From: Gammaproteobacteria bacterium
GTDB taxonomy: Bacteria > Pseudomonadota > Gammaproteobacteria > UBA4575
Assembly (NCBI GenBank): GCA_965222615.1
Contig: CBDCUI010000008.1
Location: forward strand, 768,001 to 832,000
Reading direction: 5' to 3'
DNA length: 64,000 bases
Part shown: piece after piece, positions 1 to 64,000 of the stretch
Position numbering within the stretch: the first letter of the stretch is position 1
How the letters are laid out: every line of letters begins with the position of its first letter
Program-made: the position numbers and the translations under genes
Notes under the pieces: generated by a model
What the model was told of the DNA's origin: nothing
Database searches by the model: none
The model's input: only the letters and a program-made list of their open reading frames with translations

Positions 1-1
1 T

Positions 2-1339
2 ATTCATGGTGTACGTGTTCTTGGCGAACTTAATAAAATTAATTCTGTATTTGACTCCTACAATATTGAACTAGTAATTGTATGTATTCGGAATATTGGC
101 GCGCCTGTAATGCGTGAAATATTAAAAGCTTGCAGCAATAATAATGTTGTATGCCAAACGATACCTTCATTAACAGAAGTAAATGATAACAATGTAAATA
201 TATCTCGACTGAGAGATATTAATATTGAGGACCTATTAGGTCGTGAGATTGTCAAGCTAGATGATGAATCTATCAGTGAGTTCATTGAAAATGAATGTGT
301 GTTAGTTACAGGTGCAGGTGGCTCAATTGGCTCCGAGCTGTGTCGTCAGACTTTAAGGTATCATCCTAAAAAGTTGATATTGCTTGAACAAAATGAGTTT
401 AATTTATATACCATCACAAAAAATTTAGAGGATATAGAAAAAAATGCATATGTTGATATTGTTCCGCTACTATGTGATGTGCGGGATATAAAAGCGGTCG
501 ATGATATTTTTATGCGTCATGGACCTAATATTGTTTTGCATGCGGCTGCCTATAAACATGTTCCTATAATAGAAGATAATGTAATAGAAGGTGTAAAGAC
601 TAATATTTTCGGTACTAAAAAATTGGCCGAGGTTGCAGTTAAATATAAAGTAGATAAATTTGTAATGGTTTCTACTGATAAAGCCGTAAACCCAACTAGT
701 TTGATGGGTGCAACCAAACGAGCAGCAGAAATATTTTGTCAAGTACTGGATTCACAAACTACGACTCAATTTATTACTACAAGATTTGGAAATGTCGTTG
801 ATTCTACTGGTTCAGTAGTACCATTATTTAGAGAGCAAATTAAAAATGGGGGGCCCGTAACCGTAACACATCCGGAAATTTCACGTTATTTCATGAGCAT
901 ACCTGAGGCGGTCAGTCTGATCTTACAAGCTGCTACAATGGGCGAAGGCGGTGAAATTTTTGTGCTCGATATGGGGGAGCCAGTTAAAATTTATGACTTG
1001 GCAAGGCAAATGATCCGATTATCTGGTTATGATCCAGATCATGATATAAAAATTGAAATAATTGGCTTGCGCCCAGGGGAAAAATTACATGAAGAACTTT
1101 TCCATGCATCCGAAAACCATACTGGCACTAAGCATCCTAAAATCTTATTGTCAGAATCACGTAAAGTTGACTGGGATATTTTTTCTTATCAGTTGGACGA
1201 AATTATTAGTGCCTGTAAACAAAGAGATGAACATAAAGTTATTGCATTACTGAAAAAAATTATTCCTGAATATGTGGAAAACCAAACTTTTTTAACTGGC
1301 GAAGGAACCAGCCAAGCAGCTCAAGAGACTATCCATTAA
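2..1339 (+). CDS. Nucleoside-diphosphate sugar epimerase/dehydratase (CapD/PglF/WbpM family), 5'-truncated by window edge
   Basis: GAGGSIGSEL, HAAAYKHVP, STDKAV, RFGNV, GLRPGEKL motifs; frame is open from base 2 into the listed ATG at 110. Confidence 0.92.
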   Translation: MHGVRVLGELNKINSVFDSYNIELVIVCIRNIGAPVMREILKACSNNNVVCQTIPSLTEVNDNNVNISRLRDINIEDLLGREIVKLDDESISEFIENECVLVTGAGGSIGSELCRQTLRYHPKKLILLEQNEFNLYTITKNLEDIEKNAYVDIVPLLCDVRDIKAVDDIFMRHGPNIVLHAAAYKHVPIIEDNVIEGVKTNIFGTKKLAEVAVKYKVDKFVMVSTDKAVNPTSLMGATKRAAEIFCQVLDSQTTTQFITTRFGNVVDSTGSVVPLFREQIKNGGPVTVTHPEISRYFMSIPEAVSLILQAATMGEGGEIFVLDMGEPVKIYDLARQMIRLSGYDPDHDIKIEIIGLRPGEKLHEELFHASENHTGTKHPKILLSESRKVDWDIFSYQLDEIISACKQRDEHKVIALLKKIIPEYVENQTFLTGEGTSQAAQETIH

Positions 1340-1384
1340 GTGTTAAACATAATAATACTAAGTTAACAACTATCGGTCATCGTT

Positions 1385-2716
1385 ATGAAGAAAGTATTTG
1401 TTAAAACTCAGGGTTGCCAAATGAATGAATATGATTCAGAAAAAATACTAAATGTATTGAATCATAAAAGTGGTTTTGAGATGACAACAGATCCTGAGCA
1501 AGCAGATGTATTGTTATTAAATACTTGTTCGATACGCGAGAAGGCACAGGAAAAAGTATTTTCACAATTAGGGCAATGGCGCAAATTAAAAGAGAATAAT
1601 CCTAATGTACTAATCGGTGTGGGTGGTTGTGTGGCGAGTCAAGAAGGTGATGCTTTGGCTAAGCGTGCCAGACAAGTGGATGTTGTCTTTGGTCCTCAAA
1701 CCATACACCGATTGCCAGAACTGTTTCATCAAGCAGAAGAGGATAAAAAAACAGTTGTTGATATCTCGTTTCCTGAAATGGAAAAGTTTGATTGTTTACC
1801 TGAGCCTAGTTCTGATGGTCCAACCGCATATGTGTCAATCATGGAGGGTTGCAGTAAATATTGTACTTACTGTGTAGTTCCTTATACCAGAGGTGAGGAA
1901 TTTAGTAGACCATTGAATGGTGTGCTGCAAGAAATTCATATTTTAGCTGAGCAAGGTGTTCGTGAAGTAACTTTGTTAGGTCAAAACGTAAATGGATATC
2001 GTGGCTTGAATAAGAATGGAGAAATTATAGATTTTTCATTGCTACTTTACTATGTAAGTAAAATCGATGGTATTGAACGTATTCGTTATACTAGTTCCCA
2101 TCCCATTGAGTTTTCTGATAATTTAATTGATGCCTATGAGGATATACCCGAGCTAGTAAATCATATTCATTTGCCTGTACAAAGCGGTTCTGATCGAATA
2201 CTTGCTGCAATGAAACGTGGGCACACTGCTATCGAATATAAATCTAAAATAAAGAAATTAAGGAAACATCGGTCTGATATCAGTATTTCCTCAGATTTTA
2301 TTGTTGGTTTTCCGGGAGAGTCCGATCGAGATTTTCAGGATACAATAAAATTAGTCGAGGACATTAAATTTGACCAATCTTATAGTTTTATATATAGCCG
2401 AAGACCAGGGACTCCTGCAGCATTTTTTGAAGACGAGGTGCCATTAGAAACAAAAAAACACAGACTTGCTAGTTTGCAAGAAATAATTAATCAATTTTCT
2501 TCAGATTATGCTAAGTCTATGATTGGTACAGAGCAAACCGTTTTAGTAGAAGGATATTCAAAACATTCTGACCTTGAATATTCAGGCAGGACCGAAAATA
2601 ATCGTGTGGTAAACTTTAAAGCGCCTGAGAATGTCGTTGGTAAATTTGTGTGTTTACAGATTACAGATGCTTATTCTAATTCATTGCGTGGAGAATACCG
2701 TGCAACAACAGCTTAG
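1385..2716 (+). CDS. miaB: tRNA-2-methylthio-N6-dimethylallyladenosine synthase (radical SAM)
   Basis: [26 protein letters not shown] motif, C-terminal TRAM region; miaB-phoH-ybeY synteny. Confidence 0.97.
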
Positions 2717-3696
2717 TGGTATTTGAACATTTGTCAGCTGAACTTCATTCTGTAGATATCATTCTAGAACCTGCCGATAATCCGCGACTTGCAAATCTTT
2801 GTGGGCCTTTTAACGAGCATTTGCATCAACTAGAAGAAAGACTTGGCGTAGTAATCAACAATAGAGGAAATGCATTTTCAATTAGTGGTGAAGCAAAAGC
2901 TGCAAATGCTGCGGCGGAAGTATTAAAAGAACTCTACGACTCGACTGAAAATCAAAATTTGTCCTCTTCGTTAGTACATCTGCATTTGCAGGAATCAGAG
3001 CTAGCCAATATTGTTGATCGAGAGTTTAAGAAATCTCGAACTACTGTATATACGAAGCGAAGTGCCATTAAACCGCGCGGTACCAATCAAGAAGCATATA
3101 TAAGAGCGATTGAAGAAAGTGATCTGGTCTTTGGAGTAGGCCCTGCTGGTACAGGAAAAACATATTTAGCAGTAGCATGTGCGGTAGAAGCGCTTGAGCG
3201 AGATAATATTCGTAAGCTTGTATTAGTAAGGCCTGCGGTTGAGGCAGGTGAGCGACTCGGATTTTTACCTGGTGATCTCGCACAGAAAATCGATCCTTAT
3301 CTAAGACCCATGTATGACGCTCTTTTTGAGATGATGGGATATGAGAGGGTGAATAAACTAATCGACAGGAATGTTATCGAAATTGCTCCACTGGCCTATA
3401 TGCGGGGTCGTACCCTAAATGATGCATTTATCATTTTAGATGAAGCACAAAATACAACAAATGAACAAATGAAAATGTTTCTCACGCGTATTGGTTTTGG
3501 TTCTAAGGCAATAGTTACCGGTGATATAACCCAAATTGATTTACCTAACTCAAAAGAATCTGGATTGAAAAATGTCATTCGTATATTAAAGGGAACAGAG
3601 GGTATATCTTTTTGTGAATTTAATGCCAAGGATGTTGTACGTCACCCGCTTGTTAAAAAAATTATAAGGGCATACGAAAATAATAAGTCGGACTAG
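2716..3696 (+). CDS. ybeZ: PhoH-family ATPase (YbeZ)
   Basis: GPAGTGKT, RPAVEAGERLGFLPG, YMRGRTL, DEAQN. Confidence 0.95.
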   Translation: MVFEHLSAELHSVDIILEPADNPRLANLCGPFNEHLHQLEERLGVVINNRGNAFSISGEAKAANAAAEVLKELYDSTENQNLSSSLVHLHLQESELANIVDREFKKSRTTVYTKRSAIKPRGTNQEAYIRAIEESDLVFGVGPAGTGKTYLAVACAVEALERDNIRKLVLVRPAVEAGERLGFLPGDLAQKIDPYLRPMYDALFEMMGYERVNKLIDRNVIEIAPLAYMRGRTLNDAFIILDEAQNTTNEQMKMFLTRIGFGSKAIVTGDITQIDLPNSKESGLKNVIRILKGTEGISFCEFNAKDVVRHPLVKKIIRAYENNKSD

Positions 3697-3710
3697 TATA
3701 TTTTTGAATC

Positions 3711-4157
3711 ATGGCAGTGAAATTAGACGTTCAATTTGCAGTAAACGATGAAAATATCCCTACAGCTTCAAAATTTAAAGTTTGGGCAGAGAAAATCCCT
3801 TCATCAGAAAACGAACAAAGCGCTTGTTTGCGGATAGTGGGTGAGCATGAAGCTAAGCAGCTCAATTCTCGCTACCGAAATATCGATAAGGCGACAAATG
3901 TCTTATCATTTCCAGCTGATATCCCAAGTGAACTTGGCCTAAATTTTCTTGGAGATATAGTTATTTGTGCGCCAGTAGTTTACCAAGAGGCGGTTGAACA
4001 AAATAAAGAGTTATTATCACACTGGGCGCATTTATTGGTGCACGGTATTTTACATTTGCAAGGTTATATGCATGATAGTGATGAGCAGGCTGCAGACATG
4101 GAAGCAATGGAAGTTGAAACTTTACGAAAATTAGGAATAGATAATCCATATTGCTAA
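3711..4157 (+). CDS. ybeY: rRNA maturation endoribonuclease YbeY
   Basis: TNVLSF and [11 protein letters not shown] metal motif; synteny. Confidence 0.95.
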
Positions 4158-4200
4158 TTCAAAGGTAATTGCGCGCCAATAAAAAAACACTAATTACACA

Positions 4201-5013
4201 ATGTTATCAAGTTTTATCTCTTCTATAAAAAAACTTTTCGAAAAAAATCCTGAAAATCGGGAGGAAATTGTTAATTTATTACGCAGATCAGAAAAGAGAA
4301 ATCTTATTGATAAAGATGCGCTAGATATGATTGAAGGCGCATTTAAAGTTTCTGAAATTCAAGTAAAAAATATCATGATTCCACGTTCTCAAATGGTAGT
4401 CGTTCGAGAAGGAACTTCTTTACAGGAAATGTTGCCAATTATCATAGATTCCGCTCATTCGAGGTTTCCTGTAATCGGTGATAGCCGTGATGAAGTTCTT
4501 GGTATTTTGCTTGCAAAAGATCTTCTTCGTTATTTCATCGAAGGTAGACAGGATCAATTTAGTTTAGAAGATGTTTTGCGTCCTGCTGTGGTTATTCCGG
4601 AATCAAAACGAGTCAACAAATTGTTAAATGAATTTAAAGATGGACGCAATCATATGGCAATTGTGGTTGACGAATATAGCAGTGTATCTGGTCTAGTAAC
4701 GATTGAAGATGTGCTTGAACAAATTGTTGGAGAAATCACTGACGAACACGATGTTGAAGAAGATCGATACATATTTGAACATTCAAAAGGAATATATGGT
4801 GTAAAGGCTCTCACGCCTATTGAGGATTTTAATGAATTTTTTTCCACACAATATAGTGATACTGATTTTGAGACATTTGGTGGATTAGTGCTGAGTAAAT
4901 TTGGACATTTGCCGAAAAAAGGTGAAAAAATTGAGTTTGATAAATTTAAAATAGAAGTGCTCAGAGCCGATAGGAGAAGGCTGCATCTCCTAAATGTATC
5001 ATTCCATTCCTGA
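4201..5013 (+). CDS. corC: CBS-domain Mg/Co homeostasis protein CorC/YbeX
   Basis: MIPRSQM, HSRFPV, VVDEY, EDVLEQIVGEI; synteny. Confidence 0.93.
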   Translation: MLSSFISSIKKLFEKNPENREEIVNLLRRSEKRNLIDKDALDMIEGAFKVSEIQVKNIMIPRSQMVVVREGTSLQEMLPIIIDSAHSRFPVIGDSRDEVLGILLAKDLLRYFIEGRQDQFSLEDVLRPAVVIPESKRVNKLLNEFKDGRNHMAIVVDEYSSVSGLVTIEDVLEQIVGEITDEHDVEEDRYIFEHSKGIYGVKALTPIEDFNEFFSTQYSDTDFETFGGLVLSKFGHLPKKGEKIEFDKFKIEVLRADRRRLHLLNVSFHS

Positions 5014-5036
5014 TAATATTAGCAACATTAGTTTAA

Positions 5037-5248
5037 GGAAGCCTTGATTTATTCTGCTTAAATTAATTTTTTTGGTTGTTAAAAAATGTTTCGAAATGCT
5101 CATGTATTCGTATATGCACTCCACTTTGACTCGTACCTTCCCAGTGCTCGGCTTGCGGCTAGCAGAGCTTCCCAAATCTGCTCCCGGCAGATTTGTCTCA
5201 ACATTTTTTACCTCATCTTAGTCATTTCATTAATAAATCAGAATTTCC
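5037..5248. mobile_element. MITE copy 1 (IS5-like ends) with nested 69-nt insertion
   Basis: GGAAGCCTTGATTTATT ... AATAAATCAGAATTTCC terminal inverted repeats flanked by TTAA on both sides; interior matches reverse complement of 43106-43249. Confidence 0.8.
5128..5196 (+). repeat. Short multi-hairpin element (copy A) nested in MITE 1
   Basis: Absent from plain MITE copies; ends CAAATCTGCTCCCGGCAGATTTGT. Confidence 0.7.
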
Positions 5249-5286
5249 TTAATACGTTGTAATTATTTATGCGCTAATGTGATCAG

Positions 5287-6798
5287 ATGTCTATTATATT
5301 TGAAAATAAATTTAAAATTATTGCAACAGCTGTTGCTGGGACAGTGATGGTTTGTGCTTTCGCGCCATTTTCCTATTGGTGGCTAACTTTCATTTGTCCA
5401 CTTGTTTTGTATATAAGCTTAATTAAAAGGACTCCAACAGAATCTTTTATCTTTGGTTTTATATTTGGTTTATTTTTCTTTGGGTTTGGTGTTCCCTGGA
5501 CATATAACAGTATTCATGAGTTCGGGCATGCACCAGTATTATTAAGCGCTTTTTTGGCAGCATTATTAGTTCTTGTGCTTGCGTTATTTCCGGCATTTGC
5601 TTCCTTAATAATGGCAAAACTTAAGTGTAATGAAAAATTGCATGTTATCAGTGCCCTGGCGTTTTCAGCATTGTGGGTATTGTTTGAATGGATAAGGGGT
5701 TGGTTCTTTACTGGTTTCCCGTGGTTGTTGGTGGGGCATGTGCATCACACAAGTCCGCTACAAGGAAGTATCCCTATTTTAGGAAGCTATGGTGCCTCGT
5801 GGTTAACCTTGCTGATCAGTGCTTTTGTTGTAGTGATAATAACAGGGCAAAACAGGCAAAAAGTAATTGCAAGTGCTTCGCTATTATTTGTGATTTTATT
5901 TTTATATATATCTACACAAATTCAGTGGACACATGCGGAAGATAGTGAATTAGATGTAGCGCTAGTGCAAGGGAATATTCCTCAAGAGATGAAATGGAAT
6001 CAAAAAATGCATCCTTATATTATGAATAAATATATGGAGTTAAGTGAAAATCACTTTGATGCAGATATTGTTGTATGGCCAGAAACTGCAATACCTACTT
6101 ATTACACTCTAGTTAAAGAAAATTTTATAAAAAAGTTAACAGAAACTTCTGAACACAAAAATGTGGAGTTTTTAGTGGGGCTGTTTACGTCTAATATTAA
6201 CAATGGAGAAGTTTACAATAGTGTTATGGCACTTGGAAAAGAATTAAGTTTTTATCAAAAACAACATTTGGTGCCATTTGGAGAATACATCCCGTTTCGT
6301 GGCTTGGTTTCTTTTTTGGAGGACTATATACAAGTCCCTATTGGTGATCTCGCCAATGGCGAGGGTAGGCCGCTAGTAAAATTGAAAGGGTATCCGGTCG
6401 GTACTTCCATATGCTATGAAGCCGTTTATGGAAACGAAATTATTGAAGCTATGCCCGATGCAAAATTACTAATCAACGTAAGTAATGACGCATGGTTTGG
6501 GGATTCACTAGCTCCCCATCAACATTTAGAAATTACACGGTCACGGGCAATTGAGACCGGTAGGTACTTATTGCGCGCTACCAATACTGGAATATCGGCT
6601 GTTATTTCTCCAGATGGCTCCATAATAAATAAATCTGCACAATTTCAAGAAGATGTTGTGCGAGCAAAAATTTATCCATATTCAGGACAGACGCCGTATT
6701 CGTGCTGGGGAAATTGGGCAATTGTCACAATTTTATTTAGTATTCTATTTATAATATGTCTATATCAATGGCGAGCACGATCTCGCAACACAGCGTAA
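5287..6798 (+). CDS. lnt: Apolipoprotein N-acyltransferase
   Basis: FTGFPW, VWPETA, KQHLVPFGEYIP, ICYE, SNDAWFG, RATNTGIS. Confidence 0.96.
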   Translation: MSIIFENKFKIIATAVAGTVMVCAFAPFSYWWLTFICPLVLYISLIKRTPTESFIFGFIFGLFFFGFGVPWTYNSIHEFGHAPVLLSAFLAALLVLVLALFPAFASLIMAKLKCNEKLHVISALAFSALWVLFEWIRGWFFTGFPWLLVGHVHHTSPLQGSIPILGSYGASWLTLLISAFVVVIITGQNRQKVIASASLLFVILFLYISTQIQWTHAEDSELDVALVQGNIPQEMKWNQKMHPYIMNKYMELSENHFDADIVVWPETAIPTYYTLVKENFIKKLTETSEHKNVEFLVGLFTSNINNGEVYNSVMALGKELSFYQKQHLVPFGEYIPFRGLVSFLEDYIQVPIGDLANGEGRPLVKLKGYPVGTSICYEAVYGNEIIEAMPDAKLLINVSNDAWFGDSLAPHQHLEITRSRAIETGRYLLRATNTGISAVISPDGSIINKSAQFQEDVVRAKIYPYSGQTPYSCWGNWAIVTILFSILFIICLYQWRARSRNTA

Positions 6799-6832
6799 TA
6801 TATTGTTAACTCTATAATTAATTTAACTAATC

Positions 6833-8248
6833 ATGTCTATACCTTTGCTTTTACCAGTGGTGTTGTCGGGTGGATCCGGTACACGATTGTGGCCGCTTTC
6901 AAGAAAATTATATCCAAAACAATTTTTACCGCTGTACGAGGATAAAAGTTTATTCCAAGCTACTGTAGAAAGAGTTAAAGATTTAAATAATGTAGAAAGT
7001 TTGTTAGTCATTTGTAATGACGAACATCGCTTTATGGCGGCGGAGCAATTACGCCAAATGAGTGTTGAAGGCTCGGATATTATTTTGGAACCTGTGGGTC
7101 GTAATACTGCACCTGCAATAACCATTGCGGCGATGCATGCCATTAAAAAAACGCCAAATGCACAATTACTGATATTACCTGCAGATCATATCATTACAGA
7201 CCTACAACCATTCAACGATGCTGTTTCTGTTGCACAACAGGCTGCACAGGATAAGTTAGTAACTTTTGGTGTTGTACCAACACGCGCTGAAACTGGTTTT
7301 GGGTATATTAAACAAGTTAATAATGGTGATGAAAGATATTTTAAAGTAGAGGAGTTTGTTGAAAAACCTGATCAAGCAACTGCAGAAAAATATTTAGCCA
7401 GTGGAGATTATCTTTGGAACAGTGGTATGTTTTTATTTAGTGCTGAGATGTATTTAAAAGAGATTAAGCATCTGCAGCCGAAGATCTATGATGCCTGTGT
7501 TCAAGCTTATACTAATGGTGAGAAAGATCTGGATTTTATTCGTTTAGAAGAGCAATCGTTTGCGAATGCACCTGACATTTCGGTTGACTACGCAGTGATG
7601 GAAAAAACTGACCATGCAGCAGTGGTTCCATTAAAAAGCAGTTGGAGTGATGTTGGGTCTTGGCACGCCTTATGGGAATCTTTTGATAGAGATAAAGATG
7701 ACAATAGTACTCATGGAGATATCATAACGGAAGACTGTAGTGGTTGTTATATACATGCTAATAATAGGTTAGTAACAGCGGTAGGCTTAAGAGATCAAGT
7801 AATTATAGAAACCGCTGATGCAGTGTTAGTGACTTCAAGAGATCGTGCTCAAGAAGTTAAAACCATCGTAAATAAACTCAAGGAAGCTGATCGCACAGAA
7901 GTTGATATTCATCCTAAAGTTTATCGTCCCTGGGGGGCTTATGAAACAATAGATATTGAAGATCGCTTTCAAGTAAAGCGTATCACCGTATACCCAACCC
8001 AGAAATTATCCTTGCAAATGCATCATCATCGTGCTGAACACTGGATCGTTGTGAAAGGTACTGCTAAAGTCACGCGTGGTGAGGATGAATTTTTATTAAG
8101 TGAAAATGAATCGACTTACATTCCAATTGGTACTAAACATCGTTTGGAAAATCCTGGCATGATCCCACTAGAATTGATTGAAGTACAATCAGGCACCTAT
8201 TTAGGTGAAGATGATATTACAAGATTTGAAGATGTTTATGGCCGCTGA
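6833..8248 (+). CDS. manC: Mannose-1-phosphate guanylyltransferase / mannose-6-phosphate isomerase
   Basis: GGSGTRLWPLSR, EPVGRNTAPA, FVEKP, C-terminal cupin with HHHRAEHW. Confidence 0.95.
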   Translation: MSIPLLLPVVLSGGSGTRLWPLSRKLYPKQFLPLYEDKSLFQATVERVKDLNNVESLLVICNDEHRFMAAEQLRQMSVEGSDIILEPVGRNTAPAITIAAMHAIKKTPNAQLLILPADHIITDLQPFNDAVSVAQQAAQDKLVTFGVVPTRAETGFGYIKQVNNGDERYFKVEEFVEKPDQATAEKYLASGDYLWNSGMFLFSAEMYLKEIKHLQPKIYDACVQAYTNGEKDLDFIRLEEQSFANAPDISVDYAVMEKTDHAAVVPLKSSWSDVGSWHALWESFDRDKDDNSTHGDIITEDCSGCYIHANNRLVTAVGLRDQVIIETADAVLVTSRDRAQEVKTIVNKLKEADRTEVDIHPKVYRPWGAYETIDIEDRFQVKRITVYPTQKLSLQMHHHRAEHWIVVKGTAKVTRGEDEFLLSENESTYIPIGTKHRLENPGMIPLELIEVQSGTYLGEDDITRFEDVYGR

Positions 8249-8404
8249 CAAATTTTGGCAGGTCCCACTTTAGTTTAATAAATCTATACTTAATAGTTGT
8301 TGAACACGACTATCCTAGCATTTGATTCATTATTTCATATTGAGTTAATGTGAATTGAGCTGCTATGCTCTCACGCTTTTAGATACTCAGATATTCGATC
8401 TTTT

Positions 8405-10861
8405 ATGCCACGCCCATATCACCCAGAGGAAATTGAGTCTGCTGTTCAGCAATATTGGGAACAACATGAGGCTTTTAAGGCTAAGGAAGCCGAGCAATTA
8501 GAAAAATTCTATTGCTTATCGATGTTTCCTTATCCTAGTGGGCGTTTGCACATGGGGCATGTTCGCAATTACACCATCGGGGATGTAATTAGTCGCTATC
8601 AACGCATGTTAGGGAAAAATGTGCTGCAACCAATGGGTTGGGACGCATTTGGATTGCCAGCAGAAAATGCTGCAATAAAGAACAAAGTGCCACCCGCGAA
8701 ATGGACCTATGAAAATATCGATTATATGCGCAGCCAGCTTAAGCGACTGGGTTTTGCTTATGATTGGAGCCGTGAGATTGCAACCTGCCATCCAAAATAC
8801 TATCACTGGGAACAGTGGTTTTTCACTAAACTTTTAGAAAAAAATTTAGTGTATAAAAAGAAAGCAGTGGTGAATTGGGACCCTGTCGATAAAACCGTAC
8901 TCGCCAATGAGCAAGTTATCGATGGTCGTGGTTGGAGATCTAATGCGTTGGTGGAACGTAAAGAAATAGACCAATGGTTCTTAAAAATAACCGCCTATGC
9001 GGAGGAGTTATTGAAAGATTTAGAACAACTAAAAGGATGGCCAGATCAAGTTAAGACGATGCAAACAAATTGGATTGGTCGTTCTGAAGGTGTCGAAATA
9101 ATTTTCAATGTAGAAAACCAAGCTCCTTTACGTGTTTATACGACACGTCCTGATACTTTAATGGGTGTAACTTATCTTGCAATTGCACCCGAACATGTTT
9201 TAGCGACACAAGCCGCAGAGACCTCGGCAGAAATTGCAGAGTTTTTACATGAATGTAAGCAAACAAAGGTTTCAGAATCTGAAATGAATACCTTAGAAAA
9301 ACGAGGTATTGCTACCGGTCTTAATGCTATCCATCCAATCAGCAGCGAACAAATACCGATTTGGATCGCTAACTTTGTATTAATAGAATATGGGTCGGGT
9401 GCAGTAATGTCTGTACCTGCGCATGACCAACGCGACTGGGAATTTGCCAATAAATTTAATCTCCCAATCAAGCCAGTGGTTTTCCCAAATAAAGATAATA
9501 CTGAAATTGATATTGCAAGTGGTGCATTTATAGAAAAAGGTTGGTTACATGATTCTCAGAAATTTGATGGCTTAAGTTCTGAAAAAGCCTTTGATGAAAT
9601 TGCGGCTGAACTGGAAAATAATGACAAAGGTCAACGTCAAGTAAATTATCGCTTGCGAGATTGGGGGATTTCTCGGCAACGTTACTGGGGTTGTCCGATA
9701 CCTGTGATTAATTGTGCGAAGTGTGGTGTGGTAGCGGTACCTGAGCAAGATTTACCAGTACGACTACCTGAGGATATTGATTTCGACGGAGCTACATCGC
9801 CACTAAAATCATTGCCAGAATTCCTAAATGTAGAATGTCCACAATGTCATGAGCCTGCACAAAGAGAGACCGACACATTCGATACTTTCTTTGAATCGAG
9901 TTGGTATTTTGCGCGTTATTGTAGTGCAGATAATGACACGGCTATGTTAGATGAACGTGCAAAATATTGGATGCCCGTAGATCAGTACATCGGTGGTATT
10001 GAACATGCTGTCTTGCATCTTTTATATGCGAGATTTTTTAGTAAGTTGATGCGTGATCAAAGTTTATATGATTTTGACGAACCTTTTACTAATCTATTAA
10101 CACAAGGCATGGTGTTAAAAGAAGGAGTAAAAATGTCGAAGAATAAAGGCAACGTAGTTGAGCCGCAAGAATTGATCGATAGATATGGTGCCGATACTGT
10201 TAGGTTATTTGTGATGTTTGCAGCACCGCCAGATCATAGTTTGGAATGGTCAGATACAGCGGTAGAAGGTTCGTATCGATTTATAAATAAACTTTGGCGT
10301 TTGGTAGAAACACATATAGAAAACACATCAACAATTCCTGCCCTGGATACAAGTGTTTTAAATGAACAACAACAAAACTTACGTCGTAAGGTACATGAAA
10401 CCATTCAAAAAGTCACGGACGATATCGGTCGGCGCTATACATTTAATACTGCCATTGCTGCAAACATGGAATTAGTAAATGAGCTAAGCAGTTTTAGTGA
10501 TGCCTCTCCGCAGACGAATGCCATATATCAAGAGGCCTTAGAGTCGATTGTGCTTATGTTGTCTCCTATTTTGCCACATGTATGTCATGTACTTTGGCAA
10601 AATCTTGGTAATGCAACGCCAGTGTATCAACAGCAATGGCCTAGTGTAGATGTAAATGCTTTGAAAAGTGATACTATTGAACTTGTGGTTCAAGTAAATG
10701 GTAAAAAGCGCGCTACAATTAGCGTTTCTAATAATGCTGAAAATAAAGAAATAGAAGATACAGCACAGAATAATGAAAATGTAAAACGTTTTATTGAAAA
10801 AATGAAAGTTGTAAAAATAATTATTGTGCCAAAACGCTTAGTAAATATAGTAGTAAAATAG
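8405..10861 (+). CDS. leuS: Leucine--tRNA ligase
   Basis: [13 protein letters not shown] (HIGH), KMSKNKGN, editing-domain [12 protein letters not shown]. Confidence 0.98.
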
Positions 10862-10870
10862 AATATTTGT

Positions 10871-11368
10871 ATGAAAAATTTTACTAAAAATATAATTTTT
10901 ATTTTTGTATTGCTGCAAATACTAAATGGATGTGGCTTTCATTTAGCAGGCACGGGCGAATTTTCCGATAGTTTGCAAAACACTTCAGTGCATAGTATTA
11001 CGGCAAGCCGTGAGCTAATCAGCTTGGTTGAAAGAAATTTAATATATAATCAAATAAATGTTGTAGATACAGAGCAAGCAACGGCATTACTCAACATACT
11101 GGAAGAACAAACGGAAAAAGTGATACTTACGGTAGATAATGATGGTAAAGCACGTGAATATGAACTTATTTTAAGAGTAAATTTTGATGTAAAAGGAATC
11201 GACGATAATTATTTACTCAGTGAGCAAAATATATCTTTGAGTAGAGATTTCGTTTTTGATAAAAGTGACTTGCTAGGTGCAAATGAAGAAGAGCAGAAGT
11301 TATTTAATGAAATGAGAAATGATGTGGCAAAACTAATTGTACATCGATTACAAGCAATTAATAATTAA
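10871..11368 (+). CDS. lptE: LPS assembly lipoprotein LptE
   Basis: Lipobox LNGC followed by GFHL; directly after leuS. Confidence 0.9.
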   Translation: MKNFTKNIIFIFVLLQILNGCGFHLAGTGEFSDSLQNTSVHSITASRELISLVERNLIYNQINVVDTEQATALLNILEEQTEKVILTVDNDGKAREYELILRVNFDVKGIDDNYLLSEQNISLSRDFVFDKSDLLGANEEEQKLFNEMRNDVAKLIVHRLQAINN

Positions 11369-11455
11369 GCGTTGGAAAATTAACTATACAATATCAATCA
11401 ATGTTGATTGATTTCCGTCCAGTTCAAATACACTGGATCATTTTTAAGCTCGACA

Positions 11456-12334
11456 CTAGTTATTATCTTTAAAGATAATTTTTGCAATAGCTGCAGAGTC
11501 AAGACCTCCATCTCCACATTCAACAAGCTCGCGTAAATATCCTGCAACGAGTTCAGCCCCAGGAATAGAGATATGGTTGTGTTTTGCACTGTCTAATGCA
11601 ATGCCCATGTCTTTATTGTGTAGCTTGGCCTTAAATCCAGGTGCATAAGAATTATCAAGCATGCGCTTGCCGTGGACTTCTAAAATCTTGCTATAGGCGA
11701 ATCCACCTAGTAAGGCCTCTCGTACTTTATTAGGGTCGACACCAGAAGATTTAGCCAGCAAAAAGGCCTCTGCTACTGCTGACATGGTTTGGGCAACTAA
11801 TATTTGATTACATGCTTTAGCAACTTGTCCTGCTCCATGATCGCCAACATAGATAATATTTTGGCCTAAGCATTTTAGTATAGGGAGTGCTTGTTTGAAT
11901 ATGTTGGAATCACCGCCTACCATAATTGATAAGGTGCCAGCTATTGCACCTTGCTCACCTCCAGAGACCGGAGCATCTAACATGGCAATATTTTTGCTAC
12001 TTAATTGATTAGCGATCAGTTTAGTCACTTCTGGTGATATGGTGCTCATATCTATTAATAAATGACCAGCAGATGCACCATGAATAATTCCCTCAGCACC
12101 TGTTACTATAGCTTTTACATCAGGACTATCTGAAACGATTGTAATTGTAGTGGAACATTTTTTTGCTAACTCAGCAGGGGAGTTGAATACTTTAATGTCG
12201 CCAGTAGTAAAGATATCCAATGCCTTTGGATTGCGTGCGTACAAACCTAATTTGTAGTTTGCCTTTAACAAATTCATTGCCATGGGGGTGCCCATGATGC
12301 CAAGGCCGATTACACCAATTCTTTGTTGATTCAT
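11456..12334 (-). CDS. 2-hydroxy-3-oxopropionate reductase / 3-hydroxyisobutyrate dehydrogenase family NAD(P)-dependent oxidoreductase
   Basis: GLGIMG, DAPVSGG, KACNQI, PGFKAKLHNKDM. Confidence 0.88.
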   Translation of the reverse strand: MNQQRIGVIGLGIMGTPMAMNLLKANYKLGLYARNPKALDIFTTGDIKVFNSPAELAKKCSTTITIVSDSPDVKAIVTGAEGIIHGASAGHLLIDMSTISPEVTKLIANQLSSKNIAMLDAPVSGGEQGAIAGTLSIMVGGDSNIFKQALPILKCLGQNIIYVGDHGAGQVAKACNQILVAQTMSAVAEAFLLAKSSGVDPNKVREALLGGFAYSKILEVHGKRMLDNSYAPGFKAKLHNKDMGIALDSAKHNHISIPGAELVAGYLRELVECGDGGLDSAAIAKIIFKDNN

Positions 12335-12399
12335 TTCAATACTACTAGATTAATTTGCTAAGCAAAGCTTAGCATGAAGGTTTCGAACAATAATAGTAT

Positions 12400-15222
12400 T
12401 TAATGTGTTGAGCCAGATGCTTTACTCTGGCCATCGCGTATATTACTAATAACAGAGCTAAGAGCTAAGTCAAAACGGTTGCCTTCATTTATTAGGCGGG
12501 TACGGCCAGAATTTAAATCATCCATAAATGTTTTAATATCTATTTCAAAAGTGTAATCACCGCTTCGATCAGTGAATACTAAACACTCAGAATCATCTAG
12601 AGTGTTGGAAAATTTAAGCCTACGTTTTGCCTTATCGATGCCTTGATAAATCTCCAACCATACTCCTGGAATAATGTCATCAGGTAAGTCAGCTAAGGTA
12701 ACTGGATTTTCAACTTCATTTGTCTCCTCTTCTGCAAATGTTACTTGCTGTTTTTCGTTGTCCGAGTCGAAATCAGATATTTCGTTGTTATCGGTTGTAT
12801 CAGGTTTAATAGCACTGAGATGAGGATTTTCGCTAGATACAACTTCTACATGTGAAGAAGTGTTCATCGATTCACTAATAACTTTGTCTGTTTCAGCATA
12901 GTCAGTAATACTGTCTTCATCGCTAGTTATATCTAGTTCTTTTTCAGTATTTGTATCAGCTCCAGTCTCCACTTCTATCTTTACGTCTTTTTCATCTGAT
13001 TGAATATCTTGGAAGACCTCTACGATCTCAATTTCATCCAGATCATCATTTTCATTAATAGTTTCACAGCTTTCATCTTCAATTACTGGCTCTGCTTCAA
13101 AATCAAAGTCTGGTTTTTGCTGTATCAATGTTTCAGGCACTTCGGCTGTTTCTTCTGGCGGAGCAATATTTTTAAATAGTTGGATAACATTGCTAGTGTC
13201 TTCAGGTTCAGTAGAAGTTTGTTCATTTAGTTTTTCAAGCTCGTTAGCTTCTTGCTGAATTTTGTGCAAATAGGTTAAATACCAAACTTCGGCGGCTTCT
13301 GTGATTTCTTCAAATTCTTGTTTTTTTGCAGATAGGTATTTGAGTTCTTCCCGCACGCAGGTAAAAAACTCATCGGGATTTTTAATATATTGTTGAACAT
13401 CATACAAAGAGTGTATGCCTTGAGATATCTCAATAATTCTGCGTAGGGTGCGCACAGACTTGCGCCAAATTTTGGATTTTTTGCCATGTTTTGTAAAAAC
13501 TATCCCCATATGTGGTGCCCAACACTTTACTAGAAATTCAAGTATTTCATTAGGTAGTTCTCTGTTATTAATATAGGTTTTGATAGTACTGATAACGACT
13601 CGTTTTGCAGCAGAGCGTTTTGCTTTTAATTTTTCTTGCTGCTTTTTTCTTTCTTCTTTTTGCTGTAGTTTTTGTAAATTATCAGGATCTAGCTTTTTTA
13701 ACTCTACTAGTGCATGACCGAATACATTTATGTCAGTTTCAAAGTTGTTGATAATAAGATCAACAACAGATTTAAGTTTGTTGAAAATTAATTCGTTTTT
13801 GCTATCAACACTAACACCAATAGAAGTTAACTTGTTTAGCAAGTGTCTTGCAGGATGGTTAGAATTTTGAAAAAAAGTGAAATCAACCAATGCTAGTTTT
13901 ATTACAGATATTTGTAATTTTGCTAATAAAGCTTTAATTTGGTCAGGTAATTCCTCGTCGTCTAAAATAACTTGGAATATTTTACTTACAAAATCGATTA
14001 CTTTTTCTTCATTTGCAACAATTTCAGTCGCATCCAACGCACCTCTCTCATGTAAAGTTCGCTGCACAGCGGTTTTTATTTGGCTCGCTTTGAATACTGC
14101 ATCACTTGCAGCTTCTATACGTTGTACAGTGGAAAGTGCACGTATAAATTGTCGTCGCTGTGCAGGAGAAGAATCTGAGTTAGATCCTGGGTCATAAGGT
14201 TGTAGGATGAGGCCAATGATATTTGGGTCTAATCCTGAATGTCCTGGCCCGTAAATATCCATTGCAATCGATTCAAACTCTCTAGAAATTTCTGCACTTC
14301 GTTCATGATTTAATTCTTCTTCAAAATGCTCAGCAAGATCTGATTGAGCATGACTATGTGAATCGGTAGATTCTGCGTTATCGAACTCTTGTTCTACTGG
14401 AGCAAAAAATTGACCTGTTGAAAGGTGCATTTTGTTTACGTCTATAGGAATGTCAGAATTATCTTTATCAAGTTCAGCCGAGGCATTAACTTTTTTCACA
14501 CTTTGGATAGACGTGGGTGTTGATAAAATATCCACGTCGATTAAGAAATTATTTACAGATGTATAAAATTCACTAAGCTTGGGAGAAATTTGTTGATATA
14601 GAAGTTTGCATAAAAGTATTTTACCATCAGCTGAGAGTTTAAGAGGTGCAATAGCATTTTGGAATGATGAATAAAATTCTTGTGGATGTAAACTATAGAT
14701 GTTGAATTTTTGGTGGGTAAAAAGAGATAATTCTTGTAAGCGTAATTCTAGTACTTCCAGTGATTTTTTATGACGTTCTACGGTACGATAGATAAGGTTA
14801 TCTACTGCTAAAGTCAATTCAATCAAACCGGTGTCAATAGCACGAATCTGGCTCTTATCATGAGTTTTTGCCTGTATGATAAGTGAAGCAGAAGTGTAAA
14901 ATTTTGATTCGATTTCTACATAAAGCTCTGAAGATACAACATGTTGTCTTGTAAGAAATAAATCTAAAGCTTCGTCACGTGCTTTACCATTAATATCAGT
15001 TATTTGCACTCTAAAGCCTGTATCCTTAGCGAGAGAAAAACATTCCGTTAAACAAGTGCGTAAAAATTGAGTGAGATAATTATGGATTTGTTCGACTACT
15101 TTGTCATAGTCGATTGTGCCAGATTCATCGTAAAGATCTTGGTTGTGTAATTCGATCATTCTAATAGGAGTTGAAATCAAGTTTTTGTATATTCTCTCGA
15201 TAGTTAGTGTAGGGTATTCCAT
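12400..15222 (-). CDS. DUF1631-like protein (940 aa) with long acidic linker
   Basis: LQISVIKLALVD-FF---HPARHLLN core and C-terminal GVWLE...FTDRSG...FDLAL segment recalled as typical of DUF1631. Confidence 0.7.
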   Translation of the reverse strand: MEYPTLTIERIYKNLISTPIRMIELHNQDLYDESGTIDYDKVVEQIHNYLTQFLRTCLTECFSLAKDTGFRVQITDINGKARDEALDLFLTRQHVVSSELYVEIESKFYTSASLIIQAKTHDKSQIRAIDTGLIELTLAVDNLIYRTVERHKKSLEVLELRLQELSLFTHQKFNIYSLHPQEFYSSFQNAIAPLKLSADGKILLCKLLYQQISPKLSEFYTSVNNFLIDVDILSTPTSIQSVKKVNASAELDKDNSDIPIDVNKMHLSTGQFFAPVEQEFDNAESTDSHSHAQSDLAEHFEEELNHERSAEISREFESIAMDIYGPGHSGLDPNIIGLILQPYDPGSNSDSSPAQRRQFIRALSTVQRIEAASDAVFKASQIKTAVQRTLHERGALDATEIVANEEKVIDFVSKIFQVILDDEELPDQIKALLAKLQISVIKLALVDFTFFQNSNHPARHLLNKLTSIGVSVDSKNELIFNKLKSVVDLIINNFETDINVFGHALVELKKLDPDNLQKLQQKEERKKQQEKLKAKRSAAKRVVISTIKTYINNRELPNEILEFLVKCWAPHMGIVFTKHGKKSKIWRKSVRTLRRIIEISQGIHSLYDVQQYIKNPDEFFTCVREELKYLSAKKQEFEEITEAAEVWYLTYLHKIQQEANELEKLNEQTSTEPEDTSNVIQLFKNIAPPEETAEVPETLIQQKPDFDFEAEPVIEDESCETINENDDLDEIEIVEVFQDIQSDEKDVKIEVETGADTNTEKELDITSDEDSITDYAETDKVISESMNTSSHVEVVSSENPHLSAIKPDTTDNNEISDFDSDNEKQQVTFAEEETNEVENPVTLADLPDDIIPGVWLEIYQGIDKAKRRLKFSNTLDDSECLVFTDRSGDYTFEIDIKTFMDDLNSGRTRLINEGNRFDLALSSVISNIRDGQSKASGSTH

Positions 15223-15339
15223 AAAAACATTACGTAATAATGTGATCGCTTAATCTTAGACATTGTGCCGTCTATCGGCTTTCATGTACCCTGTATAATT
15301 AATTAGTGTTGTTAATAAGTCTTCGATACCAGGATTTAT

Positions 15340-16344
15340 ATGCAAATTCGATTTGCTCAATTTCACCAAAGCCTAAATAAATCTGCTATTCCAGTACTGC
15401 TTATTAGTGGAGATGAGCCCTATCAAAATATGCTTGCTGCAGATAAATACCGCAGTTACGTTCAAGACTTAGGGTATTCTGAGCGTAAGGTTCTAGTGGT
15501 CGAATCTGGATTTGATTGGTCGGAACTCGAGTTGGCTAAAAACAATAGGTCACTTTTTGATGATCGCACTTTAATTGATTTACGGATTTTGTCTGGTAAA
15601 CCAGGTGTAAGTGGTTCTAAAGCTATTGTGAAATTCATCAACGATCTTCACCAAGACGTGAATCTATTGATCCAAGCTCCACGGTTAGATCGTAATACGA
15701 TGAACTCAGCTTGGGTCAAGGCAGTCGATAAGGCGGGAATTATACTTCGTACTTGGCCATTAAACGAAATAGAAACCAAAAACTGGATAAAAGAAAAATT
15801 AGAAGCAAAAGGATTTTCTGTCACAAATGATGTTGTTGCTTTTATTGTCCAGCATGTTGAAGGAAATTTACTGGCTGCTATGCAAGAGATCGACAAGATC
15901 GCATTAATTTGTGAGACAAAGAGATTAGATATCCAAGTGATTAATTCTGCGTTGACTAACAGTAGCCATTATTCATTAAATGAATTAATGGATGCTCTAT
16001 CAAGAAAAGATTTATCACGCTTAGTTCGTATTCTAAAAGGACTTGAAAAAGAAGATATCGCACCACCACTATTGCTATGGGGACTTACCGAGCAAATTAG
16101 AAAAATTGTTGATGTCAGTGATTTATCGCGACAGTATCAAAGTGTAGACCACTACAGAGCATTGATTCAGTTAAGTAATACCCATCAGCAACTTATCGGC
16201 ATTCGTAGTGGAGCAAATACAAGCAAATCTTCAGACTTGTTAAAACAATGTGCTTGGGTAGATCGCGTAATCAAAGGTCGGGCCAACGGAAATCCTTGGC
16301 ATGAACTGCTACAATTAAGTATAGCAGCTCAAATAACAGCTTAA
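15340..16344 (+). CDS. holA: DNA polymerase III delta subunit
   Basis: LISGDEP, SLFDDR, VEGNLLAAMQEIDK; synteny. Confidence 0.92.
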   Translation: MQIRFAQFHQSLNKSAIPVLLISGDEPYQNMLAADKYRSYVQDLGYSERKVLVVESGFDWSELELAKNNRSLFDDRTLIDLRILSGKPGVSGSKAIVKFINDLHQDVNLLIQAPRLDRNTMNSAWVKAVDKAGIILRTWPLNEIETKNWIKEKLEAKGFSVTNDVVAFIVQHVEGNLLAAMQEIDKIALICETKRLDIQVINSALTNSSHYSLNELMDALSRKDLSRLVRILKGLEKEDIAPPLLLWGLTEQIRKIVDVSDLSRQYQSVDHYRALIQLSNTHQQLIGIRSGANTSKSSDLLKQCAWVDRVIKGRANGNPWHELLQLSIAAQITA

Positions 16345-16431
16345 TAACAAGTTTTTTGACCGTAGTCTTAATATAATATTATAAAAATATTTCTCAGTTT
16401 GATTTTTATCTAAACTATTGAATGGGTTTTT

Positions 16432-17715
16432 ATGAGTGTCGTGGCAGAAGATCAAATAAACTCTATTGAAAATTACATTGCTGATGTTACACGAAGAGCT
16501 TCGGTAGCAAGTCGTGAAATCGCTTCTGCCAGTACTGAAATTAAAAACAACGCTCTTAAATATACTGCGGAACGGATCCTGGAATCAAAGAAATTTCTTA
16601 AACAAGAAAACGCAGTTGATTTGGTTAATGGCAAAGAACATGGACTTGATGCTGCACTTTTAGATCGTCTTGAATTGAATGATGTTCGCATACAGTCCAT
16701 GGTGGATGGGTTGCATCAAGTTGTGGCATTGCCAGATTCAGTAGGTGAAGTTTCGAACATGGAAGTGCGTCCTAGCGGTATTAAAGTTGGAAAAATGAGA
16801 ATACCGATTGGTGTAATTCTGATTATTTACGAATCTAGACCGAATGTAACTGCTGATGCAGCGGCTTTATGCATTAAATCAGGAAATGCAACTATTTTGC
16901 GTGGTGGATCAGAAGCACTACATTCCAATCGAGCAATTTCCAAGTGTATTCATTCGGGTTTGGAAAGAGCAGGATTGTCTAAAGACGTTGTTCAAGTGAT
17001 CAATACAACGGATCGTGATGCGGTGAGAGCACTATTACAAGCAGATGATTTTATTGATATTGTGATACCTCGAGGCGGCAAAGGATTGATAGAAAGGATT
17101 ACGAAAGAATCACATATTCCATTAATTAAGCATTTAGATGGTGTGTGTCATGTGTATATACATGAAGATGCTGATGTAACAAAGGCAATCAATATAGCAA
17201 TTAATGCAAAAGCACAACGATTTGGTGTTTGTAATGCTATGGAAACATTGCTTGTTGATCGATCTATTGCAGACAAAGTACTTCCTGATATAAAGCAACA
17301 ACTAGATGTAAAAAAAGTTGAGATAAGAGGATGTGAAGAAACTCAGAAAATTCTACAAGGAATATCTCAGGCAACTGAAGAAGATTGGTATACAGAATAT
17401 CTTGGGCCAATTTTATCCGTACGCGTCGTAAATGATCACATACAAGCAATGGATCATATTCAAAAATATGGATCACATCATACTGATGCCATAGTTACTG
17501 ATAATGAAAAAGTTGCCAAACAGTTTATGCGTGAAGTCGATTCTAGTTCAGTGATGGTAAATGCTTCGACGCGGTTTGCAGATGGGTTTGAATATGGGTT
17601 GGGTGCTGAAATTGGAATAAGCACGGATAAACTACATGCACGTGGCCCTGTGGGTCTTGAAGGCCTTACTACACAAAAGTATATTGTACTGGGCGATGGG
17701 AATATTCGTGAGTAA
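16432..17715 (+). CDS. proA: Gamma-glutamyl phosphate reductase
   Basis: [37 protein letters not shown]. Confidence 0.97.
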
Positions 17716-17720
17716 ATGGT

Positions 17721-17899
17721 GAAAGCCTTGATTAATTCGGATAGGTCGTAAAAAAATATATCAAAATGTTCATCCAGCTACTAAGTAATCGATTATATTT
17801 GCGAATACAAATGAACAAATTTAATTTAGTAACGGACTCCGCTTTTTTTGACATTATTGTTTCGTCTCAGCCGTCAGTGCTAATAAATTAGAGCTTCCC
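17721..17899. mobile_element. MITE copy 2 (degenerate) with enlarged central hairpin
   Basis: GAAAGCCTTGATTAATT ... AATAAATTAGAGCTTCC ends; ACTCCGCTTT and GTCTCAGCC family motifs. Confidence 0.7.
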
Positions 17900-17985
17900 T
17901 TAGCTAAATGATAAAACTTTAGTCAGAGGTCTATTAGGATGAGTGAGTGATAAGAATATTTGACTCGAGTTTTTAGGAAAAGATT

Positions 17986-18615
17986 GTGATAGGAATATTT
18001 GGTGGAAGTTTTGATCCAATACATTTTGGTCATATCAAATCAGTGTTGGCATTGTTAGCACGGTTTGATTTCAAGCAAATACGTTTAATTCCGTGTCAAC
18101 AGTCACCACTGAAAGATATTCCGCAAGCAAGTGCAGAACAAAGATGGGAAATGCTGAATTTAATAACTGATTCGCATGAAAGGCTTTTAGCAGATAATCG
18201 GGAATTAAAACGAAAAGGTCCTTCATATACAATAGACACATTAAAAGAATTAAAAGAAGAAACTAATTCTCAAGAGCCACTGGTGTTAATTATTGGTATT
18301 GATGCATTCTTAGAGTTTTGTAAATGGCATCAGTACAAAGAGATTTTATCGTTGAGCCATATAGTATTGTTGCAACGTCCCGGATATACACTTCCTAAGT
18401 ATGGTTGTGAAAAGGATATATTTGATGCATCTGTGACAGAAGACATTAAAGATATTATGGAAACTTTAAATGGTAAAATTTATTTGAGTGATGAAGAAAA
18501 AATTGAGATATCATCAACTGATATACGAAAATGTATATCAGAGGGTAGGCAGCCTAGGTACTTACTACCAGGGAATATTTGGAATTATATTCGCGGGAAT
18601 AATTTGTATAAATAA
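17986..18615 (+). CDS. nadD: Nicotinate-nucleotide adenylyltransferase
   Basis: GGSFDPIHFGH, SYTIDTL, ISSTDIR. Confidence 0.95.
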   Translation: MIGIFGGSFDPIHFGHIKSVLALLARFDFKQIRLIPCQQSPLKDIPQASAEQRWEMLNLITDSHERLLADNRELKRKGPSYTIDTLKELKEETNSQEPLVLIIGIDAFLEFCKWHQYKEILSLSHIVLLQRPGYTLPKYGCEKDIFDASVTEDIKDIMETLNGKIYLSDEEKIEISSTDIRKCISEGRQPRYLLPGNIWNYIRGNNLYK

Positions 18616-18625
18616 AATATAACTA

Positions 18626-18964
18626 ATGGAAAATAATAAGACTATTCAAACTTCAATAAATGCATTAGAGGAATTAAAAGGTAGAGATATTGTTTTAATT
18701 GACACAAAGAATAAATCCGATGTCTTTGATGCAATGATCATTGCCACTGGTACTTCAGACCGTCATGTAAAATCACTGGCTGATAGAATAGTGCTAGATG
18801 CCAAGCAAAATGGCTTGGATGTATTAGGAGTAGAACAAGATAGAGCTTGGGTTTTAATCGATCTTTATGACGTAATTGTACATGTCATGTTAGAGGAAGC
18901 ACGTAACTTTTATAGCTTAGAAAAACTTTGGCAAGTTAGTAGTCAACGCAAGCAAGTACAATAG
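18626..18964 (+). CDS. rsfS: Ribosome silencing factor
   Basis: ATGTSDRHV, WVLID, FYSLEKLW. Confidence 0.95.
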   Translation: MENNKTIQTSINALEELKGRDIVLIDTKNKSDVFDAMIIATGTSDRHVKSLADRIVLDAKQNGLDVLGVEQDRAWVLIDLYDVIVHVMLEEARNFYSLEKLWQVSSQRKQVQ

Positions 18965-18988
18965 GCATACATGCTATTAGGTGTTAAA

Positions 18989-19147
18989 GGGAGTTTTGAT
19001 TTATTAACGAGATGACTGAGATGAGGCAAAATAATCTCGGAAAAACGGAGTGTATACTTGCTTTATTTTCTTGGTGTACATGAGTATTTTGAGAAATCAT
19101 TTCTAATTCATCTTTTTTTGGGCACATCAGAATAAATCAGAGTTTCC
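18989..19147. mobile_element. MITE copy 3
   Basis: GGGAGTTTTGATTTATT ... AATAAATCAGAGTTTCC flanked by TAAA on both sides; reverse-complement match to 34016-34160. Confidence 0.8.
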
Positions 19148-19158
19148 TAAAGGTTATA

Positions 19159-19629
19159 GTGCAAATATATATCATAGCAGTTGGGGGAAAATCGCCATCT
19201 TGGATTGATACTGGAATGAACCAGTATCTCACGCGGATGCCTAAAGAATGTAAGATAAATGTTGTCACTATAGCAGCTGCTAAGCGTTCTAAAAATCAAA
19301 CTATCGAACAAGCAAAAATACAAGAGCAAGAATTATTAGTTAAACATACTCCTAAAAATAGTTTGTGCATTGCGCTTGATGAATGTGGGCAATCATGGAC
19401 AACTCGAAATCTTGCTACAAGGCTTGCCCAGTGGATGCAGTCTGTATCAGCTGTTACTCTATACATTGGTGGACCTGATGGCTTAACAAAAGAATTTTTA
19501 GCGCAAGTAGACTTTGTCTGGTCATTATCATCACTAACATTACCACATATGCTAGTTAGAATTTTATTAGCTGAACAACTTTATCGGGCTTGGACTATTA
19601 TTCAAGGGCATCCTTATCATAGAGAATAG
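19159..19629 (+). CDS. rlmH: 23S rRNA (pseudouridine1915-N3)-methyltransferase
   Basis: IGGPDG, SLSSLTLPH, EQLYRA, HPYHRE. Confidence 0.96.
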   Translation: MQIYIIAVGGKSPSWIDTGMNQYLTRMPKECKINVVTIAAAKRSKNQTIEQAKIQEQELLVKHTPKNSLCIALDECGQSWTTRNLATRLAQWMQSVSAVTLYIGGPDGLTKEFLAQVDFVWSLSSLTLPHMLVRILLAEQLYRAWTIIQGHPYHRE

Positions 19630-19634
19630 GCTAA

Positions 19635-19826
19635 GCAAGTCCTGATTTATTCTGATACTTTGTTAAAAAATGTTTCAAAAGACTCGTCCAGCTGCTAAGT
19701 TAGGATTGTTCATTTGTGTTCGCAAATATAATCGATTATTTGGTAACTGGGCTCTGCGTTGGCTCGTGCCTTCCTGGTGCTCGGCCTGCGGCTAGTAGAG
19801 CTTCCTAAATCTGTTACCGGCACATT
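19635..19826. mobile_element. MITE copy 4 (right end missing) with enlarged hairpin and nested short element (copy B, ~19761-19826)
   Basis: CTAA + GCAAGTCCTGATTTATT left end; shares segments with copies 1 and 2. Confidence 0.65.
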
Positions 19827-19850
19827 ACGAATTTTTGCAAATAGTTTCTT

Positions 19851-20426
19851 ATGTCCACAAGCTCTAAAGTCGATCTTATCCTAGCTTCTGCCTCGAATCG
19901 TCGGTGTAAGCTAATGAAGCTACTAGGTATCCGTTATACTGCTTATGCATCTAATATTGACGAGAAACCTTATCAAGGTGAAAAACCACATGCGTACGTA
20001 CAACGCATGGCACTAGCTAAGGCAGAGGCTGTCCGTTTATCATCGGCAGAAAAGTTACCGATACTTGCCGCTGATACGATAGTTACTATCGATGGAATAA
20101 TCATCGGTAAACCTAAAGATCGTGAGGAAGTAAAGCATAGTATTGAATTGTTATCAGGCCGAGAGCATCAAGCAGTAACTGCATTATGTTTATTAACAGA
20201 AACAAAGAATTTTGAATCCATTTCAGAAACAATAATCAAGTTTAGAGAGATTTCAGCTAGTGAAATTGATGCATATAGTTTAACAAATGAACCTTATGGA
20301 AAAGCCGGGGCCTATGCAGTGCAAGGATCAGCTGCAACTTTTGTTGACTACTTTTTAGGAAGCTATACTAATGTTGTTGGTCTTCCCTTGTTAGAGGTGC
20401 AGGAATTGTTAAAAAAGTTGGTTTAG
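19851..20426 (+). CDS. maf: Maf-family nucleoside triphosphate pyrophosphatase (YhdE-like)
   Basis: ILASAS-RR, ADTIV, GKPKD, KAGAY, VVGLP; upstream of rng. Confidence 0.9.
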   Translation: MSTSSKVDLILASASNRRCKLMKLLGIRYTAYASNIDEKPYQGEKPHAYVQRMALAKAEAVRLSSAEKLPILAADTIVTIDGIIIGKPKDREEVKHSIELLSGREHQAVTALCLLTETKNFESISETIIKFREISASEIDAYSLTNEPYGKAGAYAVQGSAATFVDYFLGSYTNVVGLPLLEVQELLKKLV

Positions 20427-20458
20427 CTATCTAATAAATTACAAATGAACTGAATAGT

Positions 20459-21964
20459 ATGAGCGAAGAAATTCTAATTAATATAACGCCACAAGAAACG
20501 CGAGTAGCGGTTGTTGAGAACGGGATGTTACAAGAAATTCAAATTGAACGTGTAGCTAAGCAAGGATTAGTAGGAAATATCTTCAAAGGGTGTGTAAGCA
20601 GAGTAATGCCAGGTATGGATGCTGCGTTTGTTGATATAGGGTTATCAAAAGCTGCATTTATTCATAGCTCTGATGTTGCTTTCTTGCCAAAAAGTTCAAG
20701 GAGTAGACAAGTTGAAATAGGCAAACCAGATGAAACCGTTTTGCTTTCATATAATGAACCAATCACTAACCTTTTGCATGAAGGGCAACAGCTACTTGTT
20801 CAGGTTGTAAAAGATCAACTAGGTACTAAGGGTGCAAGGCTTACCACTAATATTACTGTGCCATCAAGATATATAGTGTTATTGCCTTATTCTAATGATG
20901 TACGTATCTCTGCTCGGATTGAAGATGAAGAAGAACGCATACGTCTTACAAATATCACAAAGCAATTACTTGAAGAAATGGATGCAGATTGCGGATGTAT
21001 TTTACGCACAGCAGCAGAAGGTGTAGGCGAGTCTGAATTAGGTAGAGACCTAAAATTTTTATTGAATCTATGGGGAACCATAGTAGATAAAGTAAACCAT
21101 GTGTCTTCAGTCGATGAAGTATATTCAGATCTTCCGCTGGCGATTCGCACCTTGCGTGATCTTTCTATTGATGAAATTGAAATAATAAGGATAGATTCAC
21201 GCGCCTCATATGAGATGGTATACGACTTTTCAAAAAAACTTGTACCTGAATTAGCAGATCACATAAGCCACTATACTGGCAGCAGGCCAATATTTGATCT
21301 GTATTCAATTGAAGATGAATTACAAAAAGCATTGCAACGGAAAGTTTTGCTTAAATCAGGAGGTTATTTAATATTTGACCAAACTGAAGCAATGACAACA
21401 ATTGATGTAAATACTGGTGGATTTATTGGCCATAGAAATTTAGAAGAAACGATTTATAAAACTAATTTAGAGGCTGCTCAAGCAATTGCACGTCAGCTTC
21501 GGCTACGTAATCTAGGGGGTATTATCATTATTGACTTTATTGATATGGATGATGAAGAGCACAAGCGTCAAGTGATGCGTGTGTTTGAAAAATCTTTAGA
21601 TAAAGATCGAGCAAAAAGCCAAGTATGTACGGTATCGCCTTTAGGTATAGTGGAAATGACGCGTAAACGCACACGTGAGAGTCTTGAGCATATTTTATGT
21701 GAACCCTGCATAAGCTGTAATGGGCGGGGGTATATAAAAACTGCTGAAACGGTTTGTTTTGAGCTATTTCGTGAAATTATACGTGAAGCACGGCAATATG
21801 AAACGAACGAATTGCTAGTTTTGGCGTCTCAACCAGTAGTGGATCTATTATTAGATGAAGAGTCGGCGAGTTTGGCAGAGTTAGAGGACTACATTGGAAA
21901 GACAATCAAGCTGCAAGTTGAATCATTGTATTCACAAGAGCAGTTTGATGTAGTGCCTTTGTAG
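20459..21964 (+). CDS. rng: Ribonuclease G
   Basis: S1 region AAFVDIG, DVNTG, IIIDFIDM, EMTRKRTRESL; 501 aa. Confidence 0.96.
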   Translation: MSEEILINITPQETRVAVVENGMLQEIQIERVAKQGLVGNIFKGCVSRVMPGMDAAFVDIGLSKAAFIHSSDVAFLPKSSRSRQVEIGKPDETVLLSYNEPITNLLHEGQQLLVQVVKDQLGTKGARLTTNITVPSRYIVLLPYSNDVRISARIEDEEERIRLTNITKQLLEEMDADCGCILRTAAEGVGESELGRDLKFLLNLWGTIVDKVNHVSSVDEVYSDLPLAIRTLRDLSIDEIEIIRIDSRASYEMVYDFSKKLVPELADHISHYTGSRPIFDLYSIEDELQKALQRKVLLKSGGYLIFDQTEAMTTIDVNTGGFIGHRNLEETIYKTNLEAAQAIARQLRLRNLGGIIIIDFIDMDDEEHKRQVMRVFEKSLDKDRAKSQVCTVSPLGIVEMTRKRTRESLEHILCEPCISCNGRGYIKTAETVCFELFREIIREARQYETNELLVLASQPVVDLLLDEESASLAELEDYIGKTIKLQVESLYSQEQFDVVPL

Positions 21965-21977
21965 AAGAAAATATTAA

Positions 21978-24900
21978 ATGGTACGTAAATTACTATTAAT
22001 CAACTGGTATATAATTGTAAGTCTACTTGTGCTTTTGGCAATCGTAGTTAGTGTACTGCGCTACTACCCATCACTATATCAAAATTATTTACCCGCAATT
22101 CAAGATAATATTTCAACAATAGTTGGTAAACCTGTTCAAGCAGATGCCATACGCATTGATTGGCATGGCATCACGCCACATATTACTGTTAATAATTTTT
22201 ATATCTATTCGGATGAATCAAAAAAAAATCAACTTTTATATGTAAAGAAGGCGTTGCTGTCTGTCAACCTTTATACCAGTATACTTGAAAAGAAGCCTAA
22301 TATTCGTCAATTGACATTAGTTGGTAGCAATCTAGAAGCCATTCGAACTATTGATCAAAGAATTGTTTTAAATGGTATAGATGTAAGTGAGAGAATTGCT
22401 AAAAGAAAAGAACAGAAAAATAAAACTAAAATACAAATAAGTTTGCTGGATAGTACCATTGCAATCAAAGACGAAATAAAAAAGTTGGATTACTTTTTTG
22501 ATAGCGTTGATATAGAACTAGGATTTGCTAAAGATAAATTTAAAGTTACCTCAAAATTTTTATTACCTGAAACTTTAGGAAACTCACTTGTTTTAATTGC
22601 AGATGTTATTGATATAGATCAAGGCTTCAACAAGATTAAAGGAAATGTGTACACCAAAGGCAAAAACATCAATCTTGAATTACTTGGTGATTTCTTTCCG
22701 CAACTGCAAGTAGGAATAAGCTCAGGTGTTTCTGATTTCGAAGCTTGGGGTGAAATAACCAATAATTCTAAACGAATATTTGAAGGTAAGCTTAGTATCG
22801 ATGCGTTGCAGTATAAAGCTGTGAAGAGACCAATTCCGTATGTGACTATGGGGAATGAAATAACAGATTTTGAAACAGATTTTAAATTAGTAGGAGTAAA
22901 GGATAGCTGGAATTTGGCTCTAATCAATAGCAAGATCCAGGCAAACGGCGAGCAGTGGGGTGGCCAAAAGTATGAAATCAGTTGTAATCATTGCAACAAG
23001 AAAGATTTTTCTATTTCAACAGCGCTAGATTATGTAGACATAACCAATTTGATTTCTACTCTTCAGCATTTTCCAAAGATATCAAAACATTTAGAGTATT
23101 TTCTTTCAAAAGTAAACATTGTAGGCAAACTTTCTGATACGAATTTTTCCGCACACTGGACGGATGGTCAGCTGACAAAATATATGTATAAGTCTACATT
23201 ACAGGATTCAACAATATTACTTGTCGAGCAAGAAGTTGAAATTTCATCTTTGAGTGGTGATCTTGCTGGCGATCATACTGAGGGCAATATTAATATTAGC
23301 GATGATTTAGTGAATTTTTATGTAGATAAAGTATCAGAGCATCCATTTCTTGATCAAAGGCTTACTGGCTCATTTATGTGGAAATTTTCTGACAGTGGTG
23401 TAATTGCATCATTAGAGGATATAAAACTGTTGACGGAAAGTCTCAGTGCTGAGTTACAAGGAACAATACAAGTTGATAATGGTGATGTTTATTTAGATAT
23501 ACAGGGACGAGTACCTGATGCGCAAGCTGAAGCAGTTAAAGCTTATTTGCCATATAAAAAGATGCATCCTAAATTAAGCAAATGGTTAAAAGTAAGCACA
23601 CAAGGCGGAATATTACGAGATGGCAAACTTATATTCCAAGGCAATCCTAAATATTTTCCTTTCAAAAATAAACCAGGAATGTTTGAGGTTGTTGCCAGTA
23701 TTGATAATGGTATTTTAGATTATCGAGAAGGCTGGCCATTAATAAGTAACGTTAATGCAGATTTTGCTATCAAAAATGAATCATTAATAGTTAATGGACA
23801 AAGCGGAAAAATTTTAAACTCTTCTGTAAATGATATTAAAGCAGAAATTGATGATTTAAAATTGCCTCGTCTGATAGTTGAAGGTAGTGCAAAAGGGCCG
23901 GCAGATGATATATTAGATTTCTTGCAACAATCATCACTTCTTAAAGAAAATAGCCAAATTCCAAATCATATTAATGTAAGCGGATCTACTAATTTAGATC
24001 TGAATTTAATTATTACACTTACAAAAAAACTAGAAAAAGAGAGATTAGTTAGTGGTACTTTAGAATTTAATAATTCTAATTTGACAGTTACGTCATTATC
24101 TTTACCTTTTACCAATTTAACAGGAAAACTAAATTTTAATAAAAATGGAGCAGAAGGTGAGGGGATACGTGCTAAATTATTTGGATCAAACTTTGCTGCA
24201 AGTGCCGAAAGATCTGGAAGAGGTCGCACTTTATTAACAATATTTGGGGGTTTTGATTTTGATTCATATCTTGCAACTAATCACCAGGATATAAGTAAAT
24301 ATCTTAAAGGTGTAGCTCCTATAACTGCATTTGTTAATTTACCTCGTTTTGGCAAACATAATAGCGATAAATCACTGGATATAAATATAGAAAGTAACTT
24401 AGCAGGATTACATGTTTTATTACCAAAACCGTTTTACAAAGAGCCAAATGAATCAAAGCAGTTGAGAATAAGTACTAAGTATCAATTAGGTCATAGCTAT
24501 CCTATACAGGCCAGCTATGGTAACACCGCTTTTTTACAAACAAAATTTAATAATGATATAAATAAAATATCCGCTTTAGAGCTTAGAATGGGGGATAATC
24601 AGTTTGCACTTCCTGAGCAAGGTATCAAAATTTCTGGAAAATTTGATCAACTAAATATACAAGATTGGAAAAATATTTTTGATTCCAATAAAAATGAAAA
24701 TAGTACAATGGAGATAAAAGAAATCGATATTAGTGCAGATCTAGTTAACTTGTCTAATATAGAATTTCGTGATGTTGATTTTAAGCTTGATAAACACGCT
24801 CAATATTGGGCAGGCGAAGTAAGATCATCTGTTGCATATGGAGAATTTAAATATCCACTCGAACAAGATATGCGAAAAGTCGCAACTGGCACTTTTGAGT

Positions 24901-25850
24901 ACTTACGATTTAATAAACGTGAGAATAAAGATGATAACAGTATAGTAATAGACCCACGTAAGTTACCTGCATTGCAAATTCAATCTAAGCTTTTTCAATA
25001 TGATAGCTATATATTGAATGATGTTGAGTTAATAACAAGTACATCTTCTTCGGGAATGGTTATAAATTCTATAACTGGTGAAGGTAAAGATTTGAATATT
25101 TTTGCAAATGGAGCATGGGAGATTAATGCCAATGCGACACAAAGTACACGTATAGATGTAACACTGGTTACCCAAAATATTCATAATAGTTTAAATGGAT
25201 TTGGATTTGAAACTGGCGCAACCAGTGGCAAGGGTAGTATTACTGCAAAATTAAATTGGCCTAATGCACCGTATAAATTTTCTATCGATTCATTGTTAGG
25301 AACAGCAAATCTGAGATTTAAAGATGGAGAAATAACATCTGTTAAACCTGGTGCAGGGCGTATCATCGGTCTAGTAAATCTGGCTGAAATATCAAGACGT
25401 CTTTCACTAGACTTTAAGGATTTTTTCTCAAAAGGATATGTATTTGACAAAATTCGAGGAGATTTGCTGTTTGAAAAATCAAACGTAACGACAAGCAATT
25501 TATCAATCGAGGGTCCCTCCGCTAATATTTTAATATCAGGTAGAACGGGAATTACAGCAAAAGATTATGATCAAGTTGTAACGGTTACTCCTCAGGTGAG
25601 TGGCGGACTTCCTTGGATAGGCTTAGTGGTTGGTGGGCCACTTGGTGCTGTCGGCGTAATTGTCGGAGAGAAAGTTGCAAAAACAATCGGCATTGATGTT
25701 AATAAAGTAACCGAAGTCAAATATTCCATGACGGGAAGTTGGGATGATCCCAAGATTGAACCCATTGCACATAAGGTGGCTGAAGCCAGTAAAAGTACGC
25801 AAGGTCAACCTTCTCCACAGCCTCAACCTCAAAAAATGATTGTTGAATAG
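21978..25850 (+). CDS. yhdP: YhdP / AsmA-like phospholipid transport protein
   Basis: 1290 aa, N-terminal TM anchor, C-terminal RRLSLDFKD and TGSWDDP; between rng and nit-tldD. Confidence 0.88.
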   Translation: MVRKLLLINWYIIVSLLVLLAIVVSVLRYYPSLYQNYLPAIQDNISTIVGKPVQADAIRIDWHGITPHITVNNFYIYSDESKKNQLLYVKKALLSVNLYTSILEKKPNIRQLTLVGSNLEAIRTIDQRIVLNGIDVSERIAKRKEQKNKTKIQISLLDSTIAIKDEIKKLDYFFDSVDIELGFAKDKFKVTSKFLLPETLGNSLVLIADVIDIDQGFNKIKGNVYTKGKNINLELLGDFFPQLQVGISSGVSDFEAWGEITNNSKRIFEGKLSIDALQYKAVKRPIPYVTMGNEITDFETDFKLVGVKDSWNLALINSKIQANGEQWGGQKYEISCNHCNKKDFSISTALDYVDITNLISTLQHFPKISKHLEYFLSKVNIVGKLSDTNFSAHWTDGQLTKYMYKSTLQDSTILLVEQEVEISSLSGDLAGDHTEGNINISDDLVNFYVDKVSEHPFLDQRLTGSFMWKFSDSGVIASLEDIKLLTESLSAELQGTIQVDNGDVYLDIQGRVPDAQAEAVKAYLPYKKMHPKLSKWLKVSTQGGILRDGKLIFQGNPKYFPFKNKPGMFEVVASIDNGILDYREGWPLISNVNADFAIKNESLIVNGQSGKILNSSVNDIKAEIDDLKLPRLIVEGSAKGPADDILDFLQQSSLLKENSQIPNHINVSGSTNLDLNLIITLTKKLEKERLVSGTLEFNNSNLTVTSLSLPFTNLTGKLNFNKNGAEGEGIRAKLFGSNFAASAERSGRGRTLLTIFGGFDFDSYLATNHQDISKYLKGVAPITAFVNLPRFGKHNSDKSLDINIESNLAGLHVLLPKPFYKEPNESKQLRISTKYQLGHSYPIQASYGNTAFLQTKFNNDINKISALELRMGDNQFALPEQGIKISGKFDQLNIQDWKNIFDSNKNENSTMEIKEIDISADLVNLSNIEFRDVDFKLDKHAQYWAGEVRSSVAYGEFKYPLEQDMRKVATGTFEYLRFNKRENKDDNSIVIDPRKLPALQIQSKLFQYDSYILNDVELITSTSSSGMVINSITGEGKDLNIFANGAWEINANATQSTRIDVTLVTQNIHNSLNGFGFETGATSGKGSITAKLNWPNAPYKFSIDSLLGTANLRFKDGEITSVKPGAGRIIGLVNLAEISRRLSLDFKDFFSKGYVFDKIRGDLLFEKSNVTTSNLSIEGPSANILISGRTGITAKDYDQVVTVTPQVSGGLPWIGLVVGGPLGAVGVIVGEKVAKTIGIDVNKVTEVKYSMTGSWDDPKIEPIAHKVAEASKSTQGQPSPQPQPQKMIVE

Positions 25851-25973
25851 GACAACAATCTCTTTTTTTATAGCATTGGTATAAAAGATTAAGCATATAT
25901 CTCTGTCTTGATAGTCTAGATTAAATTTATAGTGTGTAATAATACTTACAAGATTAATTAAAGAGTTTTTACT

Positions 25974-26789
25974 TTGAGTAAAGTCGCTGCGATACAAATG
26001 GCTTCTGGCCCCAATGTAGATGGCAACTTGCATGAAGCAGGTCGCTTGATTATGCAGGCTGCAACTGTAGGAGCAGAGCTGATTGTCCTACCCGAAAATT
26101 TTGCCATTATGGGCATTAAAGAAGAAGACAAAGTAGCAGTACGTGAGACTTTTAACGAAGGACCCATCCAGAAATTTTTGGCAGAACAGGCAAAAATACA
26201 TAATGTATGGATTGTTGGCGGGACAGTGCCGATTGAATGCCCTGATCCAAAAAAAATATATGCTGCCTGCTTGATATATGACAACAATGGAATGTGTGTC
26301 GAACGCTATGACAAGATTCATTTATTTGATGTTGATCTTGTAGATACAGGTGAAAGTTACAATGAGTCAGAAACGATTGAATATGGAGATTCAGACTTAA
26401 AGGTTATTGATACACCTTTTGGTAGATTGGGTTTGGCTGTTTGCTACGATTTACGTTTCCCTGAATTATTTCGTAAATTATTGGATCTAGGTGCACAAAT
26501 TGTTGTATTACCCGCAGCCTTCACAGCTGCAACAGGTCAAGCACATTGGGAGAGTTTAATACGAGCTCGTGCAATTGAAAATTTAATTTACATTATTGCA
26601 TCTTCCCAGGGTGGGTACCATATTAATGGGCGTGCAACGTTTGGAAATAGTATGATTGTTGACCCATGGGGTGCAATTTTAAATCGCATAGAACATGGAG
26701 CAGGTTTTGCAATAGCAGATGTAAATTTAGAATACTTAGAATCTAGGCGTAAAACTTTTCCATGTATTCAACATAGAAGAATTGAATAA
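25974..26789 (+). CDS. Carbon-nitrogen hydrolase (Nit1-like)
   Basis: LPEN, YDKIHLFDV, CYDLRFPE catalytic motifs. Confidence 0.9.
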   Translation: MSKVAAIQMASGPNVDGNLHEAGRLIMQAATVGAELIVLPENFAIMGIKEEDKVAVRETFNEGPIQKFLAEQAKIHNVWIVGGTVPIECPDPKKIYAACLIYDNNGMCVERYDKIHLFDVDLVDTGESYNESETIEYGDSDLKVIDTPFGRLGLAVCYDLRFPELFRKLLDLGAQIVVLPAAFTAATGQAHWESLIRARAIENLIYIIASSQGGYHINGRATFGNSMIVDPWGAILNRIEHGAGFAIADVNLEYLESRRKTFPCIQHRRIE

Positions 26790-26821
26790 GATGATATTAA
26801 ATAACAAACTCCTTAAAAGTA

Positions 26822-28264
26822 ATGGATAATACTTTAGAGCTAGCTCAACAGCACTTGCTTGTTCCCTCGGGATTAGATGAATCTCATTTGACCCAAGCCT
26901 TTTCAACTTTATTGGACTCATCTGCAGATAGTGGAGATATCTATTTTCAACTACGAAAACATGAGGCATGGTCTTTAGAAGATGGGATTGTCAAAGAGGC
27001 TAGCTATAATATTAATCAGGGTGTCGGTATACGAGCGATTAAAGGTGACAAAACAGGTTTTGCTTATTCAGATGAAATTATTTTGCCAGCGTTAATCGAA
27101 TCATGTAAAGCTGCGCGCGCCATTGCGCGAGGCGGAGACAGTGGCTCTATAAAGACTTGGAAGTTTAATGTTGGCAATGAGCTTTACCCATTTGATAATC
27201 CGCTCGATTCAATTTCAGAAACAGATAAAGTTAATCTATTGCGATCATTAGATGCTTTGGCTCGTAAACAAGATGAACGAATCAAACAAGTAATGGTGTC
27301 TCTGGCAGGTGCTCATGAAGTGATATTGGTTGCCAATAGCGATGGCTCCCTTGCAGGTGATCTGCGTCCGTTAGTTAGATTAAACGTATCGGTCATTGCG
27401 GAAGAAAATGGTCGCATTGAACAAGGTAGTGCAGGAGGTGGTGGCCGTACAGCTTATGAATATTTTATTCACGAAAATCTTGCACATTCTTATGTTCACG
27501 AGGCCGTAAGAATGGCCTTGCTAAATTTAGAAGCTGTCGATGCGCCTGCTGGGTCTATGAATGTTGTGCTGGGGCCAGGTTGGCCTGGTGTATTGTTACA
27601 TGAGGCGGTAGGACATGGTTTAGAAGGAGATTTCACACGCAAAGGGACTTCGGCCTTTAGTGGGCGTATCGGTGAACGTGTTGCCAGCAAAGGCGTAACC
27701 GTCGTAGATGATGGCACATTGGTGGATCGAAGAGGCTCGTTAAATATCGATGATGAAGGAACGGTCACACAGTGTACTACATTAATTGAAGACGGCATCC
27801 TTATAGGATTTATGCAAGACAAATTGAATGCAAAACTATCGAATACCACGTCAACAGGAAATGGCAGGCGTGAGTCTTATGCTCATCTGCCCATGCCGCG
27901 TATGACCAATACCTACATGTTAGCTGGAGAATACGATCCTGGAGAAATCATTAGTTCAGTTGACTCAGGATTTTATGCAGTCAATTTTGGTGGTGGTCAG
28001 GTTGATATCACCTCGGGTAAATTTGTGTTCTCAGCTTCGGAAGCGTATTTAATTGAAAAAGGTAAGGTCACTAAACCTGTTAAAGGTGCAACTCTGATTG
28101 GTGATGGACCTGATGTGCTGACGCGAGTATCGATGATTGGGAATGATTTACAATTAGATCGTGGAATAGGAACTTGTGGTAAAGAAGGTCAGAATGTTCC
28201 GGTAGGAGTTGGACAACCAACATTACGTATCGATGGGCTTACAGTTGGTGGTACGGCAAGCTAA
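26822..28264 (+). CDS. tldD: Metalloprotease TldD
   Basis: [27 protein letters not shown]. Confidence 0.97.
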
Positions 28265-29601
28265 TGGAATTACAAAAAGCATCTTATTCTGAAGATAAAC
28301 TAGAAGACCTAGTACAACTTTGTTTGGATGAAGCAAAACAGCAGGGCGCAACCAGCGCGGAAGCTTCTGTAAACATTGAGCACGGCTTATCTGTGACAGC
28401 ACGGCTTGGAGATATAGAGACATTAGAACACCATAACGATCATGCTTTAGGGGTAATCGTTTATATTGATCATAAAAAAGGCTCCTCAAGCACGACAAAC
28501 TTTGCGCCATCAGCAGTCAAAGATGTTGTTGCTACGGCTTGTAATGTCGCTAAGTTTACGGAAGAAGATGAGTGTGCGGGTCTAGCAGATGCAGACCGCA
28601 TGGCCACGGGGGCTCAAGATTTAGAGTTAAATCATCCTTGGGATTTAACCCCTGAAAAAGCCATACAAATGGCCATTGAGTGTGAAAACAAAGCACGAGA
28701 ATTTGAAAAGATTTCAAATTCTGAAGGCGCGTCTGTAAACACCTCGCGTGCGACAAATATCTATGGAAATACGTATGGATTTATAGGCAGTTACGCATCG
28801 ACAAGACATTCGCTATCTTGTGTTGTAGTGGCTGAAGAAGATAGTGCAATGCAGCGTGATTATTGGTACTCTACGTCTCGCGATCCCATCAAGCTAGAAT
28901 CTGCAGCCTCGGTAGGTGAAAAAGCAGCACAACGTACAATTAGCAGGCTCGGTGCAAAAAAAATCTCTACACGCACTACGCCCGTGATCTTTGAAGCAAA
29001 TATAGCGCGGTCATTGTTATCACATTTTATTAGCGCAGTCTCAGGAAGTGCTTTGTACCGAAAAGCTTCTTTTTTATTAGATCAGTTAGATAAAAAAGTA
29101 TTCTCGGATATGGTAACCATCACTGAAGATCCTCATCTTAAGGGTGGGCTTGGTAGCAGTACTTTTGATTTAGAAGGGGTAGGAACACAACCACGCACGT
29201 TAGTTGAGAATGGAATCTTGAAAGGTTATGTGTTGAATAGCTACTCGGCAAGAAAACTTGGCATGCAGACAACTGGAAATGCAGGTGGAGTTCATAACCT
29301 CACATTACAAGCTAGAAATAGAACCTTAAACGAATTGATGCAAGATATGCAGCAAGGCTTATTAGTGACAGAACTAATCGGCCATGGTGTAAATAATGTC
29401 ACTGGCGATTATTCACGTGGGGCGGTTGGCTATTGGATTGAAAATGGAGAAATTCAGTTTCCGGTTGAGGAAATCACCGTTGCTGGAAATTTAAAAAATA
29501 TTTTTCAAAATATTGTGGCTATCGGTAATGATGTTGATTATCGTAGTAATATCATTACGCCATCTATAATGATTGATGAAATGATAGTAGCGGGTAGTTA
29601 A
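28264..29601 (+). CDS. pmbA: Metalloprotease subunit PmbA/TldE
   Basis: MQRDYWYS, TGNAGG, TGDYSRGA; coupled to tldD. Confidence 0.95.
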   Translation: MELQKASYSEDKLEDLVQLCLDEAKQQGATSAEASVNIEHGLSVTARLGDIETLEHHNDHALGVIVYIDHKKGSSSTTNFAPSAVKDVVATACNVAKFTEEDECAGLADADRMATGAQDLELNHPWDLTPEKAIQMAIECENKAREFEKISNSEGASVNTSRATNIYGNTYGFIGSYASTRHSLSCVVVAEEDSAMQRDYWYSTSRDPIKLESAASVGEKAAQRTISRLGAKKISTRTTPVIFEANIARSLLSHFISAVSGSALYRKASFLLDQLDKKVFSDMVTITEDPHLKGGLGSSTFDLEGVGTQPRTLVENGILKGYVLNSYSARKLGMQTTGNAGGVHNLTLQARNRTLNELMQDMQQGLLVTELIGHGVNNVTGDYSRGAVGYWIENGEIQFPVEEITVAGNLKNIFQNIVAIGNDVDYRSNIITPSIMIDEMIVAGS

Positions 29602-29669
29602 TTATTCTGTTCTTTCTTCCAACTTCGGCAAGAAGTGAACGGTCAGTTCATTAACTAACAATCATCAGC

Positions 29670-29975
29670 CTTACTTGTTCATTTTACAAAATACTTTCCT
29701 GTATTTTGCCCTTCGGGCCATCGTCATTTCATGACGATGTTCAAAATCGTTCCAGACAATTTTGTCTTTGCTTGTCCAAAGCCTTAATTAAATGAACTAT
29801 GGGAACCAAAAGAAAAGACCCCCGAATTTGCTTGTCCTAACGGATACATTCGCTGCGCAGAACGACTCTGCTGTCGGCCCGAAACGCATCCATGCGTTGC
29901 GTGCCTCAAATAGGCTTCCTGCCCATTTGCCAGTAGTCTTATCTGCTTGCTCGTCAAGCAAATTATGGGCTATTC
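29670..29975. repeat. Composite structured intergenic repeat with nested short element (copy C, 29686-29765)
   Basis: CTTTGCTTGTCCAAAG..GAACCAAAAGAAAAGAC motif, AATTTGCTTG...CAAGCAAATT stem; nested segment matches reverse complement of 50209-50266. Confidence 0.6.
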
Positions 29976-30078
29976 AGGATGATGCTATCCTTCGATCGGT
30001 TGAGCTGGCAGCCGAGAGCGGTCTTTCTGACTTAAATTTTTAAACTAATTCTCTAATTAAGCCTTTATGCTTGATTAT

Positions 30079-30816
30079 TTATAACCAATTCACTTCTGTA
30101 ATTTGAATGGATAAATCGATTTTTCCATTTTCAAGTTTATCTAATTTCACTGGAATATAATTTAACGACTCAGCATACCAACCCAGATAAGTCGTTTTCT
30201 TTTCATTGTCTTTTACACGTATAAACTTATTGGTATTGAGATTGCCAAGTTTAGTTTCTATATTTTCGGTCGACTCTAATTTATAGATATATTGTTTTAA
30301 ACGACCTTTAGAGATTACTGAAAAGGTGTAATCTTTGATTTCCGTATTTGGTTTACGCATCAGCAATAGCTGCGTAGAAAAATTATCAAACGTATAGGGC
30401 GGAATATCTATAGTTTCTTTTTTATCTCTATATTGGATATTTGCTTTATTGTTTTCCCAATCAAAAATATAGTGTTCATCACGGTTCTTATCGCTGTCTT
30501 TCATTGCGTGTTTAAATTCAACAGTTCGGTATCTTTCGCCGACAACCTTTAATATCGCGCGTTCGATTATTTCTTGTTTGCCAAGAAAAAATGCAGCCAT
30601 GCCAATGGGCCAAGAAGAAGATTCATAGATCACTTCATCGCCATTTTTTTCCAGACGTACACGCATTTTCCCAACGTGTACTCCTTGTTTTTGCACATTA
30701 TAAATCGCTTCAAATTGAGGAGGTAGATTTTCCTCATTGAGTATGGATGCTGGACTGGCCCAACCTATGTTGATGAATAAGAAAAACAGGATAAAAATGC
30801 AAAATATTCTATTCAC
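30079..30816 (-). CDS. DUF3108-like exported protein
   Basis: Signal peptide; ETKLG-L-T, W-AESLNYIPVK pattern; follows purN as in related genomes. Confidence 0.65.
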   Translation of the reverse strand: MNRIFCIFILFFLFINIGWASPASILNEENLPPQFEAIYNVQKQGVHVGKMRVRLEKNGDEVIYESSSWPIGMAAFFLGKQEIIERAILKVVGERYRTVEFKHAMKDSDKNRDEHYIFDWENNKANIQYRDKKETIDIPPYTFDNFSTQLLLMRKPNTEIKDYTFSVISKGRLKQYIYKLESTENIETKLGNLNTNKFIRVKDNEKKTTYLGWYAESLNYIPVKLDKLENGKIDLSIQITEVNWL

Positions 30817-31484
30817 TGTAATTCTTCCTCAAGTTTAGGTGTAAGCAGTATAGGTTTATCTAGTTGCTTATTTTCAAAATATACATTTCCATTTTGACTA
30901 GAGAGTTTATTTTCACAAAACCATTTCACAACAAGAGGATATATGATGTGTTCTTTCTCTAACACACGCTTAGCGAGGCTATCTGTATCGTCTGTCTTAT
31001 TGATGGGTACTTTTGCTTGAATAATCAGTGGACCGCTATCTAACTTATCCGTTACAAAATGTACACTGCAACCATGCTGAATATCACCTGCATCTAATGC
31101 ACGTTGATGGGTATGTAAGCCTGGATATTTCGGTAATAAGGAGGGATGAATATTTAATATCCTTCCTTGGTACTTATTGATGAAAGTATTGCTTAAGACA
31201 CGCATGAAGCCAGCCAAAACAACTAATGTTGTTTTATAGACCTTAAGGACTTTAATCAGTTCCTCATCAAAAGATTCACGCGAACCATAGTCATTGTGGT
31301 TAATAACATGAGTAGGAATTCCAGCTTGTTTTGCTCGCACCAACCCATAAGCATCAGATGTATTGCTAATTACACATGCGATATTGGCGTGTATATTATC
31401 CTGCTGAACATGGTTAATGATGGATTGTAGATTGCTGCCACTACCGGATATCAAGACGGCAATGGTACAAGGTGAATCATTCAC
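30813..31484 (-). CDS. purN: Phosphoribosylglycinamide formyltransferase
   Basis: ISGSGSNLQ, LAGFMR, NIHPSLLP, HFVT--LDSGP. Confidence 0.97.
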   Translation of the reverse strand: MNDSPCTIAVLISGSGSNLQSIINHVQQDNIHANIACVISNTSDAYGLVRAKQAGIPTHVINHNDYGSRESFDEELIKVLKVYKTTLVVLAGFMRVLSNTFINKYQGRILNIHPSLLPKYPGLHTHQRALDAGDIQHGCSVHFVTDKLDSGPLIIQAKVPINKTDDTDSLAKRVLEKEHIIYPLVVKWFCENKLSSQNGNVYFENKQLDKPILLTPKLEEELQ

Positions 31485-31490
31485 AGTAAA

Positions 31491-32516
31491 TTAAATTAAT
31501 TGTATTTTGCTTTTTTCGGAAGTTTTTTTTATTTCGCCAATGATAGTTGCTTTATGATTGTTTGATTGGCAAATTTCTAAAGCTTTGTCAGCTTGGTCTT
31601 TAGGGAGAATCACAAGCATTCCTAGGCCACAATTAAATACTCGATACATTTCTTCATTATCAATATTTCCTTTGTGTTGTAGCCAATTAAAAATTTCTGG
31701 TCGACTCCAAGTAGTCGTATTTATCTGTGCGATAAAATTATCTGGAATTATTCGAGGAACATTTTCTGGTAAACCGCCACCGGTGATATGACACAAGCCA
31801 TGTATATCGAGTGAGTGAAGAAGAGCGAGTACAACTTTTGTGTAAATCATGGTTGGCGTAAGTAATTCTTCACCTAAGGTCTTACTTTCAAATGGTTCTT
31901 CAAGAGAGCAATTGCTGATTTCTACGATTTTATTGACTAAGGAGTAACCGTTTGAATGAATTCCACTGGAAGCAATTCCGACGATGGCATCTTCTTCTGT
32001 AATTGTGGTCCCATCAATTAAATTGTCTTGGTCAACAATGCCAACGCAAAAACCTGCTAGATCATATTCTCCTTCAGCATACATACCAGGCATTTCTGCC
32101 GTTTCGCCACCGATCAAGGCTGCACCGGATTGCTTACAGCCTTCAGCAATCCCTTCGATTACTGCCTGAGCTTCAGCGAGGGAGAGTTTGCCGGTGGCAA
32201 AATAGTCTAAGAAAAACAGGGGTTCGGCGCCTTGAACGATTACGTCGTTCACACACATTGCGACTAAGTCTATGCCGATAGTCGCGTGATAGTCCAATTG
32301 CTGAGCAAGTCGTAATTTTGTGCCTACGCCATCCGTACCAGCAACCAGTATCGGTTGTTTATGGTTTTGCTGGGATAGGGCAAATAACCCGCCAAATCCA
32401 CCAATATTGGAAAGGACCTCAGGACGATGAGTTGCGCGGATTGCTGGTTTGATTAGATCGACGAGTCGATTTCCAACATCGATATCGACACCCGCATTCT
32501 TATAAGTAAGTCCCAT
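31491..32516 (-). CDS. purM: Phosphoribosylformylglycinamidine cyclo-ligase
   Basis: YKNAGVDI, GTDGVGTK, GGETAEMPG, HITGGG. Confidence 0.98.
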   Translation of the reverse strand: MGLTYKNAGVDIDVGNRLVDLIKPAIRATHRPEVLSNIGGFGGLFALSQQNHKQPILVAGTDGVGTKLRLAQQLDYHATIGIDLVAMCVNDVIVQGAEPLFFLDYFATGKLSLAEAQAVIEGIAEGCKQSGAALIGGETAEMPGMYAEGEYDLAGFCVGIVDQDNLIDGTTITEEDAIVGIASSGIHSNGYSLVNKIVEISNCSLEEPFESKTLGEELLTPTMIYTKVVLALLHSLDIHGLCHITGGGLPENVPRIIPDNFIAQINTTTWSRPEIFNWLQHKGNIDNEEMYRVFNCGLGMLVILPKDQADKALEICQSNNHKATIIGEIKKTSEKSKIQLI

Positions 32517-32719
32517 AAATATGAGTTTATATTAGGTATTTTACGTAACTATATGAAATTAATGGATATAGAAAAATATTTTTTTGGTATATGTCCCGAA
32601 TTGTTAGATATTTCATTGCTTCAAAATTCGGTTACTTATACCATCTAAGACCTAATAATAATAAGTATTTATAACGATATCTGTAGGCATTGTATGACAC
32701 GGAGGTAGGAGTAGGTAAC

Positions 32720-33280
32720 ATGTCTTATTGGAGATTTATTCCTAATCTGATCACTACCGCGCGTTTTGCAGCGGTACCCCTATTGGTTTGGTGGCTATTC
32801 GATGGCCAGTTTTACAATGCGCTTTTGCTATTTTTCCTCATGGGTGTTTCTGATGCGCTTGACGGCTATTTGGCAAAAGCTTTTGATTGGAAAACTACTC
32901 TGGGTGCATATTTGGATCCTGCCGCTGACAAGGCCATGTTGATCTGTGCCTATGTTAGCTTGGGTGCGTTACAATTATTACCGCCTTGGCTCGTTTTCGT
33001 TGTAATTCTTCGAGATGTAGCGCTACTTTCTGGAGCACTTGCCTATAATCTATCTACTCGTCAGCTTGATATTCAGCCTACACTTATCAGTAAGGTTAAT
33101 ACGTTTGTTCAAATCATATTGGTTCTGGTTGTAATCTATACTCAATTTGGTGTACTACCGGCGTTATTGATCCAAGTACTTATAGGACTTACCGTTTTTA
33201 CTACCATTGCAAGTGGCTTAGATTATTTAATGGAAGAGCGATCTAGGCGTGCTGCCAGGCACTCTGGCAAACAAGCTTAG
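32720..33280 (+). CDS. CDP-alcohol phosphatidyltransferase family protein
   Basis: PNLIT and D-LDGYLA...GAYLDPAADK signature; ATG at 32720 preferred (AGGAG upstream). Confidence 0.9.
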   Translation: MSYWRFIPNLITTARFAAVPLLVWWLFDGQFYNALLLFFLMGVSDALDGYLAKAFDWKTTLGAYLDPAADKAMLICAYVSLGALQLLPPWLVFVVILRDVALLSGALAYNLSTRQLDIQPTLISKVNTFVQIILVLVVIYTQFGVLPALLIQVLIGLTVFTTIASGLDYLMEERSRRAARHSGKQA

Positions 33281-33316
33281 TAACTAAATAATAATTAAAT
33301 AGTAGCGAGTACCTGT

Positions 33317-34015
33317 CTGAGAGAATCTCAACAATATTCACTTGATGTTGCATTACGCCCATTTGCAACTTTTGAAACTTTTGTCAGTAATGAAGACAAC
33401 GAATTGGTAGCGTTGTTACAAGATTTGGCACGTCCTAAGAATGAACCTCGGCAATTGTTTATCTGGGGCGCAAGCCAAACAGGTAAATCCCATTTGCTTC
33501 AAGCTGTTTGTAATCTAATCGCAAATACAAAGCAGAAGGCTTTTTATGTTTCACTAAAAGAGTTAGTGGATGCTAATACCAGTATATTCACTGATCTTCA
33601 TCAACTAGATGTAGTTTGTGTCGACGATTTAGAAATGGTATTGGGTAAAAAAGATTGGGATCATGCCTTATTTCATCTTATCAATGAGCTTCGCATCAGA
33701 AATAAAAGTATTGTAATGGCTGCAGCATGCAATCCGGCTAAGTTAAATCTTTCATTGTCCGATTTGACTTCCAGGCTATTATGGGGCCCTGTGTATAAGT
33801 TAGATGATCTAAGCGATTTGCAAAAAGAAACTGCGCTACAACTACATGCAAATGCACGAGGTTTTGAAATTCCGACTGAAGTGTGTGGGTATCTACTCAA
33901 GCGTTATCCACGCGAATTGGCCAAACTGGTCGATATACTTGCGCAGTTAGATGAGCAATCGCTGATGCAAAAACGTAAGGTTACTATTCCATTCTTAAAA
34001 TCTATATTAGGTTAG
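33317..34015 (+). CDS. hda: DnaA regulatory inactivator Hda, probable CTG start
   Basis: GKSHLL, LFHLIN, DLTSRL-WG, VTIPF; conserved N-terminus QQYSLDV..ATFETFV lies upstream of the listed TTG (33404). Confidence 0.9.
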   Translation: MRESQQYSLDVALRPFATFETFVSNEDNELVALLQDLARPKNEPRQLFIWGASQTGKSHLLQAVCNLIANTKQKAFYVSLKELVDANTSIFTDLHQLDVVCVDDLEMVLGKKDWDHALFHLINELRIRNKSIVMAAACNPAKLNLSLSDLTSRLLWGPVYKLDDLSDLQKETALQLHANARGFEIPTEVCGYLLKRYPRELAKLVDILAQLDEQSLMQKRKVTIPFLKSILG

Positions 34016-34160
34016 GGAAGCTCAGATTTATTCTGATATGTCCCAAGAAAGATAAATTAGTAATGATTTCTCAAAATACTCATGTATGCCTCTATACACT
34101 CCGTTTTTTCGAAATCATTTTGCCTAATCTCAGCCATTTCATTAACAAATCAGAGCTTCC
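34016..34160. mobile_element. MITE copy 5
   Basis: GGAAGCTCAGATTTATT ... AACAAATCAGAGCTTCC; starts immediately after the hda stop (TTAG). Confidence 0.8.
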
Positions 34161-34314
34161 CCAGAGTCTATCTCAAAATGCATTTAGCCCTCTGATACAG
34201 TATTGCAAAACTTTCTTAACTGTAAAGCGTAGTAAAAAAGCTACTTGTAAACTGGGTTTTTCGAAAGTTCTACGTCTTGTCTGTGTAGTCAATCTACTTT
34301 TTTGAGATAGGTTT

Positions 34315-35254
<940 letters not shown>

Positions 35255-35344
35255 TTTTACTTTTTCTCCATCGTATTTGCGATTATATTTACGCGCTATT
35301 ATATTTCATCATAGACTTTTTATCAGTGGTTGATATTTTTTTGT

Positions 35345-35629
35345 ATGAATAACATTGCAGACTCTAAATGTATCCGCTGTATTATTGTGGGCAAAGTGCA
35401 GGGGGTGTTTTTTAGGGCCTCAACACAAAAACAAGCACAGCAGCTTGGTATTGTTGGCTATGCAAAAAATCTTTCTGATGGTTCGGTTGAGGTAATGGCT
35501 TGTGGCCTTGATAAGGATCTAGAAAAATTAAAACAATGGTTACACATTGGTCCGCGTAGTGCTCAGGTAATTAATGTCGAATGTGAACCAGCTGAATTAC
35601 AAGGTTTTATGGATTTTCGAACTTACTAG
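35345..35629 (+). CDS. Acylphosphatase
   Basis: GKVQGVFFR, GYAKNLSDGSVEV, GPRSA; ATG at 35345 preferred. Confidence 0.93.
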   Translation: MNNIADSKCIRCIIVGKVQGVFFRASTQKQAQQLGIVGYAKNLSDGSVEVMACGLDKDLEKLKQWLHIGPRSAQVINVECEPAELQGFMDFRTY

Positions 35630-35631
35630 TT

Positions 35632-35976
35632 ATGCCAATTTACGAGTATGAATGTGAAGCATGTGGTTATCGGCATGAGGCCTTGCAAAAGGTTAATGAT
35701 CCTCAGCTAACCGATTGCCCAAAATGTGAAAAGTCTACCCTAAAGAAATTGATTTCTGCTGCTGGTTTTAGACTGAGTGGTTCTGGTTGGTATGAGACCG
35801 ATTTTAAGTCTGATAATAAAAGAAATTTGGCCTCTAGCGACTCACAGAAAAAAGCTGATTCAAAAGAAGGTTCTAAAGATGCTAAAAAAGCTGACAAGAA
35901 AGATAACAGCAAAAAAAGTAAAACTGAAAAAAAGGCGTCTGGATCCAGTTCTAAGTCTGATACTAAGAATAAATGA
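35632..35976 (+). CDS. FmdB-family zinc-ribbon protein with Lys/Ser-rich tail
   Basis: MPIYEYECxxC...CPKC...GSGWYETDF; upstream of aspS. Confidence 0.88.
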   Translation: MPIYEYECEACGYRHEALQKVNDPQLTDCPKCEKSTLKKLISAAGFRLSGSGWYETDFKSDNKRNLASSDSQKKADSKEGSKDAKKADKKDNSKKSKTEKKASGSSSKSDTKNK

Positions 35977-36008
35977 CACCTTGAAAATAACCTGATTAAG
36001 ACGTTCTA

Positions 36009-36044
36009 TTGCATGCTAACTAAGCAGAACGTACTATGCGCCGC
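36009..36044 (+). promoter_or_regulatory. Putative sigma70 promoter of aspS with GC-rich discriminator
   Basis: TTGCAT-17 bp-TACTAT-GCGCCGC. Confidence 0.5.
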
Positions 36045-36093
36045 TAAATCATTTATACATTCATAATACCTCCAAGATATAAAAAGGTCAGGC

Positions 36094-37872
36094 GTGCGAA
36101 CTCATTATTGTGGCCAGGTCACCGAAAAGTTGATCGATCAAGAAATCTGTGTGTGTGGGTGGGTAAACCGCAGGCGAGACCATGGTGGGGTAATTTTTGT
36201 TGATTTACGTGACCGAGATGGAATTTTACAAGTCGTGTTTGATCCGGATACCCCCGAGATTTTTCAAGTAGCTGAACACATTCGCAATGAATACGTATTG
36301 CAAGTAAAAGGTCGTGTTCGTGAGCGTCCGCAAGGCACGATTAATCCTGATTTGCCCACCGGACAAGTAGAAGTGCTGGCACTGTCACTTAAAGTGCTTA
36401 ATGAATCGGACACTCCGCCGTTTCAACTCGATGATGAAGACGTGCATGAAGAGAACCGTCTGCGTTACCGCTATGTGGATTTGCGCCGACCCTTTATGCA
36501 GCAACGTATCCGCACAAAAGCACATGTAGCCCAGGTGTTGCGAAATTATTTAGATGCTCATGGGTTTTTGGATATAGAAACCCCAATTCTAACCAAGGCT
36601 ACGCCTGAAGGTGCTCGAGACTATTTAGTCCCGAGTCGTACCCAACCCGGTTCATTTTTTGCCTTACCCCAATCACCGCAGTTATTTAAACAACTGTTAA
36701 TGATTAGTGGATTTGACCGTTACTATCAAATTGTGCGTTGTTTTCGAGACGAAGACTTGCGTGCAGATCGACAGCCGGAATTCACGCAATTAGATATCGA
36801 AACTTCTTTTATGGATGCAGATGAAATCATGTCGGTTATGGAAGACATGCTACGTAATCTTTTTAAAACCATCTGTAACGAAAAGTTAGAGAAGCCATTT
36901 CCGAGAATGACTTATGCCGATGCCATGTATCGTTATGGTAGTGACAAACCGGATCTTCGAATTGACCTTGAGTTTATTGATATTACAGAATTAATGAAAA
37001 ACGTTGAGTTCAAAGTTTTTAATGGTCCCGCAAATGATGCTGCTAGTCGTGTAGCGATGTTGAAAGTGCCACAAGGAGCATCTTTGACACGCAAAGAAAT
37101 TGATGATTACACAGAATTTGTTAGTCAATATGGTGCAAAAGGGTTGGCATATATTAAATGTAATGATGTTTCGAATTTAACAGGTGGCTTGCAATCTCCA
37201 ATCTTAAAATTTTTACCTGAAGATATCGTTAAACAAATTATTACTACGTCTGATGCAGAAAATGGTGATTTGTTGTTTTTCGGTGCGGATAAAAAGGCAG
37301 TTGTTAACGCAGCTTTGGGAGCATTACGTGTCAAGATTGGCCATGATTTGAATTTAGTGCAAACAGGCTGGCGCCCGCTTTGGATTGTAGAGTTCCCGAT
37401 GTTTGAATGGGACGATGACATAAAGCGCTGGTCGGCCTTACATCATCCATTTACTTCACCTACTTGTGATGCAGAAGAGCTTAAGCAAAAGCCTGGGGAA
37501 GCACTGTCAAAAGCTTATGACATCGTCTTAAATGGTGTAGAAATTGGTGGCGGATCGGTGCGTATTCATAAACAGGATATGCAGGCTGCCGTATTTGAAG
37601 TGTTGCAAATTAGCCAACAAGAAGCACAGGAAAAATTTGGCTTTTTATTACAAGCGCTGCGTTTTGGAGCGCCTCCACATGGTGGTATCGCATTTGGTCT
37701 CGATCGTTTGGTTATGTTGATGACAAACAGTCAATCTATTCGTGATGTAATTCCATTTCCAAAAACACAAAACGCCACATGTTTACTAACGGATGCACCT
37801 ACTCCAGTGAATGAGCGACAGCTGAAAGAATTACATATACGGCTGCGTAGTACAAAGGCTAAGTCAACATAG
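36094..37872 (+). CDS. aspS: Aspartate--tRNA ligase
   Basis: [45 protein letters not shown]; RRDHGG suggests the non-discriminating type. Confidence 0.97.
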
Positions 37873-37896
37873 GCATATAGTTGGTCAGGGGCTACA

Positions 37897-38739
37897 TCAA
37901 TAATTATTATCCCCCTCAACAAAATCACGAGCATCGTAGGCAGCAGGTTGTTGTTCTAAGCTAGGTGTAGGCCCCTTCAGAATTTGTCTGGCCTCGGCAG
38001 AATTTGGAAATTGTTGAGCCAACAGCACCTTGTACTGATTTGCCATTTGTCGATTTTGCATCGCTTCACCAATTTGGGCGCCTAATAAGAGGGTTTTAGG
38101 GGTATGGCGTGCAATTTTTTCATAGCTTTGCAAAAACTGTAATGCTTTTTCAAATTCATAATTACTATATTGGATTTTTGCAAGTTGATACAAAGGAACT
38201 GGGGACTTTGGGTTAATCTGTAAGGCCTTGCCAAAATAATTACTAGCTTTGACCGTATCCGGTATGCCTAGCACACAAAGACCGGCATTGGTATAGGCAA
38301 CATCAGGTTGCGTATTCTTAGAATTTTTTGCGGCTGCTAAATATATTTTTTCTGCTTCTAGTGGTTTGTCGTGTTTGCATAGAAAGCTCGCATAGTTGGT
38401 TTGTGCAGCAGAGTGATCCGGCTCTATAGATAATGCACGCTTATAATAGCGTTCCGCTAAATCTGGTTGATTGTTTTTATTGTATATTAGACCAGCTACC
38501 GTATAAGCATCTGCAGATTCGGGATTAAATTTTAGGGCTTTTGAAATCGAAGCAAGCGCAGCATCTAAACGCCCAGCATACATATATTGAATGCTTTGTT
38601 TAACATAGGCTTCATCTTGTTTTGGGGGTGTCTTCTTTGTCGATGTACTGGCACAAGAAGATAGAAGGAATATTGTTAATAGCAAGCAAAACCATGGCCA
38701 CAAGCGATTAGCAATTGATATTCGTAATATTGAAATCAT
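37897..38739 (-). CDS. Type IV pilus biogenesis/stability TPR lipoprotein (PilW/PilF-like)
   Basis: Lipobox LSSC, TPR repeats, NYASFLC, AYTNAGLC, C-terminal FPNSAEA. Confidence 0.78.
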   Translation of the reverse strand: MISILRISIANRLWPWFCLLLTIFLLSSCASTSTKKTPPKQDEAYVKQSIQYMYAGRLDAALASISKALKFNPESADAYTVAGLIYNKNNQPDLAERYYKRALSIEPDHSAAQTNYASFLCKHDKPLEAEKIYLAAAKNSKNTQPDVAYTNAGLCVLGIPDTVKASNYFGKALQINPKSPVPLYQLAKIQYSNYEFEKALQFLQSYEKIARHTPKTLLLGAQIGEAMQNRQMANQYKVLLAQQFPNSAEARQILKGPTPSLEQQPAAYDARDFVEGDNNY

Positions 38740-38794
38740 GACTTAAAATAACTTTAGTATTTGAGTATAAGTACCATTAAATAGCTCTTATATA

Positions 38795-39241
38795 TTGCTG
38801 AAAATTAAAACAGTGCAACATAAACGACCTGAATCAGTATTAGTAATAGTATACACGCTAGTCGGTGAGGTCCTGATGTTGCGTCGTAAGTATCCAGATG
38901 ACTTTTGGCAGTCGGTCACGGGTAGTCTAGAATGGGATGAAGTGCCGTTAGAAGCTGCTATTCGAGAGCTGCAAGAAGAGACTGGTTTGGTGGGTCAAGA
39001 TATTCAGGATTGCCACTATTCACAAAAATTTGAGATCTATCCGATCTGGCGTGAACGCTATGCCCCCGGAGTCACGCACAACCAAGAGCATGTGTTTTGT
39101 GTAGCCTTACCGGAAACGGTCGAAATCCAGTTAGATCCTAGAGAACATAGTGAGTATCTGTGGTTGCCACGTGAGCAAGCTATTGATCTCGCTTTTTCTC
39201 ATACCAATCAAGAAGCTATTTCACGTTGGGTACCTCAATAG
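38795..39241 (+). CDS. nudB: Dihydroneopterin triphosphate diphosphatase (Nudix)
   Basis: KRPESVLV, WQSVTGS, RELQEETG, YAPGVTHNQEH. Confidence 0.93.
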   Translation: MLKIKTVQHKRPESVLVIVYTLVGEVLMLRRKYPDDFWQSVTGSLEWDEVPLEAAIRELQEETGLVGQDIQDCHYSQKFEIYPIWRERYAPGVTHNQEHVFCVALPETVEIQLDPREHSEYLWLPREQAIDLAFSHTNQEAISRWVPQ

Positions 39242-39263
39242 CTATTACTGCGAGCTTTGTTTA

Positions 39264-39887
39264 ATGCGCGAAATTGTTGTTTGTACTCACGGGATATGGA
39301 TGAATAGCTGGGTGATGAAGCCCCTGTCTCACTATTTAACTGCTCATGGACACGTATGTAAGCAGTTTTCCTACCATAGTATAAGGCAAACGCCAAAACA
39401 AAATGCACTGCGCTTAGGGCAATTTGTAGCACGACTCGATGCCGATATTATTCATTTTGTTGGCCACAGCTTGGGTGGGATCATATTGTTGCATTATTTT
39501 CACCATTTCGATGATGCGAAACCGGGTAGAGTGGTTATGTTGGGCACACCCTTGGCAGGTAGTGGGGTTGCACGCTATATGTCGAGAAATAAGTTAATAA
39601 AAAATAGCATGTTAGGGGCAAGTGCTAATACTTTACTTGGAGGTGTGCCAGCTTGGAAGGGAACGCGTCCACTTGCGGTTTTTGCGGGTACTCGGGGTCA
39701 AGGTATCGGTAAGATGCTGGGGGCATCATTGGAGAAACCTAATGATGGCACGGTTGCGGTGTCTGAGACGATGATTGACAACTGTACCTTGCATATCAAA
39801 GTTCCATATAGCCATACGGGGCTGTTATTGTCGAAATCCGTTGCGGCTTCTGTGGATGAGTTTTTACGAACCGGAGACGTCTCTTAG
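39264..39887 (+). CDS. Alpha/beta hydrolase (esterase/lipase-like)
   Basis: HGIWM, GHSLGG, NDGTV, SHTGLL; ATG at 39264 avoids overlap with nudB. Confidence 0.85.
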   Translation: MREIVVCTHGIWMNSWVMKPLSHYLTAHGHVCKQFSYHSIRQTPKQNALRLGQFVARLDADIIHFVGHSLGGIILLHYFHHFDDAKPGRVVMLGTPLAGSGVARYMSRNKLIKNSMLGASANTLLGGVPAWKGTRPLAVFAGTRGQGIGKMLGASLEKPNDGTVAVSETMIDNCTLHIKVPYSHTGLLLSKSVAASVDEFLRTGDVS

Positions 39888-40099
39888 ATATTCGATATAA
39901 GGAAGTGCTAAAATATATAGTTGTTGATCTACAGCATGCTTTATAAATAGCATGCTGGCGCGGTATGGATGTCGCGCTCGCAAATCAAACACTAAAGTGT
40001 TTGATTTGTCGTAGCCAAGCACGGGCATGCGCTGGGCTTGGCGAGTTGCAAAAGGACAGGATAGACCTTTTTCAACAAATTAATACTAGAGGAGATTCA

Positions 40100-40846
40100 A
40101 TGGCTGGTCACAGTAAATGGGCCAATATTCAACACCGCAAAAAAGCGCAGGATGCCAAGCGCGGGAAATTATTCACTAGACTGATTCGCGAAATAACGGT
40201 TGCCGCTCGCATGGGTGGTTCGGATCTTAATGCCAATTCACGTTTACGTTTAGCCGTGGACAAAGGCCTCTCGGCCAACATGCCCAAAGATACTGTGGAA
40301 CGTGCGATTAAACGCGGTGCCGGAGAACTGGATGGTGAAAACTATGAAGAAGTACGCTATGAGGGATATGGTCCAGGTGGTGCCGCAATCCTGGTAGATT
40401 GTATGACCGATAATCGTAATCGCACCGTAGCTGAGATCCGTCATGCCTTTACTAAGTTTAATGGTAACTTGGGTACATCGGGCTCAGTCGCCTATATGTT
40501 TTCCAATGTAGGGGTAATTCAGTTTCCTTCAGGTACAGATGAAGATTCAGTAATGGAAGCTGCACTTGAATCAGGCGCTGAAGACATTATCACCCATGAA
40601 GATGGCAGTATCGAGGTATTAACTTCGTTGGAAACCTTTATATCGGTCAAAGAGGCATTGCAAACAGCGAATTTGTCTATTGAACATGCTGAAGTGACCA
40701 TGCGAGCCAGTACTACGTCAACCTTGTCTGAAAAAGAAGGTGAAAGCATGTTGAAATTACTGGATGCACTGGATGAGCTAGACGATGTGCAAAATGTTTA
40801 CTCGAACGCAGATATTCCTGATTCGGTATACGAAGCCGTGGCATAA
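40100..40846 (+). CDS. yebC: YebC/PmpR family protein
   Basis: [10 protein letters not shown] start at 40100 after AGGAG; [15 protein letters not shown]. Confidence 0.96.
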
Positions 40847-40854
40847 CTATTCCC

Positions 40855-41400
40855 ATGCAATATCGCACAAGTATTCAAAAGCAAAATTCTGTCCGTATTC
40901 TTGGAATTGATCCAGGCTTACAAATTACCGGTTTTGGCGTGATCGACAGTGATGGCCGAAGTAGTCGTTATGTACACAGTGGCAATATTCGTGCCGATGG
41001 CAAACAAGACATGCCGCATCGCTTAGGCCTCATTTTTCGCAAGTTGACCAGCGTGATAGAAGAACATAGGCCTGATGAGGTTGCTATAGAAGAAGTTTTT
41101 ATTTCCCGTAATGCAGCTTCGGCATTAAAACTTGGGCATGCGCGTGGTGCTGCAATCTGTGCTGCAGTGCAGTCACACATTCCGGTAAGCGAATATAGTG
41201 CACGTTCGGTGAAACAGGCAGTTGTTGGAAATGGCGCTGCAAATAAAGAACAGATACAGCATATGGTGTTACGTCTGTTGTCATTGCGTGGTGCATTACA
41301 AATAGATGAAGCAGATGCTTTGGCAGTGTGCTTATGTCATGCACATACTGCATTACTAATGGATAGCAAACGTAGCTTTATTAGCAAGAGTTACGCATGA
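40855..41400 (+). CDS. ruvC: Holliday junction resolvase
   Basis: ILGIDPG, LGHARG, VKQAVVG, DEADALA. Confidence 0.96.
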   Translation: MQYRTSIQKQNSVRILGIDPGLQITGFGVIDSDGRSSRYVHSGNIRADGKQDMPHRLGLIFRKLTSVIEEHRPDEVAIEEVFISRNAASALKLGHARGAAICAAVQSHIPVSEYSARSVKQAVVGNGAANKEQIQHMVLRLLSLRGALQIDEADALAVCLCHAHTALLMDSKRSFISKSYA

Positions 41401-41996
41401 TTGGTCGTTTACAAGGCAAGATTATTGATAAACAACCTCCACATCTATTGTTAGATGTAAAGGGAGTAGGTTACGAATTGGAAGCTCCGATGTCTACGTT
41501 TTATGAATTACCCGATTGTGATGAAAGCGTGACGCTGTATACCCACTTATTAGTACGTGATGATGCACATACCTTATATGCATTTAAACACCCACAAGAT
41601 CGTAGCTTGTTTCGAAATTTACTAAAGGTAAATGGTGTAGGTGCAAAGATGGCATTAGCAATTTTGTCAGGTATGGATGTAACTGCCTTTACAGAGTGTA
41701 TCCATAGAGGAGACACAGATTCATTAATACGTTTACCGGGTGTGGGCCGAAAAACAGCAGAGCGACTCATAATCGACATGCGCGACCGTTTAGATAAAAC
41801 TTCGGTACCTGCAGCTTCTACTAATGGTTCGAATGGCCATGCTCGTAAACAAAACTCGGTTGAAGATGCAGTTTCTGCTTTGATCTCTTTGGGCTATAAA
41901 CCCAATGATGCAAGCCGCATGGTGAGTAATGTTGATACACAAGATCAATCTAGTGAAGACATTATTCGTCTAGCGTTGAAATCCAGTTTTTCCTAG
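41397..41996 (+). CDS. ruvA: Holliday junction branch migration protein RuvA
   Basis: MIGRLQG, GVGYE, GVGAK, PGVGRKTAER. Confidence 0.96.
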   Translation: MIGRLQGKIIDKQPPHLLLDVKGVGYELEAPMSTFYELPDCDESVTLYTHLLVRDDAHTLYAFKHPQDRSLFRNLLKVNGVGAKMALAILSGMDVTAFTECIHRGDTDSLIRLPGVGRKTAERLIIDMRDRLDKTSVPAASTNGSNGHARKQNSVEDAVSALISLGYKPNDASRMVSNVDTQDQSSEDIIRLALKSSFS

Positions 41997-42020
41997 GCGA
42001 TGTAAAATGAGGTGTAAATA

Positions 42021-43094
42021 ATGACCGTAGTAGAATCATCTCGTATAGTTGATACTAAAGCTGAAAAAGATGAGATAGTTGCTGAAAATGCAATTCGTCC
42101 TCGTAGTTTAAATGAATATATTGGACAAACTAAAGTATGCCAACAAATGGAGATTTTTATTTCCGCCGCAAAACAACGTCAAGAGGCGTTGGACCATGTA
42201 TTGATATTTGGACCGCCCGGCTTAGGTAAAACCACCTTATCAAATATTATCGCAAACGAATTACAGGTAAATTTACGCCATACCTCAGGTCCTGTTTTAG
42301 AACGTCCAGGCGATTTAGCCGCGATGCTGACGAATCTTGAATCGAATGACGTTTTGTTTGTAGATGAAATCCATAGGCTTAGTCCAGTTGTTGAAGAAGT
42401 TCTTTATCCTGCTATGGAAGATTTTCAGTTAGATATCGTGATTGGTGAAGGACCTGCGGCTAGATCGATAAAATTAGATTTACCTCCATTTACACTAGTG
42501 GGTGCAACTACACGTGCTGGATTGCTAACTTCGCCACTGCGTGATCGGTTTGGTATTGTGCAGCGTCTTGAATTTTATACTAAGGAAGAATTATCCGTGA
42601 TCGTACGACGATCTGCGAAAATTTTAAAAGTTGAAATAAATGATGATGGAGCAGAGCAGATTGCGCGCCGTTCAAGAGGTACACCAAGAATTGCAAACCG
42701 ATTATTAAGACGTGTGCGAGATTACGCTCAAGTAAAGTCTAATGGTGTTATTACAAGTGAGAATGCCATAAATGCTTTGGATATGTTGAGTGTTGACGAA
42801 AATGGTTTTGATAATATGGATCGAAGGTTGTTACTTGCAGTTATTGAAAAGTTTGAAGGGGGTCCGGTTGGTATCGATAGTTTGGCAGCTGCTATTGGCG
42901 AAGAACGAGGAACAATCGAAGACGTGATTGAGCCGTATTTAATTTTAAAGGGCTTTATGATGCGCACATCAAGAGGGCGGGTTGCAACAAGCAATGCCTA
43001 TCGTCATTTTGGTATCAAAGTTCCTCAGCATAATCTAGGCCAGTCACTGGAAACTGATCCAAACTCGGATTTATTTTCCAATACTACGCAATAA
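42021..43094 (+). CDS. ruvB: Holliday junction helicase RuvB
   Basis: [31 protein letters not shown]. Confidence 0.98.
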
Positions 43095-43105
43095 ACCTCT
43101 TTCAA

Positions 43106-43249
43106 GGGAGTTCTGATTTATTAATGAATATGGCTGAGATGAGGCAAAAATTTTTGAGAAAGCGGAGTTTACACGTTAGTAAATGAGCATTTTGAAAAAA
43201 TTTTTAACGACCAAAAAAATTAATTAAGGCAGAATAAATCAGGACTACG
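43106..43249. mobile_element. MITE copy 6 (plain, no nested insertion)
   Basis: GGGAGTTCTGATTTATT ... AATAAATCAGGACTACG, flanks TCAA/TTAA; central GCGGAGTTTAC..GTAAATGAGC hairpin. Confidence 0.8.
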
Positions 43250-43257
43250 TTAAGTAA

Positions 43258-43683
43258 ATGAAGCCATTTGTTTGGAATGTGCGAGTATATTACGAAGATA
43301 CCGATGCTGGTGGCGTTGTGTATTATGCAAATTATCTAAAATTTATGGAACGCGCACGAACTGAGTGGTTACGTACTTTTGGACTCGAACAAGATGAATT
43401 GGCGCGTGATTTGAACATTCTGTTTGCGGTACGGTCTGTAAATATTGAATATAAACAACCTGCAAGATTTAATGACACTCTAACCGTTTCAGTTGAACCT
43501 TATGCACTCAAACCAGCAAGTGTTTCATTTAAACAAACCATCAACAAGCAAGACAAAGCGATGAAAATGTTTACTAATGCGGATGTAAATATAGTATGCC
43601 TATGCGCCGATGACTTTTCTCCACAGCCCATCCCCAAAAAATTATTCGCAAATATAGATAGGGAGATTAAACGTGCACGTTGA
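43258..43683 (+). CDS. ybgC: Tol-pal-associated acyl-CoA thioesterase
   Basis: VRVYYEDTDAGGVVYYANYLKFMERARTE. Confidence 0.95.
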   Translation: MKPFVWNVRVYYEDTDAGGVVYYANYLKFMERARTEWLRTFGLEQDELARDLNILFAVRSVNIEYKQPARFNDTLTVSVEPYALKPASVSFKQTINKQDKAMKMFTNADVNIVCLCADDFSPQPIPKKLFANIDREIKRAR

Positions 43684-44371
43684 TACGAGTATTTTAGGTT
43701 TAATTGGCAATGCTAGCTTGTTGGTGCAGCTAGTCATGTTATTGCTACTCGTTGCGTCGGTGGTCTCTTGGACCATGATTGTAAGCAAATGGAGAATTAT
43801 TAAGGATGCCAGAAAGGAATCGGATGCATTTGAAGATAAGTTTTGGTCAGGTACGGATTTGGCTTCACTATATGAAAAGATTCGGTTGAAAAAAGATCCT
43901 GCAGGTATGGAGCATATTTTTATTGCGGGTTTCAAAGAATATGTGCGCCTGCATCGGCAGCGCAAAGTTTCTCCAATTGCTATTGCAGATACTGCGCTGC
44001 GTTCGATGAAAGTAGCGATGTCTCGTGAAGTGGAAGTGCTTGAGCACTATTTGGCTTTTCTGGCAACAGTGGGATCGACGGCTCCTTACATAGGCTTATT
44101 TGGTACGGTGTGGGGCATTATGAATTCATTTCGGGCACTAAGTGATGTACAGCAAGCCACATTATCGGCCGTTGCACCAGGTATTGCTGAAGCATTGATT
44201 GCTACTGCCATGGGTCTGTTTGCCGCTATTCCGGCAGTCATTGCGTATAACCGTTATTCGACTGATGTAGAGCGATTAGTCATACGCTATGACAACTTTG
44301 TAGAGGAATTTACCGCTTTATTGCAAAGGCAGGCTTTGACCAAAGATATGGATATACAGGAAAGCGCATAA
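43673..44371 (+). CDS. tolQ: TolQ
   Basis: PYIGLFGTVWGIM, VAPGIAEALIATA. Confidence 0.96.
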   Translation: MHVDTSILGLIGNASLLVQLVMLLLLVASVVSWTMIVSKWRIIKDARKESDAFEDKFWSGTDLASLYEKIRLKKDPAGMEHIFIAGFKEYVRLHRQRKVSPIAIADTALRSMKVAMSREVEVLEHYLAFLATVGSTAPYIGLFGTVWGIMNSFRALSDVQQATLSAVAPGIAEALIATAMGLFAAIPAVIAYNRYSTDVERLVIRYDNFVEEFTALLQRQALTKDMDIQESA

Positions 44372-44375
44372 AGCG

Positions 44376-44819
44376 ATGGCGACTGGAATCCGAAGACGTA
44401 AACGCATGTCAGAGATCAATGTCGTGCCGTATATCGACGTTACTCTGGTATTGTTGGTCATATTTATGGTCACCGCACCCTTGTTTCATCAAGGGGTTGA
44501 GGTGGAATTGCCCAGCGCCCCTGCGAAACAGCTAGATAAAACCGATGAAAATCAAGAACCTTTGATTATTTCGGTAAATCGAGCCGGGCAGGTGTTTGTA
44601 AATAAGGCAAAACAGCCAAAAGAATCAATTCCGGACGATCTATTTAGAAACCAAATTCGAGAAATACTATCTAAAGAGCAGGGAAATCCAATCTATGTTC
44701 GAGGAGATAAGGATGTGGATTATGGGCGAGTCGTCACAGTGATGGTAATGCTGCAAGATGCAGGTGCAGAGAATGTTGGTCTTATTACAGATCCAACGGT
44801 AGAAGAGCTTGAAAATTAG
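44376..44819 (+). CDS. tolR: TolR
   Basis: EINVVPYIDV, MVTAP, VRGD. Confidence 0.95.
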   Translation: MATGIRRRKRMSEINVVPYIDVTLVLLVIFMVTAPLFHQGVEVELPSAPAKQLDKTDENQEPLIISVNRAGQVFVNKAKQPKESIPDDLFRNQIREILSKEQGNPIYVRGDKDVDYGRVVTVMVMLQDAGAENVGLITDPTVEELEN

Positions 44820-44825
44820 AGAATC

Positions 44826-45824
44826 ATGGCAAAGTTCAAACGACATTTACCAATGTCGGCAACAATCGCGATAATTATTCATCTGGTTGCTGTTGTGTTG
44901 CTTGTGGTTGGATACCAAATGAAGCGTGAACCTAGACCTAACCCGCAGGCAAACATTAACACTGTCAAAGCAAAAGTTATCAATGTTGAAAAACTAGCAG
45001 AACAGAAAAAGAAAGCACAAGAGGAAATTCAACGTAAAGAATTAGACAAGCAAAAAAAGATTGCTGAGCAAGAAAAAATTAAGCAAGAAAAGTTAAAACA
45101 AGAACAAGAAAAAAAGCGGCTTGAAGCAGAACTTGCAGAAGAAAAGAAAAAGGCTGAAGAGGCACGGCAAAGAGCAGAACTGGAACGCAAAAAAGCAGAA
45201 GAAGTTAAAAAGCAAGCTGAACTAGAAAAAAAACGACTTGAGGAATTAGCCAAGAAGAAAGCAGAAGAACAGCGACTTGCGGAAATAAAGAAAGCCGAGG
45301 AAGCAAAGAAGTTAGCAGAACAAAAAAAGGCTGAAGAGGCAAGAAAAAAAGCGAAATTAGAAAAGAAACGTAAAGAAGAAGAAGCGAAAAAATTAGCGGA
45401 AGAAAAAAAACGTAAGGAACAAGAAAGATTGGCTGCGGAGGAAGCTGCAGAACAGGAACGCTTGGCTAAAATTTTGGAACAAGAAGAGGCGGAGATGAAT
45501 GCAGCTGAACTTGAAGCACAGCAACTTGCAAATGCGCGCGCAATGAGTAAATTGATTGCCCAATACCAAGATGCAATCCGCAGTAGAATTCAAAGTCGAT
45601 GGCGTAAGCCATTAAATGAGCAACCTAATGCATGGTGTAAAGTGTATGTTCGGCAAGCACCTGGAGGTTATGTAGAAAATGTTGTAATTGAAGAATGCAC
45701 AGGTGATGAATCATTTAGGCGTTCTGTTGAAGAGGCAGTTTGGAAGTCAGATCCCTTACCAACTCCACCATCACCCGAGTTATTTGATCGAGATTTGCGT
45801 TTTAAATTTATACCGGAGACTTAA
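44826..45824 (+). CDS. tolA: TolA
   Basis: N-terminal TM with His, E/K/A-rich helix, C-terminal TonB-like domain; operon position. Confidence 0.92.
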   Translation: MAKFKRHLPMSATIAIIIHLVAVVLLVVGYQMKREPRPNPQANINTVKAKVINVEKLAEQKKKAQEEIQRKELDKQKKIAEQEKIKQEKLKQEQEKKRLEAELAEEKKKAEEARQRAELERKKAEEVKKQAELEKKRLEELAKKKAEEQRLAEIKKAEEAKKLAEQKKAEEARKKAKLEKKRKEEEAKKLAEEKKRKEQERLAAEEAAEQERLAKILEQEEAEMNAAELEAQQLANARAMSKLIAQYQDAIRSRIQSRWRKPLNEQPNAWCKVYVRQAPGGYVENVVIEECTGDESFRRSVEEAVWKSDPLPTPPSPELFDRDLRFKFIPET

Positions 45825-47119
45825 TGAAGAATATTATTAAACTATTAAGCGCTATGATTCTTGTTGTTGTGGGGCAAGCTGCGCATGCGATTTTAGAAAT
45901 TGAAATAACACAGGGCATTGAAGGGGCCATTCCAATCGCTGTAGTCGCATTTGCAGGGGATGTCTACACTTCACCTGAAGCAGTTGAAACAATTGTACGA
46001 AATGATTTAGGTAGTAGTGGGTTTTTTAATGTATTAAATAAGAGTAATTTCCCGCAAGTAGTTACTGATCCGACACAAATCAATTTTAATGCATGGCGAA
46101 ATACTGGGGTAGAGAATTTAATACTGGGTAAAGTTACTAAAGCGGGTGGAGATCAATACCGTATCGAGTTTCAGCTCATTGATCTAATAAGAAAGAAAAG
46201 GCTATTAGGCAATGTTATTCCTGCAACGAGTAAAGATGTACGCAAAGTCGGTCATAAGATTAGTGATGTCGTATTTGAAAAATTGACCGGTATACGTGGA
46301 GCGTTTAGTACGCGTGTTGCTTATGTCAGTACTATCAATAAGAATTCTGAGAACCCTAAATACATTTTGCAAATAGCGGATGCCGATGGGCACAACGCTA
46401 GAACGGTATTTTCATCAAATAAGCAGTTGTTATCTCCATCTTGGTCACCTGATGGAACAAAATTAGTCTATGTTTCTTTTGAGACGGGCAATTCTGCAAT
46501 TTATATTCAAGATATTATTCAAGGCACGCGCGCAAAGGTGTCGGCGCGTTCAGGTATAAATAGTGCTCCTGCATGGTCGCCAAATGGTAAATATTTGGCA
46601 TTTACACTCTCCGCGAGAGGTAGTCCCGATATTTATGTCATGGATATGAGTTCAAAAAATATCAGGCGTTTAACCAGTGCATCTTCGATCGATACGGAAC
46701 CTTGTTGGACACCAGATAGTAAATCATTATTATTTACCTCAGATCGTAGTGGAGGGCCGCAAATTTATGCAGTTGCCGTAAATGGTGGTAAGCCTAGCCG
46801 GCTTACTTTTGAAGGCAACTATAACGCTGCACCAGATATCTCTCCTGACGGTCGTTACATGACATTGGTGCATAATGGTGGGAATGGTTTTAGGATTGCG
46901 GTAATGGATCTGCAAAATAAAGCCATGCGGGTAATTACCAATGGAAGTTTGGATGAAGGGCCGAGTTATGCGCCCAATGGGAGTATGATTATTTATGCCA
47001 CTGCTGAACAAGGTCGTGGCGTCTTAGCGGCGGTGAGTGCAGATGGTAGAGTAAAACAAAGATTACGGTTGACGGAAGGTGATGTGCGGGAACCTGCGTG
47101 GTCGCCTTTTCGTTACTAA
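45824..47119 (+). CDS. tolB: TolB
   Basis: PD40 repeats (SPSWSPDG, APAWSPNG), EPAWSP end. Confidence 0.96.
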   Translation: MKNIIKLLSAMILVVVGQAAHAILEIEITQGIEGAIPIAVVAFAGDVYTSPEAVETIVRNDLGSSGFFNVLNKSNFPQVVTDPTQINFNAWRNTGVENLILGKVTKAGGDQYRIEFQLIDLIRKKRLLGNVIPATSKDVRKVGHKISDVVFEKLTGIRGAFSTRVAYVSTINKNSENPKYILQIADADGHNARTVFSSNKQLLSPSWSPDGTKLVYVSFETGNSAIYIQDIIQGTRAKVSARSGINSAPAWSPNGKYLAFTLSARGSPDIYVMDMSSKNIRRLTSASSIDTEPCWTPDSKSLLFTSDRSGGPQIYAVAVNGGKPSRLTFEGNYNAAPDISPDGRYMTLVHNGGNGFRIAVMDLQNKAMRVITNGSLDEGPSYAPNGSMIIYATAEQGRGVLAAVSADGRVKQRLRLTEGDVREPAWSPFRY

Positions 47120-47150
47120 TGTGTATGACTAAATAGAGGAGAATGAAGTC

Positions 47151-47669
47151 ATGATTAAACAACTTATATGTATGTTATTGATAAGCTTTTTTGTCATTGG
47201 TGCTTGTAGCACCAAGACGAAAGAAATGCCAGGCGATGTCATCAGTGCAGATTATGAAGGTGATGTTGGCGATGGATCTGAAACAACAGGCCTTGATGGT
47301 GAAGGTGATTTAGCAATGGATGGACTTGGTGACGGCAGCCTTACATCCGGTAACGTGATTTATTTCGACTATAATAGTGCCGAAATTCGAGATGATTCAT
47401 TGCCTTTAATTGCATCGGCAGCTGAAACCTTGGCATCTAATCCTGCAATGCAAATGCGTTTAGAAGGACATGCAGATGAGCGAGGCACACGTGAGTATAA
47501 TCTTGCCTTAGGCGAACAACGTGCCAAATCTGTACGTGAATTGATTATGCTGCAAGGTGCTAGTGGCAATCAAATAGATATCGTCAGCTATGGCGAAGAA
47601 AAACCTGCGGTAATTGGATCTGGTGAGGAATCCTGGCAACAAAATAGAAGAGTGGAATTGATTTACTAA
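47151..47669 (+). CDS. pal: Peptidoglycan-associated lipoprotein
   Basis: Lipobox IGAC; GHADERGTREYNLALG, SYGEEKP, NRRVE. Confidence 0.96.
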   Translation: MIKQLICMLLISFFVIGACSTKTKEMPGDVISADYEGDVGDGSETTGLDGEGDLAMDGLGDGSLTSGNVIYFDYNSAEIRDDSLPLIASAAETLASNPAMQMRLEGHADERGTREYNLALGEQRAKSVRELIMLQGASGNQIDIVSYGEEKPAVIGSGEESWQQNRRVELIY

Positions 47670-47707
47670 AAAAGCAGGCCATTAATATTGTTGGAGAAAA
47701 TTTCAGG

Positions 47708-48574
47708 ATGAAAATAATCAAAATGCTTATGGCATTTGCATTGGTAGTGTTGTCGACTACCGTAACTGCGCACAAAGCGACAGAAGCGAGAGTGGATGCG
47801 TTGGATGCAAGGACGCAACGCATTGAGCGCGTTGTAGATAATCAGGCATTGCTTGGAATGGCAAAAAAAATTGAAGCATTGCAACGCGAATTGCAAGAAC
47901 TTCGCGGCGAAAATGAGCGACTTACCTATGAGTTAAATACTCTCAAGGAGCGCCAACGTGAACAATATTTGGATTTAGATCGACGACTACAATCTTCAAC
48001 AGGTGCGGCGAGTATTGGGGCTGCTCCTGCACAAAGTCAAGTTATAGATGGGCAAATTGTAGATAGAAACATCGTAACGAATTCTACTGTCTCGCAAACA
48101 ACTGAGGCACCAAAAATATCTACAACTGATCCTTCATCAACCCAAATCGCCACCACATCTAGTGCAACTACATCAGCAGGTGTGTCTAGTGATGCTGCTC
48201 AAGACTATAAAAGTGCCTTTACTTTGTTAAAGCAAGGTAAATACGATGATTCAATCGTATCTTTTGAGGCATTTCTACAAAACCATCCAACTAGTAAATA
48301 TGCTTCTAATGCGCAGTATTGGCTCGCAGAAGCAAATTATGTTTCCAAGCGTTACCCTAAGGCATTAACTGAATTTTCAAAAGTGATCAACGAATATCCT
48401 GCTAGCTCTAAAGTTGCGGATGCAAGGTTAAAGCTAGGTTTTACCTATTATGAATTGGGTAAGTATGAAGAAGCCAAAATTGAGCTGACAAAACTGCGTG
48501 CGCAATTTCCAAACTCAAGTGTAGCAAGTCTTGCGCAACAACGCCTCGAGCGCATGTCAAGAGAAGGTAAGTAA
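47708..48574 (+). CDS. cpoB: Cell division coordinator CpoB (YbgF)
   Basis: Signal peptide, coiled coil, TPR with NAQYWLAE; after pal. Confidence 0.93.
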   Translation: MKIIKMLMAFALVVLSTTVTAHKATEARVDALDARTQRIERVVDNQALLGMAKKIEALQRELQELRGENERLTYELNTLKERQREQYLDLDRRLQSSTGAASIGAAPAQSQVIDGQIVDRNIVTNSTVSQTTEAPKISTTDPSSTQIATTSSATTSAGVSSDAAQDYKSAFTLLKQGKYDDSIVSFEAFLQNHPTSKYASNAQYWLAEANYVSKRYPKALTEFSKVINEYPASSKVADARLKLGFTYYELGKYEEAKIELTKLRAQFPNSSVASLAQQRLERMSREGK

Positions 48575-48591
48575 ACTCAAAGGCTTTAAAC

Positions 48592-49272
48592 ATGAACGCG
48601 ACCGTTACATGTTTGAGTGTGACACCTCAGTTACAACGACTTCGTATCACTGAAATATTTGCCTCAATCCAGGGCGAGTCTACTACTGTCGGGATTCCTA
48701 CTATATTTATTCGATTAACTGGTTGTCCTTTACGTTGTAATTACTGTGATACATCTTATGCATTTACAGGCGGCGAATGGATGGATCTAACTAGTATTGA
48801 GGAAAGAGTGGCAAGCTTGCATTTAAAACATGTTACAGTGACTGGTGGTGAGCCGCTCGCGCAAAAGTCATGCTTGACTTTGCTGACAAGTCTCTGTGAT
48901 AAAAATTACTTGGTTTCGCTTGAAACTAGTGGCGCACTAGATATTAGTAAAGTTGATCCGCGTGTTGTAAAAATAGTAGACATTAAAACTCCTGCATCTG
49001 GAGAAGTTAGTAGGAATTACTGGGAAAACATAAATTATCTTCGTGAGCAAGATCAAATCAAGTTTGTGATAGGTAATCAGTCAGATTATGTATGGGCAAA
49101 AGAAATTATTTCAGAGCATCGTTTAACACAGCGTTGTGAAGTTTTATTTTCGCCTAGTCATGAAGAACTTGAATCAAAACAGCTCGCTGAGTGGATTTTA
49201 GAAGACAAGCTTAATGTACGTTTACAACTACAACTTCACAAGATTCTTTGGGGCAATGAGCCCGGTCGTTAA
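48592..49272 (+). CDS. queE: 7-carboxy-7-deazaguanine synthase
   Basis: EIFASIQGE, CPLRCNYCDT, TGGEP, QLHK. Confidence 0.95.
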   Translation: MNATVTCLSVTPQLQRLRITEIFASIQGESTTVGIPTIFIRLTGCPLRCNYCDTSYAFTGGEWMDLTSIEERVASLHLKHVTVTGGEPLAQKSCLTLLTSLCDKNYLVSLETSGALDISKVDPRVVKIVDIKTPASGEVSRNYWENINYLREQDQIKFVIGNQSDYVWAKEIISEHRLTQRCEVLFSPSHEELESKQLAEWILEDKLNVRLQLQLHKILWGNEPGR

Positions 49273-49292
49273 CATTCTTTAGGTCAGGTTGA

Positions 49293-49970
49293 TTGCCGCA
49301 ACAAACCAAAGCCATTGTTCTACTTTCAGGTGGACTTGATTCAGCGACTACACTAGCTTTTGCTCGATCTCAGGGTTATTCCTGTTATGCATTGAGCTTT
49401 CAATATGGTCAACGCCATAATGTTGAATTAATCGCCGCAAAAAAAATTGCGCAAGCATGTCAGGTAATAGAACACAAAATTTTTAATATTGATCTTTCTA
49501 CTTTTAAAGGTTCAGCACTTACGGATGAAACCATTAACGTTCCAACTGATTCGACTCAAGAAATTCCGGTTACCTATGTGCCGGCACGCAATACGGTGTT
49601 TCTTTCAATTGCACTAGCTTGGGCCGAAGTACTAAGTGTTCAAGATATATTTATAGGTGTGAATGCGGTGGATTATTCAGGCTATCCCGACTGTCGCCCT
49701 GAATACATAAACGCTTTTCAAAACATGGCTAATTTGGCGACTAAAGCTGCTATTGAAGGGCAAACACTGCATATTCACACCCCTCTAATATCGATGTCAA
49801 AAGCAGAGATAATTAAAACTGGTGTTGATCTGGGCGTAGATTATTCAGATACCATATCTTGTTATAGCGCAGATGAGCAAGGTCGTGCTTGCGGGATTTG
49901 TGATTCGTGCCGTTTTCGTAAACAAGGGTTTTTGGACGCAGGAGTTTCTGATCCAACATTATATATATGA
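49293..49970 (+). CDS. queC: 7-cyano-7-deazaguanine synthase
   Basis: LSGGLDS, TYVPARN, YPDCRPE, CGICDSC. Confidence 0.96.
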
Positions 49971-50044
49971 ATTATTTGCTTAAACTTGGATAGACTCATA
50001 CATTGGAGCTTTATTTGAATATGATGTAGGATAGCGCGCCGCAT

Positions 50045-50120
50045 GGGGCGTTAGCTCAGCTGGTAGAGCACTCGGCTTTTAACCGATTGGTCATAGGTTC
50101 GAATCCTATACGCCCCACCA
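50045..50120 (+). tRNA. tRNA-Lys (anticodon UUU)
   Basis: 76 nt cloverleaf: acceptor GGGGCGT/ACGCCCC-ACCA, loop CT-TTT-AA (TTT at 50078-50080), T arm GGTTCGAATCC; typical position after queC. Confidence 0.96.
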
Positions 50121-50184
50121 AGTTATTAAGTTTCTAGGTCTTTAGTTTAAGTAGCTAATTAAAATTCATATACGTTGTTAAAAG

Positions 50185-50308
50185 TATAGGATGAGAACCT
50201 CGGGTTCGACAAAATCGCCGGGAGCGATTTTGAACATCGTCACGTAGTGACGATGGCCTGAAAGGCGGAGGGCATGGATAGCCCGAAGTAATCCTATACG
50301 CCCCACCA
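50185..50308 (+). repeat. Duplicated tRNA-Lys 3' end interrupted in the T-loop by short element (copy D, 50209-50289)
   Basis: GGTTCG + [81 nt] + AATCCTATACGCCCCACCA; removing the insert restores tRNA bases 50096-50120 exactly. Confidence 0.8.
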
Positions 50309-50320
50309 CCTTTGCGTGTA

Positions 50321-50626
50321 GGTAGTACACGCAAATTAATTATGACGGAGTCATTCCTAAAATAATAAAACTTAGTATTAGCAATTAATAACCTACAGAT
50401 AATAGGTCCCGTGTATATAAAGAAGTTGCTGTAATTACGGTGGACGAGACCTGGGTATTATGCGTAAATTAATATGTGGCGAAGCCACTCCTAAAACGAT
50501 AAAACTTAGTTTTAGCAATTAATAGTCTACAGATGATAGGTCCCATATAGATAAAAGATTGTTGTGATTACGATGGATAGGACCTGGTAGTACACGCAAA
50601 TTAATCATGACGTAGTCATTCCTAAA
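50321..50626. repeat. Tandem ~133-bp repeat, about 2.3 copies
   Basis: Units start ~50321, 50453, 50586; units 1 and 2 share ATAAAACTTAGT-TTAGCAATTAATA--CTACAGAT-ATAGGTCCC. Confidence 0.8.
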
Positions 50627-51064
50627 TTTTTTCTTTGTATGTATCGCTTCGCGATTATCTGATTTGCATGTAATACTCACATGCAAGTTAATAGCCCCGA
50701 TCAAGTACGTTTCCCCACTTCTTAAACTATGTTACAAACTATTCAGCCTGTTTTAACCAAAAACTGATCAGGTCTTCAATTGATCCTTGATGCACTTTTT
50801 TATATTTATATTTATCAGTATATGTAGGTGAAGTAATTTCAAATAGAACTGGGTAAATTTTAGAATCACACATAACAAACCTGTTAGTATTTTGTAATAC
50901 AATTTATTTGTATAAAAATATAACTTTTTTAAGAGAGAATTTTGAAAATGTATATCTGAATTTAATAATAGAAATTAACTAATAAAATTATAAATTTGTA
51001 GTGCTATTATTTTTTTTATATGAGTTTTTAAAGCTTTACTTCCATAACAAGTTAAAAATACAAT

Positions 51065-52285
51065 CTATCTGTTATTCATCCAGGATGGTAGCTTGAAATT
51101 GCCAACATTGTATGGTTCAGGGGCAATTAATATCTGTTCATATTTATCTCCTTGGATTTGAAAAAACAAATGTGGCATTCCCAAAGATGGATCGTTAGTA
51201 GCATCTGGGAAAGGGATAGCTGCTTGCCATTTAGAGTGATAGTTAATAATTCCTGCTACGCTTCTGTATATTGTTTCTTTTAGTTTTTCTGCCACCTGTT
51301 TATTTTGTTCAATATCTCCAGGGTGCCCAGTGCCGCCAGCAAGTGTTGCTGCAATTGCGTAATGATGCATTGCACCATATGGTAAGCAACCCACACTGGG
51401 AGTTGAATTTTCACCGAATCGAGCATAGTACCTTTTTGCAAATGCGCGACCTATTTCATCCTGTAATAACCCGATTACCGTACCAACAATAATACCTCTA
51501 GCAGCTTCACCAGCAACTTCTGTAAAAGCTTGATGCATGGCTCCATACTGTAAATAGATAAGACTATTAGTAGGGTTTTCTAAAAATTGTTTTTGAAAAT
51601 GTGCAAGATCAACAGAATAGAAATGAGTGTTTGCTATTGCAGACGGGTTTATTTTGTTTAATTTTTTAAGCACATCACGCCATTCAGTGGTCGGTGTTTG
51701 AACAATCTCAGGGCCAAAAGCTATTTCCCATCCAAAGTTCTTTGCTACCGATTTCATCGCATTTGCAATAACGATGCTATAGGGTTTTGATCCAGAAATA
51801 ATCGCAAGTTTGTTATTGGATGGCTTCCATTTATCTGAATCACGTAACCAAGAAATAAATTTGATAAAACCTTGGCCGTACCAATATTCAGCTGGATCAC
51901 CCATGAAGCAACCGAAGTAGCGTTCAGGGTCACCCGTTACAGTGTCATGATGTTGTAATAATGTATTATGATTTATGTAGATGATGCCAGCATCGGCAAT
52001 AATGTCATATTCTGCATTTTGTGGACCAATATTATAACCATTAATTATGGCATGCACGTGGCTTTCATTAATTAACGATTGTGCAGCTGCAATTACTTCA
52101 CCAGCGGTTTGGGTTCGAGTATCGGCAGAAATCAGTTCAATCATCTGCCCGCAGATCCCTCCTTTTGAGTTGATTTCTTCAACAGCTAATAATGCTCCGT
52201 TGAGTGATTCAATTCCGTCTGCTGCTGAAGGGCCCGTGAGTGGTACCATCGAACCAATAGGAATTGTTTCGCTAGTGTTTTTCAC
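51065..52285 (-). CDS. Leu/Ile/Val-type (AmiC-like) binding-protein fold without signal peptide; probable cytoplasmic sensor
   Basis: IGSMVPLTGPSAADG, LAVEEINSKGGICG begin at residue ~10; GTGA overlap with kinase stop. Confidence 0.8.
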   Translation of the reverse strand: MKNTSETIPIGSMVPLTGPSAADGIESLNGALLAVEEINSKGGICGQMIELISADTRTQTAGEVIAAAQSLINESHVHAIINGYNIGPQNAEYDIIADAGIIYINHNTLLQHHDTVTGDPERYFGCFMGDPAEYWYGQGFIKFISWLRDSDKWKPSNNKLAIISGSKPYSIVIANAMKSVAKNFGWEIAFGPEIVQTPTTEWRDVLKKLNKINPSAIANTHFYSVDLAHFQKQFLENPTNSLIYLQYGAMHQAFTEVAGEAARGIIVGTVIGLLQDEIGRAFAKRYYARFGENSTPSVGCLPYGAMHHYAIAATLAGGTGHPGDIEQNKQVAEKLKETIYRSVAGIINYHSKWQAAIPFPDATNDPSLGMPHLFFQIQGDKYEQILIAPEPYNVGNFKLPSWMNNR

Positions 52286-54222
52286 GCATTTGTTTCCTGC
52301 AAGGATTTTGGCTCAAATAATAAATTGTGCATCATCAGTCTTAGCTGCGGGGGGTTCAATGGTTTGATCAAAATTGGAAAATTTAGTGACTTGATATACT
52401 CAATTATTTTCGGATCAGTGTCTGCAGTCATAACGATGCACGGAAGGCTGGAATCAAGTTTTTTTCTTATTGAGTTTGCAACTTGAGTGCCTGTAGTACC
52501 CGCGTGTAATCTGTAGTCAACAAGCAATAAATCAGGTGTCCAATCTTCAGTATCTAGAATTGATAAAACATTTTCCTCACTTTCAGCTAAACGTATGTTT
52601 ACACCCCATCTATTAAAGAGTTCAGCTAGTGAGTCGCGAAGAATCTCATCATCTTCAACAATTAAAACTTTTGTTTTGGAAAATTCTCCACCAATGGCTT
52701 CACTAATTTCAGGTTCTCCAACTTCACTTTTCCAAACATCACCTAAAGGTAAATCAATTGCAAATACAGATCCTTTCCCTAAAGAAGATTTAAGATGAAT
52801 GCAATGGTCAAGTAGCTTAGCTATACGTTGAGCAATATTAAGGCCAAGTCCTAATCCTTGTTTTTGCTTTTTTATTTTTTTGGGTACTTGATAAAATTCA
52901 TCAAAAATTGTGTCTAAATGCTCTTCAGGAATGCCACAACCTGTATCATGAATTTCAAGTCTAATTTTGTTACTTTTTCTGCGACAGCCAATCAATATCT
53001 TTCCAATATCTGTATAGCGGATTGCATTGGCAACAAAGTTGCTAATTATACGTTCAAGTAATGCACTATCACTGACGATTGTGACTTTGGTTGGAACGAC
53101 ATGAAAGTATAAACCTTTTTCTGTAGCTTGATGCTTGAACTGAATTTCGATACGTTCTAAAAGTGATGCCAGTTGAAAATTAGTAACGCGAGGGGTAATT
53201 TTACCTGCGTCAAGATGACCTACTTGAAGTAAAACGTTTAGAATATCTTCCATAATACTTGCTGAAATATCCATTGCATGTAATAAATCCTGACGGTGTT
53301 TTTCATCTTCTTCGTTTATGCACGAGTAGATAAGAATTTTCAGAGTAGCTAATGGTTGTCGCAGATCATGATTTGCGGCACGTAAAAAGCGTGATTTATT
53401 GGTACTCGCGCTTTCTGCGAGTTCTTTTGCTTGTCGTAAAGCTTTTTCACCTCGTCTCTGCGCGGACAAATCATTTATAATAGTAATAGTTCCTGAGGTT
53501 TCTATGTGCTGCTCAATCATTTCAATACTGCGACCATCTGGGAAAAATATTTCTGCTGAGCCCCCATTAATATGTATATGTTTGCGTTCTTCACTCCATT
53601 TGTCACGATCTGTTCCAGAGTATATCTCATTAGTACTTGCAGCGAGATCAATGAAAGCAGAATAGGAAAGACCTTTTTCAAGGCAAGATGAAATAGGATA
53701 AAAAAATTCTTCAAATTTCGAGTTGTAAGTTAATAGCAAATCTTTACTATCCCAAATCGCAATCCCAAAATTGGAATATTCGAAGGCTTGTAAAATCAAG
53801 CTTTGGTCTGTAACCGGTGCTTTTGTATTGCGTAAGCTTGTAATATTTTGAGTTGAACCAATTATTTCCTGGATATCACCACGAGAATCAGGAATCGGAG
53901 TAGCTGTATCACGCACCCAGCAAGTTGACTCATCTGATAAAATAATTCGGTAATCAATTGTCGAGTTATTTCCTGATATTAAATTATTCCAATGTGTTTC
54001 AAATTTTGTGATGTCGAGTTCAGATATTTTAGGAGCATTATTGTTAGATTTTAGATAGAGTATGAGTGGAGGCAATGATAAATTTTGTAATGATCCTGTT
54101 TGCCAAATAACATTGGGTTTCCCTAATTTATCAATGCAAACTGAATAAGAGATGCATTCGATAAGACTTGCAGCAACCGAAAATCTATCAACTGTTGGTG
54201 AAGTAGAAGGATCAAGCAACAT
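52282..54222 (-). CDS. Soluble hybrid sensor histidine kinase (PAS-PAS-HisKA-HATPase-REC)
   Basis: NHDLRQPL, NFVANAIRYT, DTGCGI, GLGLGL, receiver VEDD..LVDY..KP; no TM segment evident. Confidence 0.92.
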   Translation of the reverse strand: MLLDPSTSPTVDRFSVAASLIECISYSVCIDKLGKPNVIWQTGSLQNLSLPPLILYLKSNNNAPKISELDITKFETHWNNLISGNNSTIDYRIILSDESTCWVRDTATPIPDSRGDIQEIIGSTQNITSLRNTKAPVTDQSLILQAFEYSNFGIAIWDSKDLLLTYNSKFEEFFYPISSCLEKGLSYSAFIDLAASTNEIYSGTDRDKWSEERKHIHINGGSAEIFFPDGRSIEMIEQHIETSGTITIINDLSAQRRGEKALRQAKELAESASTNKSRFLRAANHDLRQPLATLKILIYSCINEEDEKHRQDLLHAMDISASIMEDILNVLLQVGHLDAGKITPRVTNFQLASLLERIEIQFKHQATEKGLYFHVVPTKVTIVSDSALLERIISNFVANAIRYTDIGKILIGCRRKSNKIRLEIHDTGCGIPEEHLDTIFDEFYQVPKKIKKQKQGLGLGLNIAQRIAKLLDHCIHLKSSLGKGSVFAIDLPLGDVWKSEVGEPEISEAIGGEFSKTKVLIVEDDEILRDSLAELFNRWGVNIRLAESEENVLSILDTEDWTPDLLLVDYRLHAGTTGTQVANSIRKKLDSSLPCIVMTADTDPKIIEYIKSLNFPILIKPLNPPQLRLMMHNLLFEPKSLQETNA

Positions 54223-54237
54223 TTAATTTGGAAATTA

Positions 54238-54915
54238 TTATTCAGGAAGGCTGACTGCAAAATGTATCGCTTGTGCTCGATCTGATAAGCCTAATTTTTT
54301 CATTGAGCTTCGCATATGTACACGTACAGTACTCGGGCTAATTTCTAATGATTTGGCTATCTTAGAATCTGATAAGCCTTGACCTAATAGTTTGAAGACT
54401 TGGCGTTCACGAGCCGTGAGCTTTTCAATATTCAATGATTTTGAATTTAATAAAAGTTGCTTTGATTTCGATTTGATCAACTTATCTTTGTCTTCCTGTA
54501 ATTCTGTCTTTGATTCAGTTTGTATTAATATTTGACGTGGGAAGGACACATCACCTGCAAGTACACGAGAAAGAGATTCAACCATATCTGCGCCTTGAGC
54601 AGATTTAGGAATATAGCCAACTACACCATGTTTTATCGACTGAAGTACATAGTCTCTATCCTCATGAACTGAAATGACAACTATAGGAATGTTCGGGAAA
54701 AGCTGTCGTAATTTAATCAAACCAGCAAATTCATCAAAGCCAGGCATGATCAAATCAATGACCATTAAAGATATGTCAGGATTGTTATCTAGTATAGTTA
54801 CAGCGTCATCAAAGGCTGCAGCTTCATAAGGTTCGAATTTTTCATCAATTCTAAGCAGAACGTGCTTAATTGATTCTCTGACAATCCAATGGTCATCTGC
54901 TATGAGGATTTTCAT
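54238..54915 (-). CDS. NarL/LuxR-family response regulator
   Basis: ILIADDH, IDLIMPG, GYIPK, LTARERQV...TVRVH HTH. Confidence 0.94.
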   Translation of the reverse strand: MKILIADDHWIVRESIKHVLLRIDEKFEPYEAAAFDDAVTILDNNPDISLMVIDLIMPGFDEFAGLIKLRQLFPNIPIVVISVHEDRDYVLQSIKHGVVGYIPKSAQGADMVESLSRVLAGDVSFPRQILIQTESKTELQEDKDKLIKSKSKQLLLNSKSLNIEKLTARERQVFKLLGQGLSDSKIAKSLEISPSTVRVHMRSSMKKLGLSDRAQAIHFAVSLPE

Positions 54916-55092
54916 TAGTTCAAATTATTAGTTGTAAATTATTCGGCATTACACAGTATTAGTTTGAGTGTGAATTACTTAGATATTAAAAAGTTCGGTC
55001 TCTTAAATATAGTTTCGGTATTTTTTTCATTTGGAATCTGAAAGAGAAAATAGTTAAAGACCTTATTGTGTAGATAGTACAGTTTTATTCTA

Positions 55093-55280
55093 TATAAACA
55101 AAATGTTTATATGTAATTTCATGGCTAAAAGCTTGTTATAGATAAACAATTTGTTTATAAACAATTCATAACTTACACAAACATATTGACTAGTCTGATT
55201 GCGATGATATAGTTATATTATTTACAAAACAATAATAAATAATTGGTACATGGGCATAGATTATAAACAATATGTTTATA
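55093..55280. promoter_or_regulatory. Three palindromic operator candidates ATAAACA-N3-TGTTTAT
   Basis: Copies at 55093-55111, 55141-55159, 55262-55280. Confidence 0.7.
55186..55213 (+). promoter_or_regulatory. Putative sigma70 promoter of the transporter/DMFase operon
   Basis: TTGACT-16 bp-TATAGT with extended -10 TG. Confidence 0.5.
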
Positions 55281-55458
55281 GTAAGTTTCCATTAATACAA
55301 TTTCATGATTGTTCCTGTTCACTAAATGCTGGATAGATGTTTAAACAAAACTCCCTGGACCGGTAAATACCACAAGTATGTAGACGTTCTATTGATAGGT
55401 AATTGACTATTCAAACTAATTAGGTTCAAGAAATGTTTGCACTTACGAGGAGAGAAAA

Positions 55459-56826
55459 ATGACTGATAAGAAAAAAAATGGCTTTGATGAAAATAAAGAA
55501 ATGAATAAAAACCAAAATACAAGACGTAATATTTTAAAAGGAGCAGCAGCTGTAGCAGCAGTATCTTCTCTTCCAGCACCCTGGGTAAGGCGAGTTAATG
55601 CATCTGATAAAATCCTTTTAGGGGTTCCTTCGTCATTATCTACACCATACGGTGTTGCAGATGACCAAGATCACCTCAATGGGACTATTCTTGCACAGGA
55701 AGAAATTAATGCTGCAGGAGGGATCCAAGGTAGAGAATTAGAGCTATTTGTACCTGATGTAGATAAATTAAACCCTGAGAGTTGTAGACAGACAATCGCG
55801 GCATGTATTGATAAGAAAGTACATGCGATATCTAATGCATTTTTATTTGCACCCATACCTGCTATGGACGAATCTGCGAAATATAAGTGCCCATACTTAC
55901 AAGGAAATACACAGCGTAATGCTACGGATGCATTCAAAGCTGAGCCAGAAAAATACAGTCATATTTTCCAAACGGATCCCTCTGAAGTTAATTATGGATG
56001 GACATACCCACTCTGGTTGACTCATATGGAAAAAGAGCAGGGATGGAAGCCAAAAAACCGAAGGATTCATATTGTTGCGGAACAAGTTGGCTATAATCAA
56101 ACTATCTTAGCCGCTGCAAAAGAATCTATTCCAAAATATGATTTTGAATTAGCTGAAGTAACGGATATTCAATATCCAGTGAATGATTGGGCGCCAGTCA
56201 TACAAAGACTAAAAGAAGTAGATGCTGGTGCAATTATGATTGATCACTGGGTGGCTTCTGAATATGCCGCATTTTGTAAACAATTTGTGGCAGATCCTGT
56301 GAAAGATTCGATTGTGTATCTTCAATACGGCCCTTCACAGCCTGAGTTTTTAGAACTTGGTGGCCGTGCTACAGAAGGATTTTGTTGGAGTACAGTTCTT
56401 GGAATTTATGGTGACAAACTAGGCCAAGACTTTAGAGCAAAGTATTTAAAACGTTTTCCTGAGTTTGGTGATACAAAACGCAATACCATGGGCCTTGTGT
56501 ATACGGGCAATGGTTACGACATTGTCAAGTATCTCGAAAAAGCTTGGAATGCTACAAAAGCGCTCGATACAACTCCGGAAGATTTCAAGAAAGTTTGTGA
56601 TTGGGTAAGAGCAAATCCTGATCGTGGTGTATGCGGCATGATGGACATGAACAATGAATATCAAGAAGCGCTGCACTATCCAGATAACGGATTTAATCTG
56701 CAAGCAGATTCCCACGAAACCGGTATGAGTCAACTGTATGTGCAAGTGCAAGATGTTCAGCATAAGATCATTTGGCCGGATGCAATCGCTGAGACTAAAT
56801 TACAACCTTCACCATGGTGGGGTTAA
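55459..56826 (+). CDS. Tat-exported ABC substrate-binding protein (Liv/HAAT type)
   Basis: TRRNILKGAAAVAA twin-arginine signal; LAQEEINAAGGIQGRELE. Confidence 0.88.
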   Translation: MTDKKKNGFDENKEMNKNQNTRRNILKGAAAVAAVSSLPAPWVRRVNASDKILLGVPSSLSTPYGVADDQDHLNGTILAQEEINAAGGIQGRELELFVPDVDKLNPESCRQTIAACIDKKVHAISNAFLFAPIPAMDESAKYKCPYLQGNTQRNATDAFKAEPEKYSHIFQTDPSEVNYGWTYPLWLTHMEKEQGWKPKNRRIHIVAEQVGYNQTILAAAKESIPKYDFELAEVTDIQYPVNDWAPVIQRLKEVDAGAIMIDHWVASEYAAFCKQFVADPVKDSIVYLQYGPSQPEFLELGGRATEGFCWSTVLGIYGDKLGQDFRAKYLKRFPEFGDTKRNTMGLVYTGNGYDIVKYLEKAWNATKALDTTPEDFKKVCDWVRANPDRGVCGMMDMNNEYQEALHYPDNGFNLQADSHETGMSQLYVQVQDVQHKIIWPDAIAETKLQPSPWWG

Positions 56827-56853
56827 TCTAAAGCAACGCTGGGGGTAGACATC

Positions 56854-57585
56854 ATGGATGATCATTCATCTGCCCCACTATTTTCATGTGAAAATTTGTC
56901 ACTCGATTTAGGTGGCAGAGAAATTCTACGTGATATTGATTTGGAAATATGTCCAGGTGAAGTACTGGGTATTATTGGGCCCAATGGTGCCGGGAAAACT
57001 AGTTTACTTGAAATTCTTTCAGGCCGTTACACGCCTAAAACTGGAAATGTTTTTTTCAAAGGAAAAAACATCACAAATTTACATTTGTATCAACGTGCAA
57101 GAATTGGAATTGGTAGAACATATCAAACTCCTGTTGTACCGGAAGACTTAACTGTTGGTGAGACTTTTAAAGCTGCACGACAAGCTTACAAACCTTATTT
57201 AACACGTTTTGATGCAGAGTATGCCGCTGATCTGGTCGACTTTGTTGTTGATCATGACGTTTTAAACACTCAGCTTAAAACCTTTAACCGGCGCAAATTA
57301 TTACTCGCCAATATTCTAATGAAAAAACCTGAGTTGCTATTGATGGATGAACCCGCTGCGGGCCTGATAAATTCCGAAATAGATGAGATTGACGAAATAC
57401 TTAGAATGTTATCTAAAGAAATGAATATCGCAGTAATGATTGTAGAACATAGGATTGAATTGCTGGATACGATTGCAGATAGAGTGATTGTAATGGATGC
57501 AGGTGAAATCATTGCAAGAGGTTATCTCAACGAAATAATAAATAGTCCTGCAGTTCGCGCTGCGTATTTTGAAACGGTTACTTAA
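56854..57585 (+). CDS. ABC ATPase (LivG-like)
   Basis: GPNGAGKTS, GRTYQ, LMDEPAAG, VEH; degenerate signature motif. Confidence 0.9.
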   Translation: MDDHSSAPLFSCENLSLDLGGREILRDIDLEICPGEVLGIIGPNGAGKTSLLEILSGRYTPKTGNVFFKGKNITNLHLYQRARIGIGRTYQTPVVPEDLTVGETFKAARQAYKPYLTRFDAEYAADLVDFVVDHDVLNTQLKTFNRRKLLLANILMKKPELLLMDEPAAGLINSEIDEIDEILRMLSKEMNIAVMIVEHRIELLDTIADRVIVMDAGEIIARGYLNEIINSPAVRAAYFETVT

Positions 57586-57599
57586 TAACTTAATCATCT

Positions 57600-58307
57600 A
57601 TGAGTGAAATTTTAAATGTAAAAGGACTTTCTGCTGGATATGGACCCTTACGGGTAATTCATGATTTAGATTTAATCGTTAACTCAGGTGAGTGCATTGG
57701 ATTGGTTGGATTAAATGGCCATGGGAAAACAACATTATTTTATGCCGTTGCAGGTTTAACAGGATGGCAGCGTGGCTCAATTATATTTAATGGCAAACAA
57801 ATTGGGCGTACACGTAGTCAAGGGCCAGGTCGCTATACACATCTAATTGTTAGACAGGGCCTTGCCATTATGCCGCAAGGTGACGAGATATTTCACGGCT
57901 TAACTGTTGAAGAGCATCTCGATAGTGGTGCATTTACTAAAGAGGCATGGAAGACACGCAAGCAAAGGAAAGAGCAAGTACTAGATTTGTTTGAGCCTTT
58001 AAAAAATTTACTGAAAACTCCAGTAGCACGTTTATCGGGTGGGGAGCGAAGGATGGTTTCTATCGGGCGTGGACTGATGACAGATGCAAAACTTTATCTT
58101 GCCGATGAACCATCTTTGGGTTTAGCGCCGAAAATTGGAATCGGTGTAATGGAAGCATTATTAAAAATTGAATTAAGTGGATCTGCAATGATTATTGCGG
58201 AACAAAATGTAGCCCTATTAGAAGGAAAAGTCGATCGTGTAATCGGGATGCACGCAGGTAAATTAAAAGGTGAAGCCTCTTCCGCTTTATCAATGCATTT
58301 AAATTGA
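57600..58307 (+). CDS. ABC ATPase (LivF-like)
   Basis: GLNGHGKTT, LSGGERRM, DEPSLGLAP, EQN. Confidence 0.9.
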   Translation: MSEILNVKGLSAGYGPLRVIHDLDLIVNSGECIGLVGLNGHGKTTLFYAVAGLTGWQRGSIIFNGKQIGRTRSQGPGRYTHLIVRQGLAIMPQGDEIFHGLTVEEHLDSGAFTKEAWKTRKQRKEQVLDLFEPLKNLLKTPVARLSGGERRMVSIGRGLMTDAKLYLADEPSLGLAPKIGIGVMEALLKIELSGSAMIIAEQNVALLEGKVDRVIGMHAGKLKGEASSALSMHLN

Positions 58308-58316
58308 AAAGGACTG

Positions 58317-59201
58317 TTGTTGGATATTGACTTTATTATTATTAATGCAGTTGTAGTGGCATGTATCTACGGCCTTGTTGCAGTAGCTGTATCGATAACT
58401 TGGTCAAGTTTAGGATTATTAAATCTGGGTTACGGTTTTATATTTTCCTTTGCTGGATACGGTGCATACCTCATGTCGCGTATGATATGGGATCATCCAG
58501 TAGCGGTGCTAATTGCTGGTGTGCTGGTAGGTGCGCTAGGTGGAATTCTAATTTGTGCATTAGTCTTTATTCCACTGCACGATAAACCAAACTTTACGAT
58601 CAGAGGCATGGTAGGGACACTTGCGATTAGCTTAATTGGGTCGCAGTGTTTGCTTTGGTATTTTGGCCCTAAAAACAAAGCACTTCCTGAAATATTTGGT
58701 TATTGGAAAGTCTCTATTGGAGGTACAGTTTTAACGTCTGACAAAATTGGAATTGTCGTCTGTTCTATTTTAATGCTGATTTTTGTAGTGCGTTGGATGA
58801 AATCAAGTCGGCGTGGTCTAGAAATTAGAGCCATGATGATGAATCCACATGCTGCATCTATTGTTGGAATTGGGATAAGAAGAACAGGTTTTTATGTCAT
58901 GGCTATCACTGGTGCCATGGCAGGACTTTCCTCGGTATTACTTTCACAAACTTATTACATAGCACCTTTCAGTGGTCTTACCCCATTAATCAAAGGAGTG
59001 AGCATTGCCTTGATGGGGGGTTTAGGCAGTGTACAAGGCGCAGTAATTGCGGCAATTATTTTAGGTATTACAGAAGCTTTTACTTCAAGATTACTAGGAG
59101 GTCAGTATGTATTGATTACTCAGTTTTTAGTAATCATCACGGTTTTAATTATTAGGCCTAGAGGAATCGCCGGTATATTAGATAAAGCACGTGAACAATG
59201 A
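58317..59201 (+). CDS. ABC permease (LivH-like)
   Basis: Multi-TM; GLEIRA, GGLGSVQGA, RPRGI. Confidence 0.9.
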   Translation: MLDIDFIIINAVVVACIYGLVAVAVSITWSSLGLLNLGYGFIFSFAGYGAYLMSRMIWDHPVAVLIAGVLVGALGGILICALVFIPLHDKPNFTIRGMVGTLAISLIGSQCLLWYFGPKNKALPEIFGYWKVSIGGTVLTSDKIGIVVCSILMLIFVVRWMKSSRRGLEIRAMMMNPHAASIVGIGIRRTGFYVMAITGAMAGLSSVLLSQTYYIAPFSGLTPLIKGVSIALMGGLGSVQGAVIAAIILGITEAFTSRLLGGQYVLITQFLVIITVLIIRPRGIAGILDKAREQ

Positions 59202-60853
59202 GCACCGCACCCGATAAACAATATACGTGGAAAAATCCGTTAGCGATTTGGGGCGCAAAGGGCGGTAATTATGAAGTCCCAACGATTCGTGTAACGGATC
59301 CAAAATCAATTTGGGAACAAAATACAGAGTATAAAGTTCCTCTATATAAAGTTGGTAGATTTAAATATATCCACAAATGGAAAAATCATGGTGGCCGTTT
59401 ATGGGAAAGATTACGGTGGTGGCCAACACGCAGAACCTTGCTACTGATTCGTGGTTACTACAATAAAAAATCTCTTAAAGCACAAAAATTAATTGTAGAT
59501 AAAAGGCCTATCTATTGGGCAATTTGTTTATTAGCTTTAGCAGTTGCCCCATTTTTTCTACCTGAAGGAGTTCAGAACACTTTATTAACTGCAGGGGCTA
59601 TTTTTGGAATATATGCTGCAATTAATATATGTTGGACTCTTGTTATTGGGACAGCCAGTATTTTCTCACTTGCTACCTATGCGATAGTGGGAGTAGCGGC
59701 ATTTTGTACTTCGTGGCTCTCGATTAAGTTAGGTTATCCTTGGTGGTCGTTGCCTTTAATTGGTATGGCGATTGGGTTTATTTTTGGCGGAATTATTGCA
59801 CTTCCTGCAATGCGTTTGGATGGGTTTTATTATGCACTACTAACCTTGGGCCTAAATGAGCTTTGTAGAGTATATGTAGTCACGTCTAAAGAATTTGGGT
59901 CTGCATCGGGAGGATTGTACGGCGCCTCATCTTATATTAATTCTGATTGGTCACCTCTTACACAATCTTTAGTTTCTTATTACGGTGCTTTTGCGTTGCT
60001 TATTGCGTCACTATTCCTGTTTAGGTTTATAGATGGAAAACGAATTGGAAGATTATTAAAAATGGCGCCTGAGAAAAGAGAAGCGTTTGCAGAGGCAACC
60101 GGAGTGAATTATAAGAATGCAAGAATAACTGTATTCTTAATTTCTTCAGTCGCTTTAGGATTTATTGGTGGTTTTTATACCGCGCACTATCGCGGTGTGG
60201 CATTTTCAATTTTCAGTTTTGACACCGTATTGCTGGGCCTGGCAATGCTTACTATTGGAGGCATTGGTAGAGCTGAAGGTGCAGTAGCAGGAACTTTGAT
60301 TGTCGTATTTTTAGATAAAGTTTTGATCACACTAGGTCCAATACGTCACATTATGATTGGGTTATTGATGTTATTTGTTGTTTTATTTTTGAACAGAGGC
60401 TTGTTCGGCATGAAAAAACAATTTCGTGCCTGGAGAGATAAAAAGAAAGGCGAATGGCGATCCAGTCGCACTGAAAAAGGTGGTGAAGCATTACCTGAAG
60501 AAGCTACTGAAATTCATGACAAAGATGTTTTATACCATCGGCGTTTTGACAAAATGCAACGAGATTATCTGAAGACACTAGTTTGTGATGAAGTGATTGA
60601 AGAACACAAAAATAAACCATTGGGACAACACAGTGAAGCACTTGAAAGACTATTGTTGTATTTTCGTCGTGTTCCACAAATTGATAAGTATGCAATTAAA
60701 CGAGATGAATACTCGAATACTTTTAAAATTGTTGCTTTTTCTGGTCATAGAGGCACATCACCACGATTAGTTGAAGATAAAGAGTATAAAACAGTAGAAG
60801 AAGCTTATCATGGAGTATTTTTAAGACGTGTTTATGATTTGCTTGAATCATAA
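59198..60853 (+). CDS. ABC permease (LivM-like) with C-terminal DMFase small-subunit-like domain
   Basis: RLDGFYYALLTL, GGIGRAEGA core; last 111 aa align without gaps to 60875-61234. Confidence 0.9.
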   Translation: MSTAPDKQYTWKNPLAIWGAKGGNYEVPTIRVTDPKSIWEQNTEYKVPLYKVGRFKYIHKWKNHGGRLWERLRWWPTRRTLLLIRGYYNKKSLKAQKLIVDKRPIYWAICLLALAVAPFFLPEGVQNTLLTAGAIFGIYAAINICWTLVIGTASIFSLATYAIVGVAAFCTSWLSIKLGYPWWSLPLIGMAIGFIFGGIIALPAMRLDGFYYALLTLGLNELCRVYVVTSKEFGSASGGLYGASSYINSDWSPLTQSLVSYYGAFALLIASLFLFRFIDGKRIGRLLKMAPEKREAFAEATGVNYKNARITVFLISSVALGFIGGFYTAHYRGVAFSIFSFDTVLLGLAMLTIGGIGRAEGAVAGTLIVVFLDKVLITLGPIRHIMIGLLMLFVVLFLNRGLFGMKKQFRAWRDKKKGEWRSSRTEKGGEALPEEATEIHDKDVLYHRRFDKMQRDYLKTLVCDEVIEEHKNKPLGQHSEALERLLLYFRRVPQIDKYAIKRDEYSNTFKIVAFSGHRGTSPRLVEDKEYKTVEEAYHGVFLRRVYDLLES

Positions 60854-60874
60854 GAGTAATTTTGTATTTAGAAA

Positions 60875-61234
60875 ATGGACACTAAAAACAAAATAGAAAA
60901 TAAAGATCTAATATATCGCCAGTACTATGACAAGATGCAAGGTGATTATTTGAAGACGCTTATTTGTGATGAAATTATTGAAGAGTATAAAAATAACCCC
61001 TTGGGCCAACACAGTGAGCCACTTTCTAGATTATTACATTTTTTTAGTAGTGCTCCACAAAAAGATAAATATGCACTCAAGTATGATGAACACAATCACA
61101 CATATAAAATAATTGCATTGTCAGGTAAAAGAGGTGAGACTCCGCAATATGTTGAAGATAAAGAATATAAAAAGTTAGAAGATGCATATCACGGAGTATT
61201 CTTAAGACGTATTAATGACTTAATGAATTCATAA
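60875..61234 (+). CDS. N,N-dimethylformamidase small subunit (DmfA1-like)
   Basis: EIIEEYKNNPLG..L.RLLHFF and EDAYHGVFLRRINDL resemble recalled Paracoccus DmfA1 segments; directly upstream of the large subunit. Confidence 0.8.
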   Translation: MDTKNKIENKDLIYRQYYDKMQGDYLKTLICDEIIEEYKNNPLGQHSEPLSRLLHFFSSAPQKDKYALKYDEHNHTYKIIALSGKRGETPQYVEDKEYKKLEDAYHGVFLRRINDLMNS

Positions 61235-61263
61235 TTACTGCTTAAAAACTTTGGAATAATGAA

Positions 61264-63585
61264 ATGGCAGAAGTAAAAATATTTGGATATACAAATAAAA
61301 TTTCAGTTAAACAAGGTGAAAGTATTAATTTTCACGTAAGTGCAGATGGTATTAATACAGCAAGTGCACAGCTTGTGCGGCTCATTCATGGTGATCAGCA
61401 TCCAGATGGGCCTGGATTTGTAGAAAAGGAAATCGATTGTCTATTAAATGGAGAATGGGAAGTTAAAAAGCAGTTTACTCAATTAGGATCTTATTTGGTT
61501 GTTGATGATGTCAGTCAAAAGTTAAATATAGACGGGAGTTTTACATTGTTCTGCTATATCTGGCCTAGCATTCCAAAAAAGGGTTTACGTCAAACTCTAT
61601 TAGGTAAATGGGATGCAAGAACTAATGAAGGTTATGGAATTGGAATTAGTCCTGAAGGGCATCTCGAATTTTGGGTGGGTGACGGCAAAGAAATAGATTA
61701 TCTAGCTTCTGAATTACCACTAGTAGATAAAGTTTGGTATTTCGTTGGTGCAAGTTTTGATCATCACACTAAAGTTGCAACATTATATCAAGAAGGAGTT
61801 TTAAATAGATATAACTCATTAATTGGGAAAGTCGCACCATATGACTTTCGCTCGCACATGCAAACCACTTTTAGGTTTAAGCAAAAAAACCGAGAGGATG
61901 TACCTTTTATGATAGCCGGTGCTCTGGATTTTCATGAGTTAAGAGGCAATTTTGTTAATGACACTTATTTTGGGAAGATCGATTGCCCGGGAATTTGTAA
62001 CCGCTCTTTATCGCGAAAAGAAATGGATGACATCTGTTCTGGAGAGCTCCCTCCGCAAGGTTCCATTTTAGCTTATTGGGATACCGCAGAAGGATATACA
62101 GAAAACGGAATTGGAAATACTGTTGTTGATATTGGTCCACATGGATTAAATGCCAATGGTGTAAATCATCCTATACGTTGCTTAACCGGGTGGAATTGGT
62201 CAGGGAAAAATGATTGCTTCAGGCTAGCACCAGAAGAATATGGAGGAATTGAATTTCATCCAGAATCAATAACAGATTGTAATTGGGAAGTTACCAAATC
62301 TATGCAAATTCCGGCAGATTTAAAAAGTGGCGTTTATGCAATGCGTTTGACTGCGGGTACTGGCGTAGGTTTAGCAGAAGAGCATGTAGTATTTTTTGTG
62401 CGTCCCTCACAGCCTACATGCAAGCTTTGTTTTCTTGTTCCTACAGCAAGTTATTTAGCCTATGCAAATGAAAAGTTAAGTTTTGATGCACAAATTATTC
62501 AGCCCATGACTGGACAGCCTCCCGTAATTACAGATGTTGATATAGAGATTTACAAGCATCGCGAATTTGGCTTGTCAACTTATGATAGTTACGAAGACGG
62601 TGCAGGTGTTTCATTTAGCTCTTATAAAAGGCCAATTGTAAACATGCGACCGAAATATCGTATATCAAGTATGAATATACCCTGGCAGCTTCCTGCTGAT
62701 CTTTCTATTATTGGTTGGTTAGAAGCGTGTAATTATGAATATGATGTTATAACTGATGAAGACTTACATCGTGAAGGTTTAAGTGCTATTCAACCTTATA
62801 ACTGTCTTATTACCGGCACTCACCCTGAATATGTATCTGAAAAAATGCTCGATGCACAAGAAGACTTCGTCGCACAAGGAGGCAGGCTTATTTACACAGG
62901 CGGTAATGGCTATTACTGGTGTGTAGGTTTTTATGATGATGAACCGTGGTGTATGGAAGTTCGCAAATTAGATTCTGGAATGCGTGCGTGGGCTGCTAAA
63001 GCAGGCGAACACTATCTACAAACTACAGGTGAGAAAAGTGGCTTATGGAGAAATCGAGGACGTGCACCACAAAAGTTAACCGGTGTTGGATTTATAGCTG
63101 AAGGATTTGAAACTTGTGCACCTTTTCGCAAAATGCCTGATAGCTATCATCGCACAGTATCTTGGATTTCAGAAGGAATAGAGGGAGAAATAATTGGTAA
63201 TGAAGGTTTAGCTTATGGTGGTGCTGCTGGGATTGAACTTGATCGCTATGATCTTTCATTGGGCACACCCCCTCACACTAAAATCATTGCGTCATCTGGT
63301 GGTCATAGTGATAACTATGTGCTAGTAACCGAAGAGCTTCTTTATGCCTACGCCGGATTGATAGGTAGTTTGGATTATCGAATACGTGCGGACATGACTT
63401 ACTTTACTGCACCAAATAATGGTGCAGTGTTTAGCACTGGTTCTATAGCATTTGGTTCAGCTTTACCCGTAAATAATTACAACAATAATGCTTCAACATT
63501 ATTTAAAACTATTGTAGATAATTTTATTAAAGATGGGAAACTCCCAGGAGCTAGTTGGACACTTGAGGAGAAACAGTGGAGATAA
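61264..63585 (+). CDS. N,N-dimethylformamidase large subunit family (DmfA2-like)
   Basis: LVRLIHGD-HPDGPG, LamG-like domain, SYLAYANE, GLSTYD, TGTHPEY, ELDRYDLSLGTPP, RADMTYF. Confidence 0.92.
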   Translation: MAEVKIFGYTNKISVKQGESINFHVSADGINTASAQLVRLIHGDQHPDGPGFVEKEIDCLLNGEWEVKKQFTQLGSYLVVDDVSQKLNIDGSFTLFCYIWPSIPKKGLRQTLLGKWDARTNEGYGIGISPEGHLEFWVGDGKEIDYLASELPLVDKVWYFVGASFDHHTKVATLYQEGVLNRYNSLIGKVAPYDFRSHMQTTFRFKQKNREDVPFMIAGALDFHELRGNFVNDTYFGKIDCPGICNRSLSRKEMDDICSGELPPQGSILAYWDTAEGYTENGIGNTVVDIGPHGLNANGVNHPIRCLTGWNWSGKNDCFRLAPEEYGGIEFHPESITDCNWEVTKSMQIPADLKSGVYAMRLTAGTGVGLAEEHVVFFVRPSQPTCKLCFLVPTASYLAYANEKLSFDAQIIQPMTGQPPVITDVDIEIYKHREFGLSTYDSYEDGAGVSFSSYKRPIVNMRPKYRISSMNIPWQLPADLSIIGWLEACNYEYDVITDEDLHREGLSAIQPYNCLITGTHPEYVSEKMLDAQEDFVAQGGRLIYTGGNGYYWCVGFYDDEPWCMEVRKLDSGMRAWAAKAGEHYLQTTGEKSGLWRNRGRAPQKLTGVGFIAEGFETCAPFRKMPDSYHRTVSWISEGIEGEIIGNEGLAYGGAAGIELDRYDLSLGTPPHTKIIASSGGHSDNYVLVTEELLYAYAGLIGSLDYRIRADMTYFTAPNNGAVFSTGSIAFGSALPVNNYNNNASTLFKTIVDNFIKDGKLPGASWTLEEKQWR

Positions 63586-63632
63586 ATTAGATTTACAAAC
63601 ATATTCAAATGAAATTTAAACTACATAGAGGT

Positions 63633-63676
63633 TTTTGACCCAATAGTCATAGGTTCGAATTCTATACAACCCACCA
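63633..63676 (+). repeat. Degenerate tRNA-Lys 3' fragment (attR-like direct repeat)
   Basis: TTTTGACCCAATAGTCATAGGTTCGAATTCTATACAACCCACCA vs 50077-50120: 37/44 identical by hand count. Confidence 0.8.
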
Positions 63677-63787
63677 CACGTGTGGTGGGTATTATGCGCA
63701 AATTATATAGTCGCGTTAGCTACACATGTTATTCATTTATGGTGTGCGACCACCGCACGCAAATTAATAATGACACAGTTATTCCTA

Positions 63788-64000
63788 TTATTGATTTATT
63801 GCGTATGTTTGTTTTACAAACTCCTTTGTAAATAACCCAGTTACAAGCTGCAAGAACTCTATGTCACATTCTGAATTTGCTGCTCGAATAATGTCTTTGA
63901 AATCAGGGTTTTCGGTTTTACTTTGCTCATAAAACCTATGCAAAGACATTTTTGCATTTGAAAGCAATCGTTGGATTGTTTCTTGGTTTGTTTTTTCGTT
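63788..64000 (-). CDS. 3' end of an unidentified ORF entering from beyond the window
   Basis: 70 open codons (NEKTNQETIQRLL...TYAINQ) ending at TAA 63790-63788; no motif recognised. Confidence 0.4.
   Translation of the reverse strand, partial: NEKTNQETIQRLLSNAKMSLHRFYEQSKTENPDFKDIIRAANSECDIEFLQLVTGLFTKEFVKQTYAINQ

Follow-up and report, generated by a model that had tools for sequence, protein, structure and literature searches.

Why should the permease of an ABC importer carry, at its C-terminal end, what looks like a subunit of an enzyme? This question was raised by one gene within the 64,000-nucleotide stretch of DNA analyzed here (the window), which lies between the other genes of an importer and those of a DMFase-type amidase. 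The features that bear on the question, with coordinates and strand, were as follows.

51065..52285, minus: AmiC-like binding protein (Peripla_BP_6; PF13458, E 1.9e-31)
52282..54222, minus: PAS-containing hybrid histidine kinase (PAS_7, PAS_3, HisKA, HATPase_c, Response_reg)
54238..54915, minus: LuxR-family response regulator (Response_reg and GerE), divergent from the transporter operon
55459..56826, plus: periplasmic substrate-binding protein with TAT signal (Peripla_BP_6, E 2e-21)
56854..57585, plus: ABC ATPase 1 (ABC_tran, E 9.9e-24)
57600..58307, plus: ABC ATPase 2 (ABC_tran, E 1.2e-26)
58317..59201, plus: permease 1, LivH/UrtB-like (BPD_transp_2, E 2.1e-29)
59198..59509, plus: fused permease, N-terminal extension, residues 1–104; basic, Trp-rich, conserved, predicted cytoplasmic
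59510..60406, plus: fused permease, membrane core, residues 105–403; LivM/UrtC-like, about 10 TM helices
60407..60520, plus: fused permease, linker, residues 404–441; basic helix 405–426 and low-confidence segment 427–441
60521..60853, plus: fused permease, DMFase small-subunit domain (Pfam DMF_alpha), residues 442–551 and stop, assigned by sequence and fold
60875..61234, plus: free DMFase small subunit, 119 aa (match to 6LVB_B, E 6.5e-9)
61264..63585, plus: DMFase-type large catalytic subunit, 773 aa (DMFA2_C, E 3e-88)

The gene at 59198–60853 (plus strand) was found to be one open frame from end to end, encoding a 551-aa permease of the LivM/UrtC type, and its ATG overlaps the stop codon of the upstream permease gene (58317–59201) as ATGA. 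BPD_transp_2 matched residues 136–395 above the gathering score (75.5 bits, cut-off 26.8), about ten core helices were seen in the AF2 model, with the last TM helix ending at about residue 397–403, and the fold of the core was weakly like that of the BtuC-type 10-TM importers (TM 0.46–0.50). The NCBIfam equivalog models scored far under their cut-offs (LivM 61 versus 366, UrtC 44.6 versus 296.2, archaeal UrtC 37.1 versus 575.55), and the protein is thus neither a Liv nor an Urt orthologue. The N-terminal extension has 21 K+R against 6 D+E in residues 1–97 and many invariant columns in an alignment of 73 sequences; it was modelled with low to moderate confidence, the full-length model being of moderate confidence (pLDDT 74.6). 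Residues 404–441, following the core, are rich in K, R and E and free of stops.

The domain after this linker was well identified as a DMFase small subunit. A sequence-only reading of the window had counted by hand 71 of 111 residues, from residue 441 on, as identical to the neighbouring free protein with no gaps; BLASTP bore this out with slightly wider limits, aligning residues 438–551 of the fused protein with residues 6–119 of the free 119-aa copy at 72/114 identities (63%), 94/114 positives and no gaps (E 6e-55). Residues 430–548 matched residues 6–127 of the Paracoccus small subunit 6LVB_B (E 2.9e-9), so that linker residues 430–441 already align with 6LVB_B from its residue 6 on, and Foldseek superposed the fused domain on 6lvb_B with a TM of 0.80 and an rmsd of 2.5 A over 119 columns, although identity of the small subunits to that of Paracoccus was only about 28–31%. 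In the AF2 model the domain has four helices and two strands (H442–461, H464–472, H480–491, E496–503, E508–515, H533–550), and the Paracoccus subunit is likewise described as having four helices and two strands, with the first and last helices long (PMC7686228). Precomputed annotation places PF26354 (DMF_alpha) on the fused homologues, and the Atlas neighbours of the free copy were PF26354 clusters too. Most of the 150 representatives listed for this family (among 197 matches) are free proteins, and the fused copy thus departs from a family norm of a free-standing polypeptide of about 115–135 aa. Core motifs of the family are common to the fused domain and the free small subunits; the fused copies have extra invariant surfaces on the first and last helices that are absent from the free ones.

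The fusion turned out to be widespread. Residues 425–551 matched 581 protein clusters (proteins of 303–965 aa), and among the 120 of these listed, 119 carried the pair PF26354 and PF02653, a pair also found on all 76 matches to the N-terminal extension. The fusion was present in all of the 80 genome loci examined (79 whole, with L028 cut by a contig end), in Thiotrichales, Arenicellales, SAR11, Roseovarius, Bradyrhizobium, Methylopila and Burkholderiales, so that its homologues are not always split. A DMFA2-type large-subunit gene adjoined in 79 of these loci, the contig of L028 stopping before it. Among 41 genomes of relatives the domain was found in five, including the window's own, and in three of the others as fused then free copy; the window's own genome contains only two copies of the domain, the fused and the free one. 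Two further candidate architectures were discarded. An HSP70 and DMF_alpha fusion (P0098) combined an Hsp70-like fragment with the final 213 residues of a fused permease on a 2.6-kb metagenome contig and is therefore probably chimeric, and a 180-aa archaeal protein considered as a membrane-anchored small subunit had no hydrophobic segment by eye, its label of "inner-membrane translocator" being taken to be annotation carry-over.

With regards to constraint, mean pairwise identity over 61 locus pairs was lowest for the free copy (0.46), against 0.74 for both the fused domain and the permease core and 0.75 for the large subunit; the fused domain was more identical than the free copy in 61/61 pairs. 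Estimates of dN/dS, for which dS was near saturation and 8–18 of 36–55 pairs were usable, rose from 0.042 in the linker through 0.052 in the large subunit, 0.055 in the fused domain and 0.088 in the N-terminal extension to 0.141 in the free copy. As judged from these sequence comparisons, the fused domain and its linker are constrained as strongly as the catalytic subunit and the free copy is the faster-evolving one.

These results also allowed us to reject an artefact of assembly, sequencing or gene calling, or a decaying pseudogene; the sequence-only reading had already preferred an old duplication to an assembly artefact. We found no support for such an origin other than a single locus (L049, 1/80) having a frameshift within the fused domain. 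The frame is open in 79 of 80 independent loci of many orders, 581 clusters carry matches, and dN/dS is 0.04–0.06 over linker and domain. Contigs from a second sample of the same study showed no differences over 60200–60667, linker included, and a run that covers all of the stretch may be the one from which the window itself came; a stop or frameshift was looked for in the linker and was found in neither the open reading frame nor these contigs.

The linker had been described as charged and without a stop. It is both, but few parts of the fused permease are as conserved, and it is hence no passive tether: residues G404, Q408, F409, W412, R413, E419, R421, R424, G428, G429, P433, E434 and T437 were invariant in 73 sequences. 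Such striking invariance might also be that of a processing site, and segment 427–441 is predicted to be flexible, so that the fusion could be an expression device, with the domain freed by linker proteolysis or from an internal start (Met453 is kept in at least 90% of 13 sequences) to act as an ordinary soluble subunit of an untethered enzyme. The solved enzyme is indeed soluble, with an alpha2beta2 composition (PMC7686228). However, no processing signal of a known kind was seen, and a start at Met453 would lose much of the first long helix (442–461), which is highly conserved in the fused copies. Co-expression would furthermore leave the constraint on helix 405–426 (0.042) and on the N-terminal extension (0.088) unexplained, and translationally coupled neighbours, which many operons of this family have, would match expression with no need of a fusion. 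We therefore find this explanation unlikely.

The sequence-only reading had also proposed an old, maintained duplication, and this was upheld, since the trees of the free and the fused copies mirror each other and purifying selection acts on both. The direction of the duplication was less clear-cut. FastTree placed all fused domains together (SH-like 88) with the free copies apart, and in a more careful tree under a mixture model the free copies of the window type fell within the fused domains of that type. When a single fused clade was put to an AU test, the result was borderline (p 0.0425), for a group named after the tree had been seen.

The large subunit matched 6LVB_A over its full length (residues 1–762, E 4.5e-175). 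In Paracoccus DMFase, the iron site is described as formed by two Tyr and one Glu, with roles also for a His and an Asn (PMC7686228). The counterparts of Paracoccus Y399, Y440, E521, H519 and N547 are conserved in the window, where they are Y400, Y440, E522, H520 and N548, and were invariant in 25 large-subunit orthologues. No signal peptide was seen in either the large or the free small subunit. According to the same study, the Paracoccus large subunit by itself is inactive (PMC7686228). A complex model of the fused domain with the large subunit reached an ipSAE of 0.84 (runs 0.83, 0.86 and 0.84) against 0.00 for the best of three controls, with contact agreement of at least 92% and partner pLDDT of at least 81. 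Among solved complexes 58 of 80 reached the mark that it passed, and among mismatched pairs 2 of 110 did; since the like complex 6LVB is already solved and the model may recall it, the pass attests to likeness rather than to binding of this copy. Within that limit the model supports the large-subunit binding proposed earlier for the fused domain. Conservation gave no signal as a test of binding, predicted interface and non-interface being alike in both copies (0.76 versus 0.75 for the fused and 0.60 versus 0.57 for the free copies).

Alternatively, the domain may be structural within the transporter, pairing transporters or stabilising the ATPases, with the large subunit needing no small subunit. 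The solved large-subunit relative 8HUY, an N-acetyl-(R)-beta-phenylalanine acylase, lists large-subunit-like chains only, so that a small subunit may be dispensable in some of the family, and the co-occurrence of N-terminal extension and domain in 76/76 cases could mean that they pack together on the transporter. That the domain retains the core motifs and fold of a small subunit, is always encoded directly upstream of the large subunit (80 loci, L028 not being assessable) and is seated on the large subunit with high confidence in the complex model nevertheless makes this explanation very unlikely.

Further evidence came from loci with the fused copy only. In 32 of the 80 loci the large-subunit gene starts no more than about 110 nt after the fused gene, with only 2–4 nt between the two genes in those of SAR11, and there is no free copy between them. 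We considered a divergent free small subunit hidden in these loci and discarded the idea, as a 95-sequence profile run against all stop-to-stop frames of at least 35 aa found none within about 8 kb. Their large subunits are 772–792 aa and thus hold no compensating fusion. When the profile was applied to ten whole fused-only genomes, five had no copy beyond the fused one: one Burkholderiales chromosome of 5.3 Mb (plus a fragment at E 0.059) and four SAR11 genomes of 0.7–1.2 Mb, which are partial assemblies. Other small-subunit-like genes were present in the remaining five. Neighbourhoods were covered in four of these (all but G049), where six of seven extra matches lay directly beside their own distant large-subunit paralogue (35–39% identity), the seventh (L092:8165–8572) having no adjacent large subunit; cross-use of other small subunits could conceivably occur in these five genomes. 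The earlier proposal that the fused copy can stand in for the free one is thus strengthened by the 32 loci and five genomes.

The fused domain might instead be a regulatory appendage that gates transport via the large subunit, the substrate or the product, with the free copy as the catalytic partner where present. The window has both copies, and the invariant first- and last-helix surfaces specific to the fused copies would fit contacts beyond the large subunit. Regulatory (trans-inhibition) domains are known on other ABC importers; those known are carried by the ATPase subunits rather than the permease, which counts against this explanation. So do the 32 loci without a free copy and the five of ten such genomes with none detected, where the fused domain is the sole candidate partner of a subunit of a type reported to be inactive alone. 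We deem a purely regulatory role improbable, even if it overlaps with the reading that we prefer, as docking and gating could coexist.

Stretches rich in K and R are found in the N-terminal extension, the 276–309 loop and the segment after the last TM helix, with six and four helices between them, and the C-terminal domain is accordingly predicted to be cytoplasmic; a periplasmic placement, which would have spoken against the proposal, was not what topology prediction gave.

Our preferred reading, to which we assign a probability of roughly 70%, is that the amidase docks on its own importer and splits an imported formamide-type amide at the inner face. The amide would be imported by the TAT-exported binding protein, the two permeases and the two ATPases. 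The LivM/UrtC-like permease would hold a complete small-subunit domain on its cytoplasmic C-terminus by way of the basic helix and a flexible segment, and this domain would bind the iron-dependent large subunit as the free Paracoccus small subunit does. Given that the Paracoccus large subunit is inactive alone, such binding would put an active amidase together on the inner face of its own importer, where the amide would be cleaved, on emerging, to formate and a charged amine. As for the free small subunit present in the window, it may fill the second small-subunit site of a large-subunit dimer or, alternatively, support a soluble enzyme pool, and in the window it could be the enzyme's working partner. 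We infer docking itself, an active tethered enzyme, any channelling, trapping or gating, what the free copy does and which substrate is used. With one fused domain per transporter against the alpha2beta2 composition of the solved enzyme, the stoichiometry of fused-only systems is left unexplained.

A bolder version can be put forward tentatively, at somewhat short of even odds. In a broad set of Proteobacteria including oceanic SAR11 the amidase would exist only as a supercomplex with its importer, with small subunit, basic linker and N-terminal extension forming an obligatory docking platform and uptake and hydrolysis making up one vectorial step. This would be group translocation by hydrolysis, a membrane-permeant amide being trapped as methylated amine and formate; the fused-only state would be ancestral and the free copy of the window a later, fast-evolving duplicate.

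On the preferred reading, the importer-docked amidase would belong to an inducible system that takes up and hydrolyses a small N-substituted formamide, either N-methylformamide or a DMF-like one. TAT_signal matched the binding protein at 22.7 bits, exactly at the cut-off; its matches to the NCBIfam LivJ-like and urea SBP models were weak and far under the cut-offs, and permease 1 was also under that of UrtB (96.8 versus 250.3 bits). The order of binding protein, ATPases and permeases was repeated in the loci reaching far enough upstream. In many of the 80 loci a homologue of the AmiC-like protein, 25–30% identical to the operon's binding protein, is encoded upstream on the other strand. In the window, the AmiC-like protein has no signal sequence at its N-terminus and its gene overlaps that of the histidine kinase by 4 nt; going by sequence, it is a candidate cytoplasmic amide sensor of the regulatory module. 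In Paracoccus aminophilus the reported activator of the dmf genes, DmfR, is of the LuxR family (PMC4543880). As for substrates, Paracoccus DMFase also takes formamide, N-methylformamide and N-ethylformamide, with N-methylformamide used most efficiently (PMC7686228, Table 1). The relatives of the large subunit include an N-acetyl-beta-phenylalanine acylase.

Compared with known systems, the window shares the two-subunit iron amidase with Paracoccus sp. DMFase (6LVB; Arya et al. 2020, PMC7686228), a soluble alpha2beta2 enzyme whose small subunit is described as a separate protein of 132 aa; it differs in that one small-subunit copy is the C-terminal domain of a permease, and the sole copy in many relatives. 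The studied degraders P. aminophilus (pAMI2) and Methylobacterium sp. DM1 have free dmfA1-type genes. Paralogous DMFase-linked transporters of the same genomes have free small subunits, and their permeases measure about 380 aa as stop-to-stop frames; our small-subunit searches found no such domain in these permeases. BPD_transp_2 importers include short-chain amide and urea transporters (FmdDEF). The five-component layout of binding protein, two ATPases and two BPD_transp_2 permeases is common to LivHMGF and UrtABCDE, in contrast to which the window permease is extended by the conserved 104 aa at its N-terminus and by 150 aa of linker and enzyme-subunit domain at its C-terminus. Precedents for coupling of transporter and enzyme are transport metabolons, PTS group translocation and vectorial acylation of fatty acids, and the proposed logic is shared: conversion at the exit traps the substrate and keeps the gradient favourable. 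What differs is that the coupling would run via a non-catalytic subunit that belongs to a heteromeric hydrolase and is covalently attached to the membrane domain of an ABC importer; we know of no described case, and our literature searches found none. The claim that this architecture is undescribed held for the literature, our search finding no paper on a permease joined to a DMFase small subunit, but not for databases, since the PF26354 and PF02653 pair is visible in precomputed Pfam annotation. There the fused gene bears only the label "branched-chain amino acid permease", and for some large subunits "LamG domain" is all that is given; with such generic labels the pathway is hidden in annotation.

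Downstream context gave a clue to the substrate in SAR11 only, where the operon adjoins genes resembling those of the methylamine (N-methylglutamate) pathway; the other sampled loci were followed by unrelated or mobile-element genes. A rhodopsin/flotillin cluster is mentioned in PMC10308929; in the window's own genome, neither rhodopsin nor flotillin was among the five ORFs scanned in the first approximately 5.6 kb of 15 kb downstream. DmfA proteins of Alpha- and Gammaproteobacteria are reported from Pacific metaproteomes (PMC9477243). The amidase-importer system is not limited to solvent-polluted sites, occurring in SAR11 and other marine and soil bacteria, and this spread, together with the Pacific DmfA proteins and the methylamine-like neighbours in SAR11, points to a natural N-methylated formamide from which carbon, nitrogen or energy would be drawn in the ocean. 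If our reading is true, this would be a natural ABC importer physically coupled, via a covalent non-catalytic subunit, to the hydrolase that consumes its substrate, and it would offer a simple model for trapping or channelling of small uncharged molecules that leak across membranes.

The operon under study consisted of seven close-set genes on the plus strand (55459-63585), as set out below together with their matches to 6LVB_A and 6LVB_B, the large and small chains of the solved Paracoccus N,N-dimethylformamidase (DMFase).

Features of the operon (window positions)
55459-56826, plus strand: binding protein with TAT signal (Peripla_BP_6; TAT_signal 22.7 bits, exactly the Pfam cut-off)
within 55459-63585, plus strand: two ABC ATPases
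within 55459-63585, plus strand: LivH/UrtB-like permease
59198-60853, plus strand: LivM/UrtC-like permease, 551 aa (the fused permease)
60875-61234, plus strand: 119-aa protein, small-subunit match (6LVB_B, E 6.5e-9; the free small subunit)
61264-63585, plus strand: 773-aa protein with DMFA2_C domain, matching 6LVB_A over its full length (E 4.5e-175; the large subunit)

The large subunit kept the iron-ligand equivalents Y399, Y440 and E521 plus H519 and N547, the roles of which are defined in the Paracoccus enzyme (PMC7686228), and all five were invariant across 25 orthologues. The TAT signal of the binding protein would mean export in a folded state, unusual for that binding-protein family.

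The sequence-only reading had held that the LivM/UrtC-like permease is fused to a second DMFase small subunit, and this was borne out by open frame, alignment, 6LVB_B match and model fold. After the last membrane helix the 551-aa frame ran on without a stop, a gapless alignment paired residues 438-551 with residues 6-119 of the free small subunit (72/114 identical, E 6e-55), and the whole fused protein matched 6LVB_B directly (residues 430-548, E 2.9e-9). A full-length AlphaFold model (73-row alignment, mean pLDDT 74.6) contained about ten membrane helices at residues 105-397, a helix at 405-426, a low-confidence segment at 427-441 and a confident C-terminal domain at 442-550 made of four helices and two strands. 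The top PDB match of this model in Foldseek was 6lvb_B (target-normalised TM 0.80, rmsd 2.5 Å), and the membrane part weakly resembled 10-TM BtuC-type importers.

When residues 425-551 were compared with 5.8 billion proteins (candidates of 303-965 aa, E <= 0.001), 581 clusters matched, and the pair of PF26354 (Pfam DMF_alpha) and PF02653 was precomputed on 119 of the 120 matching clusters listed. A scan using one genome per species gave 259 related stretches, and the fusion was present in all 80 of the best 80 loci, being whole in 79 and interrupted by a contig end in one. By record title, these came from Thiotrichales, Arenicellales, Ectothiorhodospiraceae, Pelagibacteraceae (SAR11), Roseovarius, Rhodospirillales, Bradyrhizobium, Methylopila, Hansschlegelia, Burkholderiales and others. 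The linker (residues 404-441) was also covered, with zero differences, by contigs of another sample in the same study; a sequencing run spanning the whole stretch may be the source of the window itself. An artefact of assembly or gene calling was thus ruled out by the 581 clusters, the 80 loci and the second-sample contigs over the linker. The sole broken case among the 80 loci was a Rhodospirillales MAG chromosome (L049:7770-9515), where a frameshift splits the fused domain, a break that may reflect misassembly or a pseudogene. A database protein joining an Hsp70-like N-terminal fragment to the last 213 residues of a fused permease (P0098, 464 aa, on a 2627-nt metagenome contig) was considered as a second fusion type, and is most likely the product of a chimeric contig.

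Among relatives of the window's organism the domain was found in only 5 of 41 genomes, its own genome counted, and we therefore regard the operon as an accessory one with patchy distribution. In Roseovarius sp. 217 the operon is followed closely by genes for an IS110-family transposase and a RepC replication protein (L034:13256-16601). The pAt plasmid of Agrobacterium tumefaciens (L100, CP048549.1) has a fused-only operon, with the large-subunit gene following the fused gene and no free small subunit between them, and such operons are found on large conjugative plasmids of Agrobacterium and Rhizobium. These neighbours, the plasmid carriage and the patchiness among relatives suggest horizontal transfer of the operon.

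BLASTP annotation, together with a profile searched against every frame of at least 35 aa, was used to sort the 80 loci, with one locus (L058) reassigned by hand from the four-gene Bradyrhizobium-type group to the window-type group. The window-type order of fused permease, free small subunit and large subunit was found in 41/80 loci, fused permease followed by large subunit with no free copy in 32/80, and the Bradyrhizobium order of fused permease, large subunit, free small subunit and second large subunit in 6/80 (L077, L083-L085, L087 and L091), the remaining 1/80 being interrupted by a contig end. In the Bradyrhizobium layout the two large subunits look as if they have separate partners, the fused domain for one and the free copy for the other. 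One further locus (L080) had a pair of large-subunit genes and lacked a free small subunit.

In the 32 fused-only loci the large subunit started at most about 110 nt from the end of the fused gene (2-4 nt in SAR11), leaving no space for a hidden gene, and the large subunits were of normal length (772-792 aa). Ten of these genomes were searched whole with a 39-row family profile, and in five no small-subunit copy besides the fused one was found. These five were a 5.3-Mb Burkholderiales chromosome, having one further match of 46 residues at E 0.059, and four SAR11 genomes of 0.7-1.2 Mb that are possibly incomplete. The other five had further small-subunit matches, of which seven, from four genomes, were compared in their surroundings (the fifth genome, G049, had two extra matches outside these seven). 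Six of the seven each directly adjoined a distant large-subunit paralogue of their own (35-39% identity to that of the window), and the seventh was a solitary full-length small-subunit gene in Methylopila. Since the Paracoccus large subunit was inactive without its small subunit (PMC7686228), the fused-only operons are the strongest evidence that the fused domain would act as the small subunit of the enzyme.

A paralogous system in Methylopila, Hansschlegelia and Chelatococcus (L092-L094) differed in its gene order, which was two permeases, two ATPases, a small-subunit-like gene matching only the C-terminal half of the profile, and a large subunit 37-39% identical to that of the window; sequence search found no small-subunit domain in its permeases (frames of about 380 aa).

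With regard to topology, the N-terminal extension of the fused permease had 21 K+R against 6 D+E, the 276-309 loop had nine K+R, and the segment past the last helix was also strongly basic. As the model placed six and then four helices between these three stretches, the positive-inside rule predicts an N-in, C-in orientation. [quoted passage not shown]

A complex of the large subunit (25-row alignment) with permease residues 405-551 (73-row alignment) was modelled at an ipSAE of 0.84 (runs 0.83, 0.86 and 0.84; best of three controls 0.00), with at least 92% contact agreement among runs and a partner pLDDT of at least 81. This surpassed a pass mark that 58 of 80 solved complexes and 2 of 110 mismatched pairs reached, a calibration that is rough with custom alignments. 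Because the like complex 6LVB has already been solved, the modelling indicates that the fused domain still resembles a competent partner, that is, likeness rather than binding. The predicted interface positions were no more conserved than other positions of the domain.

Conservation of the parts was compared using 61 usable pairs of window-type loci (of 250 sampled) for identity, and eleven close gammaproteobacterial loci for dN/dS.

Constraint on the parts (mean pairwise identity; median dN/dS from 8-18 usable of 36-55 pairs, rough figures since dS of 1.3-1.7 is near saturation)
N-terminal extension: dN/dS 0.088
permease membrane core: identity 0.74; dN/dS 0.050
linker: dN/dS 0.042
fused domain: identity 0.74; dN/dS 0.055
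free small subunit: identity 0.46; dN/dS 0.141
large subunit: identity 0.75; dN/dS 0.052

The fused domain was more conserved than the free copy in 61/61 pairs. Core family motifs were kept in both copies alike, and extra residues of the first and last helices were invariant in fused copies and variable in free ones. The linker had fourteen invariant positions (73 sequences), and residues 430-441 aligned near the N-terminus of the Paracoccus small subunit, in a region reported to contact the large subunits (PMC7686228). Together with the linker dN/dS, rough as that value is, these features argue that the linker is more than a passive tether. The basic N-terminal extension of 104 residues was also conserved, co-occurring with the C-terminal domain in 76/76 matches.

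In a FastTree phylogeny, fused and free copies stood apart and the free-copy subtree mirrored the fused-copy subtree, which indicates an old duplication with both copies retained, as had been proposed from the sequence. A mixture-model tree instead nested window-type free copies beside window-type fused domains, in a clade (99/93) also including SAR11 fused-only sequences; on that tree the fused domain would have given rise to the free copy by a later duplication. A single fused clade scored a borderline p of 0.0425 in an AU test, for a group defined after the tree had been seen.

No description of the fusion was found in the main text of open-access papers and preprints. Passages of the DMFase structure paper (PMC7686228) and of a preprint on 952 DMFase-bearing genomes (10.1101/2021.03.18.435917) contained no description of it either, and the words transporter, permease and fusion are absent from the preprint. 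The PF26354 and PF02653 pair was already visible in precomputed Pfam annotation, and genome records call the fused gene only a branched-chain amino acid permease. We regard the importer family and the enzyme as known and the way they are joined as undescribed. On the Agrobacterium plasmid the fused gene likewise bears the name of a branched-chain amino acid permease, and 'LamG domain-containing protein' is all that the large subunit is called; these labels conceal the amide pathway. A soluble 180-aa small-subunit homologue adjoining a DMFase-type large subunit on plasmid 2 of the archaeon Halalkalicoccus jeotgali (L099:6779-7321) is annotated 'inner-membrane translocator', a name probably inherited from the annotation of the fused permeases of bacteria.

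Upstream of the operon, a divergent set on the minus strand (51065-54915) encoded a LuxR-type response regulator, a PAS hybrid histidine kinase and an AmiC-like binding protein with no signal peptide, the gene of which overlaps that of the kinase by 4 nt. This module looks like a cytoplasmic amide-sensing two-component system, and an SBP-like gene recurred at the matching upstream position in many of the 80 loci. SAR11 and Pseudothioglobus gene clusters with DMFase, inner-membrane translocator, LuxR and hybrid kinase have been reported (PMC10308929), and DmfA of Alpha- and Gammaproteobacteria has been seen in Pacific metaproteomes (PMC9477243). Further upstream (43673-49970) were housekeeping genes for a Tol-Pal cluster (TolQ-like, TolA, TolB, Pal-like OmpA, CpoB-like), a radical SAM protein and QueC.

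At a SAR11 single-cell genome locus (L036:12059-16313), GATase_6, GXGXG, Glu_synthase and Gln-synt_C genes directly followed the large subunit, a set that resembles the N-methylglutamate pathway of methylamine use and that suggests a methylated amine as the product of the amidase. Of the amides hydrolysed by the Paracoccus enzyme (DMF, formamide, N-methylformamide and N-ethylformamide), N-methylformamide has the lowest Km and is used most efficiently (PMC7686228, Table 1). In the DMF degraders that have been studied, the small subunit is a free protein (PMC4543880), only 29-31% identical to the fused domain.

The proposal that the enzyme is tethered to its importer via the fused domain was supported by the comparative evidence, and we consider it likely, at a probability of roughly 0.7. 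In such an arrangement the amide, once bound in the periplasm, would be taken up at the expense of ATP, whereupon a large subunit docked on the C-terminal domain of the permease would split it as it emerges; the active-site entrance of DMFase is built by both subunits (PMC7686228). Hydrolysis to a charged amine and formate would prevent back-diffusion of the small, permeant amide. The free copy of the window may fill the second small-subunit site of a large-subunit dimer, or may support soluble enzyme, and fused-only organisms would require each dimer either to engage two transporters or to have a single filled site.

On our reading, the system is inducible and serves to import and hydrolyse a small N-substituted formamide. 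A LysR regulator and the large and small subunits of form I RuBisCO are encoded 1.5-4.6 kb past the window end in the same genome (L098:2462-5571), and from these RuBisCO genes downstream of the operon, the host is probably an autotroph that is also able to use small amides.

Follow-up and report, generated by a model that had tools for sequence, protein, structure and literature searches.

The C-terminal tail of an ABC importer permease encoded in the window (the whole 64,000-nucleotide stretch of gammaproteobacterial DNA analysed here) is a well-conserved small-subunit copy of a dimethylformamidase (DMFase)-like enzyme, and the enzyme is therefore probably anchored to its own importer. We give a probability of about 70% to the reading that the tail serves as a small subunit of the enzyme, by which the hydrolase is tethered to its importer. 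Nine genes would together form an inducible module that takes up and hydrolyses a small neutral amide. In this putative module, a HAAT-type (Liv/Urt) ABC importer that depends on a substrate-binding protein (SBP) would be paired with an iron-dependent amidohydrolase that has two subunits and belongs to the N,N-dimethylformamidase family. The ORF list gives the fused gene as a single open frame, 59198-60853 (551 aa); the next two frames are 60875-61234 (119 aa) and 61264-63585 (773 aa). The parts of the fused gene and the two genes downstream of it are:

59198..59506, plus strand: fused permease residues 1-103, a basic, non-hydrophobic, family-specific N-terminal extension with an RWWPTRR motif, presumably cytoplasmic
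59507..60409, plus strand: fused permease residues 104-404, a ten-helix transmembrane (TM) domain of the type II ABC-importer fold
60410..60490, plus strand: fused permease residues 405-431, the true linker, a basic, aromatic-faced juxtamembrane helix
60491..60853, plus strand: fused permease residues 432-551 and stop, a complete DMFase small-subunit domain that starts with an acidic LPEEATE motif
60875..61234, plus strand: free small subunit, 119 aa (6LVB_B, E 6.5e-9)
61264..63585, plus strand: DMFase-like large (catalytic) subunit, 773 aa (6LVB_A, E 4.5e-175 over 1-762; DMFA2_C, 297 bits)

The original prediction was that the permease runs without a stop into a small-subunit domain, with 71/111 residues identical to the free protein by hand count. 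BLASTP confirmed this, aligning fused residues 438-551 with residues 6-119 of the free protein at 72/114 identities (63%) and 94/114 positives with 0 gaps (E 6e-55). The window's small subunits are only about 27-29% identical to the Paracoccus small subunit. A phmmer search aligned the tail (query 430-548) to residues 6-127 of the 132-residue chain 6LVB_B with an E-value of 2.9e-9. An AF2 model of the tail built with 111 sequences has a pLDDT of 87-97 in the domain and matches 6LVB_B in fold (Foldseek; TM 0.82, rmsd 2.4 Å, 119 columns, E 7.7e-8). Only three matches in the fold search had an E-value below 0.001, and all were DMFase small-subunit chains. The excerpted text of PMC7686228 describes the small-subunit fold as having four helices, of which the N- and C-terminal ones are long, and two strands. 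The four helices and two strands of that description are all predicted in the tail model (H43-62, H65-73, H81-91, E99-104, E109-114, H134-151). The motif P[ED][ED]A occurs in 69/74 fused copies vs. 1/61 free copies. Precomputed annotation places PF02653 and PF26354 (DMF_alpha, Pfam 38.1) together on all 120 relatives among the matches listed; the PF26354 assignment belongs to these relatives, up to 94% identical in the tail region, and not to the window's own protein. PF26354 covers the tail as a domain model only and is silent on function and on the fusion.

A long ORF of this kind could be an assembly or sequencing artefact, i.e., a missed stop or frameshift between separate permease and small-subunit genes. 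There is an A6 run (60412-60417) where the linker begins, and the contigs of one public run (X2 records 2 and 3) break within the linker region with a 5-base overlap, both of which would suit such an error. Against it, the same uninterrupted frame is found in 73/80 loci of other species (independent assemblies, three proteobacterial classes), NCBI annotates the fused gene on complete plasmids as a 1656-base gene, and the architecture is present in 579 protein clusters. Within the window, the linker of 59198-60853 was read and contains no stop codon. Contigs from three public runs (two samples of one study, which may be the very source of the window) cover 59198-61300 and show neither insertions nor deletions (X3 is uncovered over 60689-60901), and X1 record 1 and X3 record 8 span the linker without any difference. 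We conclude that the fusion is real, because the other-species loci encode the same uninterrupted ORF, and that the artefact explanation is effectively refuted. A stop or frameshift in the linker, and homologues that are always split, had been named at the outset as the things to look for, and we found neither. The sole apparent split form, L045, was rejected as a true one: it has a frameshift giving two overlapping ORFs, and its assembly set has similar breaks in neighbouring genes (L044, L060, L076, L081). We found no larger fusion (permease, small and large subunits, >965 aa) among 325 candidates, which is weak evidence. Two long matches, P0157 and P0259, are apparent composite junk and were ignored.

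The original prediction also described a charged linker of ~35 aa. A linker is present, but about half of that stretch is the small subunit's own N-terminal extension and the true linker is 27 residues. It has the highest share of invariant columns in the fused protein (12/27 over 74 genes from alpha-, beta-, and gammaproteobacteria vs. 30% in the TM part). It is predicted to be helical (402-424 or 403-426) at low to moderate pLDDT (53-63 in the tail model). The N-terminal extension of the permease (residues 1-103) contains 23 K+R vs. 7 D+E, has 15/103 invariant columns over the 74 genes, and is modeled with a pLDDT below 50. Searches with the extension gave no Pfam match and no credible Atlas relative (matches only at 0.77).

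The Pfam domain BPD_transp_2 (PF02653) spans residues 136-395 of the fused permease (75.5 bits, cut-off 26.8). Ten helices are predicted by AF2 at residues 103-397, with a TM-region pLDDT of 50-92; the full-length model has a mean pLDDT of 61 and served solely to count the helices and assign the fold class. Model residues 96-399 match residues 3-324 of the BtuC chain 2QI9_A (Z 14.1, 261 residues aligned). Both ends of BtuC are cytoplasmic. The fused permease has a basic N-terminus, a basic tail, and four helices after the cytoplasmic coupling loop, and both of its ends, hence also the tail domain, are predicted to be cytoplasmic. The charge distribution, the helix count, and the BtuC alignment thus agree with the placement of the small-subunit domain on the cytoplasmic rather than the periplasmic face, as first proposed. 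Relatives of the fused permease carry the NCBI name "branched-chain amino acid ABC transporter permease." The window's protein scores 61 bits against the NCBIfam LivM cut-off of 366 and 44.6 bits against the UrtC cut-off of 296.2. Both scores fall short. The fused permease is a separate subfamily, and the "branched-chain amino acid" name is therefore unjustified.

The fusion layout is widespread in the proteobacteria, the fused architecture having been confirmed by tblastn in 160 species. Carriers include a Pelagibacteraceae single-cell genome, roseobacters, Bradyrhizobium, and conjugative Agrobacterium/Rhizobium plasmids, and ocean metagenome matches include Tara records and clusters with as many as 644 members. 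PF26354 is annotated on 119 of the 120 nearest TM-domain relatives, the exception lying on a 1945-base contig, and no unfused full-length close relative was found among the 120. Co-occurrence with the large subunit, proposed as a check on the original prediction, was complete: its gene lies downstream of the fused gene, directly or after one small-subunit gene, at 75/75 loci, i.e., those with enough downstream DNA of the 80 examined. The layout of the window (fused permease, free small subunit, large subunit) is found at 45/75 loci; Roseovarius sp. 217, a cultured carrier, shares it. Another 11 loci have the order fused permease, large, free small, large, as if each large subunit had one small-subunit sequence of its own.

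No free small subunit is present at 17/80 loci, where the spacers are 2-97 bases. The lineages without it are the Pelagibacteraceae single-cell genome, Methylocella, Burkholderiales, and the Agrobacterium plasmid pAt; the annotation of pAt in A. tumefaciens likewise shows no free small subunit between the fused and large genes. A small-subunit profile was searched against 15 whole genomes with no free copy in the operon, and in four of these the fused domain is the only small-subunit homologue. In five others, all ten distant free copies directly adjoin a large-subunit paralogue of their own, which leaves only the fused domain for the large subunit of the operon. Both the loci and the genomes lacking a free copy speak for the suggestion that the fused copy can replace the free small subunit.

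The fused and free copies evolve at different rates. Across 15 loci, dN is 0.057-0.163 for the fused domain, 0.063-0.159 for the TM part, and 0.075-0.159 for the large subunit, vs. 0.145-0.44 for the free small subunit, i.e., 2-4 times faster. The dS values are saturated, even against the closest relative (L018), and therefore only dN can be compared; of the dN/dS analysis that had been proposed for the fused domain, the dN part succeeded (slow, like the large subunit) and the ratio did not. Over the same 37 loci, 4/119 columns of the free copy are invariant vs. 50/120 of the fused domain. These patterns suggest that the fused copy is probably ancestral and the free copy a fast-evolving derivative. 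This order of events, in which the fusion precedes the free copy, depends on midpoint rooting of the tree and on an alignment that is short, and the number of free-copy origins was not resolved by the small-domain tree (121 columns). The original prediction was right that the fusion is old and maintained, given its presence in 160 species and a fused-domain dN equal to that of the catalytic subunit. Its view of the fused copy as a second copy, added to a free original, did not hold up, as the fused copy is the slow-evolving and probably the ancestral one.

The remaining components of the importer and the putative regulatory genes lie upstream:

51065..52285, minus strand: AmiC-like ligand-binding protein without a signal peptide, a probable cytoplasmic sensor (Peripla_BP_6, E 1.9e-31)
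52282..54222, minus strand: soluble hybrid histidine kinase with PAS, HisKA, HATPase, and receiver domains (Pfam)
54238..54915, minus strand: LuxR/GerE-type response regulator (Response_reg and GerE)
55186..55213, plus strand: best sigma-70-like promoter match upstream of the operon (10/12 with a TG extension, consensus match only)
55459..56826, plus strand: periplasmic SBP with a Tat signal (Peripla_BP_6, E 2e-21; TAT_signal at cut-off)
56854..57585, plus strand: UrtD/LivG-like ABC ATPase (ABC_tran; UrtD 160 bits and LivG 141 bits, below the equivalog cut-offs)
57600..58307, plus strand: UrtE/LivF-like ABC ATPase (ABC_tran; UrtE 134 bits, below cut-off)
58317..59201, plus strand: UrtB/LivH-like partner permease (BPD_transp_2, 103 bits)

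The partner permease gene and the fused gene share 4 bases, where the stop of the former overlaps the start of the latter. This permease, the two ATPases, and the SBP stand beside the fused gene, and related loci contain the same set of five. The promoter match is weak, because the region has fewer such sites than its shuffles. The end of the sensor gene overlaps the start of the kinase gene. The sensor matches PDB 3H5L_A with an E-value of 6e-113 and AmiC (1PEA) weakly (E 0.003), and a homologue of it lies upstream on the opposite strand in 28/80 related loci. The kinase matches the NCBIfam NahK/ErcS-type C-terminal region at 341 bits, below the 400-bit cut-off. In the large subunit, the positions that align with Y399, Y440, E521, H519, and N547 of the Paracoccus enzyme (6LVB_A) are identical. 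These residues have catalytic-site roles in Paracoccus DMFase, according to the excerpted text of PMC7686228. A second dmfA1A2 locus of P. aminophilus has no link to DMF use (PMC4543880, excerpt). The window's large subunit also matches 8HUY (E 3e-108), an N-acetyl-(R)-beta-phenylalanine acylase, which belongs to the family but acts on a different substrate.

Among HAAT importers, LivHMGF imports branched-chain amino acids, UrtABCDE imports urea, and FmdDEF imports short-chain amides and urea in Methylophilus. As in LivHMGF and UrtABCDE, the importer of the window has an SBP, a pair of ATPases, and two BPD_transp_2 permeases; the second permease, the fused one, is of the longer LivM/UrtC type. 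Unlike them, its components lie far below the LivM/UrtC/UrtB/UrtD/UrtE equivalog cut-offs, and its longer permease has a family-specific 103-residue N-terminal extension and an enzyme-subunit tail. The Paracoccus DMFase (6LVB; Arya et al. 2020, PMC7686228, excerpt) resembles the window's enzyme in having two subunits, a small-subunit gene directly upstream of the large one, Tyr/Tyr/Glu iron ligands in the large subunit, and the same small-subunit fold. It differs in that its small subunit is free and the enzyme is a soluble alpha2beta2 or (alpha2beta2)2 (PMC7686228). The dmfR-dmfA1-dmfA2 operon of P. aminophilus pAMI2 likewise has a LuxR-type regulator nearby, but the part of PMC4543880 that describes it mentions no transporter, unlike the window.

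If the tail tethers the hydrolase, it would bind the large subunit encoded downstream as the free small subunit does in the Paracoccus enzyme, and the hydrolase would be held on the cytoplasmic face of its own importer. The active-site entrance of Paracoccus DMFase is formed by both subunits. Substrate leaving the transporter could meet this entrance at once, i.e., be channelled, and would then be converted to charged products unable to diffuse back out. DMF is synthetic and crosses membranes, and such trapping is therefore an argument, not a result. Large subunits are dimeric and there is one such permease per transporter; the free copy would therefore fill the second site or supply a soluble pool. 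At the 45/75 loci that have the layout of the window, including the window itself, most of the enzyme could be soluble, with the free copy as its small subunit. The Paracoccus large subunit is inactive when expressed without the small subunit, whose N-terminal helix is wedged in the structure between both large subunits (PMC7686228, excerpt). A tether on the N-terminal end of the small subunit could be sterically awkward, and the ATPases share the cytoplasmic face.

Tethering could go further, with the importer and hydrolase forming one obligate machine in which the TM subunit doubles as a structural subunit that shapes the enzyme's substrate entrance. We regard this as possible, but doubtful. 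The amide would then move directly from the translocation path to the active-site tunnel and exit only as charged products. The machine would thus resemble group translocation, but be driven by an ABC importer and act on a neutral, membrane-permeant solute. Transport cycle and catalysis would be coupled allosterically through the conserved basic linker helix. In lineages that lack the free small subunit, the enzyme would occur only within the membrane complex, and the substrate may be a natural small amide that predates synthetic DMF.

It is also conceivable, though unlikely, that the fusion matters for expression only. A stop codon would have been lost, the tail would be cleaved in the linker or the tether would be kinetically inert, and the enzyme would be a normal cytoplasmic alpha2beta2. 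The gene order of permease, small, and large subunit eases such a fusion, and the free copy is kept at most loci. Some free small subunits start at LPEEATE (P0122: MLPEEATE), which marks a natural boundary and a possible cleavage point. However, the linker is the most conserved part of the protein, which is unexpected for a passive or cleavable spacer, and the 120 nearest TM-domain relatives hold no unfused full-length form. M405 is I in many relatives, and there is thus no conserved internal start.

The ATPases of some ABC importers, namely MetN, ModC, and MalK, have regulatory C-terminal domains, and with this precedent the tail might be a module that senses the hydrolase or its product and gates or trans-inhibits the importer, while the free subunit does the structural job. 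High conservation of the tail and linker would fit such a role, as would the free subunit at 45/75 loci. We consider it improbable as the explanation, even more so than an effect on expression only: at 17 loci, and in at least four whole genomes, there is no other small subunit for the adjacent large subunit, and the whole small-subunit fold is kept in the tail. Regulation is moreover compatible with tethering and does not exclude it.

Transport metabolons include UreI-urease, GlpF-GlpK, and PTS group translocation. Transporter-enzyme fusions and metabolons resemble the system of the window in that the first catabolic step is physically joined to uptake. One example is the AmpG1 permease of A. 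baumannii, which is reported to have lytic transglycosylase activity (PMC13507758). The system of the window differs in that the fused part is no catalytic domain but a structural, non-catalytic subunit belonging to a hetero-oligomeric hydrolase of the cytoplasm, and in that it sits on the TM subunit of a primary active ABC importer. We found no paper in the open-access literature on an ABC importer membrane subunit that carries a subunit of a substrate-consuming enzyme. The claim that the architecture is undescribed therefore holds for the open-access papers covered, but the domain pair is already recorded in precomputed Pfam annotation.

The tether, if real, would be a natural, genetically tractable case of uptake coupled to the first catabolic step, in which one can test whether coupling helps cells to retain leak-prone small neutral solutes. 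The fusion also corrects hundreds of "branched-chain amino acid permease" annotations. DMF is a solvent first made in 1893, and the fusion indicates that the natural role of the "DMFase" family is older than the breakdown of this compound. DmfA-type proteins have been detected in Pacific metaproteomes (PMC9477243, excerpt). With this detection and the wide spread of the fusion, the family may matter for the turnover of marine and soil organic nitrogen.

The C-terminal end of the fused permease is a small-subunit domain of the N,N-dimethylformamidase (DMFase) type. The original observation of a permease joined to this subunit and alignable without gaps to the free copy holds: residues 438-551 match residues 6-119 of the free small subunit with 72/114 identities and 0 gaps (BLASTP, E 6e-55), and the tail and the free copy each match the solved Paracoccus small subunit, 6LVB_B. 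The last 152 residues, modelled from 111 sequences, reach pLDDT 87-97 throughout the domain. Superposed on 6LVB_B, the model gives TM 0.82 and an rmsd of 2.4 Å over 119 columns, and the three PDB structures that match it at E < 0.001 are all small-subunit chains. Its four helices and two strands agree with the small-subunit description in PMC7686228. The domain is PF26354, named DMF_alpha in Pfam 38.1. The genes discussed here are as follows.

51065-54915, minus strand: AmiC-like binding protein, soluble PAS hybrid histidine kinase and LuxR-type response regulator
55459-56826, plus strand: substrate-binding protein (SBP) with a Tat signal
56854-57585, plus strand: ABC ATPase 1 (Pfam/NCBIfam)
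57600-58307, plus strand: ABC ATPase 2 (Pfam/NCBIfam)
58317-59201, plus strand: LivH/UrtB-like permease
59198-60853, plus strand: fused permease, 551 aa
60875-61234, plus strand: free small subunit, 119 aa
61264-63585, plus strand: DMFase large subunit, 773 aa (6LVB_A, E 4.5e-175)

The LivH-like and fused permease genes overlap by 4 bases, 21 bases separate the fused gene from the free copy, and 29 bases separate the free copy from the large subunit. No terminator- or promoter-like site stood out between the operon genes in a site scan; the operon's best promoter consensus match is upstream of the SBP gene. By Pfam and NCBIfam, the transporter is a Liv/Urt-type (HAAT) importer. All of its parts score far under the NCBIfam cut-offs for LivM, UrtB, UrtC, UrtD and UrtE, and thus it forms a subfamily of its own. 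In the alignment to 6LVB_A, the large subunit is identical at the positions of Paracoccus Y399, Y440, E521, H519 and N547. PMC7686228 gives the first three as iron ligands, and the roles of H519 and N547 come from the same paper.

An assembly artefact had been judged unlikely from the start, and the wider comparison bears this out. A search with the tail region returned 579 protein clusters at E ≤ 0.001 out of 935 candidates, and among the matches listed 120/120 carry both PF02653 and PF26354. With residues 1-404 as the query, 119/120 relatives among the matches listed have PF26354; the one that lacks it, 453 aa long, comes from a contig of 1945 bases. We confirmed 160 of 193 candidate stretches, using one genome per species, and fetched the best 80 loci, 73 of which have an uninterrupted permease-linker-domain ORF. 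Contig ends interrupt three others (L019, L038, L068). The remaining four (L028, L045, L060, L081) have frameshift-like breaks within or past the domain, and neighboring genes are broken in those assemblies too. The gene (1656 bases) is present on complete Agrobacterium and Aminobacter plasmids, named by NCBI only as a branched-chain amino acid permease, and contigs of three runs, from one study that is possibly the window's own source, are without indels. L028 is a remnant in which the fused gene begins at about residue 61 and abuts a kinase gene; the SBP, ATPase and LivH-like genes are missing, and the free small and large subunits still follow.

The tail was also predicted to lie on the cytoplasmic side, and the topology agrees. 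K+R total 23 in the N-terminal 103 residues. The basic coupling region is the loop at 276-309; four helices follow it before the tail opens with a K/R run. The full-length model (mean pLDDT 61, of use for topology only) has ten TM helices. Residues 96-399 align with BtuC over the whole length (Z 14.1, 261 residues aligned). Both termini of BtuC are cytoplasmic. Both ends of the fused permease, and hence the tail, should therefore be cytoplasmic as well.

The last TM helix ends at about 397-404. The linker that follows (residues 405-431, KKQFRAWRDKKKGEWRSSRTEKGGEA) is predicted to be helical with low to moderate confidence, and on a helix F409, W412 and W420 would share one face amid basic residues. 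We infer an interfacial or protein-contact helix. Across 74 genes the linker is the most conserved segment of the fused permease, with 12/27 invariant columns; the TM part has 90/301, the fused domain 35/120 and the N-terminal extension 15/103. The acidic LPEEATE after the linker is part of the small subunit proper, and the motif P[ED][ED]A occurs in 69/74 fused domains vs. 1/61 operon-linked free copies. The N-terminal extension (residues 1-103, 59198-59506) is basic, tryptophan-rich and family-specific, with the motifs WxNPL and RWWPTRR. It has no Pfam match and no credible relative in the Atlas, its low-confidence prediction is beta-rich, and it might offer the enzyme another docking element in the cytoplasm.

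Computed against the window at 15 loci, dN is 0.057-0.163 for the fused domain, 0.063-0.159 for the TM part, 0.075-0.159 for the large subunit, 0-0.116 for the linker and 0.145-0.44 for the free copy. dS is saturated in every pair, so selection is strongly purifying, although omega is not computable. In the same 37 loci, 50/120 columns are invariant in the fused domain vs. 4/119 in the free copy. In the midpoint-rooted large-subunit tree, one clade (support 98) unites the loci that share the window's layout, and a Pelagibacteraceae locus is its sister; the other clade is made up of double-layout loci and loci lacking a free copy. Operon-linked free copies nest within the fused domains on long branches in the tree of the short small domain. 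These trees suggest that the fusion is ancestral in the group and that the free copies came later.

Gene order at the 80 related loci
45 loci: fused permease, free small subunit, large subunit (the window's order; includes frameshifted L045 and L060)
17 loci: fused permease, large subunit; free small subunit absent
11 loci: fused permease, large subunit, free small subunit, large subunit
1 locus (L076): fused permease, broken large subunit, large subunit
6 loci (L003, L019, L037, L038, L068, L081): unclassifiable, too short or broken

The expected co-occurrence with the large subunit is complete: of the 75 loci where the DNA extends far enough downstream, 75 have its coding sequence there (fragmented in L081). 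Fifteen of the 17 genomes without an adjacent free copy were searched whole (all except those of L043 and L067), the query being a profile built from 39 small-subunit sequences. The fused copy is the sole small-subunit match in four, two have two fused copies and one distant copy, and the other nine carry between one and three free copies elsewhere in the genome. The two with paired fused permeases have open frames of 568 and 676 aa (G007, locus L069) and 593 and 817 aa (G013, locus L071). Large-subunit paralogues were located in five of the 15 searched genomes: each of the 10 distant free copies there directly adjoins a paralogue of its own, and the operon's large subunit has the fused domain alone upstream. 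Each large-subunit gene is thus preceded by exactly one small-subunit sequence, free or tail. Since the Paracoccus large subunit was inactive by itself (PMC7686228), no candidate partner other than the tail is left in those genomes.

The double layout (L052, L053, L058, L059, L064, L066, L070, L072, L075, L079, L080) belongs to Bradyrhizobium/Rhodopseudomonas, and its two large subunits arose by duplication within that clade of the large-subunit tree. The arrangement suggests a pair of isoenzymes, one tethered and the other soluble. In L076 and in L084 (Aminobacter sp. MDW-2 plasmid pMDW2), the fused permease is followed by two large-subunit genes with no free small subunit in between.

We propose that the tail serves as a small subunit that would keep the hydrolase at the importer, with the enzyme's active-site entrance, which both subunits build in Paracoccus, close to the permease. 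Large subunits dimerize, and with one such permease per transporter the free copy may occupy the remaining site or supply soluble enzyme. Where the free copy is absent, one dimer might be served by two transporters; this would be geometrically feasible with the two-fold axis normal to the membrane and the small-subunit N-termini level. The benefit would be that a neutral, leaky amide is turned into ions at once.

Canonical loci have the order dmfR-dmfA1-dmfA2 with a free small subunit (PMC4543880, PMC11381386) and the canonical DMFase is soluble (PMC7686228), whereas here a small-subunit copy is the tail of a membrane permease. A genomic survey of DMFase carriers (10.1101/2021.03.18.435917) contains none of the words transporter, permease, fusion and fused, and we found no description of a permease-amidase or DMFase-transporter fusion in the open-access literature. 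The PF02653 and PF26354 pair is already present in precomputed Pfam annotation. We rate the parts as known and their conserved way of joining as undescribed in the literature searched.

The regulator trio resembles a three-component system for sensing amides in the cytoplasm. The AmiC-like protein has no signal peptide, is close to the uncharacterized structure 3H5L (E 6e-113), and its gene overlaps the kinase gene by 4 bases (translational coupling). The trio is upstream of the operon in 28/80 related loci but for most of the nearest relatives among the gammaproteobacteria, e.g., L018, the upstream flank as fetched does not contain it.

Going by record titles, the carriers belong to the alpha-, beta- and gammaproteobacteria, and the operon module is mobile. 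Within the window's own family it is patchy, occurring in 4/24 other genomes and missing from the same-genus genome. At 50% clustering, the small-subunit family consists mostly of free proteins of about 85-190 aa, and 4/8 longer matches scanned are permease fusions. The long proteins P0157 (804 aa) and P0259 (1960 aa) have several short matches to the small subunit and match many unrelated Pfam families, no stretch passing alone, and look like composite or artificial library sequences. This proteobacterial operon also occurs in L004 ("uncultured Mycobacterium sp.," a MAG; permease 87% identical to the window's) and L026 ("Oceanobacillus sp. HTM 045"; 68%). Contamination, whether in binning or in culture, seems a likelier cause than a transfer of the operon to Actinomycetota or Bacillota. 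A plasmid search gave 80 records with a large-subunit homolog, 25 from Agrobacterium and 18 from Rhizobium; 42 of the 80 were typed as conjugative. On plasmid pAt of A. tumefaciens strain 186 (L083), the large subunit follows the fused permease and the free small subunit is absent.
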